Shown in pieces: positions 1 through 64,000 of a DNA stretch of 64,000 nucleotides. Source of the stretch: Cytophagales bacterium (lineage in GTDB: Bacteria > Bacteroidota > Bacteroidia > Cytophagales > UBA9547). The position numbers and the translations under genes were made by a program. Position 1 is the stretch's first letter. Each line of letters begins with the position of its first letter. The DNA is taken from NCBI GenBank assembly GCA_013297755.1, contig JAAFIH010000017.1:26264-90263 (forward strand). Reading direction: 5' to 3'. The notes beneath the pieces are model-generated. The model had not been told where the DNA came from and did no database searches. It worked only from the letters and a program-made list of their open reading frames with translations.

Positions 1-625
1 TTGTGGAGGATCACATGTGCCTGCTACTGGCAATATTGGGTTGCTCAAAATTGTATCAGAAAGCTCTGTTGCAGCAGGCGTGCGTAGGATTGAGGCTGTA
101 ACTGCAGCTGGTGCCGAAACCTTGATAGCCAAAGATTTACAGATGTATAATCAAGCAAAATCTGTGTTTAATAATACCAAAGATTTGTTAAAATCAATAG
201 AAGATTTGCAAGCTGAAAAAGCCTTGCTTCAAAAGAAATTAGAAGAATTTGAAAACAAGCAAATTGCAGAAATTATTACGCAACTTGCAACAAAAGTCTT
301 ATTTAAAAATGGTATCAATTTCATCGCTCAAAAACTGGATGTTTCGAGTGCAGAAGCTGTAAAAAACATTGCTTTTGGATTGAAAAATAAAGTTGAATAT
401 CTGTTTTGTGTACTCGTTGCCATTACAGACGAAAAACCACACATTGCAGTAATGATTTCTGAAAATTTGGTAAAAGAAAAAGCCCTAAATGCCTCAAACA
501 TCGTTCGAGACCTAGCCAAAGAAATACAAGGTGGTGGCGGTGGGCAGCCTTTCTTTGCAACTGCAGGTGGAAAAGATGTAAGTGGTTTGGAAAGGGTTTT
601 GGAGAAGGCGAAGGAAATAGTGTAG
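1..625 (+). CDS. alaS: alanine--tRNA ligase, C-terminal fragment (5' end lies outside the window)
   Basis: Frame is open from base 2. CGGSHVPATGNIGLLKIVSESSVAAGVRRIEAVT and the C-terminal GGGGGQPFFATAGGKD are typical of the AlaRS C-terminal region. Confidence 0.85.
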   Translation, partial: CGGSHVPATGNIGLLKIVSESSVAAGVRRIEAVTAAGAETLIAKDLQMYNQAKSVFNNTKDLLKSIEDLQAEKALLQKKLEEFENKQIAEIITQLATKVLFKNGINFIAQKLDVSSAEAVKNIAFGLKNKVEYLFCVLVAITDEKPHIAVMISENLVKEKALNASNIVRDLAKEIQGGGGGQPFFATAGGKDVSGLERVLEKAKEIV

Positions 626-652
626 ATTTATATATTAATTTGATTTGTAAAT

Positions 653-2056
653 ATGAAAGTTAGAAGCATAGAATTGGATGGTTACAATCAATTTAAGGGA
701 GTAAAAATTGATTTGACCTACCCCAAAGGACACGAAAAAGCTGGAAAACCATTACAAAAAGTTTGTTTTATTGGACAGAGTGGAACTGGAAAAACAAGCA
801 TTTTAAGGTTGATAAAGCGATTTACAACATTAGATAATCGTATTGGGAATAATTTAACAATTCCTGATTTTAAAAAGGATTCCGTAAAAATGGAATTACA
901 ATTATTTGATTTGGATTGGAAACTTACATCTAAGGAAAATACTTTATCTTTTGTGTACTGCACTGATAATAAATTAAATATTGAGACTAAACAATTTATA
1001 AATAAAAGAGATCACTTTAAAAATCAATTAAAGCCCTTTTTAATAAATTTTCCAGTAGAAACTATTTTTTTAAATCAAGTTTATACTAATGAAACAGAGA
1101 GAATGGCTAAGAAATTGTTGGGAATTATTAATGATGATTATTCAGAAGATTTAAACCCAAAACAGGTAATGGATTTTGGAATTGATGCAATAGATAAAAC
1201 TTTTGAATTATTGCTGAAAGAAATAGCTGAACATAGAGCTGAAGAAATAATTTTTAAAAATAAAATTTCTGAAGAAGCTCTCAAAGTAAATTCAAATTCT
1301 GAAGACATTGAAAAAGCGAATAATAAATACAGAGAATGGCTTAAAAAAAATCCTAATCCATTAGAGAAATTAGCAAATAATATTTTAAATGAAGTTTTAA
1401 AACCATTGGGATTAAAAGTAAAAACAGATTTAGATAAAAGTGCAGTTTTACATATCAATAATATTGAAATTCAAACCCTAGATGGTCAGGACATTCCTTA
1501 TAATTTTTGGAGTACAGGTACAAAGCATTTAATAAATTTGCTTATACCATTATATGAATTAAAACCTAATAATGCTATTGTTTTAATAGATGAACCTGAG
1601 CGTTCGATTTATCCAGATATGCAACGTATGATAGTAGATAAATGTGTGCGTTTAGGCACAGATTGTCAATATTTTTTTGCTACACATTCTCCTATTATAG
1701 CTTCTTCTTTTGATCCTTGGGAAATTGTAGAATTAAAATTTAATGAAGCAAATACACATATTTACCAAGAACAATATTACACTGGCGAACGCCATGTAGA
1801 TAATTACAAATTCAATCCCAAATATATGAGTTGGGATTCAATTTTAAACGAAGTGTTTGATATTGAAGGAGATGGAAATCCAGAAAGGCAAAGGAAAATT
1901 AATGAACTAGCAAAAGTTAATCAAAGAATAACAAAGAAAAAACTAAAAGAAAGTAAAGAAACACTTTTGAAAGATGTTGATTATTTGAAAGATGTTGAAG
2001 ACTTCAAAATTTTGGCTAATCAACTTAAATGGAATTTGGGAAGTGTTGAAATATGA
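653..2056 (+). CDS. AAA/ABC-type ATPase, Septu PtuA-like
   Basis: Walker A GQSGTGKTS, Walker B VLIDEPERSIYPD, ATHSP motif, with a long helical insert between the two halves (AAA15/AAA21 architecture). The stop overlaps the next start in ATGA. Confidence 0.6.
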   Translation: MKVRSIELDGYNQFKGVKIDLTYPKGHEKAGKPLQKVCFIGQSGTGKTSILRLIKRFTTLDNRIGNNLTIPDFKKDSVKMELQLFDLDWKLTSKENTLSFVYCTDNKLNIETKQFINKRDHFKNQLKPFLINFPVETIFLNQVYTNETERMAKKLLGIINDDYSEDLNPKQVMDFGIDAIDKTFELLLKEIAEHRAEEIIFKNKISEEALKVNSNSEDIEKANNKYREWLKKNPNPLEKLANNILNEVLKPLGLKVKTDLDKSAVLHINNIEIQTLDGQDIPYNFWSTGTKHLINLLIPLYELKPNNAIVLIDEPERSIYPDMQRMIVDKCVRLGTDCQYFFATHSPIIASSFDPWEIVELKFNEANTHIYQEQYYTGERHVDNYKFNPKYMSWDSILNEVFDIEGDGNPERQRKINELAKVNQRITKKKLKESKETLLKDVDYLKDVEDFKILANQLKWNLGSVEI

Positions 2057-2724
2057 GAAAAATTGATAAAACTCCTTTTTGGGCTACTGCATTTGCTAAT
2101 TACATCAAAGAATATAATAATAAATTTGGACACCATCCAGTTTACGACAGCAGTAAAAACGCTTATTATAATGACATTTACTACAATTTACTATTTTGTC
2201 AAAGAGGTTTATGTGCTTATACTGAAGATTTAATTGACGATACTATTTGGAAAGCAGTACCTCAAAATTGGGAAAAAGGTAAATATATTGGCAAAACACT
2301 AAAATTAGATGCTGATTTAGAACATTTTGACCCAAAACTGAAAGATAAACAAGGTTGGGATTTTGATAATTTATTTTTGGTTAAAATTTATAACAATAGA
2401 AAAATAAAATTAGGAAAAGATGTTCATCTTTTTTTCAAACCTGACTTACCAAATTATAATCCTAAAAAATACATGGAATACAATTTTCTTACTCATCAAT
2501 TTGTTCCTTTAAATGATTTGAGCGAAGATTTGTACACTAAAGTTGATTATATGATAGATACTTTGGGAATTAATGCTCATTCTGTAATTAGCAATCGAAG
2601 ACAATATTTGTTAGAAATTAAAATCACTTTGAAAAATGAGTTTGTAGCATTTGAAATATATCAAAATGAGCGATTGTATAAATTTTTTACAGCTTTTGAA
2701 ATGTCTAAATTTGATTTGATTTGA
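2053..2724 (+). CDS. HNH-like nuclease-family protein, PtuB / TIGR02646-like, degenerate zinc ligands
   Basis: CAYTE...(about 35 aa)...LEHFDPK...WDFDNLFLV...NNRK resembles the TIGR02646 pattern CxYCE...EHfxPk...W.NL...N..K. It is translationally coupled to the upstream ATPase by a 4-nt overlap. Confidence 0.45.
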   Translation: MRKIDKTPFWATAFANYIKEYNNKFGHHPVYDSSKNAYYNDIYYNLLFCQRGLCAYTEDLIDDTIWKAVPQNWEKGKYIGKTLKLDADLEHFDPKLKDKQGWDFDNLFLVKIYNNRKIKLGKDVHLFFKPDLPNYNPKKYMEYNFLTHQFVPLNDLSEDLYTKVDYMIDTLGINAHSVISNRRQYLLEIKITLKNEFVAFEIYQNERLYKFFTAFEMSKFDLI

Positions 2725-2825
2725 TTCAATCGTAAAAAAATAAAGTCTTTTAATTACAATTGACTAAAAAAATTTAATACAAGGATGTTAAAAGAATAAA
2801 TAATTTTATCTAAATTTATAAAAAA

Positions 2826-4619
2826 ATGGCTGATATTAGTTTTAGACCAGAAAGTAAAGTTCTAAATGAAATTTTTGGCAGAGATATTAAATATATCATT
2901 CCTGAATACCAAAGACCTTATTCTTGGGATTGTCTTGGGAAAAGCGATCAAAATAATCAGGTAAATGTAATGTGGGATGATTTGGTAAACTATTTTGAAA
3001 GTAACGACCAAAAATATCCATATTTTATTGGTTCAATGGTATTGATAGATAATAACAATTTTAGTTATGATGTGGTCGATGGGCAACAAAGACTAACTAC
3101 TCTGATGCTGCTTTTATCCTCAATAAAATGCTTATTTGATAAGCAAATTGTAATTTATGAGCAAAAAAACAACCCAGAATTTCTAAATACATTAAAAGCA
3201 GGATTAACGTCTATAAATGAGCTTTTATTTAATAACATAATAGAAGGAGTAATTACTTTGGAAAAGAAAGTAAAAATAGATAAACAATCGAGTGGTTATA
3301 ATTTTGATGAAGTTTTAAAAGATGCCATAGAATGTAAAGAATACAAAGAGGAAAGCTATAAAAATGCTAGTTCAGAACAAAAATCAGCAATTAAAAGATA
3401 CTTTAACAATAGAAATTTTTTAGAAAAAAAAGTTTCAGAAAAATTTACCACTCTTGGCGAATTCAACAAAACAGATTTTATTAATCTTAATAAGTTTATC
3501 CATTTTTTAAAAACTAAAGTATCTGTAGTAAGAATACTTACATCAGACATTACAATTGCTTACCATATTTTTGAAATTTTAAATAATCGTGGACTTCCAT
3601 TATCTAATAAAGATTTATTTAGGAATTTTTTAATAAAAAAATTCACCGAAATTGGAGATATTGAAGCAAATAAAAAATGGTTGGCTCTTGAGAATATATA
3701 TGATTTTAATGATGATTTTCTAGGAAGATGGGTAGAAAGTACGAATGCTAATCAGCAAAAATATTCTTCATATAATGATGTGATTGCTCTATATGATTCA
3801 AAATATCATGATTCAATATCTAAAAAGAAAATTGAAATTTTTTATGAGGATTTTAAAAATGCCTTGCCACTTTATGAAAAGATATTAAATGTAGATTTTA
3901 AAACAAGATTCTTTAAAACCAAAATTAACTTCTTTTTAGTTGCAGGTAATCAAAGATATAGCCTAAATCTTCTTCTATCACTTTTAAGAAATATTCAAGA
4001 AAATATTGAACAAAATGAAATTGCTAAAATCATTTTAGCTGAATACGATAAATACATAAATTATTGTTTAAGTTTTGGTAGATTTTCATCAAAACCTGTT
4101 TATAAATGTATTGATTTTATCAATAAGAAACAATGGGATAATGCAGTAAAAGAATTTTCCCAACATTATGATCAACAAGAAGTGTTAGAAGGCTTTGAAA
4201 ATGATTTTTATGGAAATAATGAAACTCCAAAACTTTTTCTTGCAAAATATCATTGGTATTCTACCTTTAAAGATGACGATGTAATTTCAGATTCAACTCT
4301 TTATTTTGATAAATGCACATTAGAGCATATTATTCCCCAATATCCAACAGAAGAGTCTCAGTGGAAAAAAGATTTTAAAAAGAAATTTAGAGAAGATTAT
4401 ACTTACAAGCTTGGAAACATGACATTAGTTACTTCAAAAATGAATTCAGCTGCAAAAAACTATGACTTTATCGAAAAGAAAAAAAAATATGCTTATTCAA
4501 ACCTTCCTATGACTATTGAACTTGCAAATTTACATGAAGAAATTTCTGAAAAATATATTTCAAATAGAAATAATAGTATCACTCAAATATTAATAAAAGA
4601 AATCTCTAATACTTATTAG
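2826..4619 (+). CDS. GmrSD-like type IV restriction enzyme (DUF262 + DUF1524)
   Basis: N-terminal IPEYQRPYSW and DGQQRLTT (DUF262 ParB-like NTPase motifs). C-terminal EHIIPQ ... LGNMTLVTSKMNSAAKN (DUF1524 His-Me finger motif). Confidence 0.75.
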   Translation: MADISFRPESKVLNEIFGRDIKYIIPEYQRPYSWDCLGKSDQNNQVNVMWDDLVNYFESNDQKYPYFIGSMVLIDNNNFSYDVVDGQQRLTTLMLLLSSIKCLFDKQIVIYEQKNNPEFLNTLKAGLTSINELLFNNIIEGVITLEKKVKIDKQSSGYNFDEVLKDAIECKEYKEESYKNASSEQKSAIKRYFNNRNFLEKKVSEKFTTLGEFNKTDFINLNKFIHFLKTKVSVVRILTSDITIAYHIFEILNNRGLPLSNKDLFRNFLIKKFTEIGDIEANKKWLALENIYDFNDDFLGRWVESTNANQQKYSSYNDVIALYDSKYHDSISKKKIEIFYEDFKNALPLYEKILNVDFKTRFFKTKINFFLVAGNQRYSLNLLLSLLRNIQENIEQNEIAKIILAEYDKYINYCLSFGRFSSKPVYKCIDFINKKQWDNAVKEFSQHYDQQEVLEGFENDFYGNNETPKLFLAKYHWYSTFKDDDVISDSTLYFDKCTLEHIIPQYPTEESQWKKDFKKKFREDYTYKLGNMTLVTSKMNSAAKNYDFIEKKKKYAYSNLPMTIELANLHEEISEKYISNRNNSITQILIKEISNTY

Positions 4620-4650
4620 CAATAAATTACTCCAACATCCATATTTCGCC

Positions 4651-4677
4651 TTTGTTGGTGTTTTTTCCACCAACAAA
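4651..4677 (+). terminator. hairpin downstream of the GmrSD-like gene
   Basis: TTTGTTGGTG-ttttttc-CACCAACAAA, a 10-bp perfect stem 32 nt after the stop codon. There is no clean T-tract after the stem. Confidence 0.3.
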
Positions 4678-4792
4678 TCACTAAATTTAAAGTGAAATAT
4701 TATCAAAAAGTTTATAATTATTTGTAGGATAAAAAAAAACATATTAGAATAAAATCTAAGGTTTTAATGTAGAAAATACTAAAATTTAAAGA

Positions 4793-5083
4793 ATGGGTTT
4801 AGGTGAAGATTCGCTATTTATTACAACTATTTTTCTATCAATAGCGATAGCAATTCTTTCTCTATTTTGGATTTTTCTTTTGAAAAAGAATTTTGGCAAA
4901 AAAATGTATAATGGTTTTTTAATTTTAATATTTTTTATGAGTGTTATTTCAATATTTAAATCTTTAAACATTATAAATAGTGCTTGGCCAGTAGCTTATC
5001 CTCAAATAATCTCTTTTATACAATTGATAATTTTATTTATTTTGAACATTTATCTAAAAAATAAAAGTAAAAGAATAGTCTAA
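4793..5083 (+). CDS. small integral membrane protein (3 predicted TM segments)
   Basis: ORF composed of hydrophobic segments. It lies 8 nt upstream of the next gene on the same strand. Confidence 0.4.
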   Translation: MGLGEDSLFITTIFLSIAIAILSLFWIFLLKKNFGKKMYNGFLILIFFMSVISIFKSLNIINSAWPVAYPQIISFIQLIILFILNIYLKNKSKRIV

Positions 5084-5091
5084 ATAATTAT

Positions 5092-5808
5092 ATGAACAAA
5101 AAACAACTTTGGCTTAAAATTGCAAATTATCACTTTGAACATTTAGTAGCTACACATCTTTGGGATGATATAATTTCAAAATTTGGTGGAGAAAACCCTT
5201 CTTCTAAAGCATTTGCTGATAAACTTTCTCGTAAATTAAATTGGAGCAAAAAGTTTGCTTCAAAAGCAATTTGGGAATATAAAAAGTTTGTTTATTTGGG
5301 TGTAATTAGCGATTTTAGCATTACCCCTTCAAAAATTATAGACCAAGTTTGGCATGAACATCTATTGTTTAGTGCAGGTTATCGGAAATTTTGTAAGGAT
5401 GTGATTGAATATGATTTTGATCATAATCCAGAATTAATTCCTTTCAATAGTCAAACAGAAACTTTTCATTCGCAATATTTTCATACAATTGAACTTTATA
5501 AAACCGAATTTGGTATAGCCCCACCAGCAGAAATTTGGGAGGAAACAAAATTTAAAGGAAATATTAAAAAGAAAGAAAATCAAAAAAATAACTCATTTGA
5601 TGCTGGTTTTTCAAATTATATTGGTACAAATCCACTTATTTCAATGTTTCCTGACTCAGATGTAAACAATTTAGAGTTTGGAAATGGAGAATTTGGAGGT
5701 GGTGGTGGAACAGGAAATTTTGAAATTTTCTCAAGCGACTCTGGTGATAGTTCTAGTTGTGGAAGCTCTTGCAGTTCAAGTTGCGGAAGTAGTTGTGGAG
5801 GAGATTAA
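5092..5808 (+). CDS. glycine-rich domain-containing protein (GRDP/DUF1399-like) with a Gly/Ser/Cys-rich tail
   Basis: DQVWHEHLLFSAGYRKFC core motif. The C-terminus is GGGGGTGNFEIFSSDSGDSSSCGSSCSSSCGSSCGGD. Confidence 0.55.
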   Translation: MNKKQLWLKIANYHFEHLVATHLWDDIISKFGGENPSSKAFADKLSRKLNWSKKFASKAIWEYKKFVYLGVISDFSITPSKIIDQVWHEHLLFSAGYRKFCKDVIEYDFDHNPELIPFNSQTETFHSQYFHTIELYKTEFGIAPPAEIWEETKFKGNIKKKENQKNNSFDAGFSNYIGTNPLISMFPDSDVNNLEFGNGEFGGGGGTGNFEIFSSDSGDSSSCGSSCSSSCGSSCGGD

Positions 5809-5851
5809 TTTCAAATCGTAATATTTTATCATTCTTATCTATTTATTTCTT

Positions 5852-6292
5852 ATGCTAAACCACCACGTCCGCCAAGCCACTGAAACCGACTTTAATGCCA
5901 TTCATGCCTTAATCATGGAGTTGGCAGCTTTTGTAAAAATGCCTGAAAAAGTAAGTATTACTCCCGAGCAAATGATACTTGATAAAGATATTTTTAAAGC
6001 CTTAGTTGTGGAGCATGAAAACGAAATTATTGGCTTTGCTTCTTACTATTACACCTATTTTTCTTGGACAGGCAAATCCATTTATATTGATGACATATAT
6101 GTTAAAGATACATTTAGAGGAAAAGGCATTGGCACTGATTTGATGCAACATATTTTTGAGATTGGCAGAAAAAATAATTGCAAAAAAGTACGTTGGCAAG
6201 TATCAAACTGGAATTCAAAAGCCATAGCATTTTACAAAATACTAGGTGCTGAAATCAATCAAGTAGAAGTAAATTGTGAATTGATGTTATAA
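5852..6292 (+). CDS. GNAT family N-acetyltransferase
   Basis: 146 aa. The acetyl-CoA binding motif region is FRGKGIGTDLMQHIF. Confidence 0.8.
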   Translation: MLNHHVRQATETDFNAIHALIMELAAFVKMPEKVSITPEQMILDKDIFKALVVEHENEIIGFASYYYTYFSWTGKSIYIDDIYVKDTFRGKGIGTDLMQHIFEIGRKNNCKKVRWQVSNWNSKAIAFYKILGAEINQVEVNCELML

Positions 6293-6489
6293 TTTTTGAA
6301 TTAAAAATTGAAATTATTATATCAATTTTATATATTTTTCATTATTTTGTTCAAAATAAATTTCAATGTTGAATGATTTAATCGCTTAAATTTAAAATAT
6401 TTTTGTATTTTTGACATCTTATTTTGTAAATAATCACACAATTAGGAATATTCCTTTGTTGAAAAGTAATACAAAAGATTATATATATA

Positions 6490-7749
6490 ATGGATTTAAA
6501 AGAACAAATATTACATTACAAAGCTCAAAATTCTGAAATTACCAAAGAAACATCTCTTGAGTTTCAAAAATTTGAAGACTTAGGTTTTCCTTCAACCCAA
6601 AACGAAGAATGGAAATATACATCTGTCAAAGAAATAGTATCAAAAAAATATGCTATTGCTCAAAAAACAACAAATAATCAGTTTGATTTATCACAAATAG
6701 CCATTTATTCGCCAAATGATTATTGTATTGTTTTTATCAATGGGCATTTTACACAAGATATTTCAAATATCAATCCAACACTTTTTGAAGTTTTTTCTTA
6801 CAAATCACCTGAATATTTAGACAAAAAAAACAAATTTGGACATTATCAATCCTACAATAAAGATGGTTTTGTGGCACTAAACGAGGCTTTTATCGAAAAT
6901 GGAATTTTTATTAAAATAAATAAAAATTCTGTCGTTGATAAACCTATTTATATATATTACATCAACGACTGCAAAGCCGAAAATACCCTCTCTTTGCCCC
7001 ATTTATCGATTTTAGTGGAAGAAAACGCTGAGGCTACTTTTATAGAGTTTTTTACTAAAACTGGAGAAAATATTTCTTTAACTAATATAATTACAGAAAT
7101 AACAACTGAAGAAAATACTACCACAAAATATTATAAAATATTACATGAAGGTTCTGATGCTAACCATATTGGCACAACCCAAATCAACCAAAATGGAAAA
7201 TCTGTAACAAATGCTACTACAATAGTTTTGAGTGGCAATATAGTAAGAAATAACTTAAATATTTCTTTAAATAAATCATATTCAGAAGCCAATTTATTTG
7301 GTTTAAGTTTGCTATCTCACACAAGTCATGTAGACAACCACACTGTAGTAGACCATGCAGTGCCACACTGCGAAAGTAGCGAATTATATAAAGCTATTTT
7401 AGACGAAAAATCAAGTTCTGTGTTTAACGGCAAAATATTTGTTCGCAAAGACGCTCAAAAAACTAACGCTTATCAATCGAGCAAAAACATACTTTTATCA
7501 AACGAAGCTACAGCATACTCAAAACCTCAGCTTGAAATATGGGCTGACGATGTCAAATGTTCGCATGGCCATGCTACTGGTCAACTCAACAAAGACCATG
7601 TTTTTTATTTGAAAGCTAGAGGAATTAGCGAAACTATGGCTATACGTATGCTCACGCAGGCTTATGCACAAGATATTTTGAATAATATTACTTTAGATAC
7701 ACTCAAAAATTATTGTGAATCTGAAATTGAAAAACGATTTAATGCTTAA
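6490..7749 (+). CDS. sufD: Fe-S cluster assembly protein SufD
   Basis: 419 aa. C-terminal beta-helix signature FNGKIFVRKDAQKTNAYQSSKNILLS...PQLEIWADDVKCSHGHATGQL...FYLKARGI. Confidence 0.85.
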   Translation: MDLKEQILHYKAQNSEITKETSLEFQKFEDLGFPSTQNEEWKYTSVKEIVSKKYAIAQKTTNNQFDLSQIAIYSPNDYCIVFINGHFTQDISNINPTLFEVFSYKSPEYLDKKNKFGHYQSYNKDGFVALNEAFIENGIFIKINKNSVVDKPIYIYYINDCKAENTLSLPHLSILVEENAEATFIEFFTKTGENISLTNIITEITTEENTTTKYYKILHEGSDANHIGTTQINQNGKSVTNATTIVLSGNIVRNNLNISLNKSYSEANLFGLSLLSHTSHVDNHTVVDHAVPHCESSELYKAILDEKSSSVFNGKIFVRKDAQKTNAYQSSKNILLSNEATAYSKPQLEIWADDVKCSHGHATGQLNKDHVFYLKARGISETMAIRMLTQAYAQDILNNITLDTLKNYCESEIEKRFNA

Positions 7750-7766
7750 TTTTAATAAAACTATAA

Positions 7767-8288
7767 ATGGAAATAATTACTGATTTAATCAAAATATTTT
7801 TACCTTCTATTACAGTCATGTATGGAATATTTTTGGTTGTAAAAGCATTTTTAAACAAAGAATATGAAAAAAAAATCTTAGAGTTGAAAATGGATAACAC
7901 CAAAATTGTTTTACCTATAAGAATGCAAGCCTACGAGAGAATATGCTTGTTTTTGGAGCGTATTTCGCTCAACAATTTGATTATAAGGGTAAACAATCCT
8001 GCTTTCAATTCTGCTCAACTGCAACAAGCCCTATTGGCTGAAATAAGAAATGAATACAACCATAATTTGTCGCAACAAGTGTATATGAGCGATGAATCTT
8101 GGTTGCAAGTACGCAAAGCCATGGAGGATATAGTAGGAATTATTAATTCGGCAGCCGAACAAACCCCCAATGATAGTAGAGGTATTGAATTAGCAAAAAA
8201 AATATTTGAAAATCTACTTTCGAGGACACAAGACCCTGTATATCAGGCTCTTACGTATGTAAAAAATGAAATAAGAATTGTATTTTAA
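7767..8288 (+). CDS. hypothetical protein with an N-terminal TM anchor
   Basis: ORF 17 nt downstream of sufD on the same strand, with an N-terminal hydrophobic helix. No family was recognised. Confidence 0.4.
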   Translation: MEIITDLIKIFLPSITVMYGIFLVVKAFLNKEYEKKILELKMDNTKIVLPIRMQAYERICLFLERISLNNLIIRVNNPAFNSAQLQQALLAEIRNEYNHNLSQQVYMSDESWLQVRKAMEDIVGIINSAAEQTPNDSRGIELAKKIFENLLSRTQDPVYQALTYVKNEIRIVF

Positions 8289-8404
8289 GTAGATTTGTTT
8301 CAAAATTTATAAAAAAATACAAAAAAAGTCTTAAATTATTTCGCATATTGAAGTATATACAACTATATTTGGTAAAAATATCTTTTTAAGCATATATAAG
8401 CATA

Positions 8405-9454
8405 ATGGTAAGCAACGAATTTTTGTTTTTTGGCACGTTTATAGTATTTGTAGTTACAATATTATTATTAGATTTAGGCGTATTTTCCAAAGAAAATAAA
8501 CCAGTTACATTCAAAGTTGCAGCCACCTGGAGTTGTGTATGGATAGCCATAGCACTTGCATTTTACGCCTTTTTAAGATACAACGGTGCCTTGATTCATG
8601 GTATAGAAACCCCCGAAAAATTAGCTTCAGTTGTTGAAAAATATGCTAGCCATGTCGTTTTAAATGGTGCTGATTTCGCCCAAAATATCATATTATTTCA
8701 AAACAACCAAGCATTGGAGTTTATCACTGGTTACTTGGTAGAATATGCACTTTCTGTAGATAATATTTTTGTTATTATGTTGATTTTTTCATCGTTTGGC
8801 GTGAGAGAAAAATACTACAAAAAAGTATTGTTTTGGGGTATTTTGGGAGCAATCATTATGCGTTTCGTATTCATTTTTTCAGGTTCTGCACTCATCAGCA
8901 GATTTGAGTGGATACTCTTAATTTTTGGGGGATTTTTGGTTTACACAGGTGCAAAAATATTTTTCTCTTCTGATGATGAAGAAAGTATGGATACCGAAAA
9001 AAATCCTATTGTAAAGTTTTGTACCAAATATTTCCCAGTTTTCCCTAAATATGTAGGAGACAATTTTTTTATCAAAAAAGCTGGTAAAACCATGCTAACC
9101 CCTCTGTTTGTGGTTTTATTGATTGTAGAATTTACAGATTTAGTTTTTGCCATGGATTCTGTGCCTGCAGTATTTGCTGTAACAAAAGATCCTTATATAG
9201 TATTTTTTTCCAATATATTTGCAATTTTAGGTCTTAGATCTATGTTTTTCTTTTTGGCCAATGTGCTTCCTTTGTTTCACCATCTCAAAACTGGATTGGC
9301 TTTTTTATTGATATTTATTGGAGGCAAAATGCTAGCCAAAGAATTATTGCATTTTGATATAGATATTAGCCATTCGTTGATAGCTATTGTAGTGATTTTG
9401 GGTGGAAGCATTGTAGCATCTTTGATTTTTCCAAAAAAAGAACACAAAGCTTAA
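8405..9454 (+). CDS. TerC family integral membrane protein
   Basis: Multi-pass membrane protein with LVEYALSVDNIFV and EFTDLVFAMDSVPAVFAVT, the duplicated TerC motifs. Confidence 0.85.
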   Translation: MVSNEFLFFGTFIVFVVTILLLDLGVFSKENKPVTFKVAATWSCVWIAIALAFYAFLRYNGALIHGIETPEKLASVVEKYASHVVLNGADFAQNIILFQNNQALEFITGYLVEYALSVDNIFVIMLIFSSFGVREKYYKKVLFWGILGAIIMRFVFIFSGSALISRFEWILLIFGGFLVYTGAKIFFSSDDEESMDTEKNPIVKFCTKYFPVFPKYVGDNFFIKKAGKTMLTPLFVVLLIVEFTDLVFAMDSVPAVFAVTKDPYIVFFSNIFAILGLRSMFFFLANVLPLFHHLKTGLAFLLIFIGGKMLAKELLHFDIDISHSLIAIVVILGGSIVASLIFPKKEHKA

Positions 9455-9542
9455 TTCCGTATCCCACTTGCATTTATCGCTATTTCCATATATTTTTTTA
9501 TGCAACAGGTTTAGTTAGTTTAAAAAATTAGGTTTTTTGAAA

Positions 9543-11036
9543 ATGAAATTTTTATCCTATTTAGTCAAACCTATTGCTATTTTTATTACCAAAAGGAATG
9601 AAAAATGGATTAATCAACCCGTTCGATTTCAACAAAAAATATTGCTTAATTTAGTAGAAAAAGCAAAAAATACAACTTTTGGCCAAGATCATCATTTTGA
9701 TAAAATCACAAATTATGATAGTTTCAAAAAAAATATACCAATCTCAGATTACGAAAATCTAAAGCCTTATATCGAAAGAGTAAAATCTGGCGAATCAGAT
9801 GTATTATGGCCAGGCAAGCCTTTGTATTTTGCCAAAACATCAGGCACTACATCAGGCACCAAATACATCCCAATCAGCAAAGAATCAATTTCATATCATA
9901 TAAATTCGGCCAGAGATGCCCTTTTTAGCTATGTAAATGAAAAAAAAGATGCTCGATTTTTCGACCATAAACTAATTTTTTTATCAGGCAGCCCTGAAAT
10001 CGAAACTATCAATGGAATTTATGTTGGTAGATTATCAGGTATATCCAATCACCACGTGCCTCAATGGTTACGAAAAAACCAAATGCCTACTTACAAAACT
10101 AATTGTATAGAAGACTGGGAACAAAAAGTTGATGCTATTGTAGAAGAAACATTACCAGAAAAAATGTCGCTCATTTCTGGTATTCCACCCTGGGTACAGA
10201 TGTATTTTGATAAATTAGAAACAAAAACTGGCAAAAAGATAAAAGATATATTCCCCAATTTTTCACTTTTTGTTTATGGGGGTGTCAATTTTGAGCCATA
10301 CAAGCAAAAACTTTTTGAAAGTATAGGAAAAAAGGTTGATAGTATAGAAACCTACCCAGCCTCAGAAGGATTTATTGCTTATCAAAATTCTCAAAACGAA
10401 AGAGGTTTATTATTACTTGTCAATAATGGTATTTTTTACGAATTTATAACTGTGGATAGTTATTTTTCGGATGCTCAGGTTCGTATTTGTATCGAAAATG
10501 TAGAAATAGGTGTAAATTATGCTTTAATTATAAATTCAAATGCTGGCTTGTGGGGATATTCTATTGGAGATACTATCAAATTTGTATCATTGTTTCCTCA
10601 CAAAATAGTCGTAACTGGTAGAATCAAGCATTTTATTTCAGCATTTGGCGAACATGTGATAGCCCAAGAGGTAGAAAAATCGATGGAATATGCTTGTATG
10701 CAACATCCTGAGGTAAGAATATCAGAGTTTACGGTAGCACCCCAAGTAGTAGATAAGCAAGGTGGTCTGCCCTACCATGAATGGTTCATTGCATTTTCTA
10801 CCCTTCCTAATAATATGGCTTCTTTTGCCAAGCATTTGAATACTAAATTATGTGAATTAAATACCTATTATGATGATTTGATTAAAGGAAATGTGTTACA
10901 ACAACTAAAAATTACGGTTGTTGAGCCAGATGCTTTTATAAATTATATGAAAACCATTGGCAAATTGGGCGGCCAAAACAAAGTACCTAGATTGAGCAAT
11001 GATAGAGAAATTGTAGAGAAACTGAAAAACAAATAG
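9543..11036 (+). CDS. GH3 auxin-responsive-promoter family protein (adenylate-forming)
   Basis: FAKTSGTTSGTKYIP P-loop-like motif and overall GH3 layout. The ATG at 9543 is preferred over the TTG at 9537. Confidence 0.8.
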   Translation: MKFLSYLVKPIAIFITKRNEKWINQPVRFQQKILLNLVEKAKNTTFGQDHHFDKITNYDSFKKNIPISDYENLKPYIERVKSGESDVLWPGKPLYFAKTSGTTSGTKYIPISKESISYHINSARDALFSYVNEKKDARFFDHKLIFLSGSPEIETINGIYVGRLSGISNHHVPQWLRKNQMPTYKTNCIEDWEQKVDAIVEETLPEKMSLISGIPPWVQMYFDKLETKTGKKIKDIFPNFSLFVYGGVNFEPYKQKLFESIGKKVDSIETYPASEGFIAYQNSQNERGLLLLVNNGIFYEFITVDSYFSDAQVRICIENVEIGVNYALIINSNAGLWGYSIGDTIKFVSLFPHKIVVTGRIKHFISAFGEHVIAQEVEKSMEYACMQHPEVRISEFTVAPQVVDKQGGLPYHEWFIAFSTLPNNMASFAKHLNTKLCELNTYYDDLIKGNVLQQLKITVVEPDAFINYMKTIGKLGGQNKVPRLSNDREIVEKLKNK

Positions 11037-11066
11037 TGCCTTCTAAGCCATTTAAAAGGCACTATT
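11035..11066. terminator. bidirectional hairpin between convergent genes
   Basis: AGTGCCTT-13 nt-AAGGCACT followed by TATTTTG. It lies between the GH3 stop (11036) and the BON-LysM stop (11074). Confidence 0.35.
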
Positions 11067-11073
11067 TTGTAAA

Positions 11074-11541
11074 TTATAAAACAGGTATTCTTAACACCTG
11101 ACCAGGATAAATCTTATCGACATGTTTCAACATAGGTTTGTTGGCCTCAAAAATAATTTCATATTTCATTGGGTCGCCATATACCACTTTTGAGATTTTT
11201 GAAAGCGTATCGCCACTAACTACAGTATGAAAAGTAGCCGATGGTTTTGGCACAGATACAATCATATTGTTATCTACACTTTCTACACCCTCTACATTAC
11301 CCACAGTGAGGGCAATTTTTTCGGCATGTTCTTGGTGTTCTACTTCTCCACCTAGCAATACAGTGCTGTCTTTGGTAACTTTGATATCCAATTTTTTGAA
11401 AGGAATGTTCATTTTTTGAACATGTTGAATCAAAGCTGTGGCTCTTACTTGAGCTTTTACTTCAGGTGTTGGTGCTTTTTTTTCTTCATCGCTGCCAAAT
11501 AATTTTTCACCAGCCGATTTTACAAAATCCATTAATCCCAT
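11074..11541 (-). CDS. BON + LysM domain protein (Kbp/YgaU-like)
   Basis: BON domain (KVTKDSTVLLGGEVEHQE...VEGVESVDN) followed by a C-terminal LysM (HTVVSGDTLSKISKVVYGD...IYPGQVLRIP). Confidence 0.8.
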   Translation of the reverse strand: MGLMDFVKSAGEKLFGSDEEKKAPTPEVKAQVRATALIQHVQKMNIPFKKLDIKVTKDSTVLLGGEVEHQEHAEKIALTVGNVEGVESVDNNMIVSVPKPSATFHTVVSGDTLSKISKVVYGDPMKYEIIFEANKPMLKHVDKIYPGQVLRIPVL

Positions 11542-11645
11542 ATATATAAGTGTTTATATTAAATTTTGCACAACTTAAAAATGAATTTTATAAAATGCAA
11601 ATTTATTAGCATCAACTTTTTACTTTTTTCGATTAATAATCATTA

Positions 11646-11740
11646 ATCAATGTCGATTACTTAATCATTTATTGTTGCCACTTCCATTGATCTTTCTCCA
11701 AAGGAGAAAGTAAGTAGGCCACTTAAGTAAACGACATTGA
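11646..11740. repeat. palindromic MITE/REP-like element, AATGTCG-TIR family, copy 1
   Basis: 18-bp terminal inverted repeats TCAATGTCGATTACTTAA / TTAAGTAAACGACATTGA (1 mismatch). They enclose an inner hairpin CTTTCTCC-aaa-GGAGAAAG. A second copy is at 44634-44730. Confidence 0.6.
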
Positions 11741-11765
11741 ATCAAGTATTTTTCAAAATCATTCT

Positions 11766-12527
11766 TCAAAAAATGATTTCTATGTTTTGGTCGTGATATG
11801 GTTTTATGAAATCTTTATTTATTTTGGTGTCAGTTATCAAATAGTTTAAAATACTAGCTGGCAAAAACTTAAAAAACGAGTTTTTTTCAATTTTTGAAGA
11901 ATCGCATAATAAAAAAACTTTATCAGCATTTAGAGCCATATTTTTTGTTATAGCTGATTCTCGTTCGTCATAAGAACTAATACCACCAGCTATGGAAACT
12001 CCGTCTGCACCAATAAAAGCTTTGGTTGCATGATATTCATTGATATTTTCAACTGATTTTTTGCCATAAGTAGCTTTTCTATTACTATCGACCTCGCCTC
12101 CAATGATGCTTATCTTGATATTTGGAAAATTTAAAAGCTCTAAAACAACTGGCAAAGAATTTGTTATTACTCGCAAATCTTTGAATCTGCCCAAAAGTTT
12201 TGATAAATGAAAAATAGTAGTGCCACAATCTATATATATAATATCACCATCTTGGATAAAATTAACAGCCTTTTCGCATATTTCTATTTTATTCAGCTTA
12301 TCATCGTTAAGTTTTAAATCAAAATTTGATAAAATAAGATCTAAATTATCAAGTTTTATGGCTCCACCATGCGTTCGCTGTAAAAGTCCTTTTTGATTCA
12401 GTTCGTTTAAATCTCTACGAATAGTCATCGTAGATACATCTAATTCTTTAGATAAAGCATCTACATCAACAATAGAAGTTTTTTGAACTATTTCAAGAAT
12501 CAATCTTTTTCTTTGTTCTTTTGGCAC
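11766..12527 (-). CDS. DeoR/GlpR family transcriptional regulator
   Basis: HTH region VSTMTIRRDLNEL plus a C-terminal sugar-phosphate sensor domain. The GTG at 12527 gives a normal 254-aa length; the maximal ORF extends to 12587. Confidence 0.8.
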   Translation of the reverse strand: MPKEQRKRLILEIVQKTSIVDVDALSKELDVSTMTIRRDLNELNQKGLLQRTHGGAIKLDNLDLILSNFDLKLNDDKLNKIEICEKAVNFIQDGDIIYIDCGTTIFHLSKLLGRFKDLRVITNSLPVVLELLNFPNIKISIIGGEVDSNRKATYGKKSVENINEYHATKAFIGADGVSIAGGISSYDERESAITKNMALNADKVFLLCDSSKIEKNSFFKFLPASILNYLITDTKINKDFIKPYHDQNIEIIF

Positions 12528-12690
12528 AACAATATTAATTAAGAGTTTATTAATTTGTATCAAAAATAGTAAATCAAACACAAACAAACAAATTTTTTCA
12601 TTTTTTTTACAAAATATTTTTTTAAATTGTTTATTATTGTTATTTTTGAAAAAAAATAATTAAAACGAACAATATTAAACATTTTAAAAT

Positions 12691-13503
12691 ATGAATGGTA
12701 AACAACTTAAAATTGAAAAATTATTTAGTAAAGGCGAAAATGCTGTTATTGTAGCTTTTGATCATGGATTATTTGATGGTCCAATTCCAGGTATGATAGA
12801 TTTGCCCAAAACTGCAGAAAATATCAATCCATGTGTAGATGGTGTACTTTTGAGTCCAGGAATGTTGCGTCATACACGCCATGCTTTTAACTATAAAGGT
12901 GCTCCTATGCCTATTGTTCGTATCAATTGGAGTACCATTTATTGTTTTCATTGGAATTACAATAGAGCTGTTACAGTAGCATTGCAACAAATAGAACAAG
13001 CAGTGTCTAATGGTGCCGAAATAGTGTTGATTTCTCTGACTATTGGTACTGGCGATGAGGTTGTGGATACACAAAATGTAGCAGTGTATACTGCTTTGAT
13101 GAACGAAGCCGAAAAATTAGGTATTCCAGTAATTGGAGAATTTTTTCCAGTTTCGTTTGGCAAACTTACACCACCACAAATGCACGAACAAGTATTATCA
13201 TCATGCCGTGTGATTACTGAAATTGGTGCTGATATGATTAAAACTTTTCATACCCACGATTTCAAAAAAGTAGTAGAAAGTAATCCTTTACCAATTTTTG
13301 GTTTAGGAGCAGAGAAAACGCCAACACAACTTGAAGCCCTAAAACTTGCTCAAAAAGAAGTTGAGGATGGTTGCAAAGGTGTAGTTTTTGGTAGAAATGC
13401 TATACAGGTAGCCAATCCAGCGGCTTTTCAAGCTGCTTTGTGCGAAGTTGTAAAAAAAGGAATGACTGCAACTGATGCTGTAAAAAAATTCAATCTAGTT
13501 TAA
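12691..13503 (+). CDS. class I aldolase, DhnA/FbaB/LsrF family
   Basis: AVIVAFDHGLFDGPIPG and GADMIKT (Schiff-base lysine context), 270 aa. Confidence 0.75.
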   Translation: MNGKQLKIEKLFSKGENAVIVAFDHGLFDGPIPGMIDLPKTAENINPCVDGVLLSPGMLRHTRHAFNYKGAPMPIVRINWSTIYCFHWNYNRAVTVALQQIEQAVSNGAEIVLISLTIGTGDEVVDTQNVAVYTALMNEAEKLGIPVIGEFFPVSFGKLTPPQMHEQVLSSCRVITEIGADMIKTFHTHDFKKVVESNPLPIFGLGAEKTPTQLEALKLAQKEVEDGCKGVVFGRNAIQVANPAAFQAALCEVVKKGMTATDAVKKFNLV

Positions 13504-13568
13504 CCCAATTTTTAATTTTAAATTAAAGTACTTGTACTATTTTGCAAGTACTTTTCTACGATTTTATT

Positions 13569-14357
13569 ATGAATTATTCAGCTATTCTATCTGATTTAAC
13601 GACTTTAGTAAAAGAAGTTGGGGCGTTTATGAAAAATGAACGATTAGATTTTAATTTCAAATCTGTCGAAATCAAAGGCTACAACAATATGGTTTCTTAT
13701 GTAGACAAAGAAGCTGAAAAAAAAATAATTTATAAATTACAACAACTTGTACCAGAAGCAGGATTTATTACTGAAGAAGATACTTTAAAAACCTCTTCTG
13801 ATAAAGCTATGAACTGGATAATTGATCCTTTGGATGGCACCACAAATTATTTGCATGGTAGCCCTATTTATGGAATCAATATAGCCCTTGCCAAAAAAGA
13901 AGATGTACTCATTGCAGTAACTTATCTTCCTCAATTGGACTTACTATATACTGCAACAAAAGGAAATGGAACTTATAAAAATGGCAATAAAATTACTTGT
14001 TCTGGAACAGAAAAATTAAAAGATTCGCTGATAATGCTTGGTTTTCCTTACGATCAAGGAGAGTATGAAAACAAATATGCTGCTATACTCAAAGAAATCA
14101 ATGCATCAACACATGGTTTTAGGCAAACTGGATGTGCAGCATTAGATATGGCATTGGTAGCAGAGGGAGCTGCAGATGCTTATATCGAATTTAATGTTTT
14201 TCCTTGGGATATAATACCAGGAATCTTACTCATAAAAGAAGCTGGTGGCACAATTTCAGATTTTAATGGTGGTAATAACTATTGGGAGGGTAAAGAAATA
14301 GTAGCAGCCACAAAAAACCATTCAGAGATTATAAATTTAATTCAAAAACATTGGTAA
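13569..14357 (+). CDS. inositol monophosphatase family protein
   Basis: WIIDPLDGTTNY and FPWDIIPG motifs. The ATG at 13569 is preferred over the upstream TTG at 13542. Confidence 0.85.
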   Translation: MNYSAILSDLTTLVKEVGAFMKNERLDFNFKSVEIKGYNNMVSYVDKEAEKKIIYKLQQLVPEAGFITEEDTLKTSSDKAMNWIIDPLDGTTNYLHGSPIYGINIALAKKEDVLIAVTYLPQLDLLYTATKGNGTYKNGNKITCSGTEKLKDSLIMLGFPYDQGEYENKYAAILKEINASTHGFRQTGCAALDMALVAEGAADAYIEFNVFPWDIIPGILLIKEAGGTISDFNGGNNYWEGKEIVAATKNHSEIINLIQKHW

Positions 14358-14366
14358 ATTACTAAA

Positions 14367-15548
14367 ATGAAAAACCCTGCACTTTGGCTCTTGGGCTTTA
14401 TATTTTTAATTGTAGGAGCTTTGTTTTGCATGAATGATGTAATTTTTCCCTATGTAAAAGATTATTATAAATTAAGTTATTTCCAAACTTCATTCATACA
14501 ATGGACTTTTTATTTAGTATATCTACCATTTCCTTTTTTTATATCCAATTTTGTAAATAAATTTGGATATAAAATTACTATTATACTTTCAATTTTAATT
14601 ACAATTATCGGAAGTATTGTATTTTATCCTTCATTTTTATTTTCATCTTATTCGCTTTTATTGTTATCAATTTTTGTAATTTCTTTAGGTATTACTATAT
14701 TAAATGTAGCTGCCAACCCATATTCAGTACTTTTGGGAACTCCCGAACAAAGTCAATTAAGAATAAATTTTGTGCAAGTTTTTGCAAGGATTGGCTATGC
14801 TATAACTCCTATTTTGGGCAATTTTTTGGTTAAGCCCACTGCTGATAATAATAATCCAACTATTTATTTACCCTATTTGGTTTTGTCGCTATTTTTTGGA
14901 ATAATTTTAATTTTATTTTTTATTATTAAAATGCCATCTTTTAAAACAGAAACTAATGAAAAAATGTCATTTAAAAGTATATTAGTATATTCAAAAAAAT
15001 ATCCTCATCTTATATTTGGTTCAGTTGCTATGTTTTTTTATGTAGGAGCTGAGGCCAGTACAGCCTCTTATTTTATAAGTTATTTTACTGATAAAGATTC
15101 AAAAATTACTATTGATATAGCTTCTCAGTATCTAACTTGGTATAATATTTTAGCAGGTTTTGGTGGTTTTGCAGGAATGTATGTTTTAAAATTAGTATCA
15201 GGAAGCCGATTAATTACTATTTTATCTTTCATTCTGATAATGATATATGGCTTGGTTGCCTTCCAAGTTTTACAATCTGAGTGGCTGATTATATCTTTAG
15301 GACTTTTTATTGCACCAATGTTTCCTACTATTTATGGATTATCTATAGAAAAACTGCATAATTTTACCATTCATGGTGCTGCTTTGGTTAGTATTGCTAT
15401 ATTTGGTGGAGCTGTTTTTCCGCCAATGCAAGGAATAATAGCCGACAACTATGGTGTGGCTTTTTCATATTTATTACCTATTATATGTTTTATTGTAGTA
15501 GGGCTTTATGGTATATGCTTTGAAAATCTATTAAATTCTAACAAATAA
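14367..15548 (+). CDS. MFS sugar transporter (FucP / glucose-galactose transporter-like)
   Basis: About 12 TM segments, 393 aa, with a layout typical of the FucP subfamily. Confidence 0.75.
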   Translation: MKNPALWLLGFIFLIVGALFCMNDVIFPYVKDYYKLSYFQTSFIQWTFYLVYLPFPFFISNFVNKFGYKITIILSILITIIGSIVFYPSFLFSSYSLLLLSIFVISLGITILNVAANPYSVLLGTPEQSQLRINFVQVFARIGYAITPILGNFLVKPTADNNNPTIYLPYLVLSLFFGIILILFFIIKMPSFKTETNEKMSFKSILVYSKKYPHLIFGSVAMFFYVGAEASTASYFISYFTDKDSKITIDIASQYLTWYNILAGFGGFAGMYVLKLVSGSRLITILSFILIMIYGLVAFQVLQSEWLIISLGLFIAPMFPTIYGLSIEKLHNFTIHGAALVSIAIFGGAVFPPMQGIIADNYGVAFSYLLPIICFIVVGLYGICFENLLNSNK

Positions 15549-15559
15549 ACTTAAAACAA

Positions 15560-17293
15560 ATGAAAACAAATTCTAAAAAATTGATTCTAAAAAGTATTGC
15601 AATAGTATTGGCTTTGTATAGTCAAGTAGCTGTAAGTCAGACTATAAAAGTAAAGGAAAAACTAGATAGTCTTTGTAACACAAAAATAAATTTTGATTCA
15701 AACAATAAATTATTGCCAAGATACTACCCCAATAATATAGGAAAGGCATATCATGAGGTTATAAAAATTACTGCAGAATTTATAAAAGATAAATCGCCTT
15801 TGGATAAGCAAACTGGTAAAGAATTATTATATACAACTTGCTGTTTTGAAGGCCCCCACATGAAAAAAGGCAACGAGATAGTTCAAGGAAAAGTAATTGG
15901 GGGTGTAGAAAAAGCAAATTTTGATAGAGTAGATTGGATGCACAACCCTGCTTGTGTATTTGCTGGCCTTACTCAAAGTCTAGCTTTGGACATGTATACT
16001 TATACTGGAGATATAGGATATATCGAAAAGGTAAGAAAAATGTTATTATATCAAATAAAATATGGTACAACACCTTCAAATTTTATTTGGAAAAATGTGC
16101 CTTATGCAAGTGCCGACCCCAAAGATACTATCTATCAAGGTTCGTTAATGTTGGAAAAAGAGGGCATGAGAGGAGATGGACTACATGGTATAGAGCCAGA
16201 CAAAATTGGAGAATTAGGGTACGCTTACATTAAATTTTATGAAATAACAGATGATAGCATTTTTTTAAACGCTGGGTTGAAATGTGCAGATGCGTTGGCC
16301 AAAAATGTCAATAAAGATGTATTGCCACAGCCCAGCTCGTTTGTGGCTACTCAAACAAAATTTTCGCCATGGCCATTCAGGTTAAATGCTAGAACTGGTA
16401 AAATATATGATTCTTATTGCTCACATGTGGTAGAACCAATAAGATTGTTTGACGAAATTATAAAAATCAAAGACAAAATTCAATTAGATACATCAAGAAT
16501 TAGAACATTTACACATACTAGAAAAATTGCACTTGATTGGCTTTATTCAAAAAATGGTCCAATGAAAACGTATGTGTGGTGCAATTATTTTGAAGACATA
16601 ATAAATGATGAAGAAAGAGCCAACAGAAATCAAGTAAGCCCAATGGAAACAGCAAGATATTTGTTAAACAATCCCAAAAATGCTTTAAACTTAGATATGG
16701 ATGTTTTGGCTTTGATATATTATGTTAAAAGTGCTTTTGGAGCAACAGAAACTGATGCTATAAAAGAACAAACTTGGTGCTATGAACCTATGGCAAGTCA
16801 TACTGCAAGATACGCCTCAGTGTGTGCTATGTACTATGAGCGTACCAAAATTGAATGGTTTAGAGAACAAGCATTAAGGCATTTTAACTATGCAACTTAT
16901 GTTGTAGAACAAAATGGAGCAGCTTGGGTTGGCCATACTTGGCCTGGCAGTTGGTGGAGCGATGGATACAGCGATTACATAAAACATTACTTTGATGGAA
17001 TGGCAGCTATTCCAGAATTTGCTCCAAATGATGCAGATCATGTTTTAAAATCAACTTCAGTTATTAAAAAAATAAATTATTCAACCTCAAATATATCAAT
17101 AAATACTTTTGATAATTCAGGAATTATTACTGCAACATTACTAAAAAAACCTAAATCAGTCCAAGTAAATGGCAAAATTTTATCTTTACAAAATACTTTA
17201 GACAAAGAAGGTTTCACATGGAAAGAAATGAATAAAAATGGATGTTTGAAAATTAACCACAACTCAGGAGATAAAATAGTAATCATTAAATAG
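15560..17293 (+). CDS. secreted hypothetical protein, possibly a glycoside-hydrolase-like helical barrel
   Basis: N-terminal signal peptide (IAIVLALYSQVAVSQ), 577 aa, last gene of the DeoR-adjacent cluster. No family was confidently recognised. Confidence 0.4.
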   Translation: MKTNSKKLILKSIAIVLALYSQVAVSQTIKVKEKLDSLCNTKINFDSNNKLLPRYYPNNIGKAYHEVIKITAEFIKDKSPLDKQTGKELLYTTCCFEGPHMKKGNEIVQGKVIGGVEKANFDRVDWMHNPACVFAGLTQSLALDMYTYTGDIGYIEKVRKMLLYQIKYGTTPSNFIWKNVPYASADPKDTIYQGSLMLEKEGMRGDGLHGIEPDKIGELGYAYIKFYEITDDSIFLNAGLKCADALAKNVNKDVLPQPSSFVATQTKFSPWPFRLNARTGKIYDSYCSHVVEPIRLFDEIIKIKDKIQLDTSRIRTFTHTRKIALDWLYSKNGPMKTYVWCNYFEDIINDEERANRNQVSPMETARYLLNNPKNALNLDMDVLALIYYVKSAFGATETDAIKEQTWCYEPMASHTARYASVCAMYYERTKIEWFREQALRHFNYATYVVEQNGAAWVGHTWPGSWWSDGYSDYIKHYFDGMAAIPEFAPNDADHVLKSTSVIKKINYSTSNISINTFDNSGIITATLLKKPKSVQVNGKILSLQNTLDKEGFTWKEMNKNGCLKINHNSGDKIVIIK

Positions 17294-17366
17294 CAAAAAT
17301 ATAATTTTATAAAAATTATATTTTTTTGTAAAATTATATTTTATTTGCATCAATAATACCAAAGTT

Positions 17367-17440
17367 CGGGAAGTAGCGTAGCCTGGTATCGCGCCAGCAT
17401 GGGGTGCTGGAGGTCGTGGGTTCGAATCCCGCCTTTCCGA
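17367..17440 (+). tRNA. tRNA-Pro (anticodon GGG)
   Basis: The cloverleaf can be drawn. Acceptor CGGGAAG/CTTTCCG, anticodon stem CCAGC/GCTGG with loop AUGGGGU (U33, GGG, G37), T arm GTGGG-TTCGAAT-CCCGC, discriminator A. CCA is not encoded. Confidence 0.85.
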
Positions 17441-17613
17441 CTATTTTTATTTTTTTTATTTTTTTAGAAATAAATATTTATTTCTTACATTTGAAAAATT
17501 AAATTTTTCTTAAAATCAAAAAAATATTCACTGTCTCTAAATTTCGTTTATTGACAACTTATGTTGATAATTAATATTTTATTAGAAGTTACACAATAAT
17601 AATACGCTATAAA

Positions 17614-20600
17614 ATGAAAAGAATCTTAGGTATTTTTCTAGTTTTTGTATCAATAATTACTTTTGGTATAGATTCGTCTACAAAAAGTAACGAAATTTAT
17701 TTAAAAATAAAAGAAAATACTGATATAGACTTAGAGGCCTATTTTTTTAAAAAAATTAAGAATCCAAATCCTAGTAAAGATAGCGATATTCAATCCATTT
17801 TTAAAATTTTTGATAATTACCAAGTAACAGAATCAAAAAAAGCATTTAAAATAAACAGCCCAACTTTCAATAGAACATATAGAATTACTTTTAGAGATTC
17901 AACACAAATAGATTTGTTCTTGACAGCATTGAATAATAATAAATGGATAGAATATGCCGAAAAAATACCCATTTACAAATCATTTTATACACCCAATGAT
18001 TTGCATCCTAATCAATGGTATTTGTCTAAAATAAATGCAACTCAGGCGTGGGATTTGAGTGTGGGAAGCCAAAAAGTTGTAATTGCAGTGGTTGATGATG
18101 CAGTAAGGCTTGATCATCAAGATATAGCACCCAATTTATGGGTAAATCCAAATGAAATAGCAGGAAACAGCATAGACGATGACGGAAATGGGTATGTAGA
18201 TGATATAAATGGATATGATGTGGCTGACAACGACAACAATCCATCAACGACAGATGAGGAAAAAACTCATGGCACTCATTGTGCAGGCATAGCAGGAGCC
18301 AAATCTAATAATGGGTTTGGCATAGCCTCAATATCAAGTAATTGCAAAATAATGGCTGTAAAATGTACAAGTGATTCAGATTTTGGACCAACTTTGCCTT
18401 ACGCAGATGTTGGACTAGCTTATGCTATAAATGCAAAGCCAAATGTAATCAGCCTTTCATGGGGTAGTTACAGTTATTCACAAACAATTCAGAATTTGAT
18501 AAACAATGCCTATAATGCAGGAATTATAGTTGTGGCAGCGGCAGGTAACGACAATTCTTCGATTTTGATGTATCCTGCATCTTATAACAATGTAATTTCG
18601 GTAGGTGCTACCAATAGCAGTGATATTAAAGCTAGTTTTTCTAATTTTGGCTCAAAAATAGATGTGATGGCTCCAGGCCAAAATATTTGGAGTTCTATGT
18701 CAAGTTCAACATCTGATTTTGATTATCTTAGTGGTACATCAATGGCCTGTCCCCTTGTGGCAGGGCTTTGTGGATTAATGAAAGCTACCGAACAAAATGC
18801 TTCAAATGTATTGATTGAAGCATGTTTAAAGAGTTCTGCTACAAATATTGATGTAATAAATCCAGGTTTTAGCAATAAACTTGGTTCTGGAAGAATAGAT
18901 GCATTAAAAGCACTTCAGTGCATTAGTGGAAAACCATTAGTAGATTTTATAACAACTACAACCTCAGCTTGTGTTGGACAACCAATTACTTTTTTAGATA
19001 AAAGCTTTGGTCAGAATATTACAAATTATAGTTGGACGTTTATTGGAGCAAATATTACTACTTCAACTTTGAAGAATCCTGTAATAATTTACTCAAATCC
19101 TGGCACTTATTCAGTAATTCTTGCAGTTACAAATCTAAAAGGTAATTCAACTTTAGTTAAAACAAACTATATTAACATTAAAAGACCATTAGCCCGAATT
19201 TCGGGTACAGAAACTATTGTAAGAGGACAGCAAACCCCTTTGATTATCAATTTTAATGGAAATCCACCTTATAGCTTCACTTTGAGCGATGGAACTACAA
19301 ATACCCCAATATCAAATATTTTTTCAAATCCCCATTTTCGATTTGTAGCTCCAAATTCTACAAGAAATTATACGATAAGCAATTTTTCAGATGCAAGTTG
19401 TGTGGGTTCTGCAACTGGGATAGCCATGATTACAGTATCAACAGTTGCAAGTCCACCACCTCCAATAACTACACCAGGTAATAATTGTGTGTCAAGCGAT
19501 GGCTTGGTAGCTTATTATCCTTTTGATGGAAATGCTAATGATATGAGTGGGAATGGGAATAATTCACCTTTTTTTAATTCAAGCTTTAATTCTATAGGTA
19601 GGTTAGGACTTCCAAATACAGCACTTTCTTTTACTGGCAGCAATTTACTAGCTATAAATAATACTTTAGGTAATTTTGGAACAGGAGATTTTGCTTTTTC
19701 ATTTTGGTTTAATTCAAAAGATGTCAACAAGGTAAATAGATTTTTTGCAAAAAGACAAAATGATGATTTTGATAACTATTTTTCAGTACAAGTTTCAAAT
19801 GGAAAATTATATATTGAAACTTCTGAAAATATTTTTAGGTATTATGTGATTGAAAGTTCAAGTATTATTCAAAATAATACTTGGTATCATGTTGTAGCAC
19901 AAAGAAAAAATAATGAATTATTTATATATCTCAATTCAAATCTTGCAAATAGCAACTTAATTAATGGTTCAAAACAAAGTATAAACATTAATAATAATTT
20001 TGATTTTTTAATAGGTAATGCAAGATTAACCAATGGAAGTCCTTTTAATCAAGGCTTGTTTGGTGGTATAGAAGATATTAGAATCTACAACCGTGCCCTA
20101 TCAGACTGCGAAATCAAAAAATTGTATGATTGTAATAGTACTTGTAGTGAACCTGTTTCTTGTGCAGCAACTAATGGTTTGGTTGCCTACTATCCATTTG
20201 ATGGAAATGCGAATGATGCTAGTGGGAATGGAAGGCATGGAACTTTGCCGTCTGGAAATTCAATAAGTTATGAAGCAGGAAAAGAATTACAAAGTGTTCG
20301 TTTTAATAATTCAAATCATATAACTGCATTTGATAAGAAAGATTATATAACCTTACCAAACCTATCTACAAACGATTTAACTTTTTCATTTTGGCATTTG
20401 TTTACTTCAACTGCTGGACAATCGTTTGGTTCTTGTCCTATTTATCAAATTGGTATAGAAAGCAACATAGGATTAAGTCTTGGAATTAGAAAAAATAATA
20501 TTTCAAATAAATTAGATGTTTTGATTACAAATTTTTATAATGTAGGAAATCCACTAAATCAATTTTATGAGTTAAGTTTAGGGTATATTCCTGACAATAC

Positions 20601-23600
20601 CAAATGGGTACATATTACTGTAACAAAATCTCAAAACACAATTTCAGGATTTATTAATGGAATAAAAAAGGCTTCAATAGAACTAAACAGGAATCTATCA
20701 TTTACAAATGAAATAAACCATATTGCTTATCAAGAATGGTATGGAGGTAGTTCTTCAACTTCTAGATTAAATGGAAATGTTGATGAATTTAGATTATACG
20801 ACCGTGCACTATCAGACTGTGAAATCAAAAAATTGTATGATTGCAATACTGTTTGTAGCCCACCAATTACCAATTGTGCTTCATCAAATGGCTTAGTTGC
20901 TTTTTACCCTTTTGATGGAAATGCAAATGATGCTAGTGGGAATGGAAATAATGGTACAACTAATACTGCTATATTAACTTCTGATCGTTTTGGTATTTTA
21001 AATAGTGCTTATGACTTTAATGGAATTGATAGTAAAATATACACAACAAATAATGTAAATGTTACAACAGCAATTTCCATATCAGCATGGATATATGTAA
21101 GAAACTTAAATAATATATTTACTATTGTTTCTGAAGACAACCCTAGTAGAGGTCCTTATAGCTTCTCTGTTAATCTGCTAAATAATCAATTTGATTACAG
21201 GTTCGGCTTTGCTAACAATGGTAGTTGGTCTGATTATATTTCCCATACCAAAAATTTAGATTACAATAGATGGATACATACTGTTATTACTGCAGGAAAT
21301 GGAAATTTAAGTATTTATTTAGATGGAGTAAAAGTTGAAACTAAAACTACTGTAGGATTAAATATGATTATGAATAGTGATTATATAAAAATCGGATATG
21401 AAAGGTATATTGATTCTTACTCTGATGGAAAAATTGATGATTTACGAATTTATAACAGAGTTTTATCAGATTGCGAAATCAAAAAATTGTATGATTGTAA
21501 TAGTACTTGTAGCTCAGGCTTGGTTGCTCATTACCCTTTTTGCGGAAATGCAAACGATGTAAGTGGGAATAATAATAATGGAAGCGTTTCAGGGGCTACT
21601 TTGACTACTGATAGGTTTGGAAATGAAAATAGTGCCTATAGTTTTAATGGTTTAAATAGCAAAATAACAATTTTAGATAGTCCTATTTTTAAATTTAAGC
21701 AAATTACTATCAATGCTTGGGTAGCACCAGAAAATAATAATGCCATGAGCATTATAGGAAAATCTCGATATTCAAATGCACAGAATGAACAATTTCAATT
21801 GTATATTAACTGGCAGAGTGCAGGAACTTTAGGTATAGCTGTTAAACCAAACCCTTGTAATATACCAGGTGTTTGGGAAAGAGGGTCTGGAATAGCTACG
21901 TTCAGTACAAATAATTGGCAAATGATAACGGGTGTGTATGATGGCTTTACCTTAAAAACTTACTTCAATGGTACTCTTGTTTCTAACACTATTACTACTT
22001 TAAGAGAATTGCAATACTGTGCGAGTGGCGATATCACTATTGGATCTTGGTGGAACAACTCTTTCAATTTCAAAGGCAAAATTGACGATTTAAGTATTTA
22101 CGATAGAGGGCTAACTCAAGCTGAAATCACAGCTTTATACAACGAACCAGCTCCTTGCACAACCCCATCTGGCTTAGTGGCACATTACCCTTTTTGCGGA
22201 AATGCAAACGATGTGAGTGGAAATAATTATAATGGCTCAGTTTTGGGAGCTACTTTAACTACTGATAGGTTTGGAAATGAAAATAGTGCTTATAGTTTTG
22301 ACGGAGTTAGTAAGTATATTACAATTCCAAAACAAAAAATCAAATCAATATCTTTTTGGTTTGATGTTACTGACCTTCAGATTACAGATAATCCAGTTCT
22401 AATGGCAAATTATGATAATATAAATTCTATTCCTGTTCCAAATACAAATTTAATGTTTGGGTTTCAATATTTTATTACTGGAAATGTTTTCTTAAACCCA
22501 GGCTATATTAGTGGACATGGTTTATATTTTTGGGGAGGTTGGAAAGATATTTTCATACCTCATCCCACTTTATCTACTGGGTGGCATCATGTTTCGTTAA
22601 GTATAAATAATAATCAAATTTATTTTATGATAGATGGTAACTTTTATGATGGTTATAAATTTGAAAATAGTACTTGGACAAATAAAATTTCCCAACCTTT
22701 CGTATTTAATGATTCATTTAATAATTTTTCGTTATCAAAATTCATACTGGGTGGATTAATTGACAATTCGTACTTTAAAGGAAAAATAGATGATTTAAAA
22801 TTCTTTGATTACAGCCTTACAACGAGTCAAATGATTGCTTTATACAACGAACCAGCTCCCTGTACAACCCCATCTGGCTTAGTGGCACATTACCCTTTTT
22901 GCGGAAATGCAAACGATGTGAGTGGAAATAATTATAATGGCTCAGTTTTGGGAGCTACTTTAACTACTGATAGGTTTGGAAATGAAAATAGTGCTTATAG
23001 TTTTGATGGAATTGGTGGTTTAGTGAAAGTTAGTAAAAATTATTTTAATTATTCTGATTTTAATCCTTTTAGCATATCAGTGTGGATATATCCAACTGAA
23101 AACACTTCGAAATGGATTTTATTAAAAAATGGCACTTTTGGGATTAAATGGAATGGAATAAACTCTCCAATTGAAGTTTATAATGGGAACAATCCTTATT
23201 TGAGTACAAATAATTCGAATTGGCAATTAAATACTTGGTATAACCTAATTTTGACAGACAATGGTAATGGTATTTTTACTTGCTTTTTAAATGGTACTTT
23301 CGATAAATCAGAATCTAATTCTCCTGGAAGAGTTCCAAACTACATTTTTGAAGTTGGTGGAACTACAGATTCATTTCTAAATAGTTTCTTTAAAGGAAAA
23401 TTAGACGACATCAAAATCTTCAACAAAGCCCTAACTCAAGCTGAAATCACCGCTTTATTTAATGAACCTGCCTACTGCCCAACAAAAACATGTCCGCCAC
23501 TTTCCATCTCTGGTACAAGCTCATTTTGTAAATCTGCTGCAAACAATATACGCACTTATTCAGTAAATCCTATCGCAGGTGGAAGTTATTTTTGGTTTTT

Positions 23601-24702
23601 ATCAGGAAATTATATTGGCTCTGGAAGTAGAATAAACGTAAATTTACAAGAAATTGGAAATTATACCATTACAGCCATTGCTTCTGATACTTGCCAAAAA
23701 ACTGCTTCAAAAGTCATTTCTGTGAATTGTTGCAGTGCACCCTCTAATGTTGAAGCAAATTTTGATGTTTCTAATACTATTTGTGGAAATAAACTATTCA
23801 ACATAACTAATAATTCTACAGGTAATAAATTTGATTGGTATTTTGGAGATTTTGCAGTTCCTAAAACTTTTTCAGGTTATAATCCACCCCAAGTTTTTTA
23901 TCAAAACTCTTCATTAGAATTTATTAAACTTGTTGTTAGCAATAATTGTGGTTTAGTCGATAGTTTTTCAAGAGAAATTCTTATCCTTCAAACTCCAGTG
24001 GCCATAGCAGGCAACGACATAAGTATTTGCGGTATGAATGATAATTTTGTAGGAACTACAAATATTTGGGAATATAATTATAAATGGACTCCAGAAAATG
24101 CCGTTGAAAATCCATTTATTGCAAATCCAAAATTGACAAAAAATTATGTTGGCAAAATTTATTTGCAAGTTAGTTCACTAAACTCTCCAAATTGTATAGC
24201 TATTGATTCGCTAAATGTAATAAAATTAGATTCAACTTTTACTACAAATTTGCCTAAAATAATCAACTCTATTTGTGAAGATGTAGTTTTAAATCCACAA
24301 TCAAGTCTTATTTCCAATCGCTATTTGTGGAATACTGGTAGTACTTTGCCAGGTATAAAAGCTGTTAATTCTGGTTTATATTTTGTGAAAACATACAATA
24401 AATGTGAAGAGAAATTAGATTCAGTGCAGGTTAATATTCAAAGACCTATCGAAAAAATACCTAATATTATTACCCCTAATGGAGATACTTTTAATGATTT
24501 CTTAGAATTTTTTGGCTGCTATTACGAACAAACGCCATTTTCGATTCAGATTTTTAGTAGATATGGTATTAAAGTATATCAATCTGATAACTATAAAAAT
24601 AATTGGAATGGAGAAGGATTGCCAGATGGTATTTATTATTATTCAACTGAAAATCTCAAAACTAAAGAAATTAAAAAGAGCTGGATTCAAATTTTAAGGT
24701 AA
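17614..24702 (+). CDS. giant secreted S8 subtilisin-like peptidase with PKD and multiple LamG/ConA-like lectin domains and a T9SS type B sorting domain
   Basis: Catalytic triad contexts VVDDAV, HGTHCAG, SGTSMACP. At least six repeats begin LVA(Y/H)YPF(D/C)GNANDxSGN and end DD(L/I)RIYNRALS. The C-terminus IPNIITPNGDTFNDFL is the gliding-motility/T9SS type B CTD motif. Confidence 0.85.
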   Translation: MKRILGIFLVFVSIITFGIDSSTKSNEIYLKIKENTDIDLEAYFFKKIKNPNPSKDSDIQSIFKIFDNYQVTESKKAFKINSPTFNRTYRITFRDSTQIDLFLTALNNNKWIEYAEKIPIYKSFYTPNDLHPNQWYLSKINATQAWDLSVGSQKVVIAVVDDAVRLDHQDIAPNLWVNPNEIAGNSIDDDGNGYVDDINGYDVADNDNNPSTTDEEKTHGTHCAGIAGAKSNNGFGIASISSNCKIMAVKCTSDSDFGPTLPYADVGLAYAINAKPNVISLSWGSYSYSQTIQNLINNAYNAGIIVVAAAGNDNSSILMYPASYNNVISVGATNSSDIKASFSNFGSKIDVMAPGQNIWSSMSSSTSDFDYLSGTSMACPLVAGLCGLMKATEQNASNVLIEACLKSSATNIDVINPGFSNKLGSGRIDALKALQCISGKPLVDFITTTTSACVGQPITFLDKSFGQNITNYSWTFIGANITTSTLKNPVIIYSNPGTYSVILAVTNLKGNSTLVKTNYINIKRPLARISGTETIVRGQQTPLIINFNGNPPYSFTLSDGTTNTPISNIFSNPHFRFVAPNSTRNYTISNFSDASCVGSATGIAMITVSTVASPPPPITTPGNNCVSSDGLVAYYPFDGNANDMSGNGNNSPFFNSSFNSIGRLGLPNTALSFTGSNLLAINNTLGNFGTGDFAFSFWFNSKDVNKVNRFFAKRQNDDFDNYFSVQVSNGKLYIETSENIFRYYVIESSSIIQNNTWYHVVAQRKNNELFIYLNSNLANSNLINGSKQSININNNFDFLIGNARLTNGSPFNQGLFGGIEDIRIYNRALSDCEIKKLYDCNSTCSEPVSCAATNGLVAYYPFDGNANDASGNGRHGTLPSGNSISYEAGKELQSVRFNNSNHITAFDKKDYITLPNLSTNDLTFSFWHLFTSTAGQSFGSCPIYQIGIESNIGLSLGIRKNNISNKLDVLITNFYNVGNPLNQFYELSLGYIPDNTKWVHITVTKSQNTISGFINGIKKASIELNRNLSFTNEINHIAYQEWYGGSSSTSRLNGNVDEFRLYDRALSDCEIKKLYDCNTVCSPPITNCASSNGLVAFYPFDGNANDASGNGNNGTTNTAILTSDRFGILNSAYDFNGIDSKIYTTNNVNVTTAISISAWIYVRNLNNIFTIVSEDNPSRGPYSFSVNLLNNQFDYRFGFANNGSWSDYISHTKNLDYNRWIHTVITAGNGNLSIYLDGVKVETKTTVGLNMIMNSDYIKIGYERYIDSYSDGKIDDLRIYNRVLSDCEIKKLYDCNSTCSSGLVAHYPFCGNANDVSGNNNNGSVSGATLTTDRFGNENSAYSFNGLNSKITILDSPIFKFKQITINAWVAPENNNAMSIIGKSRYSNAQNEQFQLYINWQSAGTLGIAVKPNPCNIPGVWERGSGIATFSTNNWQMITGVYDGFTLKTYFNGTLVSNTITTLRELQYCASGDITIGSWWNNSFNFKGKIDDLSIYDRGLTQAEITALYNEPAPCTTPSGLVAHYPFCGNANDVSGNNYNGSVLGATLTTDRFGNENSAYSFDGVSKYITIPKQKIKSISFWFDVTDLQITDNPVLMANYDNINSIPVPNTNLMFGFQYFITGNVFLNPGYISGHGLYFWGGWKDIFIPHPTLSTGWHHVSLSINNNQIYFMIDGNFYDGYKFENSTWTNKISQPFVFNDSFNNFSLSKFILGGLIDNSYFKGKIDDLKFFDYSLTTSQMIALYNEPAPCTTPSGLVAHYPFCGNANDVSGNNYNGSVLGATLTTDRFGNENSAYSFDGIGGLVKVSKNYFNYSDFNPFSISVWIYPTENTSKWILLKNGTFGIKWNGINSPIEVYNGNNPYLSTNNSNWQLNTWYNLILTDNGNGIFTCFLNGTFDKSESNSPGRVPNYIFEVGGTTDSFLNSFFKGKLDDIKIFNKALTQAEITALFNEPAYCPTKTCPPLSISGTSSFCKSAANNIRTYSVNPIAGGSYFWFLSGNYIGSGSRINVNLQEIGNYTITAIASDTCQKTASKVISVNCCSAPSNVEANFDVSNTICGNKLFNITNNSTGNKFDWYFGDFAVPKTFSGYNPPQVFYQNSSLEFIKLVVSNNCGLVDSFSREILILQTPVAIAGNDISICGMNDNFVGTTNIWEYNYKWTPENAVENPFIANPKLTKNYVGKIYLQVSSLNSPNCIAIDSLNVIKLDSTFTTNLPKIINSICEDVVLNPQSSLISNRYLWNTGSTLPGIKAVNSGLYFVKTYNKCEEKLDSVQVNIQRPIEKIPNIITPNGDTFNDFLEFFGCYYEQTPFSIQIFSRYGIKVYQSDNYKNNWNGEGLPDGIYYYSTENLKTKEIKKSWIQILR

Positions 24703-24772
24703 GAAAGTAACAATCGATTCACACACTTTTTTTATGTATTTTTTTTGAATATTTTAATAAATTCTGAAATAA

Positions 24773-25108
24773 TTACATATATCCAAGTTCCAACTTTGCC
24801 GTTTCCGACATCATATCTTGGCTCCAAGGTGGGTCAAAGGTTATTTCTACATTTACCTCATTGAATATACCTAGTTCTACGATTTTTGTTTTAGCCTCGT
24901 TGGGCAACTCTTGGGCCGAAGGACAAGCGGGTGATGTCAGTGTCATACTCACATAACAATTATTGACAGGATAAATATTGACTTCATATATCAACCCTAA
25001 TTCAAAAATATTAACTGGAATTTCGGGATCATAAACCGTTTGCAATGCTTCTACGGCTTTATCTCGTTTTTGATCGTCTGTGAGTGCGAGGCTTATTGAT
25101 TCTTCCAC
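24773..25108 (-). CDS. DUF59 / SufT-like Fe-S assembly protein
   Basis: DPEIPVNIFELGLIY ... TLTSPACP motif, 111 aa. Confidence 0.8.
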   Translation of the reverse strand: MEESISLALTDDQKRDKAVEALQTVYDPEIPVNIFELGLIYEVNIYPVNNCYVSMTLTSPACPSAQELPNEAKTKIVELGIFNEVNVEITFDPPWSQDMMSETAKLELGYM

Positions 25109-25159
25109 TTTATTGATTTTTAGTAATAGTTTTTAATTTACTCTAATGTTTAAAATAAC

Positions 25160-25873
25160 TTACTTAGTGTTTTCTACATCACTTTGTTTTAATAACATTT
25201 CGTGGTGAGGCGGACATTTAATTTTGTAAAAAGTATAAGAAATATTGACTCCAAAATAGTGCATCCAATCGTTATTGGCCAAATCAGCACTTCGTACATG
25301 AGGTTTAACTTTTACTGGATTTGAGCCATCAATACCATCTAATTTATCAGTATACAATACACTACACTCGTATTTTGCTCCAATATTCCAATTTTTGTTC
25401 AACATATATTTTACTCCAAACCCAAAAGGTATGGTAGGATAAGCTGGCAATTTGGGTGGATTTACAAAATCTGATTGCATTGAAAATATAGCTACACCTA
25501 CACCTGCAGTAAGATATGGCGAAAATCTTACTTTTCTTTTAAGATCTCTAAAATCCAAAAAATTATATTCTACATTGGCAGTAATCTGAAAAACATTTGT
25601 CTTAAATCCATAGTTTCTTACTTTTGAAATTACATCTGAATTATAAGTATCGTTGCCAGAAATCATCAAATATTTAGCATCTCCTCTTACAACCCATACA
25701 TGGTTGAAATTGTATCTACAAAAGACATCGGCCCCAATGCGAGAATTTAATATATTAAAGTTGGATACATCGTTTCTGCTATTGGTGGTGGCCAATCCTC
25801 CTCCAATTTCCCAATGCTGACACAAAGCCATAAAATGAATAAGTAATAATATTTTTAGAATATATTTTTTCAT
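25160..25873 (-). CDS. outer-membrane beta-barrel protein (DUF6089-like)
   Basis: Signal peptide, alternating beta-strand pattern, and an aromatic C-terminal strand (NISYTFYKI). Confidence 0.5.
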   Translation of the reverse strand: MKKYILKILLLIHFMALCQHWEIGGGLATTNSRNDVSNFNILNSRIGADVFCRYNFNHVWVVRGDAKYLMISGNDTYNSDVISKVRNYGFKTNVFQITANVEYNFLDFRDLKRKVRFSPYLTAGVGVAIFSMQSDFVNPPKLPAYPTIPFGFGVKYMLNKNWNIGAKYECSVLYTDKLDGIDGSNPVKVKPHVRSADLANNDWMHYFGVNISYTFYKIKCPPHHEMLLKQSDVENTK

Positions 25874-25908
25874 ATTGTTTTAAACGAATCCTAATACATT
25901 AAATTGTA

Positions 25909-26844
25909 CTAATTGAAGATTATTTTTTTAATTTTATTAATCAAAGCAGCATTTATTTTTTCGTAAGATTCTACCGTCCAACCTGCAATGTGTGGCGTTA
26001 GTAATACTTTTTTGTTGGTTACTAATCGATTGAAAAGTTCTGGTTGGGTAGTTTTAAAATTATCAATTTTTTCGTTTTCGAGCACATCAAGGGCAGCACC
26101 TATTACTTTTCCTTCGTCTATTTTGTTGAGCAAATGAGCTAAATTTACCACAGGCCCTCGTGAGGTATTGATAAGCCAAATTTTCTTTTTAAATTTTTCT
26201 AAATAACTAGCATTTACCAAATGTTGGGTATGATATGTAAGAGGTATATGAAGACTAAGAATATCAGTTTGTTGATAAATTTCATCCATAGTTGTTTCGT
26301 TGGCATAGGCATCGCCATAAAAAGCATGGTTGATATCAAAAGCTAAAATCTTACAATCAAAAGCAGCCAGTCTTTTGGCTAGTGCTTTGCCAGTGTGTCC
26401 ATAACCAATAATTGAAACAGTTTTGCCACCAATTTCATATCCACGATTGGCCTCACGTTTCCAGATACCTTGTCTTATTTCTGCATCTGCGGTGTGCATT
26501 TTGTTCAATAATGCCAACATCATACCAATGGTGTGTTCGGCTACTGCATCTCTGTTGCCTTCTGGGGCATTGAGCAAAATAATGTTTCTTTTTTTTACTT
26601 CTTCTTCTACTATTTGATCAAGGCCTGCACCTGCACGAGCTATAAATTTTAGTTTTGTGGCTTTATCTAAAATTTCTTTTCCCACAAATATCTTACTTCT
26701 TACTACCAAACCTACATAGTCTGCAATACACAAAAGTACTTCACTTTCAGTAATATTTGGCTTGTAATCTACATCAAAACCTATATCAATTAAGCTAGGT
26801 ATGATGCTATGGTGCATATCATCTATAATCAGAACCTTGTCCAT
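25909..26844 (-). CDS. D-isomer-specific 2-hydroxyacid dehydrogenase family protein
   Basis: NAD-binding GYGHTGKALAKRL, with catalytic region LINTSRGPVV ... LTPHIAGWT. Confidence 0.85.
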   Translation of the reverse strand: MDKVLIIDDMHHSIIPSLIDIGFDVDYKPNITESEVLLCIADYVGLVVRSKIFVGKEILDKATKLKFIARAGAGLDQIVEEEVKKRNIILLNAPEGNRDAVAEHTIGMMLALLNKMHTADAEIRQGIWKREANRGYEIGGKTVSIIGYGHTGKALAKRLAAFDCKILAFDINHAFYGDAYANETTMDEIYQQTDILSLHIPLTYHTQHLVNASYLEKFKKKIWLINTSRGPVVNLAHLLNKIDEGKVIGAALDVLENEKIDNFKTTQPELFNRLVTNKKVLLTPHIAGWTVESYEKINAALINKIKKIIFN

Positions 26845-26850
26845 TAAAAA

Positions 26851-27312
26851 TTATTTACTTTTATTATTTCTGAATTTATCTAATATTTTGTTGGTCTGTT
26901 CAACTTCTTTTTCTGTGAGTACATGTATACTTTGTTGGTATTCAGCTAGCGGTACATCAATTTGCGAAAGCAACTCTAGTCCTGTTTGATTAATTGAAAT
27001 GTCTATCAATCTTTTATCTTGTGAAGATACATTTCTATTTACTAATTTCTTACCAACCAACTTATCAAGTATTCTCGAACAATTCGATGATTTTTCTATC
27101 ATTCGTTCGGCAATCAATGAAAGTGAGCAAGTGTTAGGATACTGCCCACGCAATATTCTAAGTACATTATATTGTTCGTTGGTGAGATTATATTTTCTAA
27201 ACAATCGCCCATGATTTACGTGCAACCAGCTGCTAGTAAACATAATATTGATGATTAACTTTTCAATATTTGTTGTAAATTTTTTTAATACGATTTCATC
27301 TTCTAAATTCAT
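26851..27312 (-). CDS. MarR family transcriptional regulator
   Basis: Winged-HTH core LTNEQYNVLRIL ... SSNCSRILDKLVGKKLVNR ... DKRLIDISI. Confidence 0.8.
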   Translation of the reverse strand: MNLEDEIVLKKFTTNIEKLIINIMFTSSWLHVNHGRLFRKYNLTNEQYNVLRILRGQYPNTCSLSLIAERMIEKSSNCSRILDKLVGKKLVNRNVSSQDKRLIDISINQTGLELLSQIDVPLAEYQQSIHVLTEKEVEQTNKILDKFRNNKSK

Positions 27313-27332
27313 ATTTATTACTTATATATATA

Positions 27333-27977
27333 TTACCAATCTTTAGTTTTTATAACAGGAGCATCTTGTAAACTATCTTTGATTTGAGGTTTCACTACTT
27401 GAATTTTATATTTTTTCATTTCTAATTTTAAATTGGCTTCTTGGGCTTCTATTTTCTTTTTTAGGTTATATCTGTGGTTTTCCCAAGCACCTTGATGCCC
27501 CCCAAATCGTTCGTTTTCTAAACCTTTGTAGCGACCAGATATGGGGTAATATTTAAAATCTTTTTTATCTTGTTGATATTCTAAAAACACAAAATCTGTA
27601 AATGTATATCTGTATTTTTTTTCTTTTACATCAATCGAAACTTTGTAAGAAATTTTGCCATGAGGGTATTTAGAAACCATAGATTCTATATAGACCATAT
27701 AGCTTACAGATGCTTCGATAGTGCCATAGAGGTATTGTTCGTCAGTGATTTTGTCGCCTTTTTCGTTTAAAATACTCTTGAGCCACACTTTAGCATTTTG
27801 CCAAAGAGTATCTCTCGCTGGTAGCGAATCTGATGCTACAATACCCAAAAATATGATTTTTCCGTTTTCGTCTTTTTTAAATGTTGTTTCAGATTCATAT
27901 TTCTTTTTTTTGAATGTGTACCATTGAGCATGTGTAGTCAATCCCAAAAATAGTAATAATATTAAAATTTTATTCAT
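27333..27977 (-). CDS. secreted hypothetical protein
   Basis: Signal peptide MNKILILLLFLGLTTHAQ. No family was confidently recognised. Confidence 0.4.
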   Translation of the reverse strand: MNKILILLLFLGLTTHAQWYTFKKKKYESETTFKKDENGKIIFLGIVASDSLPARDTLWQNAKVWLKSILNEKGDKITDEQYLYGTIEASVSYMVYIESMVSKYPHGKISYKVSIDVKEKKYRYTFTDFVFLEYQQDKKDFKYYPISGRYKGLENERFGGHQGAWENHRYNLKKKIEAQEANLKLEMKKYKIQVVKPQIKDSLQDAPVIKTKDW

Positions 27978-28335
27978 TAAATTGCATTAATATTTCGTAA
28001 AAATACAAATAATCTGTCATAGATTTATTAAAAAACAAGAATTTATTAAGAAATTTACTTTTAAAATTAATAAATTGAAAATAAAAATCTAAAAAAGTTT
28101 TAATACATTATTTCATTAAAAATTAGGCTTCAAAATTATAAAATAAGCTCATTTTTTAACTATTAATCCAATAAAATAACGCTTTTAATTAAATTGTAGT
28201 TTAATTAAAAAGTATTTTTTTTGTATAATTTCAAAAATTATTTTTCATCAAAATATCCCAATAAGACATTTTCATTGTGCAATGTAGTTGTTGTGTATTA
28301 AATTTGTAACATGTTTAACCTTAATTAATTAATTT

Positions 28336-30789
28336 ATGTTCAATTCAACTACGTTTCTCAAGCTGAGAAATAAATTATGTTCAATCACGGCATCTGCAGC
28401 CCTTTTTGCTTTTAGTGCAAATGCAGAAGACAATAACCCTACGCTCTGTGGCGGTATTTTAGCTACCATACCAGGTGGTATGGGTATAGTAACTACTGCT
28501 GGACCTGCAAGTGGTGTATATGAGGGAGGAATAATGCCTATGGCAACGCTTACATTTACATCTTCGTTTATGCCAGACCCAATGAACCCTTCTAGTCCCT
28601 CTTTTAAGGTTGTAATTGATGGAGTTTTACAAAATAATGCACAACCATCCGGCACTAATATTTTTGTAATATCTCAAAATGCTAGCTTGGTTGGCACAAA
28701 AACCTACTCTGTAGTTATTGCACAACAAGAGCAAACAGAACAAACTTGGTGCTACAAAACTGCTACTGGTATTTCTATTATTATAACTCAAGCTGCTTGT
28801 CAGTCTATTACATCTGTATCTTTTTCGGCAGATAAAAATGCAGTTACTTTGGTTGGAGATGATATGAACAAAATGCAATATAATGAACAAATTATACCAA
28901 CTATTGTCGGAGGTAATTTTTTAGAAGCAATGCCTATTACCGATGGTTTAGAAGGGGCATTTCAGCCTTTTGATATAGCATTTAGTAGACTAAACTATGG
29001 TGCTTCTTTTCAAGATGGTTCTACAACTAAAACTTATGCTTACAAATTTAGAAACTCTTGTAGCACTGTAACTTCTAATGTCTTGAGTTTGACAGTAACC
29101 ACTGTGGCAAGTTTGCCATGCGACCCTATCAATTTTGTAGGATCAAATGCACCAACAACTATACCAGGTTTGTTGCAAGGAAATCAATTACAAGCAAATT
29201 TGAATGTAAACACAACTTTTAGTGGTAATAATTTGCAATATGCTTGGAGCTTAAACGGACAACCCGTAATGCAACCTATGGCTTCTGCTGATTTTAATAT
29301 ATCCTCAGAACTAACGATTGGAACTAATAACTATACAGTTACGGTTTCGGCAGGTGGTGTTTGTAGTGCTTCTGTAACACCAGTGGTACAATCATTTTCA
29401 GTAAATGTAATTACAGTTACTGCTTTGCCATGTCAAGCTGCTCCAACTATTTTTGAATTTGGATTTGATATTGGTGGCGGAAATAGAGTAAATTCTACAA
29501 CTATTACTCAATGTGGCAATGGTGGCATATCACACAATGTAGGTGTGGGAAGCGAAGGTCCAAACGATGTAAATGGCTTACGATTTATATATTATAAAGA
29601 CCAGATAGAAATTGGTAGAAATTATAGTAATTATTTCAACATTTCAACATCTACAGCAGGCACAAGTATATATACCATGCAAGCAATTAATAATTGTGGT
29701 ACTACCACATCGCCTTTAAACTTAAACACATCTATTACTATTCAAGGTAATTTAACATCATGTGGAAATAATAATGGTGGTGGAAACGGTGGTGGCAATG
29801 GTACTGGTTCTGGTGTAAATTGTTCAAAACCTACTGTAACTGGTATTGGTCAAACTTCGTTGAATGTTACAATCTTTGGCACAGCCATGTACACGGTATC
29901 TGCAACGACAGAAACAGGTAGTATCACTGGTTATGTTTGGTATAAAGCCTTGCCAGGAGTTGTACCACCGCTTACAAACTCAAGTCAAGTTACTACAATT
30001 TTTGGTAGAACCAATACACTCAATATTATGTATGCCACAGCAGATGATGCAGGTTACTATGCTGTATCTGCCATAAACTCATGTGGACGAGATAGTGCTC
30101 CTCATTTCTTTGATATTTCTGTAAATACAGTAGTAGCTCCAGGTTTTGTGCCATCTTTGCCAGCAGTGGCTACCAAAGATTTGGGTGGAGATTTTTCAAT
30201 ACCATTTACTACGCCAGGTTTTGTAGTACCTATTGACGATTCTGGTGATTTTGATTTGGTTTGGGAAAATGTAGTAGGCGTAAATACCGCCAATGGCGAT
30301 ACATATTGTGTACTATTATCAGTAACACCAGATTTTGCTAAAACTTATGAAATTTGTGGACTTACTGCTCCTGGTGTATCAATGACAACAGCTCAATTAA
30401 ACAGTATTGCTGGTATATTGAAACCAAATCTTAGAGAAGAAGCCACTGCAACTACCCAAGAATATTACTATAAAGTAGCACCAGTGGTAAATAATTATAA
30501 AGCGGCTTATTCAGCACCTGCCAAAAAAGCATATCAAAGTGCAAGTTTACAAAGTGTAACTGGCTTGGCATTGGCTCAATCTGATAAAAATTCGGATGTG
30601 GTAGTTTATCCAAATCCTAACAATGGTAGTTTTATGGTAGTAGCTTCTGGTAATGTAGTAATATATAATGTACTAGGCTCAAAAGTTCAATCTTTTGTAG
30701 CCTCTGGTGCTACACAAGTATCTGGCTTGGCACAAGGCATATATATTCTATCTACTGAAACCAAAAAAGTAAAAATAGTTGTTGAATAA
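28336..30789 (+). CDS. secreted Ig-like repeat protein with a T9SS type A C-terminal sorting domain
   Basis: Signal peptide, repeated Cys-bounded Ig-like modules, a Gly/Asn run (NNNGGGNGGGNGTGSG), and C-terminus VVVYPNPNNGSFMV...GIYILSTETKKVKIVVE. Confidence 0.7.
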   Translation: MFNSTTFLKLRNKLCSITASAALFAFSANAEDNNPTLCGGILATIPGGMGIVTTAGPASGVYEGGIMPMATLTFTSSFMPDPMNPSSPSFKVVIDGVLQNNAQPSGTNIFVISQNASLVGTKTYSVVIAQQEQTEQTWCYKTATGISIIITQAACQSITSVSFSADKNAVTLVGDDMNKMQYNEQIIPTIVGGNFLEAMPITDGLEGAFQPFDIAFSRLNYGASFQDGSTTKTYAYKFRNSCSTVTSNVLSLTVTTVASLPCDPINFVGSNAPTTIPGLLQGNQLQANLNVNTTFSGNNLQYAWSLNGQPVMQPMASADFNISSELTIGTNNYTVTVSAGGVCSASVTPVVQSFSVNVITVTALPCQAAPTIFEFGFDIGGGNRVNSTTITQCGNGGISHNVGVGSEGPNDVNGLRFIYYKDQIEIGRNYSNYFNISTSTAGTSIYTMQAINNCGTTTSPLNLNTSITIQGNLTSCGNNNGGGNGGGNGTGSGVNCSKPTVTGIGQTSLNVTIFGTAMYTVSATTETGSITGYVWYKALPGVVPPLTNSSQVTTIFGRTNTLNIMYATADDAGYYAVSAINSCGRDSAPHFFDISVNTVVAPGFVPSLPAVATKDLGGDFSIPFTTPGFVVPIDDSGDFDLVWENVVGVNTANGDTYCVLLSVTPDFAKTYEICGLTAPGVSMTTAQLNSIAGILKPNLREEATATTQEYYYKVAPVVNNYKAAYSAPAKKAYQSASLQSVTGLALAQSDKNSDVVVYPNPNNGSFMVVASGNVVIYNVLGSKVQSFVASGATQVSGLAQGIYILSTETKKVKIVVE

Positions 30790-30799
30790 TGGTAAATGA

Positions 30800-30865
30800 T
30801 TAATTGTTAATTGTTAATTGTTAATTGTTAATGGTTAATTGTTAATTGTTAATGGTTAATTGTTA
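30800..30865. repeat. heptanucleotide tandem array (TTAATTG)x9
   Basis: Read directly: nine consecutive TTAATTG/TTAATGG units starting 11 nt after the stop codon. Confidence 0.9.
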
Positions 30866-30871
30866 AAAAAA

Positions 30872-30897
30872 AGCCTCAAGAAATTGAGGCTTTTTTT
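30872..30897 (+). terminator. Rho-independent terminator
   Basis: AGCCTCAA-gaaa-TTGAGGCT followed by T7. Confidence 0.75.
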
Positions 30898-30943
30898 ATC
30901 AATAATATGCTAGATTCATAATTTATAACTCATAATTTATAAC

Positions 30944-31430
30944 TACTATCTACCAACTACCAACTCCAAACTACCAACTACCAACTCCAAACTACTAACT
31001 ACCAACTACCAACTACCAACTATCAACTATCAACTATCAACTACTAACTACCAACTCCCAACTACTAACTCCAAACTCCCAACCACCAACTCCCAACCAC
31101 CAACTCCCAACTACCAACTACCAACTACCAACTACCAACTACCAACTACCAACTACCAACTACCAACTACCAACTACCAACTACCAACCACAAACCACTA
31201 ACTACCAACTACTAACTCCCAACTACCAACTACAAACTACCAACTCCCAACTCCCAACTACCAACTCCAAACTACCAACTACAAACTACCAACTCCCAAC
31301 TACAAACTACCAACTCCTAACTCCTAACTCCCAACTACCAACTACAAACTACCAACTACCAACCACAAACTACTAACTACCAACTCCCAACTCCCAACTC
31401 CCAACTACCAACCACCAACTATTTTCAAGA
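30944..31430. repeat. heptanucleotide tandem array, about 70 units, consensus CT(A/C)CCAA
   Basis: Uninterrupted 7-nt periodicity (CTACCAA, CTCCCAA, CTCCAAA, CTATCAA, CTACTAA, CCACCAA) over about 490 nt, in a single orientation. It is preceded by 2 x TCATAATTTATAAC. Confidence 0.9.
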
Positions 31431-31514
31431 TATTGAAATTTTAGTTTGGTTTATTTAGTACTAAAATACTATTTTTGTAACACATAATTTTTCTAAAAAA
31501 ACCTATTTAATAAT

Positions 31515-32417
31515 ATGAAAAATCAAACACTAGAAGTTGTAATGGATGGCTTAATGCGTAGATACATTGAGCGAGTGCCTGATGTAAAAAAAATAACTTC
31601 AGCAATGGTAGCCCATAACATCATCAAGAGTCTAGATGATATAGAGAACGATCATGTTGCCTTTAGAACTCTAGGGATAGACCATTTGGGCATACAGTCT
31701 TTTGAAAAGATGTTTTTAAAATTAGGGTATTCCAAAAAAGATTATTTTAATTTTGAAGGAAAAAAATTGAATGCCTACTGGTATGCTCCACCAACTGACA
31801 AATTTCCAAGAATATTTTTGAGTGAATTAAGAGTTGATACCTTATCTGAAAAATCACAAAAAATAATAAAAAAATATACCCAAAATATCACATCTGATCC
31901 TGTAGATAATTTGAATTTAGACAATGGTTTTGAAATAGATAATTTTCTTCACTCGCCTTTATGGAATCTACCCTCTTGGCAAGATTATCAAGATTTGCAA
32001 ACTGAATCTGAATATGCTGCTTGGGTTATTTATAATAGATATTACTTAAATCATTATACAATAAGTGTACATAACTTACCTGATGGATATAATGATATAT
32101 ACGACTTTAATATATTTTTGGAAAATCTTGGTATAAAACTCAATAACTCTGGTAGCGTTGTTAAAGTAAGTCCTGATGGTAATTTATTACAAAGCTCAAC
32201 TGTTGCAGAAATGATTAGGGCAAAATTTTCTGAAGGTACAGAACATGAAATATCTGGCAGTTATGTTGAATTTGCAGAACGTAAGATATTGCCTCAATAT
32301 AAAAACTTAGCTAAATCTGAAATTAAAAGAATACACAGAAGAGAAGGCTTTGAAACAAATAATGCAGATAAAATATTTGAAAGCACATTTTCAACTCAAA
32401 CGAATAGAAAATCTTAG
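31515..32417 (+). CDS. DUF1338 / HglS-like 2-oxoadipate dioxygenase-decarboxylase family protein
   Basis: N-terminal MDGLMRRYIERVPDV ... NDHVAFRTLG and C-terminal SYVEFAER, typical of DUF1338. Confidence 0.65.
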   Translation: MKNQTLEVVMDGLMRRYIERVPDVKKITSAMVAHNIIKSLDDIENDHVAFRTLGIDHLGIQSFEKMFLKLGYSKKDYFNFEGKKLNAYWYAPPTDKFPRIFLSELRVDTLSEKSQKIIKKYTQNITSDPVDNLNLDNGFEIDNFLHSPLWNLPSWQDYQDLQTESEYAAWVIYNRYYLNHYTISVHNLPDGYNDIYDFNIFLENLGIKLNNSGSVVKVSPDGNLLQSSTVAEMIRAKFSEGTEHEISGSYVEFAERKILPQYKNLAKSEIKRIHRREGFETNNADKIFESTFSTQTNRKS

Positions 32418-32676
32418 AAAGGAAACATTTTTGAATTAAAATAAATCTGGGTATTGAAATTTTAAATTTTATTATCAAAATGATAAAAATTTAATGTTTC
32501 AATACCATCTTTTTAAATATTATCAACATTTTTAGATTTAATTTATAAAAATTGCTAAATACTTTAATAATATTTATGTAACAATGTTTATAAGACCAGA
32601 AATGAGGCTTCAACCAAATTAAAGTTTTAACAATTTCACGTTTTTTTTAGAAAAGACGTTACTTTTTACTAAAAAA

Positions 32677-33372
32677 TCATAAAAATACCCTCAATCCAAA
32701 CACAATATTATGATAAATCATATTGTATTTGTTAAACCCATAAGTATCCTCTCGTTGCAAAATAGGAGCATTTTTGACAAAAGAGTAAGTAAATTTGTAC
32801 TCAGCATACAATCCCCAGCCTTCTCTAATCTTAAATTCTAACCCTGCACCCACATGAAAACCATATACTGGCACAAAGAAAATATCAGTTTTTGTGTTTC
32901 TATAAGTTACAGTATCAGTATAAATGGCTGTAGAGCTGGCAGATTTACTTTTTTGCAAAGCATGTGGACCATCCTTAAACTCCGACTGGCTCACTGTGAT
33001 AAATGAATAATTGACACCACCCATCAAATAAGGCGATAAAAACGATTCTATATTATTGAAATTATACTTAACATTAGCTCCAATAGTGGCTATATTGATA
33101 TTATAGTTGGGTTTTCGGGTATTCCCAATTTCAAAACTACCACCAAAGCAAAGATGATCGGTTAGTTGCCTGTATGCACTCACACCAAGTACTTGTCCAG
33201 GAGCAAATCCAGCATAAAAACGGTCTGGCTTGGCAGTTGAAGGGTCTATTTGCAAATCTTGTGGATAAAGCCTTGTACCTACATATACTTGTACATAATC
33301 AATCAATTGAGCTTGAGCAACAAAAGTAAAAAAGAGTAAGATAAATAAATATGTAATTTGTTTTTTCATCAA
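32677..33372 (-). CDS. outer-membrane beta-barrel (porin-family) protein
   Basis: Signal peptide ending AQAQ, amphipathic beta strands, and C-terminal FGLRVFL. Confidence 0.5.
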   Translation of the reverse strand: MMKKQITYLFILLFFTFVAQAQLIDYVQVYVGTRLYPQDLQIDPSTAKPDRFYAGFAPGQVLGVSAYRQLTDHLCFGGSFEIGNTRKPNYNINIATIGANVKYNFNNIESFLSPYLMGGVNYSFITVSQSEFKDGPHALQKSKSASSTAIYTDTVTYRNTKTDIFFVPVYGFHVGAGLEFKIREGWGLYAEYKFTYSFVKNAPILQREDTYGFNKYNMIYHNIVFGLRVFL

Positions 33373-33375
33373 TGT

Positions 33376-34368
33376 TTAGTTTTTACATACATTCAACATT
33401 TCAGTAACGCAACCAGTGGCATTTACTTTTATGCGACCTGCCCATCTGCAATTATTATCAGCACTTATGGCATCGTAGCTATAAACTCCATTTCCTTTTG
33501 GGAATTTTATGCCTGCATAGTCTGGGTTTCCATTAAAATCTATGCTGTCGCAGGTAACCCCATTAGGATTAGCTAAATAAGGTGAGTTTATTTGAGCCAC
33601 ATCTTCTAATTCGCCAGCAGCTGAAACAAATCTTATCGTTATGGGATATAATTCTAGTCTTTGGTCTATGCTGTAAAATCCTAAATTTCCAGTTTGACAA
33701 GGTGGGAGTTGCACTGTTACATTTTTACCACCGACCACATTTACAATTCCATACCAATCACATTCTTGCGATTTTGCTCGCCATGTCTGACGGCCTTTTT
33801 TGGCTACACTCGACACTACATCGCTGGTCGAAAGCACAGTTAGCGAATCAGATGTAATATAAAAATCTACAGGAAAACTTGGTTGAATTGTAGTAGCTAT
33901 AAAAGATACTAAGCCATCGGCAGGGATTAATTTAATTGTAACTTTATTGACAGATCCTTTTTTGAAACGATCTACTAGCTCAAAATTGAGTTTGTCGTTG
34001 TCATACAATAATGTTTTTCCTACAAAAACACTTGTATCTTTATAAAATGCAGCTATCCATATATCGCTATTGGGGGGTAAATCATTAAAAGTTAATCTAC
34101 CAGATGCGTCTGTATTTAGTTTTTGAATAGCATTGATTGGTTTTCGATTTTTTATACTTGCTGTATAATTTTCTAATTTGTCAAATACAGCCACTGTGGC
34201 ATTGGCTAAAGGTGCATTTTTGCCATCAAATTCAGTAACCACAGTTACTATCATTTCTGTATCAAATTCTTGTTTCAAAACCTCAGTTTTGCAACCTTGA
34301 ATTAGAATGATAAAACATAAAAAATAAAAATAAGTAATTTTAATATATTTTTTGTTTGAAATATACAT
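33376..34368 (-). CDS. putative lipoprotein, function unknown
   Basis: Lipobox-like LIQGC after a hydrophobic leader. It lies 3 nt upstream of the beta-barrel gene, so it is probably co-transcribed. Confidence 0.4.
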   Translation of the reverse strand: MYISNKKYIKITYFYFLCFIILIQGCKTEVLKQEFDTEMIVTVVTEFDGKNAPLANATVAVFDKLENYTASIKNRKPINAIQKLNTDASGRLTFNDLPPNSDIWIAAFYKDTSVFVGKTLLYDNDKLNFELVDRFKKGSVNKVTIKLIPADGLVSFIATTIQPSFPVDFYITSDSLTVLSTSDVVSSVAKKGRQTWRAKSQECDWYGIVNVVGGKNVTVQLPPCQTGNLGFYSIDQRLELYPITIRFVSAAGELEDVAQINSPYLANPNGVTCDSIDFNGNPDYAGIKFPKGNGVYSYDAISADNNCRWAGRIKVNATGCVTEMLNVCKN

Positions 34369-34550
34369 ATTCTTAACTAATAAATGACCTAATTTGTCTA
34401 TTCAATTATTACACAATAATAAACATTTTTTGTAAAGATATAAATAAAAAAATTATTTAAGTAATATTTTATCAACAAAAGTACTTTTTTGATGTTTTTC
34501 AAATGTTATAATTCAAAATTAATGTAGATAATTTATTTATAAAAGAAGGT

Positions 34551-35156
34551 TTATTTTTGCAATACAATTTTTTGGGTAATCTCTATTTCCTTTTTTGGGG
34601 TCGAAATAGTTACAAAATACATGCCATTTTTAAACTCAAAAAGTGATAGATTGGTGTCTTCTGTTGTTATTTGTTTCAATATTTTGCCATTGGTGTCAGT
34701 AATTAATATGTTTTTTGTTCCTTCTAGTATAAAATTTATTTTATCATTTGTTGGGTTTGGATATAAAACAATGTCATTTTTTTTACTAATCATTTGTTGT
34801 TCTATCAAAGTGCTTTTTACAACTATATTGGCGTATTTTAATCCTGTTTTTGTAGTGAGATGTACATAATATTGGCCATTTTCAAGTTCAGAACCTGAAT
34901 TTAAAATAGAATAATGCCCTAAAGGGAGATATTTATTATCGAAATAAGTTTTTACTACATGACCAAATTTATTATAAATTTTTAGGTTTATAGTATCAGC
35001 TATACTCACAGAAAAGTATATATATGACTTTTCAGACATCATATTTGAATTTACTTGATAATTGACAATAGATTGTGATGAAGCAAAAAAGAATGTTTGA
35101 AAAAAAAGTGTTATGCAAATTTTGGTATAAAGAAAATTTAAAATCTTTGTTTTCAT
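34551..35156 (-). CDS. T9SS type A sorting-domain-containing protein
   Basis: Signal peptide and C-terminal IVLYPNPTNDKINF ... GMYFVTISTPKKEIEITQKIVLQK. Confidence 0.6.
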   Translation of the reverse strand: MKTKILNFLYTKICITLFFQTFFFASSQSIVNYQVNSNMMSEKSYIYFSVSIADTINLKIYNKFGHVVKTYFDNKYLPLGHYSILNSGSELENGQYYVHLTTKTGLKYANIVVKSTLIEQQMISKKNDIVLYPNPTNDKINFILEGTKNILITDTNGKILKQITTEDTNLSLFEFKNGMYFVTISTPKKEIEITQKIVLQK

Positions 35157-35233
35157 GGACTAAATTGGGTAAAGGTATTACAAAACAAAAATAAGAATAA
35201 AAATGAAAATGAAAATGAAAATGAAAAGTAATA

Positions 35234-35845
35234 TTATTTCCAATCCAAACTATTAAGCATATATATAATATCTTTTTTGATATAAGATATAACTGGAGCT
35301 AGCGAATCGTTTTTTGTTGAAGTACGAAAATACAGGGCTCCTCTCAAAAAATGATTGGTAGTATCTGTGATATAAAATTGAAATTGGCTTGGCACATCGC
35401 CTTCTAGCTCAAAAATGGTGGCTGTTTTGCCTGAGGGAGTTTTTATCAAGGTTTCGTCTATGGCATAAGCTTTTATTTGATGCTTTGAGGTCAGCTTGTA
35501 CGAATCATTAACTAATTCATTTAAAAAATTTTTATTTTTAAAATCAATTTTATTACCTTTCAAGTCTTTGTAAGTAAGTTGTATAACTGCTCTATGTTGT
35601 GGATAAACAATATCTATCCAGTGGGCTTCTGCCGTTTTTGATGTATGTTGTTTTGCGACTGCATAAGAAGAATAATTAAACGTATAAGGATGTTTTTCCT
35701 TTAACACTTGATATTTGGGTAAAGGCAAATCTATGCGATGAAATCCTTTTGGTTTGGGCAAATAAGTAGTTTCGCAAGCCACTAGAAAACTAAATAAAGA
35801 AATAAATATGATTTTTTTTAACAATTTTTTGAATTTATTTAACAA
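35234..35845 (-). CDS. gldD: gliding motility lipoprotein GldD-like
   Basis: Lipoprotein leader LVAC followed by TYLPKPKGFHRIDLP, which matches my recollection of the conserved GldD N-terminus. About 200 aa. Confidence 0.6.
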   Translation of the reverse strand: MLNKFKKLLKKIIFISLFSFLVACETTYLPKPKGFHRIDLPLPKYQVLKEKHPYTFNYSSYAVAKQHTSKTAEAHWIDIVYPQHRAVIQLTYKDLKGNKIDFKNKNFLNELVNDSYKLTSKHQIKAYAIDETLIKTPSGKTATIFELEGDVPSQFQFYITDTTNHFLRGALYFRTSTKNDSLAPVISYIKKDIIYMLNSLDWK

Positions 35846-35866
35846 AAGTCGTAAAATTTAAGAATT

Positions 35867-36700
35867 TTGCATGATAAATTTTTAAAAAAAAATACTTTGA
35901 ATATTTTAGATACAATTATAGCTCGCAAAAAATCAGAAATTTTAGAAGCAAAAAACAGTATTTCTTACCATAAATTAGAAAAATCCATTCTTTTTGATTC
36001 TAAAAATATTAGTTTAAAAGATAAATTTATTACTAATAATTCTTTTGGAATTATTGCAGAGCATAAGCGAAAATCTCCTTCCAAAGGCATCATAAATGAT
36101 TCATTTTCGGTTGAATATGTTACCCAAGGCTATCAAAATGCAGGTGCTTATGCTTTGAGTATTCTTACAGACACAGATTTTTTTGGAGGCAGCCCACAAG
36201 ATTTATTACTTGCTCGCAAGGCGACTCAAATTCCAATTTTGAGAAAAGATTTTATCATTGACGAATATCAAATATTAGAAGCCAAAGCCTGGGGTGCTGA
36301 TGTAATTTTGCTCATTGCAGCCAACCTAGAACCCAAAGTGCTAGCACATCTAGCCAAATTTGCAGCTTCATTATCACTTGAAGTACTCATGGAAGTACAC
36401 GATAAAAGTGAATTGTTGCATAACTTGCATCCAAATATTGATTTCATTGGTGTAAACAATCGTAATCTAAAAACATTTGACGTGTCTATTGATACTTCAC
36501 TTCAATTGGCCGATATTATTCCAAATGATTTTATAAAAATTGCCGAAAGTGGACTTACTTCTGCTACCGAAATTTCAATTTTGCAAAAAGCAGGATTCAA
36601 AGGTTTTTTAATAGGAGAAAGTTTTATGAAAACTGATAATCCAGGTTTGGCGTGTAAAAAATTGATTGATGAAATTGATGTACTTAGTAATAAAAAATAA
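35867..36700 (+). CDS. trpC: indole-3-glycerol phosphate synthase
   Basis: IIAEHKRKSPSKGII, ILRKDFIIDEYQI and GVNNRNL motifs. The start codon is uncertain (TTG at 35867). Confidence 0.85.
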   Translation: MHDKFLKKNTLNILDTIIARKKSEILEAKNSISYHKLEKSILFDSKNISLKDKFITNNSFGIIAEHKRKSPSKGIINDSFSVEYVTQGYQNAGAYALSILTDTDFFGGSPQDLLLARKATQIPILRKDFIIDEYQILEAKAWGADVILLIAANLEPKVLAHLAKFAASLSLEVLMEVHDKSELLHNLHPNIDFIGVNNRNLKTFDVSIDTSLQLADIIPNDFIKIAESGLTSATEISILQKAGFKGFLIGESFMKTDNPGLACKKLIDEIDVLSNKK

Positions 36701-36767
36701 AAAAATCCTACTTTAAATCACTTTTGAGGTAACATTAAAATAGGATTTTTTAAATTTATAAAATGTA

Positions 36768-39386
36768 TTATTCCGCCACTGGAGATTCTGGCCCAGAAGT
36801 ATTATCATCCATTTCTAGAGAATCATTATCAGTTGCTAGACCATCTTCTGCAAGTGATTCGTCTTCAACACCTTCCATTTTTTCAATTTTTGCAATAGAA
36901 GATATCTCATCAGTATCGCTCAATTTTATTAATCTAACCCCTTGACTAACTCTGCCAATTACTCTCAAATTGGCCACAGACATACGAATAGTAATACCAG
37001 ATTTATTGATTATCATCAAATCATCGTTGTCGTTTACATCCATTAAAGCAACCAGTTTGCCTGTTTTTTCGGTTACATTGAGTGTTTTTACGCCTTTTCC
37101 ACCACGATTGGTTACTCTATAAATATCTTCTCCATCTTCTGGATCTACAAGATTTGTACGTTTGCCATAGCCTTTTTCTGATACCACAAGTAGGGTTGCA
37201 GATTTGGGGTCTGGTAAAGTTACCAAACCTACTACTTTGTCGTCTGGCATGTCTTCATCTAAGGTTACACCATTAACGCCAATCGAATTTCGGCCTACAG
37301 CCCTTACTTTGCTTTCATGGAAACGAATAGCTCTACCAGAACGCAATGCCAATATAACTTCGCAGTTGCCATTTGTAAGTTTTACATCCAATAATCTATC
37401 GCCCTCTTGTATATTAATGGCATTTATACCATTTTGTCGTGGTCTGGAGTATTCCTCTAACAATGTTTTTTTGATAGTACCTTGTTCGGTAGCCATTATC
37501 AAGTAATTGTTGTTGATAAAATCTTCATCTTTAAGATTATTGATATTTATTACTGCTCTTACGTTGTCATCGGCCTCAATATTTATCAAATTTTGGATAG
37601 CACGCCCTTTGGTAGCTTTGGCTCCTTCTGGTATTTCGTAGACTTTCATCCAAAATAGGCGACCTTTGTCAGTAAAAATAAATAAATAGCTGTGAGTGTT
37701 GGCCACAAATAGATGTTCTGTAAAATCAGATTCTTTAGATTTGGCACCTCTTGAGCCTGTTCCTCCCCTATTTTGGGTTTTAAATTCTATTAATTGAGTT
37801 CGTTTTATATAACCTTCGTGAGATATTGTAATGACTACTTGCTCGTCTTCTATCAAATCTTCAACAGAAATATCATCTGCAGCATATACAATACTTGTTC
37901 TTCGGGCATCTCCAAAACGCTCTTTAATTTGTATCAATTCTGCTTTTACAATATCCATTCTGCGACTTTCTTTATCCAAAATATCAATCAAATCTGCTAT
38001 TATAGCCATTAATTCATGGTATTCTTTTTCGATTTTTTCTATTTCAAGACCAGTCAATCTACGTAATTGCAAATCCAAAATAGCTCTTGATTGTATATCC
38101 GAAAGTTCAAATCGCTCCATCAAATTGACTCTTGCTACTTCAGGCTCTCTGGCATCTTTTATGATTTTTATTACTTCATCTATAGCATTTTCTCCTTTAT
38201 CGTTTTTGCCAAGAATTTTCATATAACCTTCCAAAAGATGGGCTCTTTTTTGGGCTTCTGCTAATTCAAATTTTGTTCTACGAGTAATAATTTCGTGTCT
38301 ATGTTCTACAAAATACTTTATCAATTCTTTGAGTGATAAAGTCATAGGGCGACCATGTACTAAACCTACGTTATTGACTGAAAATGAGGTTTGTAGCTGC
38401 GTGTACTTAAACAAATTGTTTAATACCACATTTGGTATAGTATCTCTTCTCAAATCAATCACAACACGATAGCCCTCTTTGTCAGATTCGTCTCTTACGC
38501 CTGTAATACCATCTATTATTTTTTCATTGACAAGTTCAGCAATTTTCTTAATCAGTTCTGCTTTATTTACTTGATAAGGAATACTTGTGATAATGATTTG
38601 ATCTTTGCCATTGGTGTTTTCAATTCTGGCATCAGATCGCATAACAATACGTCCACGACCAGTTTCATACATATTACGCATACCGCTATATCCATATATT
38701 TGAGCACCAGTGGGGAAATCTGGTGCTTTGATATATTTCATCAATTCAGTAGTATCTATTTCTCTATTATCAATATAGGCCAAAGTTCCATCAATAACTT
38801 CAGTAAGATTATGAGGTGCCATATTTGTTGCCATTCCCACAGCTATACCAGATGCTCCATTGACAAGCAAATTAGGAAAGCCACCTGGCAAAACGGTAGG
38901 CTCTTCTAACGAATCGTCAAAGTTGGGTTGCCAATTTACGGTATCTTTATTCAAATCTTTGAGCAGCTCTTCGGCTATTCTTGTCAATCGAATTTCGGTA
39001 TAACGCATGGCAGCAGGTGGGTCTCCATCTACAGAGCCAAAATTACCCTGACCATCTATCAATGGATATCTCAAACTCCAATGTTGAGCCATACGCACAA
39101 TGGCATCGTACACAGAACTATCGCCATGAGGGTGGTACTTACCCAAAACCTCACCCACCAAACGAGCAGATTTTTTGTAGGGTTTATTAAAATTTAAGCC
39201 CAATTCATCAGCAGCATACAAAATTCTGCGATGCACTGGCTTGAGACCATCTCTCACATCAGGCAAAGCACGAGATACTATCACAGACATAGAATAATCT
39301 ATATATGCTGTACGCATTTCGTCTTCTATACTGATTGGAATTATATTTTCGGTTGGTAAATCTAAATTATCAGGAATTTCTGCCAC
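36768..39386 (-). CDS. gyrA: DNA gyrase subunit A
   Basis: [12 protein letters not shown], the [16 protein letters not shown] region, the catalytic AAMRYTE tyrosine, C-terminal beta-pinwheel repeats and an acidic tail. Confidence 0.95.
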
Positions 39387-39667
39387 TTATTTATAAAATT
39401 TTAAATTATTTTTTTCTTTTGATAAATTATAAAAACCTACTTTTTAATATTAAATACATCAACTTATCCCTACACATAGGCAAGCATAGCAACTGATTGT
39501 AGATTAATAAATTTATGCTCAAATATACATCTATTTTTTGATAATTTTATACACATAACCATTTTTGATTTAATATTTTAAATGTTATTTCAATTTAGTT
39601 AAATCCATAATAAATGATTACTTTAGAAATTTTTAAATATAAAAAAAATGCGTTTTACAAAAAAAAA

Positions 39668-40288
39668 TTAGTAATTTTTTAAAAAATCATGTACTTTTTT
39701 GTTTATTATTTTTTGTTGTATCCATTGATTTATTTTATAACTCAAAATAGCTGAGCCAGCACCTAAAGCAGCTCCTGCTACCACATCGCTTGGATAATGC
39801 ACACCCAAGTGCATACGTGAATAGCCCACTGTACCAGCCCAAACAAATGAAGGTACTATAAAATACCATTTTTTGTAATGTATGCTTATAGATGTGGCCA
39901 GAGCAAAAGACGTGCTTGTATGGCCTGACACAAAACTATATCCACCACCAGAAGTTAGTTTTTCGATTTCTGGATGTTCAGTAAATGGTCTTGGTCTATG
40001 CACACTCCATTTGATAATATGCGTAAACCCAGTATTTATCAACAAACCAAGTGCCATCTCTGCACCTTTGAGTTTTGTAAAATTATTTTTTTGTATAAAT
40101 CCTGCTGCTATTATACCTAAAGGAAAAAGTACAGACATTGGAGCAGCCGAGTGAGTAATCATTTTCATAGAATTATCAAAATCAGGATTTCTATCTACAT
40201 TGATAGCTCGCAATATATCTATATCTACGTTTTGAGAGAAAGTATTAATAGTAAGAAAAAAAAATAAACTAAAGAAGTATTTAGACAT
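39668..40288 (-). CDS. PAP2 family phosphatase
   Basis: KxxxxxxRP (KWSVHRPRP), SGH (SFVSGHTS) and SRxxxxxHxxxD (SRMHLGVHYPSD) motifs. Confidence 0.8.
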   Translation of the reverse strand: MSKYFFSLFFFLTINTFSQNVDIDILRAINVDRNPDFDNSMKMITHSAAPMSVLFPLGIIAAGFIQKNNFTKLKGAEMALGLLINTGFTHIIKWSVHRPRPFTEHPEIEKLTSGGGYSFVSGHTSTSFALATSISIHYKKWYFIVPSFVWAGTVGYSRMHLGVHYPSDVVAGAALGAGSAILSYKINQWIQQKIINKKVHDFLKNY

Positions 40289-40315
40289 TAAAAAAAAAGT
40301 AGTGTAAATAAAAAA

Positions 40316-40332
40316 AGCCTCAAAAAGAGGCT
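40316..40332 (-). terminator. Rho-independent terminator of the rpmB-rpmG-DUF4295 operon
   Basis: On the minus strand, AGCCTC-ttttt-GAGGCT followed by TTTTTTT, 24 nt after the DUF4295 stop. Confidence 0.6.
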
Positions 40333-40355
40333 TTAAAATATAAAATTTTGAAGAA

Positions 40356-40511
40356 TTAATTTTTAGAACTTAAAAACGATTGAACCTCATCAGAAGGCAT
40401 CATATCTTCTTTAAATGTATAACCACCATTTTCATTTTTTACGGCACGAACTACTTTAGCCCATTGTTTACCGCCTTCTTTTTTTAATGTTGCAACAACT
40501 TTCTTAGCCAT
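40356..40511 (-). CDS. DUF4295-like small protein (not in the supplied ORF track)
   Basis: Hand translation gives MAKKVVATLKKEGGKQWAKVVRAVKNENGGYTFKEDMMPSDEVQSFLSSKN, 51 aa. It lies immediately downstream of rpmG, as is usual in Bacteroidota. Confidence 0.65.
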   Translation of the reverse strand: MAKKVVATLKKEGGKQWAKVVRAVKNENGGYTFKEDMMPSDEVQSFLSSKN

Positions 40512-40519
40512 TTCTACTA

Positions 40520-40702
40520 TTATTTAATTTCTTTATGAACTGTTACTTTTTTCAAAATAGAATTATATTTTCTAAGCTCTATACGCTCAGTTGTATTTTT
40601 TCTGTTTTTGGTTGTGATGTATCTTGATGTACCTCTTTGGCCACTGTTTTTGTGCTCAGTACATTCTAGTATTACTTGTATTCTATTACCTTTTTTAGCC
40701 AT
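40520..40702 (-). CDS. rpmG: 50S ribosomal protein L33
   Basis: [17 protein letters not shown]...[10 protein letters not shown]...ELRKYN, 60 aa. Confidence 0.9.
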
Positions 40703-40733
40703 TATAGTATTTTATTTTTTTGCTTTTTGATAA

Positions 40734-40973
40734 TTAAGCAGTTAATTTACCTTTCATAAAAGCATCTTTCAATACAGCTGAAAGACCATTTTTGTTGATT
40801 GTACGAATAGCAGATGTTGCTACTTTCAATTCTACCCATCTGTTTTCTTCTTCAAGAAAAAACTTTTTAGTTTGCAAATTTGGGTAAAATTTTCTTTTTG
40901 TTCTATTGTTAGAGTGAGATACATTATTACCTACTCGAGTTCGCTTGCCTGTGATTTGACAAATGTTTGCCAT
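40734..40973 (-). CDS. rpmB: 50S ribosomal protein L28
   Basis: MANICQITGKRTRVGNNVSHSNNRTKRKFYPNLQ, 79 aa. Confidence 0.9.
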   Translation of the reverse strand: MANICQITGKRTRVGNNVSHSNNRTKRKFYPNLQTKKFFLEEENRWVELKVATSAIRTINKNGLSAVLKDAFMKGKLTA

Positions 40974-41130
40974 GACTTTATAATTCAGTTTTATTAAAAG
41001 GATTGCAAAAATAGTAATTTTATTTTGTTCAACAAAAAATATATAACTTTTTTTAAATTAATTTTCAACATTATCATAATTATAGGCAAATACAATATTT
41101 TTGGGAATTATTTAATTTATATATATTTGA

Positions 41131-42351
41131 TCAATTATTTACAATTTTATCGGCTACCACCTTGGCAGTACTCCAAGCTGCCTGAAAATTAAAACCACCT
41201 GTTACTCCATCAATATTTAATATTTCGCCTGCAAAATATATGTTGGGTTGTGATTTAAGATTTAAACTTTGTATGTTCAATTGCTCAAATGTGATTCCAC
41301 CACAGGTTACAAACTCTTCTTTAAAGGTAGTTTTGCCATTTAATGCTAAGGTGTTTTTTGTAAGAAGTTGTGCCATTTTTTGAATATTTTTTTTCCCACA
41401 TTCGGCCCACGATCGCTGTTGGCTTATTTCAGATTGCATACAAATAGTTTCCCAAAGTCGTTTTGGTACATCAAACAATGGGTTGGCTTGTATATTTTTT
41501 TTGCTATTTTTAAGTTGAAATTTCAATAAATCTTCTATACATTGGTCGCAAGTGTGTATGCCCAAAAAATTGATTTCAACGGAAAAAACATAATTTTGGG
41601 CTGCCAAAAACTCGGCAGCCCAAGCCGAAAGTTTAATAATTGCAGGGCCACTAAGCCCCCAATGGGTAAACAATAATGCTCCAGTTTGTGTGAAATCTGA
41701 CTCAAGGATAGAAATTTTAGCATTTGGCATTGAAACTCCTGATAAATGCTTATAAATCAGGCTTTTGTCATTGAAAGTAAATAATGAAGGTACAGGTGGT
41801 TGTATATCAATTCCTAAACTTTTGAGCCAATCATAGCTGCTCTCGTTAGGATGCCCTCCAGTGGCAATTACTACTTTATTAGCTTCAAATAATTGGTTTT
41901 CGGATTCTAATGTAATTTTATTTTTTTGATTTGAAATTTTTTTTACGCCTGTTTTTGTTTTAATCTCTATATTATAGGAGTGTGCTAAACCCAAAAAACA
42001 ATCAATAATTGTTTGAGATGTATTAGAAATAGGAAACATGCGTCCATCTGGCTCTGTTTTTAGTTTTACGCCATATTTTTCAAACCATAAAATAGTATCT
42101 TTAACGCTAAAGTAAGAAAAAATTGATTCTAATTGATTGTATCCTCGTGGATAATTTAAAATTAATTGATTTGTAAGGGTGCAATTATGTGTAACATTGC
42201 AACGTCCACCACCAGAAATTTTTACTTTTGATAATAACTTATCGCTTTTTTCTAAGATGATTATTTTGGCTTGGGGTTGTTTTTCTTTAATTGAAATGGC
42301 ACAAAAAAAACCTGCTGCTCCACCTCCTACAATGGCTATATCATAGCTCAC
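41131..42351 (-). CDS. NAD(P)/FAD-dependent oxidoreductase, HI0933/BaiN family
   Basis: VGGGAAGFF dinucleotide fold, ISGGGRCNVTH signature and C-terminal GEILNIDGVTGGFNFQAAW. Confidence 0.85.
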   Translation of the reverse strand: MSYDIAIVGGGAAGFFCAISIKEKQPQAKIIILEKSDKLLSKVKISGGGRCNVTHNCTLTNQLILNYPRGYNQLESIFSYFSVKDTILWFEKYGVKLKTEPDGRMFPISNTSQTIIDCFLGLAHSYNIEIKTKTGVKKISNQKNKITLESENQLFEANKVVIATGGHPNESSYDWLKSLGIDIQPPVPSLFTFNDKSLIYKHLSGVSMPNAKISILESDFTQTGALLFTHWGLSGPAIIKLSAWAAEFLAAQNYVFSVEINFLGIHTCDQCIEDLLKFQLKNSKKNIQANPLFDVPKRLWETICMQSEISQQRSWAECGKKNIQKMAQLLTKNTLALNGKTTFKEEFVTCGGITFEQLNIQSLNLKSQPNIYFAGEILNIDGVTGGFNFQAAWSTAKVVADKIVNN

Positions 42352-42563
42352 TTTGCTTTTTTGTTAGTAATTTTTTGGTATTTTTCATAAACTTTTTCTC
42401 CTGGCTTTTCGTTTCGTTTAAGATAAGCAAACCAAAGAAAGAAACCTGTACAAAACATAATTATCCAATAGCTATTTGCAAAACCATTGGTCATAATTTG
42501 ATGTAATCCTATGATGAGTAATGCTACTGAAAGTGCAAAAATAAGGGTAGGAAACAATTTCAT
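42348..42563 (-). CDS. small membrane protein (2 TM)
   Basis: Hydrophobic 71-aa ORF whose stop overlaps the downstream start by 4 nt. Confidence 0.4.
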   Translation of the reverse strand: MKLFPTLIFALSVALLIIGLHQIMTNGFANSYWIIMFCTGFFLWFAYLKRNEKPGEKVYEKYQKITNKKAK

Positions 42564-42653
42564 TTGACAAAAATAATATTAAAAAGAACTAACCTCAATT
42601 TAGTAGTATACTAAAATATTGATTAGTTCTTTTGATTTAATATTGAATAAAAC

Positions 42654-43664
42654 TTAAACTTCGGCTGTTTTGGCAGTTTCTACATTGTAAACTGACATAT
42701 CGTTTAGTTTAACTTTGCCTCTGTCTGCACGTGCAGTACGAGAAAAAACCGACATATTTTTATCAAACAAAAACCTAAATAATAGTTGGGTGTAGGATGT
42801 GTGATAATGTAATGTTTCGTAATACTCGTCTGCTACTTTTTTGAGGGTAGGTAGTTTGTTCCATGGCACAGATGGAAAATCATGGTGTTCGTTGTGGTAA
42901 CCTACATTAAGATTTACAAAATTGGCTACTCCATAATAACTTTTGGTTTCTTGGTCTCCATGAGTAAGGTAATGTTCTTGAATCCAACGAGCACCCATGG
43001 GATGAAGACCAATAGAAAAAAAGAAACTAGCAGTCATAAAAATAAATCCTTTGGCACCAAAAAGATAAATAACACCAGCCACAAAACTAAATTGTACTAC
43101 CCAATTGACAACTGTCCAGAAATCGAATATTTTGATTTCGCCAGTAAGTCTCAATGGTCTAAATAGCTGAAAAACAGGATAAAAAAGCAACCAAAGTGCT
43201 TTACCAAAAGTAGAATTATTGATTAATTTGGCTTCCCAGTGATATGGCATATCAGCATCAAGCTCTTCTACACCTTGAAAAGAATGGTGTTTGAGATGAT
43301 ATTTTTGGAACGAAACTGAACTTGGAAATATTAAGGCCAAATTAGCAATGATACCAGCAATGGTATTGGCTCGTTTGTCTTTAAAAATCAAATTGTGGGC
43401 ACATTCGTGGATACAGATAAATAGCGTATGACAAGCAAAGGCTCCAATAAGGTAAGCAGCCACAAAACCCAACCACCAAGGTTGGTCTTTGAGATACCAA
43501 GCAAGAGCAATTTGGATACCAACCGCTAAGAAAACTACAAAAATGGTGTATGGATTACGACCAATCAATTCTCTAACTTCTGGGTATTTTCTTATAATTT
43601 CTCTTGTGCGAACTCTGTGAGGTTCAGCTTCATCAGACCAATTAAATGTATTAAATTCTGCCAT
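42654..43664 (-). CDS. fatty acid desaturase, sphingolipid delta-4 (DEGS1)-like
   Basis: N-terminal FNWSDEAEPHRVRTREIIRKYPEV (Lipid_DES-like) and three His boxes: HECAHN, HLKHH, HNEHHDF. Confidence 0.75.
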   Translation of the reverse strand: MAEFNTFNWSDEAEPHRVRTREIIRKYPEVRELIGRNPYTIFVVFLAVGIQIALAWYLKDQPWWLGFVAAYLIGAFACHTLFICIHECAHNLIFKDKRANTIAGIIANLALIFPSSVSFQKYHLKHHSFQGVEELDADMPYHWEAKLINNSTFGKALWLLFYPVFQLFRPLRLTGEIKIFDFWTVVNWVVQFSFVAGVIYLFGAKGFIFMTASFFFSIGLHPMGARWIQEHYLTHGDQETKSYYGVANFVNLNVGYHNEHHDFPSVPWNKLPTLKKVADEYYETLHYHTSYTQLLFRFLFDKNMSVFSRTARADRGKVKLNDMSVYNVETAKTAEV

Positions 43665-43862
43665 TTTCGTGTTATTCTAATTAATTATTTTTACAAAATT
43701 AACTTATTAATATAATGTATAAAAACATTGTTGCATAAATTATTAAAAAAAATAAAAATTTGAGGAGTTTGTGGTTTAAATGATCATTGAAATAGGGCAA
43801 ATAGTTACTAAAAAAGAATGAATAAATGTTAATAATATGTATTTTTTTGCAAGTCAATAATT

Positions 43863-44408
43863 TTAAATCTTGAATACAAATAATAAATGCACTGAAATCT
43901 GGCTAGAAATTGTTTCAGAAATAGCAGGACCTATTTTAATATATAAGTTTGATATACGCTCAAAATCATAATCAAACTTATTTTTTGTACAATTTACTAC
44001 TTCAAAAGAATAAAAATCTGGAAAAACTGTATCATTTATGGTTTTATTGTTTTCTATAAATTCTATATTGAAGGGGTTATTTAATAATTTATCATTTTTG
44101 GTGGAACATTTAATTTTATGAATATTGTACTTATAATATTTATATTTTATGTTCATTTCTATTTCATTCAAAAAGTTATCTGGTTTTTCTATAATAATAC
44201 CTTTACCTTTAGAAGAAACTATACCTTCTAAATCTGCAACACCATCATAAGGGGTTTTAATGTTACCTTTTTTATTAATTAATGGACAAATTAATGCTTT
44301 ACTGTCACTGTTTGTTATTTCGAACTTAATTATAAATTTATTTTGTTCTATTGGTTTATGAAATTTTATTTCATTGCAATTATATTGTATTTCGTTTGGG
44401 TATTTCAT
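43863..44408 (-). CDS. hypothetical protein
   Basis: ORF only. The ATG at 44408 (MKYPNE) is preferred over the extended ORF. AT-rich, with no recognised family. Confidence 0.3.
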   Translation of the reverse strand: MKYPNEIQYNCNEIKFHKPIEQNKFIIKFEITNSDSKALICPLINKKGNIKTPYDGVADLEGIVSSKGKGIIIEKPDNFLNEIEMNIKYKYYKYNIHKIKCSTKNDKLLNNPFNIEFIENNKTINDTVFPDFYSFEVVNCTKNKFDYDFERISNLYIKIGPAISETISSQISVHLLFVFKI

Positions 44409-44633
44409 TTTTTTATTGGGTTTTTTAAGTACAAAGTTATACAATAAAATTTGATTACACAAATAAAATAAAGTCATAAATTGATTTAATTTCGTCTCCT
44501 AGTTTTGTGTTATACAATAATCTTTAATTGTTGGTTGTATTTGTGCAAAAACCAATTTTCAGAATGGAAATAAAATGGATGGAGAACTAAACTCTAAATT
44601 TTAAAATAGTAATATCATTTTTACAAGTTATAA

Positions 44634-44730
44634 TCGAATGTCGTTTAATTATGCAATTTTTATTGGTTTAATCAGAACATCTTTCTCCTTTAGAAAAAGA
44701 TGATCTGATTCTAAATTAAACGACATTGAA
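44634..44730. repeat. palindromic MITE/REP-like element, AATGTCG-TIR family, copy 2
   Basis: TIRs CGAATGTCGTTTAATT / AATTAAACGACATTGAA, with inner hairpin AATCAGAACATCTTT...AAAGATGATCTGATT. The right end abuts the uxaA-like stop codon at 44731. Confidence 0.6.
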
Positions 44731-46428
44731 CTACAAACTCACTCCCCTTTTCCAAGGAATAAAATCATCTTGTCCTAAAATTTGGGCTTTAGTTGTGATT
44801 TCGCCAGAAGCAACTTTTAACACAAAATCTAAAATCTCTTCTCCCATTTGTGGAATTGATTTTTCGCCAGTAATTACGGTTCCTGTATTAATATCAATAA
44901 TGTCGGGCATACGTTCTGCTAAGGCATTGTTGGTACTAATTTTTACAACTGGACAAACTGGATTTCCTGTAGGTGTTCCTAAACCTGTTGTAAAACAAAT
45001 GACATTAGTTCCTGATGCTGTTTTTCCTGTAGTTGCTTCCACATCATTGCCAGGTGTACACACTAAATTTAAACCAGGTTTAGTGCTTTTTTCTGTATAA
45101 TCTAGCACATCTGTAACTGGCGAAAGTCCCCCTTTTCTGGCTGCTCCACATGATTTTATGGCATCTGTTATCAAACCATCTTTGATATTTCCTGGTGATG
45201 GGTTCATATAAAATCCACTTCCCACAGCTTCAGCTTGTGCAGAATAGGCTCTCATCAATGAAATAAATTTATTTGCCACGTCATTATTGATGGCTCTATC
45301 CACCATTTCTTGTTCTACACCATTAAGTTCTGGAAATTCTGCCATCATCACAGTTCCTCCACAAGCTACTAATAAATCAGCTGCATAACCAAGAGCTGGA
45401 TTGGCTGAAATGCCTGAAAATCCATCACTTCCGCCACATTTTACACCCATTTTTATGTAAGAAATAGAGGCAGGTTTGCGTTCAATTTTGTTTGCTTCAA
45501 TGAGTTGAATAAATGTTTGTTTGATAGCCTCAGAAACTACATTTTCTTCTGTACCGCCTTTTTGCTGACTAAATGTTAGAATGGGTTTATCAAATTTAGG
45601 ATTTCTATCTAAAATATCTTTTTTCAGGGCATCAGCTTGCAAATGTTCGCATCCAAGATTCATAATGGTAACTCCACAAACATTAGGATGATCGGTATAG
45701 GCAGCTAGAAGTTTGCTTAAAATAGCAGAATCTTGACGTGTGCCTCCACATCCACCTTGGTGAGTGAGGAATTTGATGCCATCGAGGTTTTTGAAAAGTC
45801 GAGAATTGGTTGTTTGGAGTTCGGAGTTAGAAGGAGGTAGGAAATTGATTTTTTCAATTTCTTCTTTTTTGATAAAAGCATTTACTAACTCTTTTGTGAA
45901 TACTTTGTATTTATCAGGTTGGGCATAGCCTAGTTCTTGGTAAAAGGCTTCTTTAATGATTTCAAGATTTCTGTTTTCGCAGAATACAGTTGGAATAAAC
46001 AACCAATAGTTAGCAGTTCCCACACTTCCATCTGAGCGATGATAACCTAAAAAAGTTCTGTTTTTGAATTTTGAAGCATCTGGAGCTGTCCATTGGTAAG
46101 GTTTTTTCTTTTCTATAGAATAATCTTCAGAGGCGTGTTTGAGATTTTCTGTATGAATCAATCCACCTTTTTTGATGAATTGTGTTGCTTTTCCCACCAC
46201 AACACCATACATTTTCATAGCTTCACCAATGTCAAAATCCTTGGTTACAAATTTGTGTTTAGCAGGAACATCATCTTGAAGAATATAAACATTTCCTTCA
46301 AAATTAATTTCGGCTCCTTTTTTTAAATCTTGTAAAGCTACAATTACGTTATCAACTGGGTGAACTTTTAATACTGCCCCCAACACCGAAGGGGAGCTAT
46401 TTAATGTACTAGAATTTGAAATATTCAT
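44731..46428 (-). CDS. UxaA/altronate-dehydratase family protein; candidate L-fuconate dehydratase by context
   Basis: SAF-like N-terminal domain (HPVDNVIVALQDLKKG) and UxaA C-terminal domain (HQGGCGGTRQD, VKCGGSDGFSG). It sits in the fucose cluster. Confidence 0.8.
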   Translation of the reverse strand: MNISNSSTLNSSPSVLGAVLKVHPVDNVIVALQDLKKGAEINFEGNVYILQDDVPAKHKFVTKDFDIGEAMKMYGVVVGKATQFIKKGGLIHTENLKHASEDYSIEKKKPYQWTAPDASKFKNRTFLGYHRSDGSVGTANYWLFIPTVFCENRNLEIIKEAFYQELGYAQPDKYKVFTKELVNAFIKKEEIEKINFLPPSNSELQTTNSRLFKNLDGIKFLTHQGGCGGTRQDSAILSKLLAAYTDHPNVCGVTIMNLGCEHLQADALKKDILDRNPKFDKPILTFSQQKGGTEENVVSEAIKQTFIQLIEANKIERKPASISYIKMGVKCGGSDGFSGISANPALGYAADLLVACGGTVMMAEFPELNGVEQEMVDRAINNDVANKFISLMRAYSAQAEAVGSGFYMNPSPGNIKDGLITDAIKSCGAARKGGLSPVTDVLDYTEKSTKPGLNLVCTPGNDVEATTGKTASGTNVICFTTGLGTPTGNPVCPVVKISTNNALAERMPDIIDINTGTVITGEKSIPQMGEEILDFVLKVASGEITTKAQILGQDDFIPWKRGVSL

Positions 46429-46471
46429 TTTTTAATTAAGTTTTTAAAGGAGTCGGAAAATGCAATTTCCA

Positions 46472-46681
46472 TTATAGAAAACAATTAAGAGATTTGATAT
46501 CAGAAGAAAAAGTTAAAGTACCATTTCTTTCTTGTTTTGATGAAATTTTATAGTTTTTGTAAATATCTTCTTTTTTAGCTTCAATGATATTGTGTTCTAA
46601 AAGTTGTTTTATTTCTAGCGTTTCTTCAACTGTCAATTTATAAGTAGCATCAACTACTTTATCAAATATCATACTTTTCAT
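46472..46681 (-). CDS. hypothetical small protein
   Basis: 69-aa ORF only. Confidence 0.25.
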   Translation of the reverse strand: MKSMIFDKVVDATYKLTVEETLEIKQLLEHNIIEAKKEDIYKNYKISSKQERNGTLTFSSDIKSLNCFL

Positions 46682-46706
46682 TTCTTTAAATTATTATGTT
46701 ACTAAA

Positions 46707-47129
46707 TTAGATAAAACTGCAATTATAAAAAATTTTAAACGGACATTCTTTTGCAAGTTCGTCATAACCTTTGTCGTTGTGTACTAAAGTTATGTTAGAA
46801 TTTATGGCATAAGTAGCAATTAGGCAATCATTGGGTTTACGAATTGTAATTCCTTTTTTACGAAGATGAAAATACATTTGAGCAGCGAGAACAGACATTT
46901 CGTAAGGATTAGCTTCAATCCTTTTTATATCGTCAATTATACTTTTTAAATGAGTGAATTTTCTAGCATCTGATACCCCTTGTAATATTTCTTGAACAAT
47001 TGGTGGACAAATAAAATTATTGTAAGAAGAAAAAATCTTATCTTTTAATAGTTCCGTTCTTACTTCATTCACTCCTTTGATATAATTAATCCAGATACTT
47101 ATATCAAACATTACTTTCCCATTTGTCAT
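46707..47129 (-). CDS. vapC: type II toxin VapC (PIN domain)
   Basis: MFDISIWINYIKG (first acidic residue), IVQEILQG, and NDCLIATYAI...LVHNDKGY. The start is possibly the internal ATG at 47111, which overlaps the vapB stop. Confidence 0.75.
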   Translation of the reverse strand: MTNGKVMFDISIWINYIKGVNEVRTELLKDKIFSSYNNFICPPIVQEILQGVSDARKFTHLKSIIDDIKRIEANPYEMSVLAAQMYFHLRKKGITIRKPNDCLIATYAINSNITLVHNDKGYDELAKECPFKIFYNCSFI

Positions 47130-47316
47130 AAGTTCTCATTTCATCTAAATTGCCAACCCAAGAATTTTCACCACGCATTTTTTCAAACTCGATTAGTTTT
47201 AAAAGTCTTAAATGTGTGTCTAAGGCAATATCTACTGCTTCTTTTTTAGTTTTGAATTTGCCCATTTGCATTAACAATTCCATTTTTTGATCATCTATTT
47301 CAATATTTGTCCTCAT
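47104..47316 (-). CDS. vapB: type II antitoxin VapB (DUF2191-like)
   Basis: MRTNIEIDDQKMELLMQ...KKEAVDIAL N-terminus, 70 aa, overlapping the PIN gene. Confidence 0.7.
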   Translation of the reverse strand: MRTNIEIDDQKMELLMQMGKFKTKKEAVDIALDTHLRLLKLIEFEKMRGENSWVGNLDEMRTYDKWESNV

Positions 47317-47362
47317 AAAATTTGAAATTTATACACAAAAATAATAAAAATTATACACAAAG

Positions 47363-47409
47363 AATTCATAATTCATAATTCATAATTCATAATTCATAAT
47401 TCATAATTT
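47363..47409. repeat. heptanucleotide tandem array (AATTCAT)x6-7
   Basis: Read directly. It occupies the gap between the SDR stop (47410) and the vapB start. Confidence 0.85.
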
Positions 47410-48189
47410 CTATAGTGCCCTATCCAAATGCGTATAGCCGCCATCTACATATAGAATTTGCCCAGTTGTGTGTGCCGAAACTTCTGAGGCAAGAAATAAA
47501 ACTGTGTTTGCGATTTCTTCTGCAGTTGTAAAGCGATTTTCAAGTGGAATTTTTGATGTTATTTTCTTTAATTTTTCTTCTGGATTGGCAAAAGTTTTTA
47601 TCCATCTATCGTAAAGAGGTGTATAAACCTCAGCAGGAATAACCGAGTTTACTCTAATTCCAAATGGCAAAAGTTCTACTGCCCATTCTCTTGTTAAAGC
47701 ATTTTGAGCTCCTTTGCTAGCAGCATAACCAGATGTGCCACCCTGCCCAGTTACCGCAGTTTTAGACCCAATATTAATGATATTTCCTTTGGTTTTCTTC
47801 AAATAAGGCAGTGCAAAATGAGCCAAATTATAGTAATGAAACAGGTTTTTGTGCATGGATTCGATAAACTTTTCTGGCGAACCATGTTCTAATCCAACGC
47901 CATCGTTTACACCAGCATTATTAATCAAAACATCGATTTGTCCATAAATAGAAATGGTTTTTTCAATCGCATTTTTACAATCCAAAACATCAGAAAGTTC
48001 TGTTTTAATAAATTGAAATTCAGCTTTGAGATTTTTTAGCTTTTGCTCAATTTCTATTCCAGCAATATCCGAGCGACCCAAAATCACTACTTTTGCACCT
48101 TCAGAAACAGCCCCAAGCGTTATTGCCTCGCCAATACCAGCTCCTCCGCCTGTAACGATGATAACTTTGTTTTTTAATTTTAAATCCAT
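47410..48189 (-). CDS. SDR family oxidoreductase; candidate L-fucose dehydrogenase by context
   Basis: TGGGAGIGEA Rossmann motif, NNAG, and the YxxxK context YAASKGA. Confidence 0.75.
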   Translation of the reverse strand: MDLKLKNKVIIVTGGGAGIGEAITLGAVSEGAKVVILGRSDIAGIEIEQKLKNLKAEFQFIKTELSDVLDCKNAIEKTISIYGQIDVLINNAGVNDGVGLEHGSPEKFIESMHKNLFHYYNLAHFALPYLKKTKGNIINIGSKTAVTGQGGTSGYAASKGAQNALTREWAVELLPFGIRVNSVIPAEVYTPLYDRWIKTFANPEEKLKKITSKIPLENRFTTAEEIANTVLFLASEVSAHTTGQILYVDGGYTHLDRAL

Positions 48190-48196
48190 TTTTTTA

Positions 48197-48284
48197 ATGT
48201 GTTATGTGTAATGTGTAATGCGTAATGTGTAATGTGTAATGTGTAATGCGTAATGGTAATGCGTAATGTTTAATAGGTAATGCT
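48197..48284. repeat. heptanucleotide tandem array (GTGTAAT/GCGTAAT), about 12 units
   Basis: Read directly. It lies immediately upstream of the SDR start; the sense strand reads ATTACAC repeats. Confidence 0.85.
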
Positions 48285-48320
48285 TTTGTTTTATTGAGAG
48301 CAAGCCAAGCCATTTTGGGG

Positions 48321-49892
48321 CTAGATATTATAAAATTTTATTGCATTTTTTGCCATGATTTTTTCTTGTTCGTTGATACTTAAATCAGAAATATAGTTTG
48401 ATACAATTCCTAAAACTTGTTGATAATCAGCGGCTAGTAAACACACAGGCCAATCGGAGCCATAAATCAATCTATCAGTTCCAAACGTGTTGAAAACGGT
48501 ATCTAATACTTGTCTAAAATCAGATTCTTTCCAACTTTGCCAATGGGCTTCGGTTACCATGCCTGAAACTTTGCAAAATACATTGGGCAAATGTTTAAAT
48601 GCCTGCATATCATTTTTCCATTCACTAAAATCTTGGTTACGAATATCAGGTTTAGCCAAATGGTCAATCACAAATTTTTGATTTGGAAATTCTTGAACCA
48701 GTTCCAATGCCTCTTCCAATTGATGTGGTTTTAGTAATAAATCGTAAGTATAATTTTGGTTTTTAAGCTTTGAAATAAAATATCTAAACTTATCATCAGA
48801 CATAAATCCGTTTGGCTTTGCTTGGATGATATGTCGGAAACCTTTTAATAGTTCGTAGTTGGGAGTTTGTAGTTGGGAGTTCGTAGTTGGGAGTTCGTGG
48901 TTGGGAGTTCGTAGTTGGGAGTTCGTAGTTGGGAGTTCGTGGTTGGGAGTTCGTAGTTGGGAGTTCGTAGTTGGGAGTTGGGAGTTCGTAGTTAGGAGTT
49001 CGGAGTTAGGAGTTGGGAGTTCGTAGTTGGGAGTTCGTAGTTGGGAGTTAGGAGTTAGGAGTTGGGAGTTCGTAGTTAGGAGTTGGGAGTTCGTGGTTCG
49101 TGGTTCGGAGTTATTTTTCTCCGAACTAAAACCTTTCTCCGAACTACGAACTACGAACTCCGAACTATTACCTTTCTCCGAACTACGAACTCTGAACTCC
49201 GAACTATTTCCTTTCTCCGAACTACGAACTCCGAACTCCGAACTATTTCCTTTCTCCGAACTAAAACCTAAATCTGCCCAGCCCACAACACCTTTTATAA
49301 AATCATGTTTTGAAGCCAAATCTAATAAAAACTCTGTTTCTTGCCATGTTTCGGCAGCTTGAACGGCAATAATTCCGTAGTTTGTAGTTGGGAGTTCGTA
49401 GATGGGAGTTCGTAGTTCGTAGTTGGGAGTTCGTAGTTCGTAGTTGGGAGTTCGTGGTTCGTAGTTGGGAGTTCGTGGTTGGGAGTTTTTTTTCTCCGAA
49501 CTCCGAACTCCGAACTCCGAACTATTTTTTTTCTCCGAACTACGAACTAAGTTCTCCAAACTATTACCTTTCTCCGAACTACGAACTACAAACTCCGAAC
49601 TAAAACCTTTCTCCGAACTCCGAACTCCGAACTCCGAACTATTATTTTTCTCCAAACTATTACCTTTCCCCGAACTACGAACTACGAACTCCGAACTATT
49701 ACCTTTCCCCGAACTACGAACTACGAACTCCGAACTATTACCTTTCCCCGAACTAAAATCATCAGGAAGAAATGATTTTTTAATCACTTCCATTCCATCA
49801 CCAATCCAATCAAATTCTGGATTATTTGCATCGTAATTCCAAAAATGCACATGAGAATCTATAAAGTTCACGGTTGGTTGTTGGTTGTTCAT
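48321..49892 (-). CDS. amidohydrolase-2 family protein (L-fucono-1,5-lactonase-like) carrying two in-frame repeat insertions
   Basis: Conserved blocks FIDSHVHFW, GIIAVQAAE, GVVGWADL, KGFRHI, FVIDHLAKP and LIYGSDWPV. They are interrupted by about 126 and about 139 codons of low-complexity sequence. Total is 523 aa against my recollection of roughly 280-290 aa for this family. Confidence 0.75.
   Translation of the reverse strand: MNNQQPTVNFIDSHVHFWNYDANNPEFDWIGDGMEVIKKSFLPDDFSSGKGNSSEFVVRSSGKGNSSEFVVRSSGKGNSLEKNNSSEFGVRSSEKGFSSEFVVRSSEKGNSLENLVRSSEKKNSSEFGVRSSEKKNSQPRTPNYEPRTPNYELRTPNYELRTPIYELPTTNYGIIAVQAAETWQETEFLLDLASKHDFIKGVVGWADLGFSSEKGNSSEFGVRSSEKGNSSEFRVRSSEKGNSSEFVVRSSEKGFSSEKNNSEPRTTNSQLLTTNSQLLTPNSQLRTPNYELPTPNSELLTTNSQLPTTNSQLRTPNHELPTTNSQLRTPNHELPTTNSQLQTPNYELLKGFRHIIQAKPNGFMSDDKFRYFISKLKNQNYTYDLLLKPHQLEEALELVQEFPNQKFVIDHLAKPDIRNQDFSEWKNDMQAFKHLPNVFCKVSGMVTEAHWQSWKESDFRQVLDTVFNTFGTDRLIYGSDWPVCLLAADYQQVLGIVSNYISDLSINEQEKIMAKNAIKFYNI
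48847..49262. repeat. inverted-arm heptamer element inside the lactonase CDS (insertion 2)
   Basis: Plus strand: about 263 nt of TTGGGAG/TTCGTAG units, then the apex TTCGGAG-ttattttt-CTCCGAA, then about 145 nt of CTCCGAA/CTACGAA units with CTATTTCCTTT spacers. Confidence 0.85.
49377..49755. repeat. inverted-arm heptamer element inside the lactonase CDS (insertion 1)
   Basis: About 110 nt of TTGGGAG/TTCGTAG units, then the apex GGGAG-T8-CTCC, then about 262 nt of the complementary CTCCGAA/CTACGAA units in 39-nt higher-order repeats. Confidence 0.85.
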
Positions 49893-49898
49893 AGAGAA

Positions 49899-50255
49899 TT
49901 AAGATTTTATTGATTTTTTTAGTCCACTTATCATTTTGATTATTTCTTCTAATTTTTGGTATTGATTATTAAAGTCTACCTCTAAAATTATATTTCTTTT
50001 TTTTCCAAGATGCAAACAACTAACACATTCTATTGCTGACCTCATGGCTATTGAAAGAAATCTAGCAAATTCAGGTTTTGTCTGACCAGTTGAACCTTCT
50101 GCAATATTTAATACAATAGAATCAGCAGCTCGTTGAAATTGGCTTGATAAAACATACTTTTCTTCGGAAGGGAATTTTTTTATCAAAATATTAACTTCTA
50201 AAGAATAATCTAAAGCCTTTTGCCAAACTTGTAAGTTTTCAAAATTAAATGCCAT
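49899..50255 (-). CDS. four-helix-bundle protein (23S rRNA intervening-sequence protein family, TIGR02436-like)
   Basis: FENLQVWQKALDY...FPSEEKYVLSSQFQRAADSIVLNIAEGS...EFARFLSIAMRSAIE, 118 aa. Confidence 0.8.
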   Translation of the reverse strand: MAFNFENLQVWQKALDYSLEVNILIKKFPSEEKYVLSSQFQRAADSIVLNIAEGSTGQTKPEFARFLSIAMRSAIECVSCLHLGKKRNIILEVDFNNQYQKLEEIIKMISGLKKSIKS

Positions 50256-50256
50256 G

Positions 50257-50437
50257 GTTTTTGGTTTTTAGTTTTTAGTTGGGAGTTCGTAGAATTTAGT
50301 TGGGAGTTCGTAGAATTTAGTTCGTAGTTCGTAGAATTTAGTTTGTAGTTCGTAGAATTTAGTTCGTAGTTCGTAGTTGGGAGTTGGTTGTTCATAGAAT
50401 TGAGTTTTTAGTTGGTGGATTTTAGTTTTGGAGTTTA
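50257..50437. repeat. heptamer array, G-rich orientation (left arm of a large intergenic inverted repeat)
   Basis: 21-nt higher-order unit AGTTGGGAGTTCGTAGAATTT x4 plus TTTTTAG/TTGGGAG units. It is the reverse complement of the array at 50663-50874. Confidence 0.85.
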
Positions 50438-50662
50438 TTTTGAAATTATTAGTCTATCGATTAAATTATTTTTTTTGGGATAAATAGTTACTAAGTGATG
50501 TTACGCTGATTTTTTTTTAAATCATTGTCAGTCTTATTTTTTCAAGCATTCATAGGTTATTAACAATATTAAAATTTCAATAAAATTATAGTTTTGCGTA
50601 ACATCAATTACTAAATATAACTTATTAACTGGATTCGACATAAAATTTAATAAATAATAAAC

Positions 50663-50874
50663 TAATTACAACAAACTACAAACAACGAACAATCGATTCC
50701 CAACTCCCAACCACTAACTCCCAACTATGAACTAAATTCTACGAACTACCAACTACGAACTACGAACTAAATTCTACGAACTCCTAACTACAAACAACGA
50801 ACTAAATTCTACGAACTCCCAACTCCTAACAACGAACTCCCAACTCCCAACTACGAACTCCCAACTACCAACTG
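50663..50874. repeat. heptamer array, C-rich orientation (right arm)
   Basis: It contains AACTAAATTCTACGAAC x3, the exact complement of the left-arm unit, plus CTCCCAA/CTACGAA units. It runs into the last codons of the FAH-family gene. Confidence 0.85.
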
Positions 50875-51807
50875 TCTTTGCTCTCCCAACCCATCTATTC
50901 CCAACTCTACTATATCACCTGCTTTTAGGTATTGTGGTGGATTGAATCCTAATCCTACTCCTGCTGGAGTTCCAGTAGAAATTACATCTCCAGGCAATAA
51001 AGTCATAAATTGACTGATGTAGCTTACCACAAATGGCACATTGAAAATAAAATCATTGGTATTGCTATCTTGCTTCATTTCTCCATTTACTTTGAGCCAA
51101 AGTCTAAGATTGTGCACATCTTTTACTTCATCTTTGGTGGCTAAAAATGGACCAAGAGGAGCAAAAGTATCGCAGCCCTTTCCTTTATCCCACTGTCCGC
51201 CACGCTCAAGCTGAAAAGCTCTTTCACTATAATCATTATGCACACAATAGCCGGCAACATAGTTTAATGCCTCATTTTCAGACACATAAGTGGCTTTTTT
51301 GCCAATTACAATAGCAAGTTCTACTTCCCAATCGGTTTTTTCAGAGGTTTTTGGAATTATAATATTTCCGTTGGGGTCGTTCAAGGCAGTGGTAGATTTA
51401 AAGAACAAAATAGGCTCTTTAGGAATAGGCGAATTGGTTTCGTGGGCATGAAGTCTATAATTCAATCCTACACAAACTATTTTAGATGGACGAGCTACGC
51501 AAGAAGCCAGTTTGGGAGTTGGGGCTTGGGAGTTCGTAGTTGGGAGTTCGTAGTTCGTAGTTGGGAGTTGGTAGTTCGTAGTTGGGAGTTGGGAGTTCGT
51601 AGTTGGGGCTTGGGAGTTCGTAGTTGGGAGTTCGTAGTTCGTAGTTGGGAGTTTGTCCAATTCTAAGGTTTTTAGTTTTTCAAGCCCACCATATGCAAAG
51701 AAATCTTCATTAAAATCTGAAAAGATGCTGCTTACATCATAGATTTTATCATTGGCTAATAAGCCTGGTTTTACTTGATTGTTTTGGTAAAATCGTACTA
51801 GTTTCAT
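50851..51807 (-). CDS. fumarylacetoacetate hydrolase (FAH) family protein; candidate 2,4-diketo-3-deoxy-L-fuconate hydrolase, with an in-frame heptamer insertion
   Basis: PSKIVCVGLNYRLHAHE, WEVELAIVIGK, QWDKGKGCDTFAPLGP and TLLPGDVISTGTPAGVG. A 46-aa LPTTNYE/LPTTNSQ tract lies between the N-terminal lobe and the catalytic domain. Confidence 0.8.
   Translation of the reverse strand: MKLVRFYQNNQVKPGLLANDKIYDVSSIFSDFNEDFFAYGGLEKLKTLELDKLPTTNYELPTTNSQAPTTNSQLPTTNYQLPTTNYELPTTNSQAPTPKLASCVARPSKIVCVGLNYRLHAHETNSPIPKEPILFFKSTTALNDPNGNIIIPKTSEKTDWEVELAIVIGKKATYVSENEALNYVAGYCVHNDYSERAFQLERGGQWDKGKGCDTFAPLGPFLATKDEVKDVHNLRLWLKVNGEMKQDSNTNDFIFNVPFVVSYISQFMTLLPGDVISTGTPAGVGLGFNPPQYLKAGDIVELGIDGLGEQRQLVVGSS
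51514..51651. repeat. heptamer array inside the FAH CDS (single orientation, 138 nt)
   Basis: TTGGGAG/TTCGTAG/TTGGGGC units on the plus strand. The coding strand reads the stop-free CTCCCAA/CTACGAA version as (LPTTN[YS][EQ])n. Confidence 0.85.
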
Positions 51808-51818
51808 AATTTTATATT

Positions 51819-51912
51819 AGCCCCCCAACCCCCGAAGGGGGAGTTTAAATAGATTTAAGCACTGGGGATTAAGTGCTTCCCCGAAGTATTCCCCCTTCGG
51901 GGGGTGGGGGCT
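51819..51912. repeat. GC-rich palindromic element (CCCCCGAAGGGGG family) filling an intergenic gap
   Basis: AGCCCCCCAACCCCCGAAGGGGGA ... TCCCCCTTCGGGGGGTGGGGGCT terminal inverted repeats, with inner hairpin AAGCACT-ggggatt-AAGTGCTT. It ends exactly at the SDR stop codon (51913). Confidence 0.8.
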
Positions 51913-52668
51913 TTACATCTTCAACCCCACAAACCCTCCATCAATAGCGTAATCTGATCCTGTGATAAAAGAAGCATCGTCTGAGCATAAATAATATGCC
52001 AATTTGGCTATTTCTTCGGGTGTACCCATTCTGCCTATGGGTTGCGATTTACTCAATTTTTCAAACATTTCGGCTTCTTTGCCAGGATAATTTTTGGCAA
52101 TAAATCCATCTACAAACGGTGTATGTACTCTGCCTGGCGAAATGCAATTGCAGCGAATGCCATGTTCGACATAATCACGTGCAACAGAAAGTGTGATGCC
52201 CACCACAGCTCCTTTGCTCATGCTGTATGCAAAGCGGTCGGGAATACCAATGCTCGAAGCCACAGATGCCATATTTAAAATCACTCCTGATTTTTGGGCT
52301 TTCATTTTTGGAATTACTGCCGAAAGACAATTATAAACTCCTTTTACATTTACATTATAAATTTTATCAAAATCGGTTTCAGAGCAGTTTTCTAGATTTC
52401 CAACATGAGCTATGCCTGCATTATTAACCAAAATATCAATATGTGATAATGTGTTAAGGTGCTCATGTGTTAAAGTATGATTTGAAATATCTAATTTGTG
52501 AAAATGTGCTTTTCCGCCTTGATTTTCTATGATTGATTTGGTTTCAGTTCCACCTTTATCATCCATATCTAAAATTACTACTTCTGCTCCTTTTTGAGCA
52601 AAAAGTATGGAAATTGCTTTTCCTATTCCTGAGCCTCCGCCTGTGATGATGGCTGTTTTGTTTTGCAT
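51913..52668 (-). CDS. SDR family oxidoreductase; candidate 2-keto-3-deoxy-L-fuconate dehydrogenase by context
   Basis: TGGGSGIGKA, NNAG and YSMSKGA motifs, 251 aa. Confidence 0.75.
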   Translation of the reverse strand: MQNKTAIITGGGSGIGKAISILFAQKGAEVVILDMDDKGGTETKSIIENQGGKAHFHKLDISNHTLTHEHLNTLSHIDILVNNAGIAHVGNLENCSETDFDKIYNVNVKGVYNCLSAVIPKMKAQKSGVILNMASVASSIGIPDRFAYSMSKGAVVGITLSVARDYVEHGIRCNCISPGRVHTPFVDGFIAKNYPGKEAEMFEKLSKSQPIGRMGTPEEIAKLAYYLCSDDASFITGSDYAIDGGFVGLKM

Positions 52669-52686
52669 AATTTATAAATATATTTC

Positions 52687-54129
52687 TTACTTAAAATACC
52701 CTTCCAATTTTATTGTAGTTGCATATTCATTTTCATATTTTGTTGGCAAGTCAAGTGCAATTCCTTCATAGGTTTGCGACCATTTAAGAGGAATATTTTT
52801 TTGACTCAAAACACTAACTTTACAAGTATTGTTAGCTTTTAAACCTTTGATTATCAGTTTTGAAACCGAAATTGGGTCTAGCAAAACAGCATACAAATCA
52901 TTGCCCTTACGTGTAAATCTTATGCGAGCTTGCGTGTTGCTCTCTCCTTCTGCTTGTGTGTGTGAGGATGTTCCAAAAATAGCTTCTCCGTTTATACTTA
53001 GCCATTTTCCAAGTTTTTGTAATCTTGAAGCCTGTAAATCAGGGATATTTCCTTCGGCATCTGGACCAACATTTAAGAGCAAATTTCCATTTTTGCTCAC
53101 TATGTCCACAAACATATCTATTAATTTATCAGCCGAAATGTGATGCACATCTGTTTCTATGGCATTGTATCCAAACGAGTTTCCTAAGCCTCTGCAAGTT
53201 TCCCATTTATAGTCGGTTTTGTCTTTTAAAACTTGATATTCAGGGGTTGTGAAGCCATATATTTTTTTATTTTTAGCATTCCAGCGGTCGTTTATAATGC
53301 CTTCGGGAACTTTATAATAATAATATGCCAACATACCTACAAAATCGCCTTTGTCTGGAAAATTTATATCGTTCCACAAAATATCTGGTTTGAATTTATC
53401 AATCAACTCATTGAAATGTGCAGTTGCATAATTTCCATACGCATAAGTTTGGGGTATAGACATAAATAAATTGGGCCAAATATCATTGATAGGAACTTTA
53501 TAAAAAGTCCAATCTAATCCACCAGAATAATACACTCCAAAGCGAATATTTTTTTTGCGAACGGCTGCTGATAATTCTCCCACAATATTTCTTTCGGCTG
53601 ATAAAGCATGCTTAGTAGGCGAATAATTTGGATATGGAACTGCAGAATTCCACAACAAAAATCCATCGTGATGTTTGGTGGTGATGACCACATATTTAGC
53701 TCCCACTTGCTCAAACAAACTTGCCCAAGTATCAGGATTCCATTTTTTAGACTTTTCATTAAAAAGTGGAATAAAATCATAGTAATTGAAATTAGCACCA
53801 TATTTTTCAATATGATACTTCTGAGTAGGAGATTGATTAAACTGCATGGTGTTCAAATACCATTCTGCATAAGGATTTTTTTTATAAAATTCTTCCCAGT
53901 TATTAACATTTCCAGGGTCGAGCTCTGGAGGTGCATAAGCAGGAACAGAATACAATCCCCAATGTATAAATATGCCCAATTTAGCATCATTAAACCATGT
54001 AGGTTGTTGTCTTTTTGCTAAAGAATCTTCATTTGGCAAATATATTTTTGAAGATTGAACTTGTGCATAAACATCCAATTTAATTAAAAAATATAAAAAA
54101 AATAAACTTACTAATTTAACTTTTGTCAT
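52687..54129 (-). CDS. alpha-L-fucosidase (GH29), secreted
   Basis: WFNDAKLGIFIHWGLYSVPA, YVVITTKHHDGFLLW and GNLLLNVGPDAEG motifs, with a signal peptide. Confidence 0.85.
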   Translation of the reverse strand: MTKVKLVSLFFLYFLIKLDVYAQVQSSKIYLPNEDSLAKRQQPTWFNDAKLGIFIHWGLYSVPAYAPPELDPGNVNNWEEFYKKNPYAEWYLNTMQFNQSPTQKYHIEKYGANFNYYDFIPLFNEKSKKWNPDTWASLFEQVGAKYVVITTKHHDGFLLWNSAVPYPNYSPTKHALSAERNIVGELSAAVRKKNIRFGVYYSGGLDWTFYKVPINDIWPNLFMSIPQTYAYGNYATAHFNELIDKFKPDILWNDINFPDKGDFVGMLAYYYYKVPEGIINDRWNAKNKKIYGFTTPEYQVLKDKTDYKWETCRGLGNSFGYNAIETDVHHISADKLIDMFVDIVSKNGNLLLNVGPDAEGNIPDLQASRLQKLGKWLSINGEAIFGTSSHTQAEGESNTQARIRFTRKGNDLYAVLLDPISVSKLIIKGLKANNTCKVSVLSQKNIPLKWSQTYEGIALDLPTKYENEYATTIKLEGYFK

Positions 54130-54133
54130 TTTA

Positions 54134-54463
54134 CTATAATTGAAATATTTTATCCATTAACATCCATTTTTCTCCATTTTTTGCTAATGGTAAAGGTTGT
54201 TGAAATTTCCACATCAACTCTTCCCATTCTTTTTGGCGAGGCAACTCTGCTAGTTTTTTCATTTGAACCTCAAAATCAAAATCATCGGGAGTTTCCATAA
54301 TCATAAACATTCGATTTTCAATCCTGTAAATCTGCATATCCAAAATACCCACTTCCCGTATGCCATCCAAAATTTCAGACCATACGTTTTGATGATATTC
54401 TTCGTATTTTTTAATCAAAGTTGCATCATTCTTTAAATCTAAAGCAAGGCAAAATCGTTTCAT
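54134..54463 (-). CDS. L-rhamnose mutarotase family protein (probable L-fucose mutarotase here)
   Basis: MKRFCLALDLKND...YEEYHQNVWSEI...GILDMQIY, 109 aa, RhaM fold signature. Confidence 0.8.
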   Translation of the reverse strand: MKRFCLALDLKNDATLIKKYEEYHQNVWSEILDGIREVGILDMQIYRIENRMFMIMETPDDFDFEVQMKKLAELPRQKEWEELMWKFQQPLPLAKNGEKWMLMDKIFQL

Positions 54464-54467
54464 AATA

Positions 54468-54630
54468 GTTTTTTAGTTTTTAGTTGGGAGTTCGTAGTTG
54501 GGAGTTGGGAGTTGGGAGTTCGTAGTTGGGAGTTCGTGGTTGGGAGTTCGTAGTTGGGAGTTCGTAGTTGGGAGTTAGTAGTTAGTAGTTGGGAGTTCGT
54601 GGTTTTTAGTTCGTGGTTTTTAGTTTGAAG
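54468..54630. repeat. heptamer array TTGGGAG/TTCGTAG (G-rich on plus strand)
   Basis: Read directly. It fills the gap between the ABM-domain gene and the mutarotase gene; the sense (minus) strand reads CTCCCAACTACGAA up to the mutarotase ATG. Confidence 0.9.
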
Positions 54631-54651
54631 TTCCATTTCATAAACACTATG

Positions 54652-54966
54652 TTAGCTATTGTTTTTATTTTCCGATTCAAATATCGTTTCGTAATGTTCA
54701 ACTGTCGGAAACGGGTCGTAATAATGATGCAAAATCTTTTTCCATTCCAAATATTCTGCTGATAGTCTAAATCCAATTGTATGGTCTTCCAAATTTTCCC
54801 AGTCCACAAGCAAAATGTATTTATTTTTCTGTTCCAAACATTTTCGCAATGAGTGTCTCAAATACCCTTTAATAGAACTAATATATTGTCCTGCTATCAA
54901 AAAATCTTTTTCAAAGTTATCTTCTTGTCCACTTTTTACATTCAATATAGCAACTTCTAAAATCAT
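54652..54966 (-). CDS. antibiotic-biosynthesis-monooxygenase (ABM) domain protein
   Basis: 104-aa ferredoxin-like fold pattern (ILEVAILNVKSG...FE..F ... LLVDWENLEDHT.GFR). Confidence 0.65.
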   Translation of the reverse strand: MILEVAILNVKSGQEDNFEKDFLIAGQYISSIKGYLRHSLRKCLEQKNKYILLVDWENLEDHTIGFRLSAEYLEWKKILHHYYDPFPTVEHYETIFESENKNNS

Positions 54967-55155
54967 ATTTCTTCAACTTTTGATTGTCTTTTTGTTCTAT
55001 TGAAGTAAATCAACCCTACTTTTTTTGAAGTTTTATTTACATTTTGTAAAATAAAAGCTAACATTGTTTTTAGTTTTTAGTTAGTTTGTAGTTAGAGACA
55101 TTAAGTTTATTTTTAAAGTTATAATTATATGTATACTTATTTTAATTTTAAATCA

Positions 55156-55307
55156 ACAACCTACTCCCAACACCCAACTACGAACACCCAACTACAAACT
55201 ACGAACTACGAACTCCCAACTACAAACTACGAACTCCAAACCACGAACTCCCAACTACAAACCACGAACACCCAACTACAAACTACGAACTACGAACTAC
55301 TAACTCC
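55156..55307. repeat. heptamer array CTCCCAA/CTACGAA/CACCCAA (C-rich on plus strand)
   Basis: Read directly. It abuts the stop codon of the second fucosidase (55308). A short opposite-orientation array (55066-55096) lies about 60 nt away. Confidence 0.9.
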
Positions 55308-56672
55308 CTACTTCAATTCTATCTCAAAAACCGTATTTATTTTATCGGGCATTGGAAAAGTTTGATAACAAGGTCTATCAACATTTATGTAAACATTTTT
55401 GCCTGTATTATCTCCCCACCAAGTGGTTTCGTACCTGATTTCTGAGCCATCTTGTAAAAGATTCACTCGTTTTACTTTATCTGAATAATCTTTTAAAACA
55501 ATTCCTCCAATGGCAGGATACATTCTGTGAGCGAATAGAGATTTCCCATTAGAAGTAAATATTCCCCAATCATAACGAGGCATAGTACTAGCACCACAGC
55601 CAAATATGCTTTTTCCATTTTTTTGCATCCAATTTCCAACTTCTGCTAAAATATCAGTTGATTGTTTCGGGATTCTACCCAAAGCATCTGGACCAACATT
55701 GAGTAATAAATTACCATTTTTGCTCACACAGTTTACAAGTGTATGAATCACCAAAGGAGCTGATTTCCAATTGTTATCATATCTATTATAGCCCCAAGAG
55801 TTGTTTAAGGTTAAACAAGATTCCCAAGGGAGTGGTCTTCCTAGTTTGTCAGTGATGGCTTTTTCTGGAATAGTTTGTTCTGGTGTGTCAAAATCCCCAA
55901 ATGAATTTTCTTCCATGCCTGTGGTGCCGTCTCCACCCAATCTATTATTTAAAATAATGCTTGGTTGGAGTGTACGCACCATTTCTACTAATTCTTTAGC
56001 TTTCCATTTTTCGCCTTTCATTTCATCATAGCTAAAATCAAACCACATGATGTCTATTTTGCCATAGTTGGTACAAAGTTCTTTTACCTGACCGTGCATA
56101 AATTTGATGTAATTGTCCCAATTGATTTTTTCATCTTTATACTTTTCATTTCCACGCATTGGATGATGGGTATCTTTAAATTTGGGGTAATCAGGATGAT
56201 GCCAATCAATTACTGAAAAGTATAAGCCTACTTTTAAACCCTCTGCACGTAAGGCTTCCACGTATTCTTTGATAATATCACGTTTAAAAGGTGTATTGGT
56301 AATTTTATAATCTGTTTGTTTGGTATCCCAAAGAGCAAAACCTTCGTGGTGTTTGGCTGTGAGTACTACATATTTCATGCCTGCTTGTTTGGCAGTGCGA
56401 GCCCATTCTTTGGCATCAAATAAGTAAGGATTAAAGTTTTTAAAATACGCTTCGTCATAGACTTCGTTAGTTATTTTTTCAACACTTTTGACCCATTCGC
56501 CTCTTGAAGGTATGGAATATAAACCAAAATGGACAAACATACCAAAACGTGCATCACGATGCCATTCTGTGCGTTTGATTTTTGATTCATAACTATTGTC
56601 GTTGGCAGCTGGATTTTGTGCAAAACAAAATATTTGAAAAATCAATAATAATGCTGTATATACCTTTTTCAT
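55308..56672 (-). CDS. alpha-L-fucosidase (GH29), secreted
   Basis: WHRDARFGMFVHFGLYSIPS, YVVLTAKHHEGFALW and GNLLLNVGPDALG motifs, with a signal peptide. Confidence 0.85.
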   Translation of the reverse strand: MKKVYTALLLIFQIFCFAQNPAANDNSYESKIKRTEWHRDARFGMFVHFGLYSIPSRGEWVKSVEKITNEVYDEAYFKNFNPYLFDAKEWARTAKQAGMKYVVLTAKHHEGFALWDTKQTDYKITNTPFKRDIIKEYVEALRAEGLKVGLYFSVIDWHHPDYPKFKDTHHPMRGNEKYKDEKINWDNYIKFMHGQVKELCTNYGKIDIMWFDFSYDEMKGEKWKAKELVEMVRTLQPSIILNNRLGGDGTTGMEENSFGDFDTPEQTIPEKAITDKLGRPLPWESCLTLNNSWGYNRYDNNWKSAPLVIHTLVNCVSKNGNLLLNVGPDALGRIPKQSTDILAEVGNWMQKNGKSIFGCGASTMPRYDWGIFTSNGKSLFAHRMYPAIGGIVLKDYSDKVKRVNLLQDGSEIRYETTWWGDNTGKNVYINVDRPCYQTFPMPDKINTVFEIELK

Positions 56673-56770
56673 TTAATTTTTTTTTCAAAAGTAGTCGAAT
56701 CAAATCTTGGAAACAAACAATTATTTATAAAAAAAATGAAAAAAAAGATAAAAAATATCGTGCAAACGTA

Positions 56771-56784
56771 TGCAATCGTTTGCA
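56771..56784. promoter_or_regulatory. LacI/GalR-type operator candidate
   Basis: TGCAATCGTTTGCA fits the TGnAAnCGnTTnCA consensus (12/14 palindromic). A second overlapping box TGCAAACGTATGCA is at 56761-56774. Both lie between the divergent fucosidase and lacI-family genes. Confidence 0.5.
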
Positions 56785-56818
56785 CAAAAATCATTAGTTT
56801 TGTTTTTTTTTGAATAAA

Positions 56819-57823
56819 ATGACAACAACTTTAAAAGATATTGCCAAACAACTAAAAACCTCTGTTTCTACGGTTTCGAGAGCACTTCAAAATCATCCAA
56901 GAATTAGTGCCGAAAAAACAAAAAAAATTCAAGATTTAGCCAGAGAATTGGATTATCAACCCAACAGTTTTGCTATCAATTTGAAAAAGAAAACGAGTAA
57001 AACACTTGGTGTGATAGTGCCAGAACTGTCGCTGCATTTTTTTTCAGAGATTTTATCAGGAATGGATGAAACTGCACATCGAAATGGGTATCAATTACTT
57101 ATTTGCCAATCAGGCGAAAAGGTTGAAAGAGAAAAAGAACAAATCCAAAATCTTTATAAAGCAAATGTAGATGGAATTTTGGTAGCTGTTTCAAAAGAAA
57201 CTTCAAATTTTGGAAATTTCGATTTATTACGAAAAAAAGGTTTTCCAGTTGTCTTATTCTCAAGAACCCACCCCAATTTTCCAAGTGTACATTCAGATGA
57301 TATTAATGGAGGCTTTTTGGCTACCAAACATTTGATTCAGCAAGGTTGCAAAACCATAGCTCATATCGCTGGTCCATGGCATTTGTATGCCACTAAAGAT
57401 AGACAAAACGGTTATTTAAAAGCATTAGAAACATATCATTTACCTATAAATCAATCTTTAATAATCCATTCAGATTTGGAAAAAGAAAGCAATATAGAGG
57501 CTGTGCATCAATTATTAAATAGAGAACAGAATTTTGATGCCATTTTTTGTTTCAACGATTATGTTGCTTATGATATAATACAAGTATTAAAAGAAAAACA
57601 AATAATTACAGGAAAAGATGTTTTGATAGTTGGCTTTGGAAATCAACCTATTTCGACCCAAATGGAGCCAAAACTAACAAGCGTAGACCAACAACCCTAC
57701 CAAATTGGAATAAAATCTATAGAAATGATTTTGAACAGTATTAACTCAAAAATCGAAACATCTATAAAACAAACTGAAATATTAGAAACTATGTTAATAG
57801 TAAGAAACAGTACTTATCATTAA
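56819..57823 (+). CDS. LacI family transcriptional regulator
   Basis: N-terminal HTH TLKDIAKQLKTSVSTVSRALQN plus a periplasmic-binding-like sensor domain. The ATG at 56819 is preferred over the TTG at 56810. Confidence 0.85.
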   Translation: MTTTLKDIAKQLKTSVSTVSRALQNHPRISAEKTKKIQDLARELDYQPNSFAINLKKKTSKTLGVIVPELSLHFFSEILSGMDETAHRNGYQLLICQSGEKVEREKEQIQNLYKANVDGILVAVSKETSNFGNFDLLRKKGFPVVLFSRTHPNFPSVHSDDINGGFLATKHLIQQGCKTIAHIAGPWHLYATKDRQNGYLKALETYHLPINQSLIIHSDLEKESNIEAVHQLLNREQNFDAIFCFNDYVAYDIIQVLKEKQIITGKDVLIVGFGNQPISTQMEPKLTSVDQQPYQIGIKSIEMILNSINSKIETSIKQTEILETMLIVRNSTYH

Positions 57824-57940
57824 AAAAATATTTAAAATATTTTATAAAAAATTACTTTTTTTGAAGTCGCAGCCTTGTTTTCTATTTTGGCTTTTTTTTA
57901 GTGATGGCATCCAGAAAAAAAGGATGCCATCGTTTCTTCC

Positions 57941-58170
57941 AGAAGTTCCACTTTTTTGAAAAGTGGAACTTCTACATTTACAAAGATACCATCGCTCCAA
58001 ACAAAGGTATCTTTATCATAAAATTTATGCGTAAGCAAAAGCCCCCTTCGGGGTTCTGTGCATCGAACAGAAGTACTTTCAGGGGGCTTTCTATCAAAAG
58101 CCCCTTTCGGGATTCTGTCCATCGAACAGAAGTACTTTCATGGGGCTTTCCCTGAAGTACCACTTTTTAA
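57941..58170. repeat. mosaic of nested hairpin modules (composite repeat, copy 1)
   Basis: Modules in order: AGAAGTTCCAC-ttttttgaaaa-GTGGAACTTCT; AAGATACC...GGTATCTT; two copies of AAAGCCCCCT..TTCTGT-gcatcga-ACAGAA..AGGGGGCTTT; a degenerate GAAGTACCAC hairpin. The same module order recurs at 63262-63500. Confidence 0.8.
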
Positions 58171-58276
58171 AAAAGTGTAACTTTTAAACCCTGTTACAGC
58201 TCAAAATAGTAAAAAATTCACAAAAAGTTTTTTTAGCTAATGTAAATAATTAATTTTGTATAACAAATTCAAAAAA

Positions 58277-58660
58277 ATGGCACAAAGTATCACACTTGAA
58301 ACTTATATATCTTTAGAAAAAGAATTTGGAAAAGCTATTGCAGAAAAAGTAACTACTTTATTGGATTTTTCATTTGCCCAAGCAGAAAAAAAAGTAGAAG
58401 AAGTTGCTACTCAAAAGAAGTTAGAAATCAAAGATGAACTAAGCAAAGAATTGGCTTCAAAAGCTGATATTGCTATTATTAAAGCCGAAATATCAGTTGT
58501 AAGGCAAGAAATTGAAGTTGTAAGGTCTGAAATAGCAATTCTAGAATCTAAACTAGAAAAGAAAATAACTATATACTTTTTAATTCTACTTGCTACTATG
58601 ATTATCCTCAACAAAGATTCGCTTACCTTAATTGCCCAACTATTGGGACTCGTAAAATAA
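58277..58660 (+). CDS. coiled-coil protein with a C-terminal TM anchor (DUF1640-like)
   Basis: Heptad-rich KADIAIIKAEISVVRQEIEVVRSEIAILESKLEKK followed by the hydrophobic segment ITIYFLILLATMIIL. The ATG at 58277 is preferred. Confidence 0.45.
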   Translation: MAQSITLETYISLEKEFGKAIAEKVTTLLDFSFAQAEKKVEEVATQKKLEIKDELSKELASKADIAIIKAEISVVRQEIEVVRSEIAILESKLEKKITIYFLILLATMIILNKDSLTLIAQLLGLVK

Positions 58661-58697
58661 TTTAAAACCATCAATCAAACATTTTAAACATCAACTT

Positions 58698-61600
58698 ATG
58701 AAAAATTCAATATTCAGCCCCCAAACCCCCGAAGGGGGCTTTCTGAGACTACAAACTTCAAACATTGTACTCCAATTCAAAAATCTTGCGCCAGCCTCAA
58801 ATACAAAAAAAGTCCTTTTTAAAGCCCCCTTCGGGGGTTTGGGGGCTGTTCTTTTCACATTCCTCCTCCTTACCCACCTCACCTTTGCTCAACGCACCTT
58901 TGCCCCACAAGTTACCTACGCCACAGGTACTAATCCATACAGCGTAGCGATAGGCGACCTTACTGGCGATGGCAGAGCAGATTTGGCAGTGGCGAATAGT
59001 AATATCAACACCATAAGTGTATATACCAACACAGGCAGCGGCAGCTTTGCCCCACAGGTAACCTACAACACAGGTTCTAATCCATACAGCGTATTTATAG
59101 GCGACCTTACAGGCGATGGCAAAGCCGATTTGGCAGTAGCGAATTATATTAGCAATACCGTAAGTGTATATACCAACACAGGCAGCGGCAGCTTTGCCCC
59201 ACAAGTAACCTACGCCACAGGTTCTCGTCCTTGTAGCGTAGCGATAGTTGACCTTACAGGCGATGGCAAAGCCGATTTGGCAGTAGCGAATCGTAGTAGC
59301 AATACCGTAAGTGTATATACCAACACAGGCAGCGGCACCTTTGCCCCCCAAGTTACCTACGCCACAGGTACTAGTCCATACAGCGTAGCCATAGGCGACC
59401 TTACAGGCGATGGCAGACCCGATTTGGTAGTAGCGAATAGTAATAGCAATACCGTAAGTGTATATACCAACACAGGCAGCGGCAGCTTTGCAGCCCAAGT
59501 AACCTACGCCACAGGGTCTGGTCCATTCAGCGTAGCGATAGGCGACCTTACAGGCGATGGCAAAGCCGATTTGGCAGTAGCGAATAATGGTAGCAATACC
59601 GTAAGTGTATATACCAACACTGGCAGCGGCAGCTTTGCAGCCCAAGTAACCTACGCCACAGGTCTTGGTCCAATCAGCGTAGCTATAGGCGACCTTACAG
59701 GCGATGGCAGAGCCGATTTAGCAGTAGCGAATCAGAGTAGCAATACCGTAAGTGTACTCACCAACACAGGCAGCGGCACCTTTGCCCCCCAAGTTACCTA
59801 CGCCACAGGTACTACTCCATGGAGCGTAGCCATAGGCGACCTTACAGGCGATGGCAAAGCAGATTTGGCAGTAGCGAATTATAATAGCAATACCGTAAGT
59901 GTACTCATCGCACAAGAGGTGCAGTTTATCAATGGGTTTTTAGTTTCAAATAAGGTATATGGCAGTACTTTTGCTTTTAATGCAACAGCTACAAGTGGCT
60001 TGCCGGTGAGCTACAGCAGTTCAAATCCTAGTATTTTAAGTCTTGTGGGCAATGCTGCTACAGCTACAGGTGTAGGAGTAGTTACAGTTACAGCTTTTCA
60101 AAATGGCAATGCTACTTTTGCAGGAGTTACACTTACGGGTGTGCTTACCATTACCAAAGCCAACCTTACTGTTCAAGGCAATAATAATACTAGGGTATAT
60201 GGAACTGCTAACCCTGCTTTTACAAGTTCGGTTACAGGTTTGGTATTGGGCAGCACAGTAAATGTAACCTACAGCACCACAGCCACACCTAGTAGCAATG
60301 TGGGCAATTATCCTATAAACATAAGTGTTACAGGCATAGCCTTGGCAAATTATAACCTCACTACTTTGGCAGGGGTTTTAACCATAACAGCAAAACCTGC
60401 CACCGTTTCGGGCAATAATTTTAGTAGAGAATATAGTGCTTCTAACCCCATATTTACAGGCAGTGTTTTAGGTTTGGTAAATAATGATGCAATTACATAT
60501 AGTGGTTCTACATCCGCAACAAGCCTTTCGGGAATTGGCGTTTATGCAATAATTGCAACCGCTGTTGGTACAAACATTCTCAATTATCAATTCTCCATTC
60601 TCAATTCAAACCTCTCCATTACCGCAAAATCAGCCACCGTTTCGGGCAATAATTTTAATAGAGTTTATGGTTCAACCAATCCTATATTTACAGGTACCGT
60701 TTTAGGTTTGGTAAATGGCGATGTACTTAATTATAGTGGTTCTACTACAGCCACAAGTCTTTCTGGAGTTGGCGTTTATGCAATTCTTGCAACTTTTGTG
60801 GGAAATAATGTGTCAAATAATTATAAACTCTCCATTCTCAATTCTCAATTAACTATTACTGCTTTGGCTTTTGTGAGTACAGCACCTAGCCCTATTGTTT
60901 TTAATAGTACAGTTTATGATGGTCAGCCAAAAGTGCCTTCTGTGGTTGGTTTGCCTAGCACTTCGGGAGTAAACTATACCTACAATGGCAGTAGCACAGC
61001 TCCCACCAATGCAGGAAGTTATACAGTTGTGGGTATAATCACAGACCCAAATTACACAGGTACAGTTACAAGTGTAATCATAATATCTCCATCAGATATT
61101 AGCAATCAACTTTCGGTAGCTGGGCTTAGCAATAGTATGTATAATGGTTCGCCCAAAACTACAAGCATTACAGGTTTGCCTTTAGGAGTTGCCAGTAGCG
61201 TTACCTACAATGGTAGCCCAACTGCACCTACAAACGCAGGTACATATACAGTTATAGGAATTGTAAATGATAATAATTATATAGGTACAGTTACAAGTGT
61301 TATCGTAATTTCTCCATCAGACATTAGCAACCAACTTTCGGTAGCTGGGCTTAGCAATAGTGTATATAATGGTTCGCCCAAAACTACAAGCATTACAGGT
61401 TTGCCTTCAGGAGTTGCCAGTAGCGTTACCTACAATGGTAGCCCAACTGCACCTACAAACGCAGGTACATATACAGTTATAGGAATTGTAAATGATAATA
61501 ATTATATAGGTACAGTTACAAGTGTTATCCTAATTTCTCCATCAGACATTAGCAACCAACTTTCGGTAGCTGGGCTTAGCAATAGTATGTATAATGGTTC

Positions 61601-62747
61601 GCCAAAAGCTACAAGTATTACAGGTTTGCCTTCAGGAGTTGCCAGTAGCGTTACCTACAATGGTAGCCCAACTGCACCTACAAACGCAGGTACTTACACA
61701 GTTATAGGAATTGTAAATGATAATAATTATATAGGTACAGTTACAAGTGTTATCCTAATTTCTCCATCAGACATTAGCAACCAACTTTCGGTAGCTGGGC
61801 TTAGCAATAGTGTATATAATGGTTCGCCAAAAGCTACAAGCATTACAGGTTTGCCTTCAGGAGTTGCCAGTAGCGTTACCTACAATGGTAGCCCAACTGC
61901 ACCTACAAACGCAGGTACATATACAGTTATAGGAATTGTAAATGATAATAATTATGTAGGCACAACCACAAGCACAATGGTAATTTTACCAGTTTCGGCA
62001 ACCATAGTTGGCAACAATGTAAACAGAGTATATGGCTTAGCTAATCCCATATTTACAGGTACAATATTAGGTTTGGTAAATAGCGATGTTATAAATTATG
62101 AAGGTTCTACATCAGCCACAAGCCTTTCGGGAATTGGGGTTTATGCAATCATAGCCACAGCCACAGGAACAAACGTGGGTAATTATCAATTCTCCATTTT
62201 CAATGCTCAATTAACAGTAACACCAGCAAATGCAACAGCAAGTGTATCTGGCATAGTGTCGGATGGAAATATTGTTAACGCCACTGTGCCAACAAGTATT
62301 ACCATTTCGGGTTCAGGTTTCGAGCCAGGAGCAAGTGTTACTGTCAATGGAGTGGTTTTGTCAAACTTAATAGTAATTAACGGCTCAACAATTATAGCTA
62401 CTTTGCCAGCTGGCTCAGCCACAAGTAGCAATGTGAGTGCAATAGTTCAAAACCCAAACCAAAATCCAAGTGCCTCAACTGCTATAGTTGTAGTAAACGC
62501 CAATCCAACTTCTACTAGCCTACCAGTCTACCAATCTACCAACCTTACAGTTTTCCCCAATCCAAGTAAAGGTAGTTTTACAATTTCGGCATCTATGCCA
62601 CTAGGCAAAATAATGATTTACACCCTCGATGGAAAATTGGTGCAAACCAAAACTACCAATGAAAACAAACTATTTGTTTCGGGTATTTCAACAGGAACAT
62701 ATATTGTATATGTGGATAAATCGAGTGTAAAAGTAGTGGTTGAATAG
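58698..62747 (+). CDS. FG-GAP/VCBS beta-propeller + MBG + Ig-like repeat protein with a T9SS type A sorting domain
   Basis: Seven 49-aa FAPQVTYATG..P.SVAIGDLTGDGKADLAVAN..SNTVSVYTNTGSGS repeats. MBG-like (R)VYG..NPIFTG..LGLVNGD modules. Four near-identical 75-aa Ig-like modules. C-terminus LTVFPNPSKGSFTI...GTYIVYVDKSSVKVVVE. Confidence 0.8.
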   Translation: MKNSIFSPQTPEGGFLRLQTSNIVLQFKNLAPASNTKKVLFKAPFGGLGAVLFTFLLLTHLTFAQRTFAPQVTYATGTNPYSVAIGDLTGDGRADLAVANSNINTISVYTNTGSGSFAPQVTYNTGSNPYSVFIGDLTGDGKADLAVANYISNTVSVYTNTGSGSFAPQVTYATGSRPCSVAIVDLTGDGKADLAVANRSSNTVSVYTNTGSGTFAPQVTYATGTSPYSVAIGDLTGDGRPDLVVANSNSNTVSVYTNTGSGSFAAQVTYATGSGPFSVAIGDLTGDGKADLAVANNGSNTVSVYTNTGSGSFAAQVTYATGLGPISVAIGDLTGDGRADLAVANQSSNTVSVLTNTGSGTFAPQVTYATGTTPWSVAIGDLTGDGKADLAVANYNSNTVSVLIAQEVQFINGFLVSNKVYGSTFAFNATATSGLPVSYSSSNPSILSLVGNAATATGVGVVTVTAFQNGNATFAGVTLTGVLTITKANLTVQGNNNTRVYGTANPAFTSSVTGLVLGSTVNVTYSTTATPSSNVGNYPINISVTGIALANYNLTTLAGVLTITAKPATVSGNNFSREYSASNPIFTGSVLGLVNNDAITYSGSTSATSLSGIGVYAIIATAVGTNILNYQFSILNSNLSITAKSATVSGNNFNRVYGSTNPIFTGTVLGLVNGDVLNYSGSTTATSLSGVGVYAILATFVGNNVSNNYKLSILNSQLTITALAFVSTAPSPIVFNSTVYDGQPKVPSVVGLPSTSGVNYTYNGSSTAPTNAGSYTVVGIITDPNYTGTVTSVIIISPSDISNQLSVAGLSNSMYNGSPKTTSITGLPLGVASSVTYNGSPTAPTNAGTYTVIGIVNDNNYIGTVTSVIVISPSDISNQLSVAGLSNSVYNGSPKTTSITGLPSGVASSVTYNGSPTAPTNAGTYTVIGIVNDNNYIGTVTSVILISPSDISNQLSVAGLSNSMYNGSPKATSITGLPSGVASSVTYNGSPTAPTNAGTYTVIGIVNDNNYIGTVTSVILISPSDISNQLSVAGLSNSVYNGSPKATSITGLPSGVASSVTYNGSPTAPTNAGTYTVIGIVNDNNYVGTTTSTMVILPVSATIVGNNVNRVYGLANPIFTGTILGLVNSDVINYEGSTSATSLSGIGVYAIIATATGTNVGNYQFSIFNAQLTVTPANATASVSGIVSDGNIVNATVPTSITISGSGFEPGASVTVNGVVLSNLIVINGSTIIATLPAGSATSSNVSAIVQNPNQNPSASTAIVVVNANPTSTSLPVYQSTNLTVFPNPSKGSFTISASMPLGKIMIYTLDGKLVQTKTTNENKLFVSGISTGTYIVYVDKSSVKVVVE
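58716..58847. repeat. GC-rich palindromic element (CCCCCGAAGGGGG family) inserted in-frame in the signal-peptide coding region
   Basis: AGCCCCCAAACCCCCGAAGGGGGCTTT ... AAAGCCCCCTTCGGGGGTTTGGGGGCT, 27-bp perfect terminal inverted repeats. It is exactly 132 nt, which is 44 codons. Confidence 0.8.
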
Positions 62748-62760
62748 GTAACAAAGGATG

Positions 62761-63248
62761 CGAACGCAGACAGGGTTTTGAACCCTGTCTGCGTTTGATT
62801 TTTTAAAGATTCTGTCGCTTGGAGCGATGATTTCTTTTTTTAAACTACAAACCTATAAGGTTTTAAAAACCTTATAGGTTTGCGAACGCAGACAGGGTTT
62901 TGAACCCTGTCTGCGTTTGATTTTTTAAAGATTCTATCGCTTGGAGCGATGATTTCTTTTTTTTAACTACAAACCTATAAGGTTTTAAAAACCTTATAGG
63001 TTTGCGAACGCAGACAGGGTTTTGAACCCTGTCTGCGTTTGATTTTTTAAAGATTCTATCGCTTGGAGCGATGATTTCTTTTTTTTAACTACAAACCTAT
63101 AAGGTTTTAAAAACCTTATAGGTTTGCGAACGCAGACAGGGTTTTGAACCCTGTCTGCGTTTGATTTTTTAAAGATTCTATCGCTTGGAGCGATGATTTC
63201 TTTTTTTTAACTACAAACCTATAAGGTTTTAAAAACCTTATAGGTTTA
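62761..63248. repeat. 4 x 122-bp near-identical tandem repeat, each unit built of three hairpins
   Basis: Units start at 62761, 62883, 63005 and 63127. Hairpins are AACGCAGACAGGGT-loop-ACCCTGTCTGCGTT (+TGATTTTTT), ATCGCT-tgg-AGCGAT, and the perfect palindrome AAACCTATAAGGTTTT/AAAACCTTATAGGTTT. Confidence 0.9.
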
Positions 63249-63261
63249 TTTACCGATTTTT

Positions 63262-63500
63262 TAAAAAGTGAAACTTCTACGTTTACAAATATACCATCGC
63301 TCCAAACAAAGGTATCTTTATCATAAAATTCATGAGTTAGCAAAAGCCCCCTTCGGGGGTTTGGGGGCTTACTATCAAAAGCCCTCTTCGGGGTTCTGTG
63401 CATCGAACAGAAGTACTTTCAGGGGTTCTGTGCATCGAACAGAAGTACTTTCAGGGGGCTTTCCCTGAAGTTCCACTTTTTTGAAAAGTGGAACTTCTAC
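63262..63500. repeat. mosaic of nested hairpin modules (composite repeat, copy 2)
   Basis: Same module order as 57941-58170, in direct orientation, ending with GAAGTTCCAC-ttttttgaaaa-GTGGAACTTC. Confidence 0.8.
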
Positions 63501-63729
63501 CAACCCCTACGTGCTTTGCTCCTACAAGATACCAAAGCTATGTGTTTGAACACAACTTTTGGCGAATACTTACAATTTTTCAAAATCAAAAAAAATAACA
63601 AAAAGCGTGTTTTCACGGTCTATTTACAATATTTTATTACTAATCTAAAAAAAAAACATTTGATTATCATTTTTTTGATTACTTTAGTGATTATTTTAGA
63701 ATATAACTACATATATTATTACATTTAAA

Positions 63730-64000
63730 ATGAAAAAACTATTACTCATAAGTTGTATTTTTGTAACAAGTTTGGGGTTTGGGCGAACAATTACTGGCGT
63801 GGGCAATTTAAGTGAACCAAATTATGGTTTAGTAGGGTTACCTAGTTGTGGTAATTTACAAGGTAGTATTTTTACAATAACAGGGTTTGAATTGGATCCT
63901 ATTATTTTAATTGGTAATGTAGAGATTAATTTAAAAACATTTGTTGGATATTCTCAATTTGAAATTCCAAATATTACATCAGCTGGTGCAAACAATAGTT
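63730..64000 (+). CDS. secreted protein, N-terminal fragment (runs off the window; not in the supplied ORF track)
   Basis: The ATG at 63730 opens a frame with no stop to base 64000: MKKLLLISCIFVTSLGFGRTITG..., a typical signal peptide. Confidence 0.5.
   Translation, partial: MKKLLLISCIFVTSLGFGRTITGVGNLSEPNYGLVGLPSCGNLQGSIFTITGFELDPIILIGNVEINLKTFVGYSQFEIPNITSAGANNS

Follow-up and report, generated by a model that had tools for sequence, protein, structure and literature searches.

Tandem arrays that repeat strictly every 7 nt, or at a multiple of 7 nt (highest TRF score 633), occur between and inside the genes of a fucose operon in the window (the whole 64,000-nt stretch analyzed here), far above chance expectation for DNA of 32% G+C. 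Most form inverted pairs with a fixed transcript order, an AGTT arm (G-arm) after a stop codon and an AACT arm (C-arm) before the next start, and we think it somewhat probable that they are the overgrown, orphaned arms of palindromic, intervening-sequence-like cassettes. An earlier sequence-only reading had proposed the strict period and a common generating process behind it; both proposals hold up. Its description of the motifs as unrelated was wrong, because AGTTCGT, AGTTGGG, AGTTGGT, AGTTTTT, AATGTGT, AATTGTT and AATTCAT share an A-R-T-T/G core. The features concerned, with arrays as delimited by TRF, are:

30787-30866, + strand: TTAATTG array, 9.6 copies, immediately 3' of the stop codon of a + strand gene
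30916-31421, + strand: AACTACC array, 68.7 copies (score 633)
47363..47408, - strand: AATTCAT array, 6.6 copies (sense ATGAATT; 100% matches)
48195..48282, - strand: C-type array, TAATGTG, 12.7 copies (sense ACACATT; score 120)
48321..49892, - strand: fuconolactonase ORF, 523 aa, containing arrays 48850-49263 and 49376-49755
48850..49263, - strand: palindromic insert 2 in fuconolactonase; in sense order, G-arm 49263-49119 (39-nt superperiod) and C-arm 49098-48850 (14-mer, 17.8 copies, score 344)
49376..49755, - strand: palindromic insert 1 in fuconolactonase; in sense order, G-arm 49755-49489 (39-nt and 96-nt superperiods), A-run and C-arm 49487-49376
49873..49889, - strand: short C-type array, sense AACCAAC, 2.4 copies, at the 5' end of the fuconolactonase ORF
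49899..50255, - strand: PF05635 gene for a four-helix-bundle protein of 118 aa, from the "23S rRNA intervening sequence protein" family (Pfam E 3.9e-34)
50257..50442, - strand: C-arm, sense CTACGAA/CTCCCAA/CTAAATT, period 21, 7.3 copies
50443..50697, - strand: non-coding A+T-rich spacer between two arms, 255 nt, with stops in all sense frames
50698..50873 (TRF also to 50913), - strand: G-arm over the 3' end of the FAH ORF
50851..51807, - strand: FAH-family hydrolase ORF, containing array 51512-51653
51512..51653, - strand: in-frame array within the FAH-family ORF, period 21, 6.5 copies
54466..54625, - strand: C-arm, sense AACTCCC/AACTACG, period 14, 7.4 copies, 92% matches
54652..54966, - strand: ABM-family ORF, 104 aa (Pfam PF03992, E 5e-9)
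55066..55095, - strand: short C-type array, sense CTAACTACAAACTAACTAAAAACTAAAAAC
55154..55305, - strand: G-arm, sense AGTTCGT/AGTTGGG/AGTTTGT, periods 7/21/28, score up to 174

The sense strand is C-rich and nearly G-free (0-8 G in 30-481 nt, with 0-1 start codons) upstream of the starts at 48189, ~49871/49892, 50255, 54463, 54966 and 31515(+). The last unit of the 48195..48282 array lies 6 nt from the start of the SDR gene 47410..48189 (3 G in 88 nt, no start codons), the ATG of the four-helix-bundle gene is 2 nt beyond the 50257..50442 arm (8 G in 186 nt, one start codon), and the 54466..54625 arm, with 7 G in 160 nt and no start codons, reaches as far as the rhaM start at 54463. The 55066..55095 array, ~100 nt 5' of the ABM start at 54966, has neither G nor a start codon on its sense strand, and the AACTACC array includes 481 nt without G and ends 94 nt short of the + strand start at 31515. 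The G-poor sense strand had been claimed for five starts and is present at 48189, 50255, 54463 and 54966, but not at 47316, where ATGAATT is not the G-poor strand: this array begins 2 nt past the SDR stop, lies 47 nt before the start at 47316 and has six start codons on its sense strand, with two stops in each frame.

Downstream of stops the sense strand carries the G version, as had been noted at 50851 and 55308 and as is likewise the case at 47410 and 30789(+). Both long G-arms are rich in start codons (13-18) and in stops (4-6 in each frame): 13 and 4-6 in the 50698..50873 arm, which also codes for the last six FAH codons (..LVVGSS) and the TAG stop at 50851-50853, and 18 and 4-5 in the 55154..55305 arm, whose first unit lies 3 nt past the stop of the fucosidase ORF 55308..56672. 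AGTT arms are stop-rich; AACT arms are G-free or nearly so, have no start codon or at most one and, where they are purest, can be read through in any of the three frames. Polarity reverses with gene orientation, as in the + strand arrays at 30787..31421, and a cross-genome census found a bias in the predicted direction, moderate rather than absolute (G:C = 92:61 downstream of stops, C:G = 56:36 upstream of starts; odds ratio 2.35, Fisher p = 0.0016).

Besides the array anatomy, the translatability of the inserts, conservation among relatives and the predicted stems, a link between such arms and four-helix-bundle genes is evident across phyla. The PF05635 gene of the window, whose PDB relatives 2GSC and 2RLD each have 5 chains, sits between the FAH and fuconolactonase genes. 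Two relatives (L286 and L288) have a PF05635 gene at the same place in canonical arm - ORF - arm order; their arms, too, belong to the AGTTCGT/AGTTGGT family, and the cassette is closed by a terminal stem. In the closest relative (L001) the gene is missing and the FAH and fuconolactonase genes are 3 nt apart. In two independent sets of PF05635 genes (79 from Bacteroidota, 78 multi-phylum; inverted-repeat score threshold >=30), flanking inverted repeats were present at 55/79 and 49/78 (63-70%). Random sites had them in 0.4-1.3% of cases and 401 further genes from these loci in 2.5%, while pairing flanks across loci gave 15-21%; the loci are partly orthologous, so p-values overstate independence. 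All arms at PF05635 genes had a period of 7 (n = 77) or 8 (n = 27), with the purine-rich arm upstream in 93 of 99 cases (G>C upstream 46:5 and 47:1 in the two sets), and their common A-R-T-T core had an information content of 4.25 bits versus 2.81 +/- 0.05 in controls. A typical arm was ~31 nt long (4-5 units), 70 of the 79 genes had co-oriented genes on both sides, and Nostoc PF05635 genes were flanked by AGTTAGG/AGTTATG arms.

The STRR heptanucleotide repeats of heterocystous cyanobacteria, earlier named as the closest precedent, are likewise genome-dispersed tandem heptamers, but host phylum and motifs differ, and STRR1 is absent here. Two other systems are closer. In Coxiella, the 23S intervening sequence carries a PF05635 ORF, has a terminal stem of 28 bp and is excised by RNase III; it also contains tandem GACAGAT heptamers, more or fewer depending on the strain, and the encoded protein is apparently not made (PMC4990558). 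Such elements in Leptospira and Coxiella share with the cassettes the protein family (S23p/PF05635), an ORF bracketed by stem-forming complements, variable-number tandem heptamers upstream of the ORF and a place within a longer transcript (PMC4990558). Here, however, an mRNA operon takes the place of 23S rRNA as host transcript, the arms consist of tandem repeats and can reach hundreds of nt where that element has a 28-bp stem, and the window stem lies beside the ORF, not around it. Heptamer arrays have been reported before from Bacteroidota: MacGregor 2015 (PMC4679880) described direct repeats of TAACTGA and other heptamers in Bacteroidetes, Cyanobacteria and Beggiatoaceae as tandem 7-nt units in intergenic spacers, forward immediately upstream of starts, reverse after stops and occasionally within ORFs, with mixed heptamer types per spacer and length steps of 7 nt. 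The reverse complement of TAACTGA, AGTTATC, has the same A-R-T-T core as the window arrays. In contrast to those repeats, the window has no TAACTGA repeats and a different motif, far longer arrays, complementary arm pairs and large in-frame inserts in enzymes; that work reports no PF05635 link, and in the literature we found no description of such a link or of frame-preserving intragenic arrays.

The canonical cassette, as seen in relatives and across phyla, lies within an operon and reads: stop of gene A, purine-rich A-R-T-T-N-N-N heptamers, PF05635 ORF, complementary AACT heptamers, start of gene B. An ancestor may have gained such elements at several points of the fucose operon, including two fuconolactonase loops; in this genome the arms would have lengthened to 150-480 nt by slipped-strand replication, some of them now standing without a four-helix-bundle gene. 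Selection on translation would then decide which arrays survive. The AGTT strand, which is rich in start codons and has stops in all of its frames, would be tolerated only after a stop codon, and within an ORF would survive only as a 39-nt superunit holding TAG out of frame. The AACT strand contains neither ATG nor GTG nor TTG, and where it is purest no frame is closed by a stop; being almost G-free, it should be unstructured on its own, and for these reasons could stand before start codons and inside ORFs. Counting against the cassette reading, both long arms in the window lie upstream of the PF05635 gene and do not enclose it. Descent could have run from cassette arms to orphan arrays, or arrays may have come first and cassettes been inserted into them.

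Period-7 arrays are not restricted to the operon: they recur at 30.8-31.4 kb of the window, in L001, L286 and L288, and at no fewer than 120 loci (>=120) in many phyla, with Nostocales giving most matches to an AACTNCN x5 pattern. A PF05635 gene lies within 8 kb of only 3/120 array loci (2/80 control loci), so arrays can exist independently of these genes. That most arrays adjoin no PF05635 gene would suit a neutral origin, by slippage from proto-repeats without element identity or function, in which purifying selection alone produces polarity and open frames. Long simple-sequence repeats of 5-11 nt were surveyed by Mrazek 2007, and, as far as PMC4679880 relays that work, heptanucleotides are their commonest class in prokaryotes and are credited to slippage; moreover, the native FAH linker (LPTxNYE) already amounts to three heptamers, and orthologous sites in relatives carry arrays with differing motifs. 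Neutral slippage nevertheless leaves unexplained the complementary pairing of arms, the fixed-polarity inverted 7-/8-mers at most PF05635 genes but few of their neighbors, and the A-R-T-T core common to arms of many phyla, and we consider it unlikely.

The suggestion that paired arms form mRNA stems agrees with predicted folds, which are strong (z -8 to -11). Across 54460-55310 the predicted MFE is -248.8 kcal/mol versus -170.7 +/- 7.3 for shuffles (z = -10.7), with arms 55154-55305 and 54466-54625 pairing in a stem of ~140 bp; these inverted arms bracket the ABM ORF, which is probably cassette cargo and had no homologue in 80 FAH-centred loci from other genomes, many with fucose-pathway genes. 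A second predicted stem of ~170 nt pairs 50873-50698 with 50442-50257 upstream of the four-helix-bundle gene, its loop being the 50443..50697 spacer with an 11-bp inverted repeat (50507-50517 / 50597-50607). On the cassette reading, paired arms would yield long duplexes in the polycistronic transcript that, by analogy with 23S intervening sequences, RNase III probably cuts, freeing the cassette from flanking cistrons. A putative leader or processing role for the arrays is plausible, and these leader sequences may be of benefit. In Bacteroidetes, initiation does without Shine-Dalgarno pairing, and mRNA structure tunes it (PMC6847099). Alternatively, the arrays may be cis-acting sites for a repeat-recognizing protein that governs how downstream genes are translated or how stable their mRNA is; candidates would be the four-helix-bundle protein itself, as a pentamer, and factors resembling S1, Csp or CsrA. 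Arms that reach start codons, a core conserved across phyla, the role proposed by MacGregor for TAACTGA repeats (PMC4679880) and the match between 4-5 units per arm and five chains in 2GSC/2RLD (a Xanthomonas protein is also described as a homopentamer) are consistent with binding, whereas arrays of 150-480 nt are much too long for a plausible binding site, those in ORFs and past stop codons are ill-suited to controlling initiation, and the Coxiella protein is apparently not made. We regard binding sites as a doubtful explanation.

Three array blocks lie within ORFs, two in fuconolactonase (~130 aa each) and one in the FAH hydrolase (~36 aa), and can be translated in frame. Insert 1 has 0 stops in the reading frame versus 4 and 17 in the other two (predicted hairpin -150.5 kcal/mol, z = -8.1), and insert 2 has 0 versus 4 and 12 (predicted hairpin -147.4 kcal/mol, z = -11.1). 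Insert 2 stands in place of ~17 native residues, with AlphaFold pLDDT <50 throughout; insert 1 does not occur in distant homologues, and close homologues have a shorter version. Fuconolactonase homologues, which begin where GTG at 49871 stands, lack the inserts or have shorter repeat-coded versions at the same two sites. The array at 51512..51653, without stops in any sense frame, codes for ~36 extra FAH residues (LPTTNYELPTTNSQ...), to which the surplus over homologues maps (318 versus ~283 aa). Within ORFs every superperiod (21, 39 and 96 nt) is divisible by 3; between genes, superperiods of 14, 21, 28, 35 and 42 nt occur. The dN/dS values of window versus L001 (0.09 and 0.11) average over both lineages and are no proof of an active 523-aa enzyme.

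Rickettsia palindromic elements are in-frame palindromic repeats in protein-coding genes, kept as extra peptide segments; they form a defined family of ~100-150-bp sequences, not tandem heptamers, and their likeness to the inserts is one of architecture, with no known sequence relationship. That likeness, the shared build of inserts 1 and 2 (39-nt G-arm units, A-run, C-arm), the occurrence of one motif family at >=8 sites within 8 kb and the presence of the cassette in some relatives but not another would fit non-autonomous mobile elements (MITE-, REPIN- or Rickettsia palindromic element-like) transposed by an enzyme encoded elsewhere. However, we identified no transposase, defined termini or target-site duplication, and both fuconolactonase sites are occupied in all close relatives, which argues for old, vertically inherited insertions growing in place rather than recent transposition; we consider mobile elements improbable.

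An assembly or sequencing artefact has next to no chance of being the explanation: two short-read assemblies made independently for the same strain (Logan contigs L202, L203) break off inside the arrays, both within the 54466..54625 arm, but match the window at 100% identity as far as the arrays, reading frames stay open across ~800 nt of array, and relatives from other samples have arrays at the same sites. The claim that arrays fill almost every intergenic gap of the operon stands for 6/9 gaps and for all gaps >30 nt except 51808-51912, and does not extend to the three large blocks in ORFs, which are read through in frame; gap 51808-51912 holds a different, G+C-rich hairpin repeat. The two arrays at 30787..31421, outside the coordinates of the sequence-only reading, have a terminator-like hairpin between them.

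The tandem heptamer arrays in and around the minus-strand fucose operon are best read as overgrown, partly orphaned arms of cassettes resembling intervening sequences: in such a cassette an ORF of the four-helix-bundle family PF05635 ('23S rRNA intervening sequence protein') lies between inverted arms, which slippage would have enlarged and translational selection would shape where they survive. A dense run of arrays with period 7 or multiples of it occupies 47.3-55.3 kb (Tandem Repeats Finder, TRF, with direct reading of the sequence in agreement), and two further arrays, including AACTACC x68.7 (score 633), lie at 30.8-31.4 kb. With TRF scores of 92-633 for period 7 and its multiples, these are long simple-sequence repeats (5-11-nt units, head-to-tail), and lengths of 46-506 nt in DNA of 32% G+C, the value for the window, make a chance origin impossible. 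Contigs of the Logan short-read assemblies SRR9948920 and SRR9948927 match the window at 100% identity (54511-51624 and 54510-51937) and terminate within arrays; the repeats are therefore real and frequent enough in the genome to break assemblies. A sequence-only reading was thus right that the arrays exist, while its account of their location, of motif relatedness and of one orientation needs correction. Array lengths differ among related genomes at the same sites, and assemblies of the same strain break at arrays; in practice, such arrays disrupt short-read assemblies and inflate ORF predictions. A CRISPR array is ruled out, the units being 7 nt long and contiguous rather than 23-50-nt repeats with spacers. 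Among MITE/REPIN-type features, inverted arms are present, and ORF and Pfam inspection found no transposase in the operon. No known RNA family was detected by Rfam in 46-64 kb.

The minus strand encodes every ORF between 56672 and 47104, and a LacI-family regulator is encoded divergently from the operon. The operon genes, as assigned by Pfam and in transcript order, are:

1, minus strand: GH29 fucosidase
2, minus strand: ABM-family ORF
3, minus strand: RhaM-type mutarotase
4, minus strand: second GH29 fucosidase
5, minus strand: short-chain dehydrogenase
6, 50851-51807, minus strand: FAH-family hydrolase (FAH)
7, minus strand: PF05635 protein
8, minus strand: Amidohydro_2 protein
9, minus strand: second short-chain dehydrogenase

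Homologues carry the source names 2,4-diketo-3-deoxy-L-fuconate hydrolase and L-fuconolactonase, which fit a non-phosphorylative L-fucose pathway, so the label 'fucose operon' is fair; the nearest protein relatives are from Bacteroidota. The ABM gene has no counterpart in 80 fetched FAH-centred loci of other genomes, many of them with fucose-pathway genes, and looks like an inserted cassette. Directly downstream of the operon, two small overlapping ORFs (70 and 140 aa; 46707-47316, minus strand) resemble a toxin-antitoxin pair in their arrangement.

The arrays had been described as intergenic, but three of them lie in genes, one in FAH and two in the fuconolactonase (lactonase) ORF (48321-49892, minus strand). 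The FAH protein has 318 aa versus about 283 aa in homologues: its extra ~36 residues (LPTTNYELPTTNSQAPTTNSQ...) coincide exactly with the array at 51512-51653, and the array at 50698-50873 supplies its last six codons and TAG stop. The lactonase has 523 aa versus 272-295 aa in its family, with two inserts, one of ~127 aa (49376-49755) and one of ~139 aa (48850-49263). Both inserts read, in the sense direction, as a G-rich arm (G-arm), an A-run and a C-rich arm (C-arm; CTCCCAA/CTACGAA); the G-arm is built of a 39-nt superunit in which AAAGGTAATAG is added to four heptameric units (TTCGGAG or TTCGTAG). The used frame contains no stops in either insert, versus 4 and 17 in the other frames of insert 1 and 4 and 12 in those of insert 2; the purest AACT-type stretches (the insert 1 C-arm and the FAH insert) are free of stops in all three frames. 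Superperiods (TRF) within ORFs are all divisible by three (21, 39 and 96 nt), as expected if only frame-preserving expansions survive; those between genes are 14, 21, 28, 35 and 42 nt. Together with dN/dS values of 0.09 (FAH gene) and 0.11 (lactonase gene) in comparison with L001, the closest relative of the window, and with an AlphaFold model in which the lactonase keeps its barrel strands and residues 32-173 and 210-339 have pLDDT below 50 and no secondary structure, the open frame and the superperiods make translation of the inserts as disordered loops the most likely outcome. When a repeat-coded peptide was searched against 5.8 billion proteins, one match was returned, composition filters removing such sequences. 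The in-frame inserts are a clear illustration of how an enzyme can gain more than 100 residues from a repeat, and the frame-preserving 39-nt superunit records the selection that permitted this.

These inserts are old. The nearest lactonase relatives (P0126-P0134) carry shorter repeat-coded peptides at both sites (for example SSEFVVRSEKNNSS...NYEPRTTSYELPTTNY and EEFIVRS...NYEPSTINYKLL), and distant homologues lack repeat peptides and retain a native segment at site 2. In the DNA of L288, a relative with a canonical cassette, site 1 holds a short hairpin of a G-arm, a loop and a C-arm; in L001, degenerate heptamers occupy site 1 and site 2 carries TTCTACA x4. Repeats at the relatives' insert sites indicate that the elements entered an ancestor of the clade and then expanded, contracted and changed motif; the window genome has the most expanded form. 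The C-terminal ...INYEL of the L001 FAH protein resembles a C-arm remnant, and a period-8 array (AACACACG; L001 1768-1799) begins about 5 nt after the lactonase stop, where the L001 contig ends.

Strand polarity within the operon holds as originally proposed, apart from the array upstream of 47316, whose sense-strand ATGAATT is not its G-poor version. Arms ending at starts contain, in the sense strand, 0-8 G in 30-481 nt and 0-1 ATG/GTG/TTG codons, and the two long arms beginning at stops contain 13-18 start codons, with 4-6 stops in every frame. In the 31-kb array, the plus strand carries AACTACC and the gene that follows is also on the plus strand, so polarity tracks transcription and not chromosome strand. 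In Bacteroidia, ribosomes disregard Shine-Dalgarno sequences and mRNA structure tunes initiation (PMC6847099), which would make a G-free leader at least harmless; the arrays may themselves function as leaders. The further proposal that complementary arms form mRNA stems agrees with folding predictions: the hairpins of inserts 1 and 2 (-150.5 kcal/mol, z = -8.1; -147.4 kcal/mol, z = -11.1) and a stem across the ABM ORF, in which the arm after the fucosidase stop is predicted to pair with the arm before rhaM (-248.8 vs -170.7 +/- 7.3 kcal/mol, z = -10.7). A further predicted stem joins the arm that follows the FAH stop to the arm before the PF05635 gene, around a 255-nt spacer (50443-50697). A decayed gene in this spacer is ruled out by stops in all frames; an 11-bp inverted repeat within it, upstream of the PF05635 gene (50507-50517 / 50597-50607; TGATGTTACGC / GCGTAACATCA), is a candidate promoter-region element or small structured RNA.

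Comparison of PF05635 loci ties such arms to the cassette. The window gene matches the family over its full length (Pfam E 3.9e-34; PDB 2GSC at E 4e-11). It is absent from L001, where 3 nt separate the FAH gene from the lactonase gene; L286 and L288 carry it at the corresponding position, in the order stop, AGTTCGT/AGTTGGT/AGTTCAT arm, ORF, CTACGAA/ACTACCA arm, ATG, with a predicted terminal stem closing the cassette. Every PF05635 locus read directly (Bacteroidota, Nostoc) has this arm-ORF-arm layout. In L162, another Bacteroidota fucose operon, the gene lies between rhaM and lactonase with arms of ~480 nt (AGTAGAC/AGTAGTC, 6395-6880) and ~300 nt (TATTGAC/CATTGAC, 7300-7600), which shows that arms of great length also occur outside the window genome. 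For the PF05635 ORF of the window, the long stem is upstream, and downstream there is just AACCAAC x2.4.

Two sets of PF05635 loci, selected by protein similarity alone, were scored for an inverted repeat (score at least 30) between the 200-nt flanks of the gene: set 1 comprised 79 Bacteroidota loci and set 2 comprised 78 from many phyla (Cyanobacteria, Chloroflexota, Acidobacteriota, Armatimonadota, Ignavibacteria, Balneolales, Bacteroidota, Nitrospirota, deltaproteobacteria). Arms were found in 55/79 and 49/78 loci (104/157 together), counts that are not independent events since many loci are orthologous. Arm period was 7 in 28 and 8 in 27 loci of set 1, and 7 in 49/49 of set 2; the upstream arm was richer in G than in C in 46 loci versus 5 with the opposite bias (set 1) and 47 versus 1 (set 2). 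Control frequencies were 0.4% and 1.3% at random sites, 2.5% of 401 other genes of the same loci, and 21% and 15% for flanks paired between different loci; higher scores within than between loci indicate that a cassette's two arms match each other more than a universal sequence. Expectation-maximisation alignment of 75 period-7 arms gave the core A (0.79), G/A (0.59/0.37), T (0.86), T (0.54), with an information content of 4.25 bits vs 2.81 +/- 0.05 when columns were permuted. All window motifs, formerly considered unrelated, fit this shared A-R-T-T-type core, as does AGTTATC (the reverse complement of MacGregor's TAACTGA). In set 1, 70/79 cassettes lie between co-oriented genes. One cassette site, bounded on one side by a gene ending ...YQPITKRxIDE* and on the other by an agmatine-deiminase-like gene, is shared by L205, L207, L210, L211, L213, L235 and L260 (around position 4000 in each; Mucilaginibacter, Chitinophagales, Flammeovirgaceae, Ohtaekwangia, Cyclobacteriaceae), and the period of the arms there differs between genomes, being either 7 (AGTCCAT type) or 8 (GGAAGTCC type). 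Among L213-L283, canonical cassettes occur in Mucilaginibacter, Chitinophaga and Algoriphagus. In L280, a 216-nt GGTCTTC/GGTCTCT array (~4370-4590) lies downstream of a Chitinophagaceae PF05635 gene, with no upstream partner detected.

Arrays are also far from confined to one locus: besides those at 30.8-31.4 kb, the pattern AACTNCN x5 occurs at at least 120 loci among species-representative genomes, the matches listed being mainly Nostocales, with others in Bacteroidota, Planctomycetota, Ignavibacteria, Armatimonadota, Acidobacteriota and further groups. A crude array-versus-ORF census of the matches listed showed the predicted orientation bias across genomes, real but moderate (odds ratio 2.35, Fisher p = 0.0016): the G version outnumbered the C version downstream of stops (92 vs 61), and the C version outnumbered the G version upstream of starts (56 vs 36). 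Inside ORFs, the C version was counted 19 times and the G version 7 times. An exact 28-mer of the main motif had no match in 185,579 species-representative genomes, and the closest FAH relative there is 62% identical, so the source genome and its genus are absent from that set; a single metagenome scan gave two uninformative matches. A specific cargo between arm pairs is ruled out, the cyanobacterial genes between inverted array pairs being ordinary and diverse. A cassette beside every array is ruled out as well: with a profile from ~150 sequences, a PF05635 gene was found within 8 kb in 3/120 long-array loci, a rate similar to that in control loci. The association is thus one-sided, arms being usual for cassettes and most arrays having no cassette. 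This pattern fits arms that outlive or outgrow their own cassette, cassettes that insert into pre-existing hairpin arrays, or a protein that acts in trans on all arrays.

Cyanobacterial heptamer arrays have been catalogued for 35 years, and those of Bacteroidota and sulfur bacteria more recently; we know of no explanation so far for their origin and function. PF05635 is a very common family whose function, to our knowledge, has been assigned only within diversity-generating retroelements. Membership of the STRR families, thought the closest precedent by the sequence-only reading, is ruled out: STRR1-type CCCCAGT x2 is absent from the window at up to 2 mismatches, and the nearest protein relatives are Bacteroidota, not heterocystous cyanobacteria. 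MacGregor 2015 (PMC4679880) described arrays of TAACTGA and other heptamers in Beggiatoaceae, Cyanobacteria and five Bacteroidetes, proposing a translational regulator and finding no origin; Mrazek, as summarised there, found heptamers to be the commonest long simple-sequence repeat and attributed them to slippage. The operon resembles the TAACTGA system in its 'forward orientation', C-type arms stopping 2-6 nt short of the start codons at 48189, 50255 and 54463, but membership is ruled out because the defining heptamer is absent (TAACTGA x2, at most 1 mismatch, 0 matches in the window). In Coxiella, the 23S rRNA intervening sequence (PMC4990558) combines a PF05635 ORF with a 28-bp terminal stem that RNase III cuts; tandem GACAGAT units, numbering two or three according to strain, immediately precede the ORF. 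The window likewise encodes a PF05635/S23p protein. A stem encloses the ORF in L286 and L288, and inverted arms flank it in 104 of 157 fetched PF05635 loci; in the window the long stem is upstream of it. Unlike the 23S rRNA type (helix 25 or 45), the window gene lies between protein-coding operon genes, and Rfam detected no rRNA in 46-64 kb. Zhang and co-workers reported PF05635 genes lodged between cas genes, which fits a habit of inserting within operons. Full-text literature searches brought up no paper in which PF05635 genes are described as generally accompanied by inverted heptamer or octamer arms.

By analogy with these intervening sequences, the arms may be cleaved by RNase III. The four-helix-bundle protein may bind the repeats. 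A bolder and rather doubtful proposition is that PF05635 genes and A-R-T-T heptamer arrays form one widespread system, in which each subunit of a pentameric protein would recognise one unit of a tandem heptamer array, either in RNA or in single-stranded DNA, and cassette and arms would constitute a selfish, RNase III-processed intervening element colonising operons. If so, STRR, the TAACTGA arrays of Beggiatoaceae, 23S rRNA intervening sequences and the window arrays would be autonomous or orphaned forms of one thing. The structural link between PF05635 genes and heptamers is specific and reproducible across phyla, and it turns two puzzles into one testable question: whether the protein binds the repeats and RNase III excises them from operon transcripts.

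A second, unrelated repeat family in the window consists of G+C-rich hairpins on CCCCCTTCGGG/CCCGAAGGGGG (8 matches vs 0.11 expected), one copy occupying the sole long operon spacer without a heptamer array:

51810-51912: G+C-rich hairpin
58036-58150: G+C-rich hairpin
58728-58835: G+C-rich hairpin
63347-63457: G+C-rich hairpin

Within a 1349-aa ORF (58698-62747), one tandem repeat has a 147-nt unit (x6.9, 88% matches) and another a 225-nt unit (x4.1, 96% matches); each unit length is divisible by three. At the end of this ORF and just downstream, a 122-nt unit with its own hairpins (TGCGAACGCAGACAGGGTTTTGAACCCTGTCTGCGTT) is repeated x4.0 at 99% identity (62759-63247).

Follow-up and report, generated by a model that had tools for sequence, protein, structure and literature searches.

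Rickettsia palindromic elements (RPEs), reportedly described by Ogata and colleagues in 2000, are dispersed copies of defined consensus families with a fixed length of roughly 100-150 nt. Cyanobacterial Nezha and SDR elements and the intragenic small mobile sequences of enterobacteria are in-frame miniature inverted repeats with terminal inverted repeats and target-site duplications, present in many dispersed copies that are mobilised in trans. Slippage-made low-complexity inserts, mostly of triplet repeats and with no inverted-repeat architecture, are found in the proteomes of Plasmodium and AT-rich eukaryotes, and the cyanobacterial STRR sequences are heptamer repeats. RPEs are also mentioned in PMC1779305. 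Citing Mrazek et al. 2007, PMC4679880 states that in many bacterial genomes no other class of long simple-sequence repeat is as abundant as heptanucleotides. TAACTGA repeats occur in Beggiatoaceae, Cyanobacteria and five Bacteroidetes, with arrays of up to 43 copies reported in some Bacteroidetes (PMC4679880), and GGGAATC and GGGGAYT repeats in Xanthomonas and Nostoc (PMC4692102). These known heptamer repeats are intergenic and under-represented in coding regions; according to MacGregor, the forward orientation terminates ORFs, and a two-copy set near the end of one gene is the only coding case reported (PMC4679880). Such repeats are reported to lie between genes and to be counter-selected within them, since insertion of a 7-nt unit changes the reading frame and one of the two strands contains stop codons. 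We found no account of in-frame inverted heptamer arrays in Bacteroidota enzymes in the literature, where coverage of subscription journals was thin and absence is no proof.

We analysed a 64-kb stretch of DNA from an uncultured Cytophagales bacterium (hereafter, the window) and found an L-fucono-1,5-lactonase-like amidohydrolase gene (48321..49892, minus strand) in which about 800 nt, roughly half of the ORF, is made of heptamer repeat. The gene is listed as a single open ORF of 523 aa without internal stops. Its product belongs by profile to the COG3618/L-fucono-1,5-lactonase (Amidohydro_2) family: it matched PF04909 (Amidohydro_2; 2.3e-36, 126.5 bits against a cut-off of 26.4) over residues 349-522 only, with no other domain found in a Pfam search of the protein. 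The NCBIfam FuconLaconase equivalog reached 219.6 bits, under its cut-off of 400, because contiguous alignment was limited to residues 347-523 and the profile is split into three pieces. Comparison by phmmer with PDB 4dlf, a COG3618 amidohydrolase from Burkholderia multivorans, revealed three collinear blocks, pairing residues 11-45, 174-209 and 349-520 with residues 6-38, 51-86 and 102-285 of the 4dlf chain, so that the conserved blocks do lie collinear in one frame, as the initial annotation had proposed. A gene split into three polypeptides was ruled out, as the ORF is continuous and the middle block (IIAVQAAETW...) contains no Met and hence no ATG start.

The first core block (aa 1-45; 49758..49892, minus strand; 4dlf 6-38, pLDDT 89-95) comprises beta1 with the HxH motif and alpha1, the second (aa 174-208; 49269..49373, minus strand; 4dlf 51-86, pLDDT 92-96) beta2, alpha2 and beta3, and the third (aa 348-523; 48321..48849, minus strand; delimited by Pfam, 4dlf and AlphaFold) beta4-beta8 with the FRH, DHLAKP and GSDWP motifs. 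The catalytic core is intact: D12, H14, H16, H354, H411 and D480, which are invariant in 75 homologues and which we take to be the metal ligands of the family, are all present, and 75 of the 76 columns with at least 90% conservation are kept (98.7%, compared with a mean of 97.2% for the other homologues). AlphaFold gave pLDDT above 90 for the core, a complete (beta/alpha)8 barrel with the conserved HxH, His and Asp positions, and Foldseek matched this core to 4dlf and 4do7 with target-normalised TM scores of 0.86-0.88 (0.86 for 4dlf).

Between the blocks lie two inserts, measured at 384 nt (insert 1, residues ~46-173, 49374-49757) and ~419 nt (insert 2, residues ~209-347, 48850-49268), close to the 379 and 416 nt first estimated. 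On the sense strand, each runs from an AGTTCGN-type array through an A-rich apex into a complementary ACGAACT/CCCAACT array, and translates, just as initially described, into (SSEKGNSSEFVVR)n followed by (LRTPNYE/LPTTNSQ)n. In insert 1, the 5' arm (49494..49757, minus strand) encodes (SSEKGNSSEFVVR)n and contains the spacer GGAGAAAGGTAAT seven times, in in-register runs of four and three with 39-nt spacing, offset by 18 nt; the apex (49486..49493, minus strand) is A8 in the mRNA with GGAG and CTCC on either side and forms the loop in the fold, and the 3' arm of ACGAACT/CCCAACT heptamers (49374..49485, minus strand) encodes (PRTPNYE/LPTTNY)n. Insert 2 consists of a 5' arm of four 39-nt units of the same kind (49119..49268, minus strand), an apex reading AAAAATAA in the mRNA between CGGAG and CTCCG (49111..49118, minus strand; also seen in the fold), and a 3' arm of alternating CCCAACT/ACGAACT (48850..49110, minus strand; TRF period 14, 17.8 copies) with a 42-nt higher-order period, encoding (LPTTNSQLRTPNHE)n.

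As claimed at the outset, the two inserts form long imperfect inverted repeats, with predicted RNA folds of -149.9 kcal/mol (insert 1, z = -8.7) and -147.6 kcal/mol (insert 2, z = -11.2) and 0 of 100 shuffles as stable in either case. The notion of G-rich heptamers followed by their complement held only in part: the repeats are real, but the G-rich arm on the sense strand is built of a 39-nt (13-codon) unit, that is, four heptamers plus an 11-nt piece, rather than of pure heptamers, and the two arms of each hairpin differ greatly in length (264/112 nt for insert 1 and 150/261 nt for insert 2). The 39-nt unit occurs in 11 copies, in in-register runs at 39-nt spacing, and is confined to the two inserts within the window. 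TRF reported arrays of period 7/14/21/39, and the coding arrays have higher-order periods of 21, 39, 42 and 96 nt; matches within arrays are mostly 74-94%, reaching 98% in one 2.7-copy block only.

Stop triplets are distributed over the three phases of the sense strand as 0, 4 and 17 in insert 1 and as 0, 4 and 12 in insert 2, amounting to 0 in-frame versus 37 out-of-frame stops. A pure AGTT-type heptamer array would give TAG in every frame; in the 39-nt unit, GAG or GGG replaces TAG at the in-frame position. The 5' arm of insert 1, taken as a slightly wider slice (49480-49757, 278 nt), has 0/4/17 stops by frame, and that of insert 2 (49112-49268, 157 nt) 0/1/9. The AACT-type arms are largely without stops: the 3' arm of insert 1, measured on 49374-49479, is stop-free in all three frames, and that of insert 2 has 0 stops in the gene frame and 3 and 2 in the others. 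The lactonase ORF is open because its stop-containing heptamers are phase-locked. By comparison, the intergenic G-type arrays at 50698-50850 and 55163-55307 contain 3-5 stops in every frame, with longest open runs of 39-72 nt. Translational bypass of the inserts was considered and found unnecessary, given an open and phase-locked frame.

In the predicted structure, the inserts map to the TIM-barrel linkers from alpha1 to beta2 and from beta3 to beta4, outside the conserved barrel elements. Residues 51-163 and 212-336 have pLDDT below 50 and no predicted secondary structure, and the inserts are of low complexity, rich in S, E, N, T and P. An intein, domain or linker function was ruled out from this composition, the missing structure prediction and the lack of any Pfam match in these segments. 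Insert 2 starts on the catalytic face, only four residues past beta3 (GWADLG), and might influence activity. Of the three outcomes considered in the initial annotation, an enzyme tolerating two loop insertions fits best, judging by the phase-locked ORF, the retained conserved residues and a confident AlphaFold core matching 4dlf.

We then compared the gene with its relatives. Among the best 120 homologues from a search of 5.8 billion proteins, 523 aa is found only in the identical NCBI sequence and the other 119 span 287-323 aa, making the gene roughly twice the family length. Loop 1 measures 128 aa here versus 44, 38, 26 and 11-17 aa in the closest homologues (median 12 aa), and loop 2 140 aa versus 12-25 aa. 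Independent assemblies of relatives at 59-74% identity, four of which have arrays at these loops, show short heptamer-derived peptides (~10-40 aa) at exactly the same two positions. Some are compact hairpins of 80-130 nt: loop 1 of relative L003 reads (AGTTCGT)4, a 40-nt loop and then (ACGAACT)n, and loop 2 of L001 forms a small hairpin. Loop 2 of L003 and loop 1 of L001 carry an AACT-type array alone and do not fold (z = +0.7 and -1.3). Seeds at the same two loops in relatives indicate that the insertion sites are old and that the bulk is local expansion. An ancestral origin of these segments, which would have spoken against inserted sequence, thus applies to the seeds, yet more than 100 aa of each insert is specific to this lineage. 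Among the matches listed from GTDB species genomes and JGI metagenomes, where the YGSDWPVC pattern is ubiquitous, the closest lactonase orthologues have 74% (L004) and 56% identity, and strain-level relatives are absent. The GyrA neighbourhoods of the closest relatives (L165 and L166; 91% and 83% GyrA identity) contain no heptamer arrays, but nor does the equivalent part of the window, so they are uninformative on genome-wide load.

The lactonase gene lies in a complete fucose cluster whose synteny is conserved in relatives, next to two alpha-L-fucosidases, a rhaM-type mutarotase, two SDRs, an FAA-family hydrolase and an altronate/galactarate-type dehydratase, a setting of L-fucose catabolism. 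Nothing in the GC and skew profile marks the cluster as foreign. A Bacteroidota-type promoter pattern is located upstream of the first fucosidase and none within 44.5-56.6 kb, so the arrays there are probably co-transcribed.

Arrays of AACTNNN/NNNAGTT heptamers are also present at five intergenic sites, and a third in-frame array lies in the FAA-hydrolase gene (50851..51807), where a 36-aa expansion (LPTTNYELPTTNSQ..., 51512..51656, minus strand; ORF list and TRF) occupies the place of merely 'LSTINYQSST' in relatives. In coding sequence, this gives three arrays or array pairs, ~950 nt in total, in frame in two genes. The intergenic arrays, all detected by TRF, comprise AACT-type arrays (sense) directly 5' of the start of the 23S rRNA intervening-sequence protein (IVP) gene (50257..50442, minus strand) and of the rhaM-like mutarotase (54464..54635, minus strand); two AGTT-type arrays (sense), each with stops in every frame, one overlapping the FAA-hydrolase stop codon and continuing past it (50698..50876, minus strand), the other directly 3' of the stop codon of the fucosidase at 55308..56672 (55163..55308, minus strand); and the window's largest array, ~69 AACTACC-type heptamers (30927..31423, plus strand) upstream of the plus-strand HGLS gene (31515..32417). 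A promoter-like site at 31.4 kb between this last array and its gene probably places the array outside the 5' UTR. AACT/AGTT at 7-nt spacing yielded 12 merged arrays in the window versus 0 in 20 window shuffles. Array content differs at every site, with AACTACG, AACTCCC, AACTCCG and AACTACC as repeat units, and neither TAACTGA nor TCAGTTA dimers occur in the window. In the sense direction, each of the three arrays preceding a start is AACT-type and each of the two following a stop is AGTT-type; positions 3962-3999 of L001 fit this bias as well. Array pairs of the same polarity bracket a 255-nt spacer before the IVP gene and also the ABM-domain gene. The IVP cassette shows presence/absence polymorphism, with a direct repeat on its flanks.

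On this evidence, we consider it fairly probable that this is a live lactonase gene in a fucose operon, in which two permissive linkers contain in-place expansions of a heptamer microsatellite endemic to this genome (AACTNNN/NNNAGTT), tolerated and frame-filtered. Short seeds, some of them small hairpins of AGTT-type arm, loop and AACT-type arm, sit at the same loops in relatives and have here grown to ~125 aa each. Growth may have proceeded through replication slippage or unequal recombination, with selection presumably keeping frame-preserving variants that lack in-frame stops. The 11-nt piece, which resembles the hairpin apex, could be derived from it, and the two G-type arms appear to have exchanged sequence, given that their shared 39-nt unit is absent elsewhere in the window. 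The inserts would be translated and carried as hydrophilic, disordered surface loops on an enzyme that stays active, and the RNA hairpin would be a by-product of adjoining opposite-polarity arrays and not a conserved functional structure. The gene is apparently not dead, and in the predicted model its inserts are probably floppy surface loops. Because a stem of -150 kcal/mol in the mRNA might be cleaved or stall ribosomes, tolerance is something we infer. An ORF can remain open for a while after loss of function, particularly with naturally stop-free C-type arms. Both insert hairpins share a G-first polarity with the intergenic array pairs, a feature unexplained by pure slippage.

Instead of a passive microsatellite, the paired arrays (AGTT-type arm, spacer, AACT-type arm) could represent an active recombinogenic genome system, a bolder proposal that we regard as unlikely but worth stating. 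Such a system would mark the stop/start junctions within operons, transport small cassettes, for instance the gene for the 23S-rRNA-IVP, an Avd-like four-helix bundle, and invade ORFs at permissive loops. There it would add over 100 aa of new disordered protein and place a sugar-catabolic operon under heptamer-slippage (phase-variable) or RNase III-type control.

Non-triplet repeats inside ORFs are the classical mechanism of phase variation, and the lactonase could be a contingency locus in which gain or loss of 7 or 14 nt shifts the frame and thereby switches the enzyme, and likewise the FAA hydrolase, reversibly ON and OFF, the assembled sequence being the ON state. Non-triplet tandem arrays of up to 17.8 copies indeed lie inside two ORFs of one operon. 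Moreover, a pure heptamer array yields the identical peptide whichever frame is read, and no frame of the C-type arm of insert 1 contains a stop, so a slip would affect only downstream sequence and be reversible by a second slip. However, the arrays are imperfect and would slip less often for that reason, the gene concerned encodes a catabolic enzyme of the cytoplasm and is not a surface or restriction-modification gene, and packaging of the G-type arms into 39-nt in-frame units is just what a frameshift switch would not show. The best 120 homologues, a set without strain-level relatives, included no frameshifted or truncated variants. We therefore judge such switching rather unlikely. It could coexist with in-place expansion in a live gene.

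We see a slim chance that the structures act at the RNA level, with the stems and intergenic array pairs serving as cis-acting elements of a polycistronic fucose mRNA (RNase III sites, decay barriers or translation attenuators) that set relative gene expression, and coding being secondary. The stems are very stable, the same-polarity pairs surround the IVP spacer and the ABM-domain gene, and the arrays are probably co-transcribed. G-rich heptamers after stops and their complements before starts are recurrent and mostly transcribed in Xanthomonas and Nostoc (PMC4692102), and it has been proposed that post-transcriptional regulators bind heptamers directly upstream of starts (PMC4679880). Yet the hairpin is not conserved, as at each loop some relatives possess the AACT-type arm alone without a fold, and arm lengths are grossly unequal. 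Apart from one tRNA, Rfam returned no family in the window at the gathering threshold, and a scan of 48.2-50.9 kb found no intrinsic terminators. The array near 31 kb is separated from its gene by a promoter-like site and is probably not 5' UTR, and cleavage within the lactonase ORF would destroy the message.

A discrete mobile palindromic element, RPE- or MITE-like, would be a heptamer-built hairpin whose separate insertions into the two loops and into intergenic sites were followed by internal amplification. In its favour, the specific 39-nt unit and the GGAG-A-rich-CTCC apexes are common to both inserts, G-first polarity holds in all inverted pairs, the relatives' compact hairpins are comparable in size to RPEs, and the polymorphic, direct-repeat-flanked IVP cassette indicates that array-associated DNA moves here. 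Against this, no second copy of unit and apex exists elsewhere in the window, reading the junctions revealed no obvious target-site duplications or defined termini, no transposase lies nearby, array content varies from site to site, and the sites are shared by descent with relatives. The insert-2 peptide is almost without counterparts among 5.8 billion proteins, with 5 weak matches that are generic AACT-type heptamer translations in unrelated short ORFs, although this search missed even the identical protein P0001 and is thus insensitive to low complexity. We consider mobility improbable. The initial view of the inserts as discrete foreign elements is likewise unsupported, because the same heptamers form the intergenic and FAA-hydrolase arrays, seeds occupy the same loops in relatives and the 39-nt unit is found nowhere else in the window.

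Array lengths rest on one assembly, with the identical NCBI protein (P0001) on a 97.8-kb contig, and long repeats are prone to misassembly. A recently inactivated pseudogene, disfavoured already by the absence of in-frame stops and the kept conserved residues, or an artefact of over-extended or chimeric repeat reads, with a fortuitously open frame, is very improbable: a single contig as sole source, the NCBIfam score under its cut-off, Pfam coverage of the C-terminal 174 residues only and the absence of any other member above 323 aa among the best 120 homologues are outweighed by the 37-to-0 bias against in-frame stops in ~800 nt where arrays of this type in non-coding DNA have no open frame, by same-loop arrays in four independent assemblies, by a codon phase that an artefact would not be expected to respect and by the three-way profile split that explains the low family scores.

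This locus shows that a heptamer repeat can come to occupy a large part of an enzyme gene, and it suggests a route that avoids closing the frame: expansion by multiples of three, with the stop-bearing polarity re-packaged into units of 13 codons. Provided that the protein is produced, the gene would be the bacterial equivalent of RPEs and of Plasmodium low-complexity inserts and a clear natural case of slippage-driven de novo birth of long disordered segments in a TIM-barrel enzyme. It makes testable where the limit of loop-insertion tolerance in a barrel enzyme lies, whether Bacteroidota translate or cleave mRNA stems of -150 kcal/mol, and whether heptamer arrays phase-vary catabolic operons. 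A consequence for annotation is that genes of this kind are missed by family models whose cut-offs are strict, as the NCBIfam result illustrates.

Compared with known systems, the inserts resemble Plasmodium inserts in being long hydrophilic loops rich in Asn, Ser and Thr between conserved blocks of a housekeeping enzyme, tolerated, by prediction, as disordered segments; they differ in being bacterial and in that inserts this large are otherwise absent from the best 120 homologues. Like Nezha, SDR and the intragenic mobile sequences, they are hairpin repeats readable as protein that provide new peptide segments, but unlike those elements they show no obvious terminal repeats or duplications on reading of the junctions and no dispersed copies across 64 kb. 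The RPE-like character initially proposed holds in part: as in RPEs, palindromic hairpin DNA sits in frame in a conserved protein gene, away from the catalytic core and outside the conserved barrel elements, the ORF stays open and a peptide is added to an otherwise normal enzyme. In contrast to RPEs, there is no dispersed, fixed-length consensus family in the 64 kb searched; the inserts are 7-nt tandem arrays with unequal arms, three to four times longer, locally expanded from seeds common to relatives and made of the same repeat that fills the intergenic spacers. In repeat unit, the arrays resemble the polar heptanucleotide repeats (TAACTGA/GGGAATC/STRR), with which they share a 7-nt period far above chance and an orientation bias, complement before starts and G-rich strand after stops, that matches PMC4692102. 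The AACT core is common to the present units and TAACTGA, although the unit itself is not the same. Unlike the known heptamer repeats, described as under-represented in coding sequence, those reported here place 100-280 nt arrays of both polarities inside an enzyme ORF, with the stop-bearing polarity remodelled into a 39-nt in-frame unit.

The lactonase gene (48321..49892, minus strand) is a single open reading frame (ORF) of 523 aa. A search of solved structures aligned it to the Burkholderia multivorans COG3618 amidohydrolase 4dlf as three collinear blocks (residues 11-45, 174-209 and 349-520), which explains why the Pfam match to Amidohydro_2 was confined to residues 349-522 and that to the NCBIfam L-fucono-1,5-lactonase equivalog to residues 347-523 (219.6 bits, where the cut-off is 400). 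Insert 1 (approximately residues 46-173; DNA 49374-49757) and insert 2 (approximately residues 209-347; DNA 48850-49268) have no counterpart in 4dlf. On the sense strand, each runs from AGTTCGG/AGTTCGT heptamers through an A-rich apex, set between GGAG and CTCC, into a complementary ACGAACT/CCCAACT block. The resulting RNAs were predicted to form long imperfect hairpins (-149.9 kcal/mol, z = -8.7 for insert 1; -147.6 kcal/mol, z = -11.2 for insert 2) with unequal arms of 264 versus 112 nt and 150 versus 261 nt, respectively. Among the best 120 of 1269 homologues, just one other protein has 523 aa, an identical NCBI entry on a 97.8-kb contig, and the remainder have 287-323 aa. ORF, 4dlf blocks, folds and homologue lengths thus confirmed the two in-frame, hairpin-forming inserts proposed in the initial annotation. 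Re-translation likewise returned the peptide repeats described there, (SSEKGNSSEFVVR)n followed by (LRTPNYE/LPTTNSQ)n, and the tryptic peptides expected from this translation include SSEKGNSSEFVVR, SSEKGNSSEFGVR and TPNYELR.

The heptamer repeat belongs to the genome, not to the lactonase gene alone: TRF together with a period-7 scan detected 12 merged arrays of AACTNNN/NNNAGTT heptamers in the window, against zero in shuffled versions of it. Intergenic arrays lie at 30927-31423, 50257-50442, 50698-50876, 54464-54635 and 55163-55308. A third in-frame array, of AACT type, at 51512-51656 adds 36 aa to the FAA-hydrolase gene (50851-51807, minus strand), at a site where relatives carry only 'LSTINYQSST', making the 36 aa an expansion of that seed. 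The last six codons of this gene (LVVGSS) and its stop codon fall within the downstream AGTT-type array. Upstream of start codons the AACT-type strand was the sense strand (three of three intergenic arrays), and after or overlapping stop codons it was the AGTT-type strand (two of two). Every inverted pair, within genes and between genes, shows the same G-first polarity, which slippage leaves unexplained. Other gene borders carry different heptamer units, namely TTAATTG, AATTCAT and TAATGTG.

We consider it probable that the gene is live and that a heptamer microsatellite endemic to this genome grew at two permissive linkers, where selection would have retained variants that keep the frame and avoid stops, and where the added sequence would be carried as disordered loops. 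The arrays would have grown by slippage or unequal recombination, the two G-type arms would have swapped sequence with each other, and the enzyme would have kept its activity.

Evidence for frame selection came from comparing coding with non-coding arrays. A pure AGTTCGT array presents TAG in every frame within 21 nt, and two AGTT-type intergenic arrays contain 3-5 stops per frame, with longest open runs of 39-72 nt. The in-gene AGTT-type arms, of 278 and 157 nt, hold no stop in the gene's frame and 17 and 9, respectively, in another. They remain open because their building block is a 39-nt unit of 13 codons, comprising four heptamers and an apex-like piece of 11 nt; within this unit, the heptamer at the single in-frame position ends in G instead of T, giving GAG or GGG and not TAG. 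The AACT-type arm of insert 2 contains CCTAACT, a variant carrying TAA, exclusively out of frame (3 and 2 stops versus none in the gene's frame). Higher-order periods of the coding arrays (21, 39, 42 and 96 nt) are all multiples of three, whereas intergenic arrays show 7, 14, 21, 28, 35 and 42 nt, a contrast that is suggestive, not decisive, of frame keeping. Across both inserts (about 800 nt), 37 stop triplets lie out of frame and none in frame; as units were copied in phase, these 37 are not independent, and the contrast with non-coding arrays is the stronger argument. Judged from the sequence, the reading frame is actively maintained. Phase variation, in which heptamer slippage switches the gene, would be compatible with the expansion account, but it is unlikely given the imperfect arrays and the in-frame units that make up the G-type arms.

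Expansion in place is further indicated by the closest lactonases (59-74% identity, four independent assemblies), which carry short heptamer-derived peptides at both loop positions, so that the insert sites are common by descent. Loop 1 has 128 aa here versus 44, 38, 26 and 11-17 aa in the closest relatives (median of 12 aa over 74 homologues), and loop 2 has 140 aa versus 12-25 aa. Comparison of orthologues therefore returned a split answer, with short ancestral seeds at both loops and the bulk of both present only here. Among other Bacteroidota loci with the gene, 1.88 Mb in all, in-lactonase arrays were limited to these close relatives. In one related locus, L003, loop 1 consists of (AGTTCGT)4, a 40-nt A-rich loop and (ACGAACT)n, forming a hairpin of -34.7 kcal/mol (z = -7.8), and in another, L001, loop 2 forms a small one (z = -4.2). 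Loop 2 of L003 and loop 1 of L001 hold an AACT-type array alone, with no folding. As these loci read, the AACT-type array is constant, the opposite arm is present in some loops and missing from others, and the insert hairpin is not a conserved structure. Action of the stems at the mRNA level is improbable, as it would involve a hairpin without conservation. All 11 copies of the 39-nt unit and its GGAGAAAGGTAAT spacer in the window lie within the two inserts; this confinement, together with the seeds at the same loops in relatives, leaves the earlier view of the inserts as discrete foreign elements without support. A discrete element resembling Rickettsia palindromic elements (RPEs) or MITEs is improbable to a similar degree, since the 64-kb window has no dispersed copies and the junctions, read by eye, revealed no defined ends and no obvious target duplications. 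Counterparts of the insert peptides were essentially absent among 5.8 billion proteins in a search insensitive to low-complexity queries; with a 141-aa insert peptide it missed P0001, the identical NCBI protein that contains it, as such queries appear to be filtered, and its negatives for repeat peptides are therefore weak.

The enzyme itself looks intact by sequence and model. In an alignment of 75 sequences, the protein keeps every one of the 36 invariant columns, including D12, H14, H16, H354, H411 and D480, and 75 of the 76 columns conserved to at least 90% (98.7%, versus a mean of 97.2% in other members). AlphaFold2, run with this alignment, gave a barrel with pLDDT mostly above 90 and target-normalised TM scores of 0.86-0.88 against 4dlf and 4do7, and left residues 51-163 and 212-336 below 50 and without secondary structure; the insert composition favours S, E, N, T and P. 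The model places both inserts in linkers between barrel elements. Insert 1, facing away from the active site, runs from alpha1 (43-51) to beta2 (172-177); insert 2 runs from beta3 (199-204) to a short helix (337-340) preceding beta4 (349-354), where distant homologues have a short alpha3, a segment for which this clade already has heptamer-derived sequence. A pseudogene or assembly artefact is very improbable: although the assembled insert length rests on one contig, stop-bearing heptamers are phase-locked, conserved residues are kept and independent assemblies carry arrays at the same loops.

The surrounding cluster is a fucose-utilisation operon of two fucosidases, an ABM-domain gene, a rhaM-type mutarotase, two SDRs, the FAA hydrolase, the lactonase and a dehydratase, with genes for a 23S rRNA intervening-sequence protein (IVP) and a PIN-domain protein interspersed. 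By GyrA, the organism belongs to an uncultured Cytophagales lineage (best named match a Cytophagales MAG, 91%; cultured genera 65-68%). A consensus scan matched a Bacteroidota-type promoter pattern upstream of the first fucosidase and none inside the cluster, so the heptamer arrays there are probably transcribed. Period-7 arrays make up almost all of the operon's intergenic spacers; those flanking one SDR gene are (AATTCAT)6.6 at 47357-47414 and (TAATGTG)12.7 at 48195-48282, reading on the sense strand as (ATGAATT)n after its stop and (CACATTA)n directly before its start. The ABM-domain gene (54652..54966, minus strand) and its AT-rich upstream region are bracketed by the AGTT-type array at 55163-55308, after a fucosidase stop, and the AACT-type array at 54464-54635, before the mutarotase start. 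This repeats the G-first inverted order of the in-gene hairpins, here with a gene occupying the 'loop'. The IVP gene (PF05635, Avd-like four-helix bundle; 49899-50255, minus strand) lies between the FAA-hydrolase and lactonase genes, equivalently in L001 (1540-1896), L002 and L003 (528-884); L164, otherwise syntenic, lacks it and has a 7-nt gap at this point (9993-10001). The flanks of the window's copy, 49876-49905 and 50383-50410, form a direct repeat, GTTGGTTGTTCATAGA(G)AATT, some 27 nt long and duplicating the lactonase start region, and a small ORF (50210..50395) starts MNNQLPTTNYE, compared with MNNQQPT in the lactonase. The gene resembles a cassette that was relocated through recombination inside heptamer arrays.

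Elsewhere in the window, the stop codon of a T9SS-sorted protein is followed by a (TTAATTG)n array (30788-30866), a terminator-like hairpin with a T-run (30870-30897), the 480-nt array at 30927-31423 (about 69 AACTACC-type heptamers) and a Bacteroidota-type promoter match (31445-31477) just before the HGLS gene, placing this array upstream of the putative promoter and not in a 5' UTR. A 1349-aa ORF (58698..62747, plus strand) contains tandem repeats of 147 nt (6.9 copies) and 225 nt (4.1 copies, 96% identical) spanning 58894-59903 and 61050-61964 (GC 0.40-0.43 versus 0.32 for the window), which read in frame as repeats of a large surface-type protein. Just after it, at 62759-63247, stand four tandem copies (99% identical) of a 122-nt unit composed of three separate perfect hairpins (GCGAACGCAGACAGGG..CCCTGTCTGCGTTTG, TCTATCGCTTGGAGCGATGA and AACCTATAAGG..CCTTATAGGTT). 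A GC-rich hairpin-type repeat (..AAAGCCCCCTTCGGGG.. / GGGGTTCTGTGCATCGAACAGAAGTACTTTCA), with copies 5 kb apart at 58036-58150 and 63330-63460, represents a dispersed, REP-like element with no relation to the heptamers. A 467-aa ORF (653-2056, plus strand) may encode a defence-type ATPase, matching the retron Ec78 effector ATPase PtuA weakly (49.5 bits, far below the cut-off).

Known from one assembly and at the sequence level, the lactonase would be an instructive case of a non-triplet microsatellite colonising an enzyme gene and contributing about 250 aa of new sequence. The likeness to RPEs drawn in the initial annotation holds in that the inserts are in frame, hairpin-forming and outside the core; it fails on the dispersed consensus family that defines RPEs, as the 39-nt unit is restricted, within the 64-kb window, to the two inserts. 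Closer parallels are polar intergenic heptanucleotide repeats: G-rich heptamers of Xanthomonas and Nostoc have the same reported polarity relative to stops and starts (PMC4692102), and TAACTGA repeats of Beggiatoaceae, Cyanobacteria and a few Bacteroidetes have the AACT core in common with the window's units (PMC4679880). In literature of incomplete coverage, we found no earlier description of in-ORF heptamer arrays of both polarities with a 39-nt coding unit. In their makeup the lactonase arrays group with the intergenic repeats of Xanthomonas, Nostoc, Beggiatoaceae and some Bacteroidetes, but differ in lying inside ORFs, on a large scale and in both polarities, with a remodelled 39-nt coding unit.

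Follow-up and report, generated by a model that had tools for sequence, protein, structure and literature searches.

How can a repeat built of 7-nt units, one orientation of which is prone to stop codons, be carried within the coding sequence of a conserved enzyme? The question is raised by an L-fuconolactonase gene in the 64-kb (64,000-nt) stretch of Cytophagales DNA analyzed here (the window), which holds two long heptamer insertions. The initial annotation of this DNA had reported that the stop-prone arm of each insertion is organized in exact 39-nt repeats and had concluded that this period locks the arm in its only open frame. Our analysis confirmed the observation as real and partly supported its interpretation.

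Two hairpin insertions in an enzyme gene

The L-fuconolactonase open reading frame (ORF) is 1572 nt long and crosses both repeat insertions without a stop. It sits in a conserved operon and encodes a sugar-catabolic enzyme; the source genome has a GC content of ~31% and abundant tandem heptamer arrays of the AACTNNN/AGTTNNN family. Among the matches listed, the 119 other homologues of the 523-aa protein, many of them named L-fuconolactonase, are 287 to 323 aa long, and its long loops are missing in all of them. The catalytic motifs are invariant in the homologue alignment. Judged by its codon substitutions, the non-repeat part of the gene is under purifying selection (dN/dS of 0.09 to 0.13 against the relatives L135 and L006, with dS saturated). 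The insertions correspond to residues ~45 to 170 and 206 to 348 (126 and 143 residues). In an AlphaFold model of low confidence (mean pLDDT, 49.9), both appear as coil between barrel elements, and the encoded loops are predicted to be disordered. The closest solved structure is PDB 4DLF, matched via the relative protein P0008, the window protein itself not being the query. Read-through translation of the insertions and enzyme activity are both predicted; if they hold, the gene shows that two loops of a conserved TIM-barrel enzyme can be extended by ~270 translated codons of repeat DNA able to form hairpins. The collections held no second sequence of this gene from the same species, its protein cluster had no other member, and short-read assemblies of the same organism (L130-L132) did not cover the gene.

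Each insertion is a hairpin-shaped pair of arrays in which, in mRNA order, an AGTT-sense arm is followed by its AACT-sense partner, both in the frame of the gene (Table 1). Arm lengths range from 112 to 270 nt and are unequal within each insertion. The RNA folds of the insertions (-151 and -147 kcal/mol; z, -8.6 and -10) suggest that the mRNA of each can form a long imperfect hairpin. Both insertions open with the identical lead TTTTAGTTCGGRGAAAGGWAAT, and block variants are common to both; the two AGTT arms are therefore one lineage of blocks and not two independent observations. On reading the junctions GGTTTT/AGTTCGG...CGAACT/ATTAAAAGG and GATTTT/AGTTCGG...AAACTAC/GGAATT, we saw no target-site duplication. 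A miniature inverted-repeat transposable element (MITE) was considered and rejected, as the whole insertion is an inverted repeat without direct duplication of flanking host sequence.

The window contains ten AACT/AGTT arrays and three arrays of other heptamers, several of which adjoin start or stop codons. Tandem Repeats Finder (TRF) reported periods of 7, 14, or 21 nt in ten arrays, the spacing of AACT/AGTT was mostly 7 nt, and autocorrelation agreed. A homologue of the neighboring fumarylacetoacetate-hydrolase (FAH)-family gene in a relative contains 4.7 copies of AACTACC within the gene. Rfam found only a tRNA in the window.

TABLE 1 Host gene, insertion arms, and other heptamer arrays of the window
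Feature	Positions	Strand	Details
L-fuconolactonase (Amidohydro_2) ORF	48321-49892	minus	523 aa; from the ORF list; Pfam PF04909, E 2.3e-36
Second insertion (protein site 1), stop-prone AGTT-sense arm	49488-49757	minus	Stops per frame, 0/4/17
Layout of second-insertion AGTT arm			Lead unit, then 39-nt blocks from (coding strand) 49736, 49697, 49640, 49601, 49562, 49523
Additional 18-nt block of second-insertion AGTT arm	49658-49641
Second insertion, hairpin tip	~49486-49497		GAGAAAAAAAAC
Second insertion, stop-free AACT-sense arm	49376-49487	minus	Period, 21 nt; RTPNYEL-type heptads; stops per frame, 0/0/0
First insertion (protein site 2), stop-prone AGTT-sense arm	49113-49268	minus	Stops per frame, 0/1/9
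Layout of first-insertion AGTT arm			Lead unit, 39-nt blocks from 49244, 49205, 49166, one heptamer, tip GAGAAAAATAAC
First insertion, AACT-sense arm	48850-49112	minus	Period, 14/42 nt; PTTNSQLRTPNYEL-type repeats; stops per frame, 0/3/2
Single in-frame AACT-sense array in neighboring FAH-family gene (50851-51807)	51509-51680	minus
Non-coding array, inverted partner of 50660-50876	50257-50438	plus	21-nt period (lag 21, 0.75; lag 39, 0.36); stops, 8/6/4
Non-coding AACT-type array	50660-50876	plus	Periods, 35/21/14 nt; overlaps FAH-family gene stop
Non-coding AGTT-type array	54467-54635	plus	14-nt period; directly upstream of minus-strand start codon
Non-coding AACT-type array, inverted partner of 54467-54635	55176-55308	plus	Directly after the stop of gene 55308-56672(-)
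Intergenic AACTACC array	30927-31423	plus	497 nt; pure 7-nt periodicity

A 39-nt block and the phase of its stop codons

All seven motif starts quoted in the initial annotation were correct: CCTTTCCCC starts at 49663, 49702, and 49741, and CCTTTCTCC starts at 49132, 49171, 49210, and 49249. Beyond these we found two further exact copies of CCTTTCTCC (49567 and 49606) and three degenerate copies (TTTTTCTCC; 49489 and 49528, plus 49645 by reading of the sequence). The motif pattern gave nine matches in the window, against zero expected from shuffles. Successive motifs are separated by 39 nt nine times and by 18 nt once (49645 to 49663), and so every spacing is divisible by 3. Viral contigs scanned for the 18-nt spacing yielded nothing.

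Within the window, the 39-nt period is confined to the two coding AGTT-sense arms. TRF assigned it to 49119-49263 (3.7 copies, 94% matches), 49489-49659 (4.4 copies, 81%), and 49650-49755 (2.7 copies, 98%). Autocorrelation at lag 39 was 0.87 in 49113-49268 and 0.78 in 49488-49757, compared to 0.34 to 0.47 in the remaining eight arrays, each of which had a multiple of 7 as its best lag. Identity at lag 7 in the coding AGTT arms was only 0.60: runs of 1 or 4 heptamers alternate with 11-nt spacers, which break the pure 7-nt register. No such spacer was found in the five non-coding arrays of the window. The block consists of AGTTCGG, AGTTCG[T/G], AGTTCG[T/G], and AGTTCGG followed by a tip-like 11-nt spacer (AGAAAGGTAAT) or, in generalized form, of four AGTTCGN heptamers and a AAAGGTAAT-type spacer; in the second insertion it encodes SSEFVVRSSGKGN-type 13-aa repeats. 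The spacer GAGAAAGGTAAT resembles the hairpin tips GAGAAAAATAAC and GAGAAAAAAAAC, and this likeness is strongest in the blocks closest to the tip. The repeats are not exact, although their period dominates both arms: the nine full blocks differ pairwise by 0 to 11 of 39 nt, mostly conservatively at the peptide level, and one block measures 18 nt. Likewise, the opposite arm had been described as stop-free in all frames with a 7/21-nt period, which holds for the second insertion (0/0/0; 21 nt) but not for the first (0/3/2; 14/28/42 nt).

On the coding strand, the AGTT arms hold 10 and 21 stop triplets, and none of them is in the ORF frame. The ORF thus passes 31 stop triplets in 426 nt, all out of frame, and a single frame is open in each arm, as had been claimed (stops per frame, 0/1/9 and 0/4/17). 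Stop density is 6.4 and 7.8 per 100 nt, compared to 6.1 to 11.9 elsewhere, so that these arms are as dense in stops as the stop-poorer arrays. When the eight other arrays are read in the AGTT sense, every frame of every array contains at least one stop. The stop triplets of the coding arms are therefore phased, not depleted. The absence of in-frame stops from an intact gene is in part a statement about survivorship.

When the order of the units was shuffled, the ORF frame stayed open in 0.1% of trials for the second insertion and in 2.7% for the first. The TAG-making unit AGTTCGT occupies 0 of 22 in-frame positions and 12 of 18 out-of-frame positions, the latter at block positions 2 and 3 only (Fisher test, 3e-6, an optimistic value since the blocks are related by duplication). 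In-frame junction positions always carry AGTTCGG, which turns TAG into GAG (Glu). This unit makes up 25 of the 39 units of the coding AGTT arms, whereas all other arrays of the window together have it once among the ~160 AGTT-type units counted. Stop avoidance accounts for the strict phase pattern of the TAG-making units; the function of the peptide does not.

The proposal that preservation of the reading frame shaped these copies is supported in part, by stop phasing, by the shuffles, and by the placement of AGTTCGT; what does not follow is that a 39-nt unit was needed to keep the frame. The 21-nt unit of the non-coding array at 50257 had been set against the 39-nt block. We confirmed that period, but the contrast fails, as 21 is also divisible by 3: a 21-nt unit of AGTTCGG-AGTTCGT-AGTTCGT (SSEFVVR) would stay open too, so 39 versus 21 is not frame-keeping versus frame-breaking. 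Because a 21-nt pattern keeps the frame equally well, selection explains divisibility by 3 and not 39 in particular.

Origin of the block

Related species (GCA_033763735.1 and the organisms of L005, L006, and L009) carry short in-frame versions at the same two sites of the L-fuconolactonase gene. One of them (L005) has a single 12-codon module of heptamers plus the A-rich hairpin tip (VRSSEFVVRSEKNN); its site and frame are those of the window block, and it shows the G,T,T phase pattern of the window arms. The frame was therefore fixed before amplification. This speaks against the idea that the 39-nt period locks the frame; the period is instead a likely product of amplification under purifying selection.

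A comparable layout occurs in an unrelated Ser/Thr-kinase/FGE gene from a genome of 46% GC (L133; GCA_965330505.1). Its in-frame arrays combine four AGTTCGG-type heptamers with 11 nt to give 39 nt and share the codon phase of the window block; their intervals are 39 and 60 nt, and their spacers are only loosely similar in sequence. Every coding interval seen obeys the rule that the number of heptamers per 11-nt spacer, k, equals 1 mod 3 (k is 1 and 4 in the L-fuconolactonase arms and 4 and 7 in the kinase/FGE gene), and the latter gene is probably an independent case of that rule. In an intergenic spacer-bearing array (L016; a sample of one), a non-coding contrast compatible with the rule, summing the spacings gave intervals of 73 and 44 nt. 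If the pattern is genome-wide, translated arrays could be told from untranslated ones by a simple signature, namely, distances between spacers that are multiples of 3 and a restriction of TAG-making units to two phases.

Heptamer arrays and hairpins of the CGAACT/AGTTCG type are present in many phyla. Of the 120 loci listed by a metagenome scan for three CGAACT units, most are short arrays in unrelated contigs, often of a high GC content that makes ORF calls untrustworthy; the loci are too heterogeneous for a statistic of intragenic versus intergenic copies. A protein search with the AACT-sense arm produced 2175 candidates and 16 weak matches, mostly short ORFs called across arrays but including two IVP proteins, one M48 peptidase, and one LipB-like protein, a crude hint that the stop-free orientation may be translated, or called, more often. 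The same search with the 13-aa-repeat arm gave 479 candidates that shared words with it, none of which received a score, the protein itself included, probably as an effect of composition filters. With the AGTT arm, phmmer found four matches among 1.84 billion representative proteins, of which only P0123 is relevant; it has similar 13-aa acidic Ser-rich repeats beside a transmembrane segment. The block itself does not appear to be common in other species. The query CCTTTCNCCGAACTNCGAACT matched four contigs once each in 185,579 species' genomes (the source genome lies outside this collection), all unrelated metagenome-assembled genomes, which is about the chance number estimated for a 19-base pattern in ~600 Gb.

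The reading that we favor, with a probability of roughly 0.6, is in-place tandem amplification of a block that was already in frame, under purifying selection and with exchange between the two insertions. The arrays would have grown in this lineage by slippage or unequal exchange, and because the gene is under purifying selection, only length changes that are divisible by 3 and bring in no in-frame stop would survive. The AACT-sense arm is nearly stop-free and could grow in steps of 14, 21, or 42 nt. In the AGTT-sense arm, with a TAG at each AGTTCGT/AG junction, growth would be possible only by recopying a segment already in frame. With two spacers in place at a distance of 39 nt, unequal exchange between them would add or remove whole 13-codon blocks, and exchange between the insertions would spread block variants. 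We thus infer a stepwise gain and loss of 39-nt blocks. So understood, the locus would be a compact natural example of reading-frame selection reshaping a simple-sequence repeat, with the unit of amplification going from 7 nt to a 13-codon block. A single gene of a single genome shows the block, and the two arms that carry it do not count as independent. The four-heptamer-plus-11-nt layout of the kinase/FGE gene could also mean that the 39-nt block was inherited from a wider repeat family.

That second possibility leads to an alternative that we consider unlikely, in which the block was intrinsic to a dispersed repeat element before it entered the gene, selection acted as a filter at insertion, and the two insertions are two copies. 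It would account for the lead TTTTAGTTCGGRGAAAGGWAAT and the block variants that the insertions share, for the same layout and codon phase in the kinase/FGE gene, and for the wide distribution of CGAACT/AGTTCG arrays and hairpins. Against it, there is no other copy of the block in the 64-kb window despite eight other arrays of the family, the genome scan gave only about a chance number of single matches, and the kinase/FGE spacers resemble those of the window only loosely. The short tracts at the same two sites in relatives, one with a single module, also fit growth in place and not a fresh long insertion.

Another reading, equally doubtful in our view, is that a Bacteroidota lineage maintains the heptamer hairpins as sequence-specific elements at the level of RNA or DNA, not as passive junk, and that the 39-nt block is their coding-compatible form. 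Hairpins are found at the same positions inside enzyme genes, and flanking 23S-rRNA-IVS-protein genes, in species with saturated synonymous sites. Were these elements maintained, the block would be the version of a functional hairpin that suits coding sequence (such a hairpin might serve in processing or regulation of the operon mRNA), and the recurrence of four heptamers plus 11 nt in the kinase/FGE gene would point either to a solution of general use or to common ancestry.

It is improbable that the 13-residue repeat (SSEFVVRSSEKGN) was selected as protein, for instance, as a surface loop or flexible tether rich in Ser, Glu, and Lys, with a 39-nt period that stems from the usual evolution of protein repeats and not from stop avoidance. 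In favor of this reading, the hydrophilic repeat is predicted to be disordered, its variants are mostly conservative in peptide sequence, and P0123 places similar repeats next to a transmembrane segment. However, the arms use the same heptamers as the surrounding non-coding arrays and pair with the next arm in a hairpin, which argues for an origin at the nucleic acid level. In addition, the shorter homologues do without the long loops, and the phase pattern of the TAG-making units fits stop avoidance and not peptide function.

A phase-variable locus, where 7-nt slippage would shift the frame and switch the enzyme off and the 39-nt blocks would be incidental, is very unlikely. A 7-nt unit within an ORF is the classic layout of contingency loci (established knowledge; reviewed in PMC4679880), and the AACT-sense arms contain runs of near-identical units. 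Yet alternating units (14 and 21 nt) and the interruption of the AGTT arms every four units lower 7-nt slippage, the gene encodes a sugar-catabolic enzyme in a conserved operon and no surface antigen, and we found no out-of-frame allele, although the databases hold one copy of the species' gene. Finally, a decaying pseudogene whose frame is open by chance is hardly credible and was rejected: the insertions do nearly double the protein length and interrupt the TIM barrel, but the 1572-nt ORF of a 31%-GC genome passes all 31 stop triplets out of frame, shuffled arms seldom stay open (0.1% and 2.7%), the catalytic residues are intact, and dN/dS is ~0.1.

Comparison with known repeat systems

Long heptanucleotide simple-sequence repeats (LSSRs) are known in bacteria from the STRR arrays of cyanobacteria and the TAACTGA arrays of Beggiatoaceae, Cyanobacteria, and Bacteroidetes (MacGregor 2015, PMC4679880) and, as far as that paper cites it, from the LSSR survey of Mrazek et al. 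(2007). One orientation of the TAACTGA-type repeat carries stops and is hence kept out of coding sequence (PMC4679880). The arrays of the window resemble these repeats in being tandem 7-nt units at many loci, mostly intergenic and often adjoining start or stop codons (here at 50257, 54467, and 55308), and share an AACT core with the TAACTGA arrays. They differ in that both orientations are predicted to be translated, as a hairpin pair of >100 codons in a conserved enzyme, and in that a 39-nt higher-order block, which includes an 11-nt spacer outside the heptamer pattern, makes the stop-carrying orientation compatible with coding. In the literature searched, we found background on heptamer arrays but nothing that describes 39-nt blocks or the translation of heptamer hairpins. 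If the pattern extends genome-wide, it would offer a handle on how heptamer arrays spread and persist in Bacteroidota, Cyanobacteria, and Beggiatoaceae.

Rickettsia palindromic elements (RPEs) were reportedly presented by Ogata et al. in 2000 as selfish palindromic DNA lying in frame within protein-coding genes. The insertions are similar in that palindromic DNA sits in a conserved gene with its frame kept and an RNA hairpin possible, and in that the extra peptide falls between structural elements of the host protein (here in a low-confidence model). RPEs occur as dispersed copies that follow defined consensus sequences, ~100 to 150 bp long, whereas the window insertions are simple-sequence arrays of variable length that apparently grew in place, without a fixed consensus length or visible target-site duplication.

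Palindromic amphipathic repeat coding elements (PARCELs) are longer protein-repeat modules in surface proteins of Mollicutes and other microbes (PMC2996958). Like the window arms, as predicted here, they are repeat DNA of palindromic character that is translated as tandem peptide repeats; they are not known to be built from 7-nt simple repeats or to form loop insertions in a metabolic enzyme.

Contingency loci also have a 7-nt unit in an ORF whose slippage would shift the frame, but the window arrays are heterogeneous and interrupted, the gene is a catabolic enzyme, and it has no known off-phase allele (one gene copy in the databases). In satellite higher-order repeats and interrupted microsatellites, a short unit is organized into a longer unit of amplification, and interruptions reduce slippage in the basic register. 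The window arms likewise build a short unit into a longer unit of amplification; what sets them apart is that block length is tied to codon phase in a bacterial ORF (39 and 18 nt here and 60 nt in the kinase/FGE gene, all divisible by 3).

The host gene and its two insertions

The repeat insertions lie in a minus-strand L-fucose-type operon, defined by ORF and domain calls, in a window of ~31% G+C (see the table). The Amidohydro_2 ORF is 523 aa long versus 287 to 323 aa in all 119 other listed homologues, many of which are named L-fuconolactonase and some of which are assigned to Bacteroidota. The closest solved structure, matched via a relative's protein (P0008), is the amidohydrolase-2 entry PDB 4DLF. 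In the homologue alignment, two blocks (residues ~45 to 170 and 206 to 348) account for the extra length; they lie between invariant core segments, and the catalytic motifs (HxH, the GSDWPV aspartate, and others) do not vary. Over nonrepeat codons, dN/dS was 0.09 to 0.13 against two relatives (L135 and L006), with saturated synonymous sites; a third relative, L005, gave no ratio, as its dS was too saturated. The AlphaFold model has low overall confidence (mean pLDDT, 49.9). In this model, both insertions are coil (pLDDT, ~30) between barrel elements: site 1 (the second insertion) is flanked by helix 44-47 and strand 174-178, and site 2 (the first insertion) is flanked by strand 199-204 and a helix and strand at 344-356. 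The intact frame suggests that translation runs through the insertions.

On the coding strand, each insertion runs from an AGTT-sense heptamer arm through an A-rich tip (GAGAAAAAAAAC or GAGAAAAATAAC) to an AACT-sense heptamer arm, and RNA folding predicts a long imperfect hairpin for each (-151 and -147 kcal/mol; z, -8.6 and -10). The 39-nt block consists of AGTTCGG, AGTTCG(T/G), AGTTCG(T/G), and AGTTCGG plus an 11-nt spacer, AGAAAGGTAAT (variants: GGGAAAGGTAAT-type, GGTTTT, AAAAATAAT, and AAAAAAAAT), and translates as SSEF(V/G)VRSSEKGN.

The FAA-hydrolase-family gene has a single in-frame AACT-sense array (51509-51680; ~35 extra residues, PTTNSQL/PTTNYEL), and a relative's homologous gene has 4.7 copies of AACTACC (L134, 8222-8254).

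Operon genes and heptamer arrays in the window and in other loci
Feature	Locus	Positions	Strand	Basis or setting
Short-chain dehydrogenase	Window	47410-48189	-	ORF + domain call
Amidohydro_2 protein, 523 aa	Window	48321-49892	-	ORF + domain call
23S_rRNA_IVP four-helix-bundle protein	Window	49899-50255	-	ORF + domain call
Heptamer arrays with the IVP gene	Window	50257-50438, 50660-50876
FAA-hydrolase-family protein	Window	50851-51807	-	ORF + domain call
IVP gene + heptamer arrays	L006	1439-1944
IVP gene + heptamer arrays	L094	6349-6903
IVP gene + heptamer arrays	L110	3327-3777
TTAATTG x9.6	Window	30787-30866		Intergenic
AACTACC x ~69 (497 nt)	Window	30927-31423		Intergenic
AATTCAT x6.6	Window	47363-47408		Intergenic
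TAATGTG x12.7	Window	48195-48282		Intergenic

Stop phasing and periodicity of the AGTT-sense arms

The initial annotation held that exact 39-nt repeats lock the stop-prone arms in their only open frame. Only one frame is indeed open in each AGTT-sense arm, the coding-strand frames containing 0, 1, and 9 stops in one and 0, 4, and 17 in the other. TAG arises wherever an AGTTCGT unit precedes AG. In a four-heptamer block, junction triplets following positions 1 and 4 fall in the reading frame, and those following positions 2 and 3 fall outside it. T-ending units occupied 0 of 22 in-frame and 12 of 18 out-of-frame positions (P = 3e-6 [by a Fisher test]; 3e-5 once identical blocks were collapsed). 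At in-frame positions, the AGTTCGG unit yields a GAG codon instead of TAG. This unit accounts for 25 of the 39 units in the AGTT-sense coding arms versus 1 of ~160 tallied AGTT-type units in all other arrays, and AGTTGGG, the usual partner unit, is absent from both coding arms. Stop triplets in all frames number 6.4 and 7.8 per 100 nt in the two arms, among the lower values of the span seen when the other arrays are read in that sense (6.1 to 11.9); none of those arrays has a stop-free frame. The stops of the coding arms were therefore phased, not removed. Over 100,000 random unit reorderings, the ORF frame stayed open in 0.1% of trials for the second insertion and 2.7% for the first.

All seven motif starts quoted in the initial annotation were correct, and two exact (49567 and 49606) and three degenerate (49489, 49528, and 49645) copies can be added. 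Successive copies are spaced by 39 nt, except for one 18-nt step. In the AGTT-sense coding arms, TRF reported a period of 39 (81 to 98% matches), and lag-39 autocorrelation was 0.87 and 0.78, compared to at most 0.47 in the eight other AACT/AGTT arrays, whose peaks were all multiples of 7. The recurrence thus stands, but its exactness does not, since blocks differ among themselves by 0 to 11 of 39 nt. The opposite arm, described as stop-free in all frames with 7/21-nt periodicity, departs from this in the first insertion, where it has 3 and 2 stops in the unused frames and a 14-nt period instead. The 21-nt period of the noncoding array at 50257-50438 is real; the proposed contrast of 39 nt in genes versus 21 nt outside does not discriminate, however, because a 21-nt period is also divisible by 3 and keeps frame. 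Reading-frame preservation has clearly marked the AGTT-sense coding arms, in agreement with the initial annotation, through phased stops, unit substitutions, and intervals divisible by 3.

Origin of the 39-nt block

In relatives with 52 to 74% full-length identity (65 to 77% over nonrepeat codons), gene order is conserved, including the IVP gene, and short heptamer tracts occur in frame in the homologous gene, both at these two sites and at the N terminus. Site 1 of L005 has a single in-frame module, GTTCGT AGTTCAG AGTTCGT AGTTCGT AGT GAAAAAAATAAT (VRSSEFVVRSEKNN), and then an AACT-sense arm; the module is in the same frame as the window blocks and obeys the same phase rule. Remnants of both arms persist at site 2 of L006. 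In L134, the N terminus and site 2 carry another heptamer, ATTCAAC.

The block spacer resembles the hairpin tip, and the most tip-like blocks are those nearest the tip. Since block variants (e.g., the GGTTTT spacer) and an identical lead sequence are common to both insertions, the evidence for frame-shaped blocks amounts to one lineage of blocks, which probably passed from one site to the other. The spacer-tip likeness, the common variants, and the relatives' tracts jointly point to in-place amplification of a segment, made up of arm end plus tip, that was in frame beforehand. In-frame stops and length changes not divisible by 3 would all be eliminated by purifying selection. The 39-nt repeats do keep the frame, but rather than locking it, their period is better seen as a product of amplifying a preexisting coding module.

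Synonymous sites are saturated (dS, ~2 or more) between the window gene and L005, L135, and L006. Despite this, the same heptamer family occupies the same two loop positions, one of which has another heptamer in L134. The tracts in this gene are either continually renewed or maintained at the nucleic-acid level.

The 39-nt block was not found in the genomes of 185,579 species, with four single-match contigs from unrelated MAGs being about the estimated chance number. Scanning 1.84 billion representative proteins with the arm peptide, without a profile, gave one relevant match, a kinase/FGE protein (P0123) from a 46%-GC genome. The in-frame arrays of its gene (L133) combine 11 nt either with four AGTTCGG-type heptamers, for a 39-nt unit, or with seven heptamers, for a 60-nt unit. 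An 11-nt spacer keeps the frame only if the heptamers number 1, 4, 7, etc.; coding sequence has 1 and 4 per spacer in the window gene and 4 and 7 in L133. In clearly intergenic DNA, a spacer-bearing array was found only in L016, where it separates a CheW-like gene from the ORFs that follow; its spacer intervals are 73 and 44 nt, summed from unit spacings in this single array. Short in-frame AGTT-sense tracts of other genes use stop-free units only (AGTTCGG and AGTTCAG in L094; AGTTCGA in L111). These few cases, far from a census, fit a frame-constrained architecture. Alternatively, the "4 + 11" block may be an inherited unit, for which the four-heptamer layout of L133 leaves room.

The L133 gene with its 39-nt AGTTCGG blocks (99-4766; GCA_965330505.1) lies directly upstream of HRDC-domain and reverse-transcriptase genes, in what looks like a diversity-generating-retroelement setting. 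CGAACT/AGTTCG heptamer arrays, often AGTT-then-AACT hairpins, also occur on metagenome contigs of other phyla with 50 to 71% G+C (L012, L017, L039, L088, L104, L109, L121, and L126). This heptamer family is far more widespread than the window's lineage.

Neighboring repeats and known systems

The genes listed in the table for the 23S-rRNA-IVS four-helix-bundle protein (PF05635) either directly adjoin heptamer arrays or are enclosed by inverted ones; the IVP genes of L006 and L094 come after an AGTT arm and before an AACT arm. The C termini of two database IVP proteins (P0140 and P0141) run into PTPNSQL tracts. In Coxiella, heptamer repeats are likewise reported to lie just upstream of the 23S IVS ORF (PMC4990558). 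IVS-type hairpins may be linked to these heptamer arrays.

Overall, 7-nt repeats abound in the window's genome. An inverted heptamer-array pair (54467-54635 and 55176-55308) brackets a 104-aa minus-strand ORF (54652-54966), with a weaker AGTT tract at 55072-55123. A 122-nt unit without an Rfam match is repeated in tandem just downstream of a 1349-aa ORF (62759-63247; four copies, 99% identical), each copy comprising three short hairpins (GCGAACGCAGACAGGGTTTTGAACCCTGTCTGCGTTTG, ATCGCTTGGAGCGAT, and AAACCTATAAGGTTTTAAAAACCTTATAGGTTT). A second small repeat family, with a GGGG(C/T)T...TCTGT(C/G)CATCGAACAGAAGTACTTTCAGGGG core and G/C-rich hairpin ends, forms tandem pairs at 58036-58150 and 63330-63460.

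In Bacteroidetes, Cyanobacteria, and Beggiatoaceae, heptamer arrays adjoin start and stop codons, and stops are present in one of their two orientations (PMC4679880). Our literature search returned no description of in-place heptamer arrays translated in both orientations with a 13-codon repeat. Rickettsia palindromic elements, in-frame palindromic DNA within conserved genes, are the closest analogue of the window's in-frame palindromic insertions. Unlike known systems, these insertions are simple-sequence arrays that appear to grow in place, both orientations are predicted from the intact frame to be translated, and the stop-prone arm has been converted into a 13-codon higher-order repeat.
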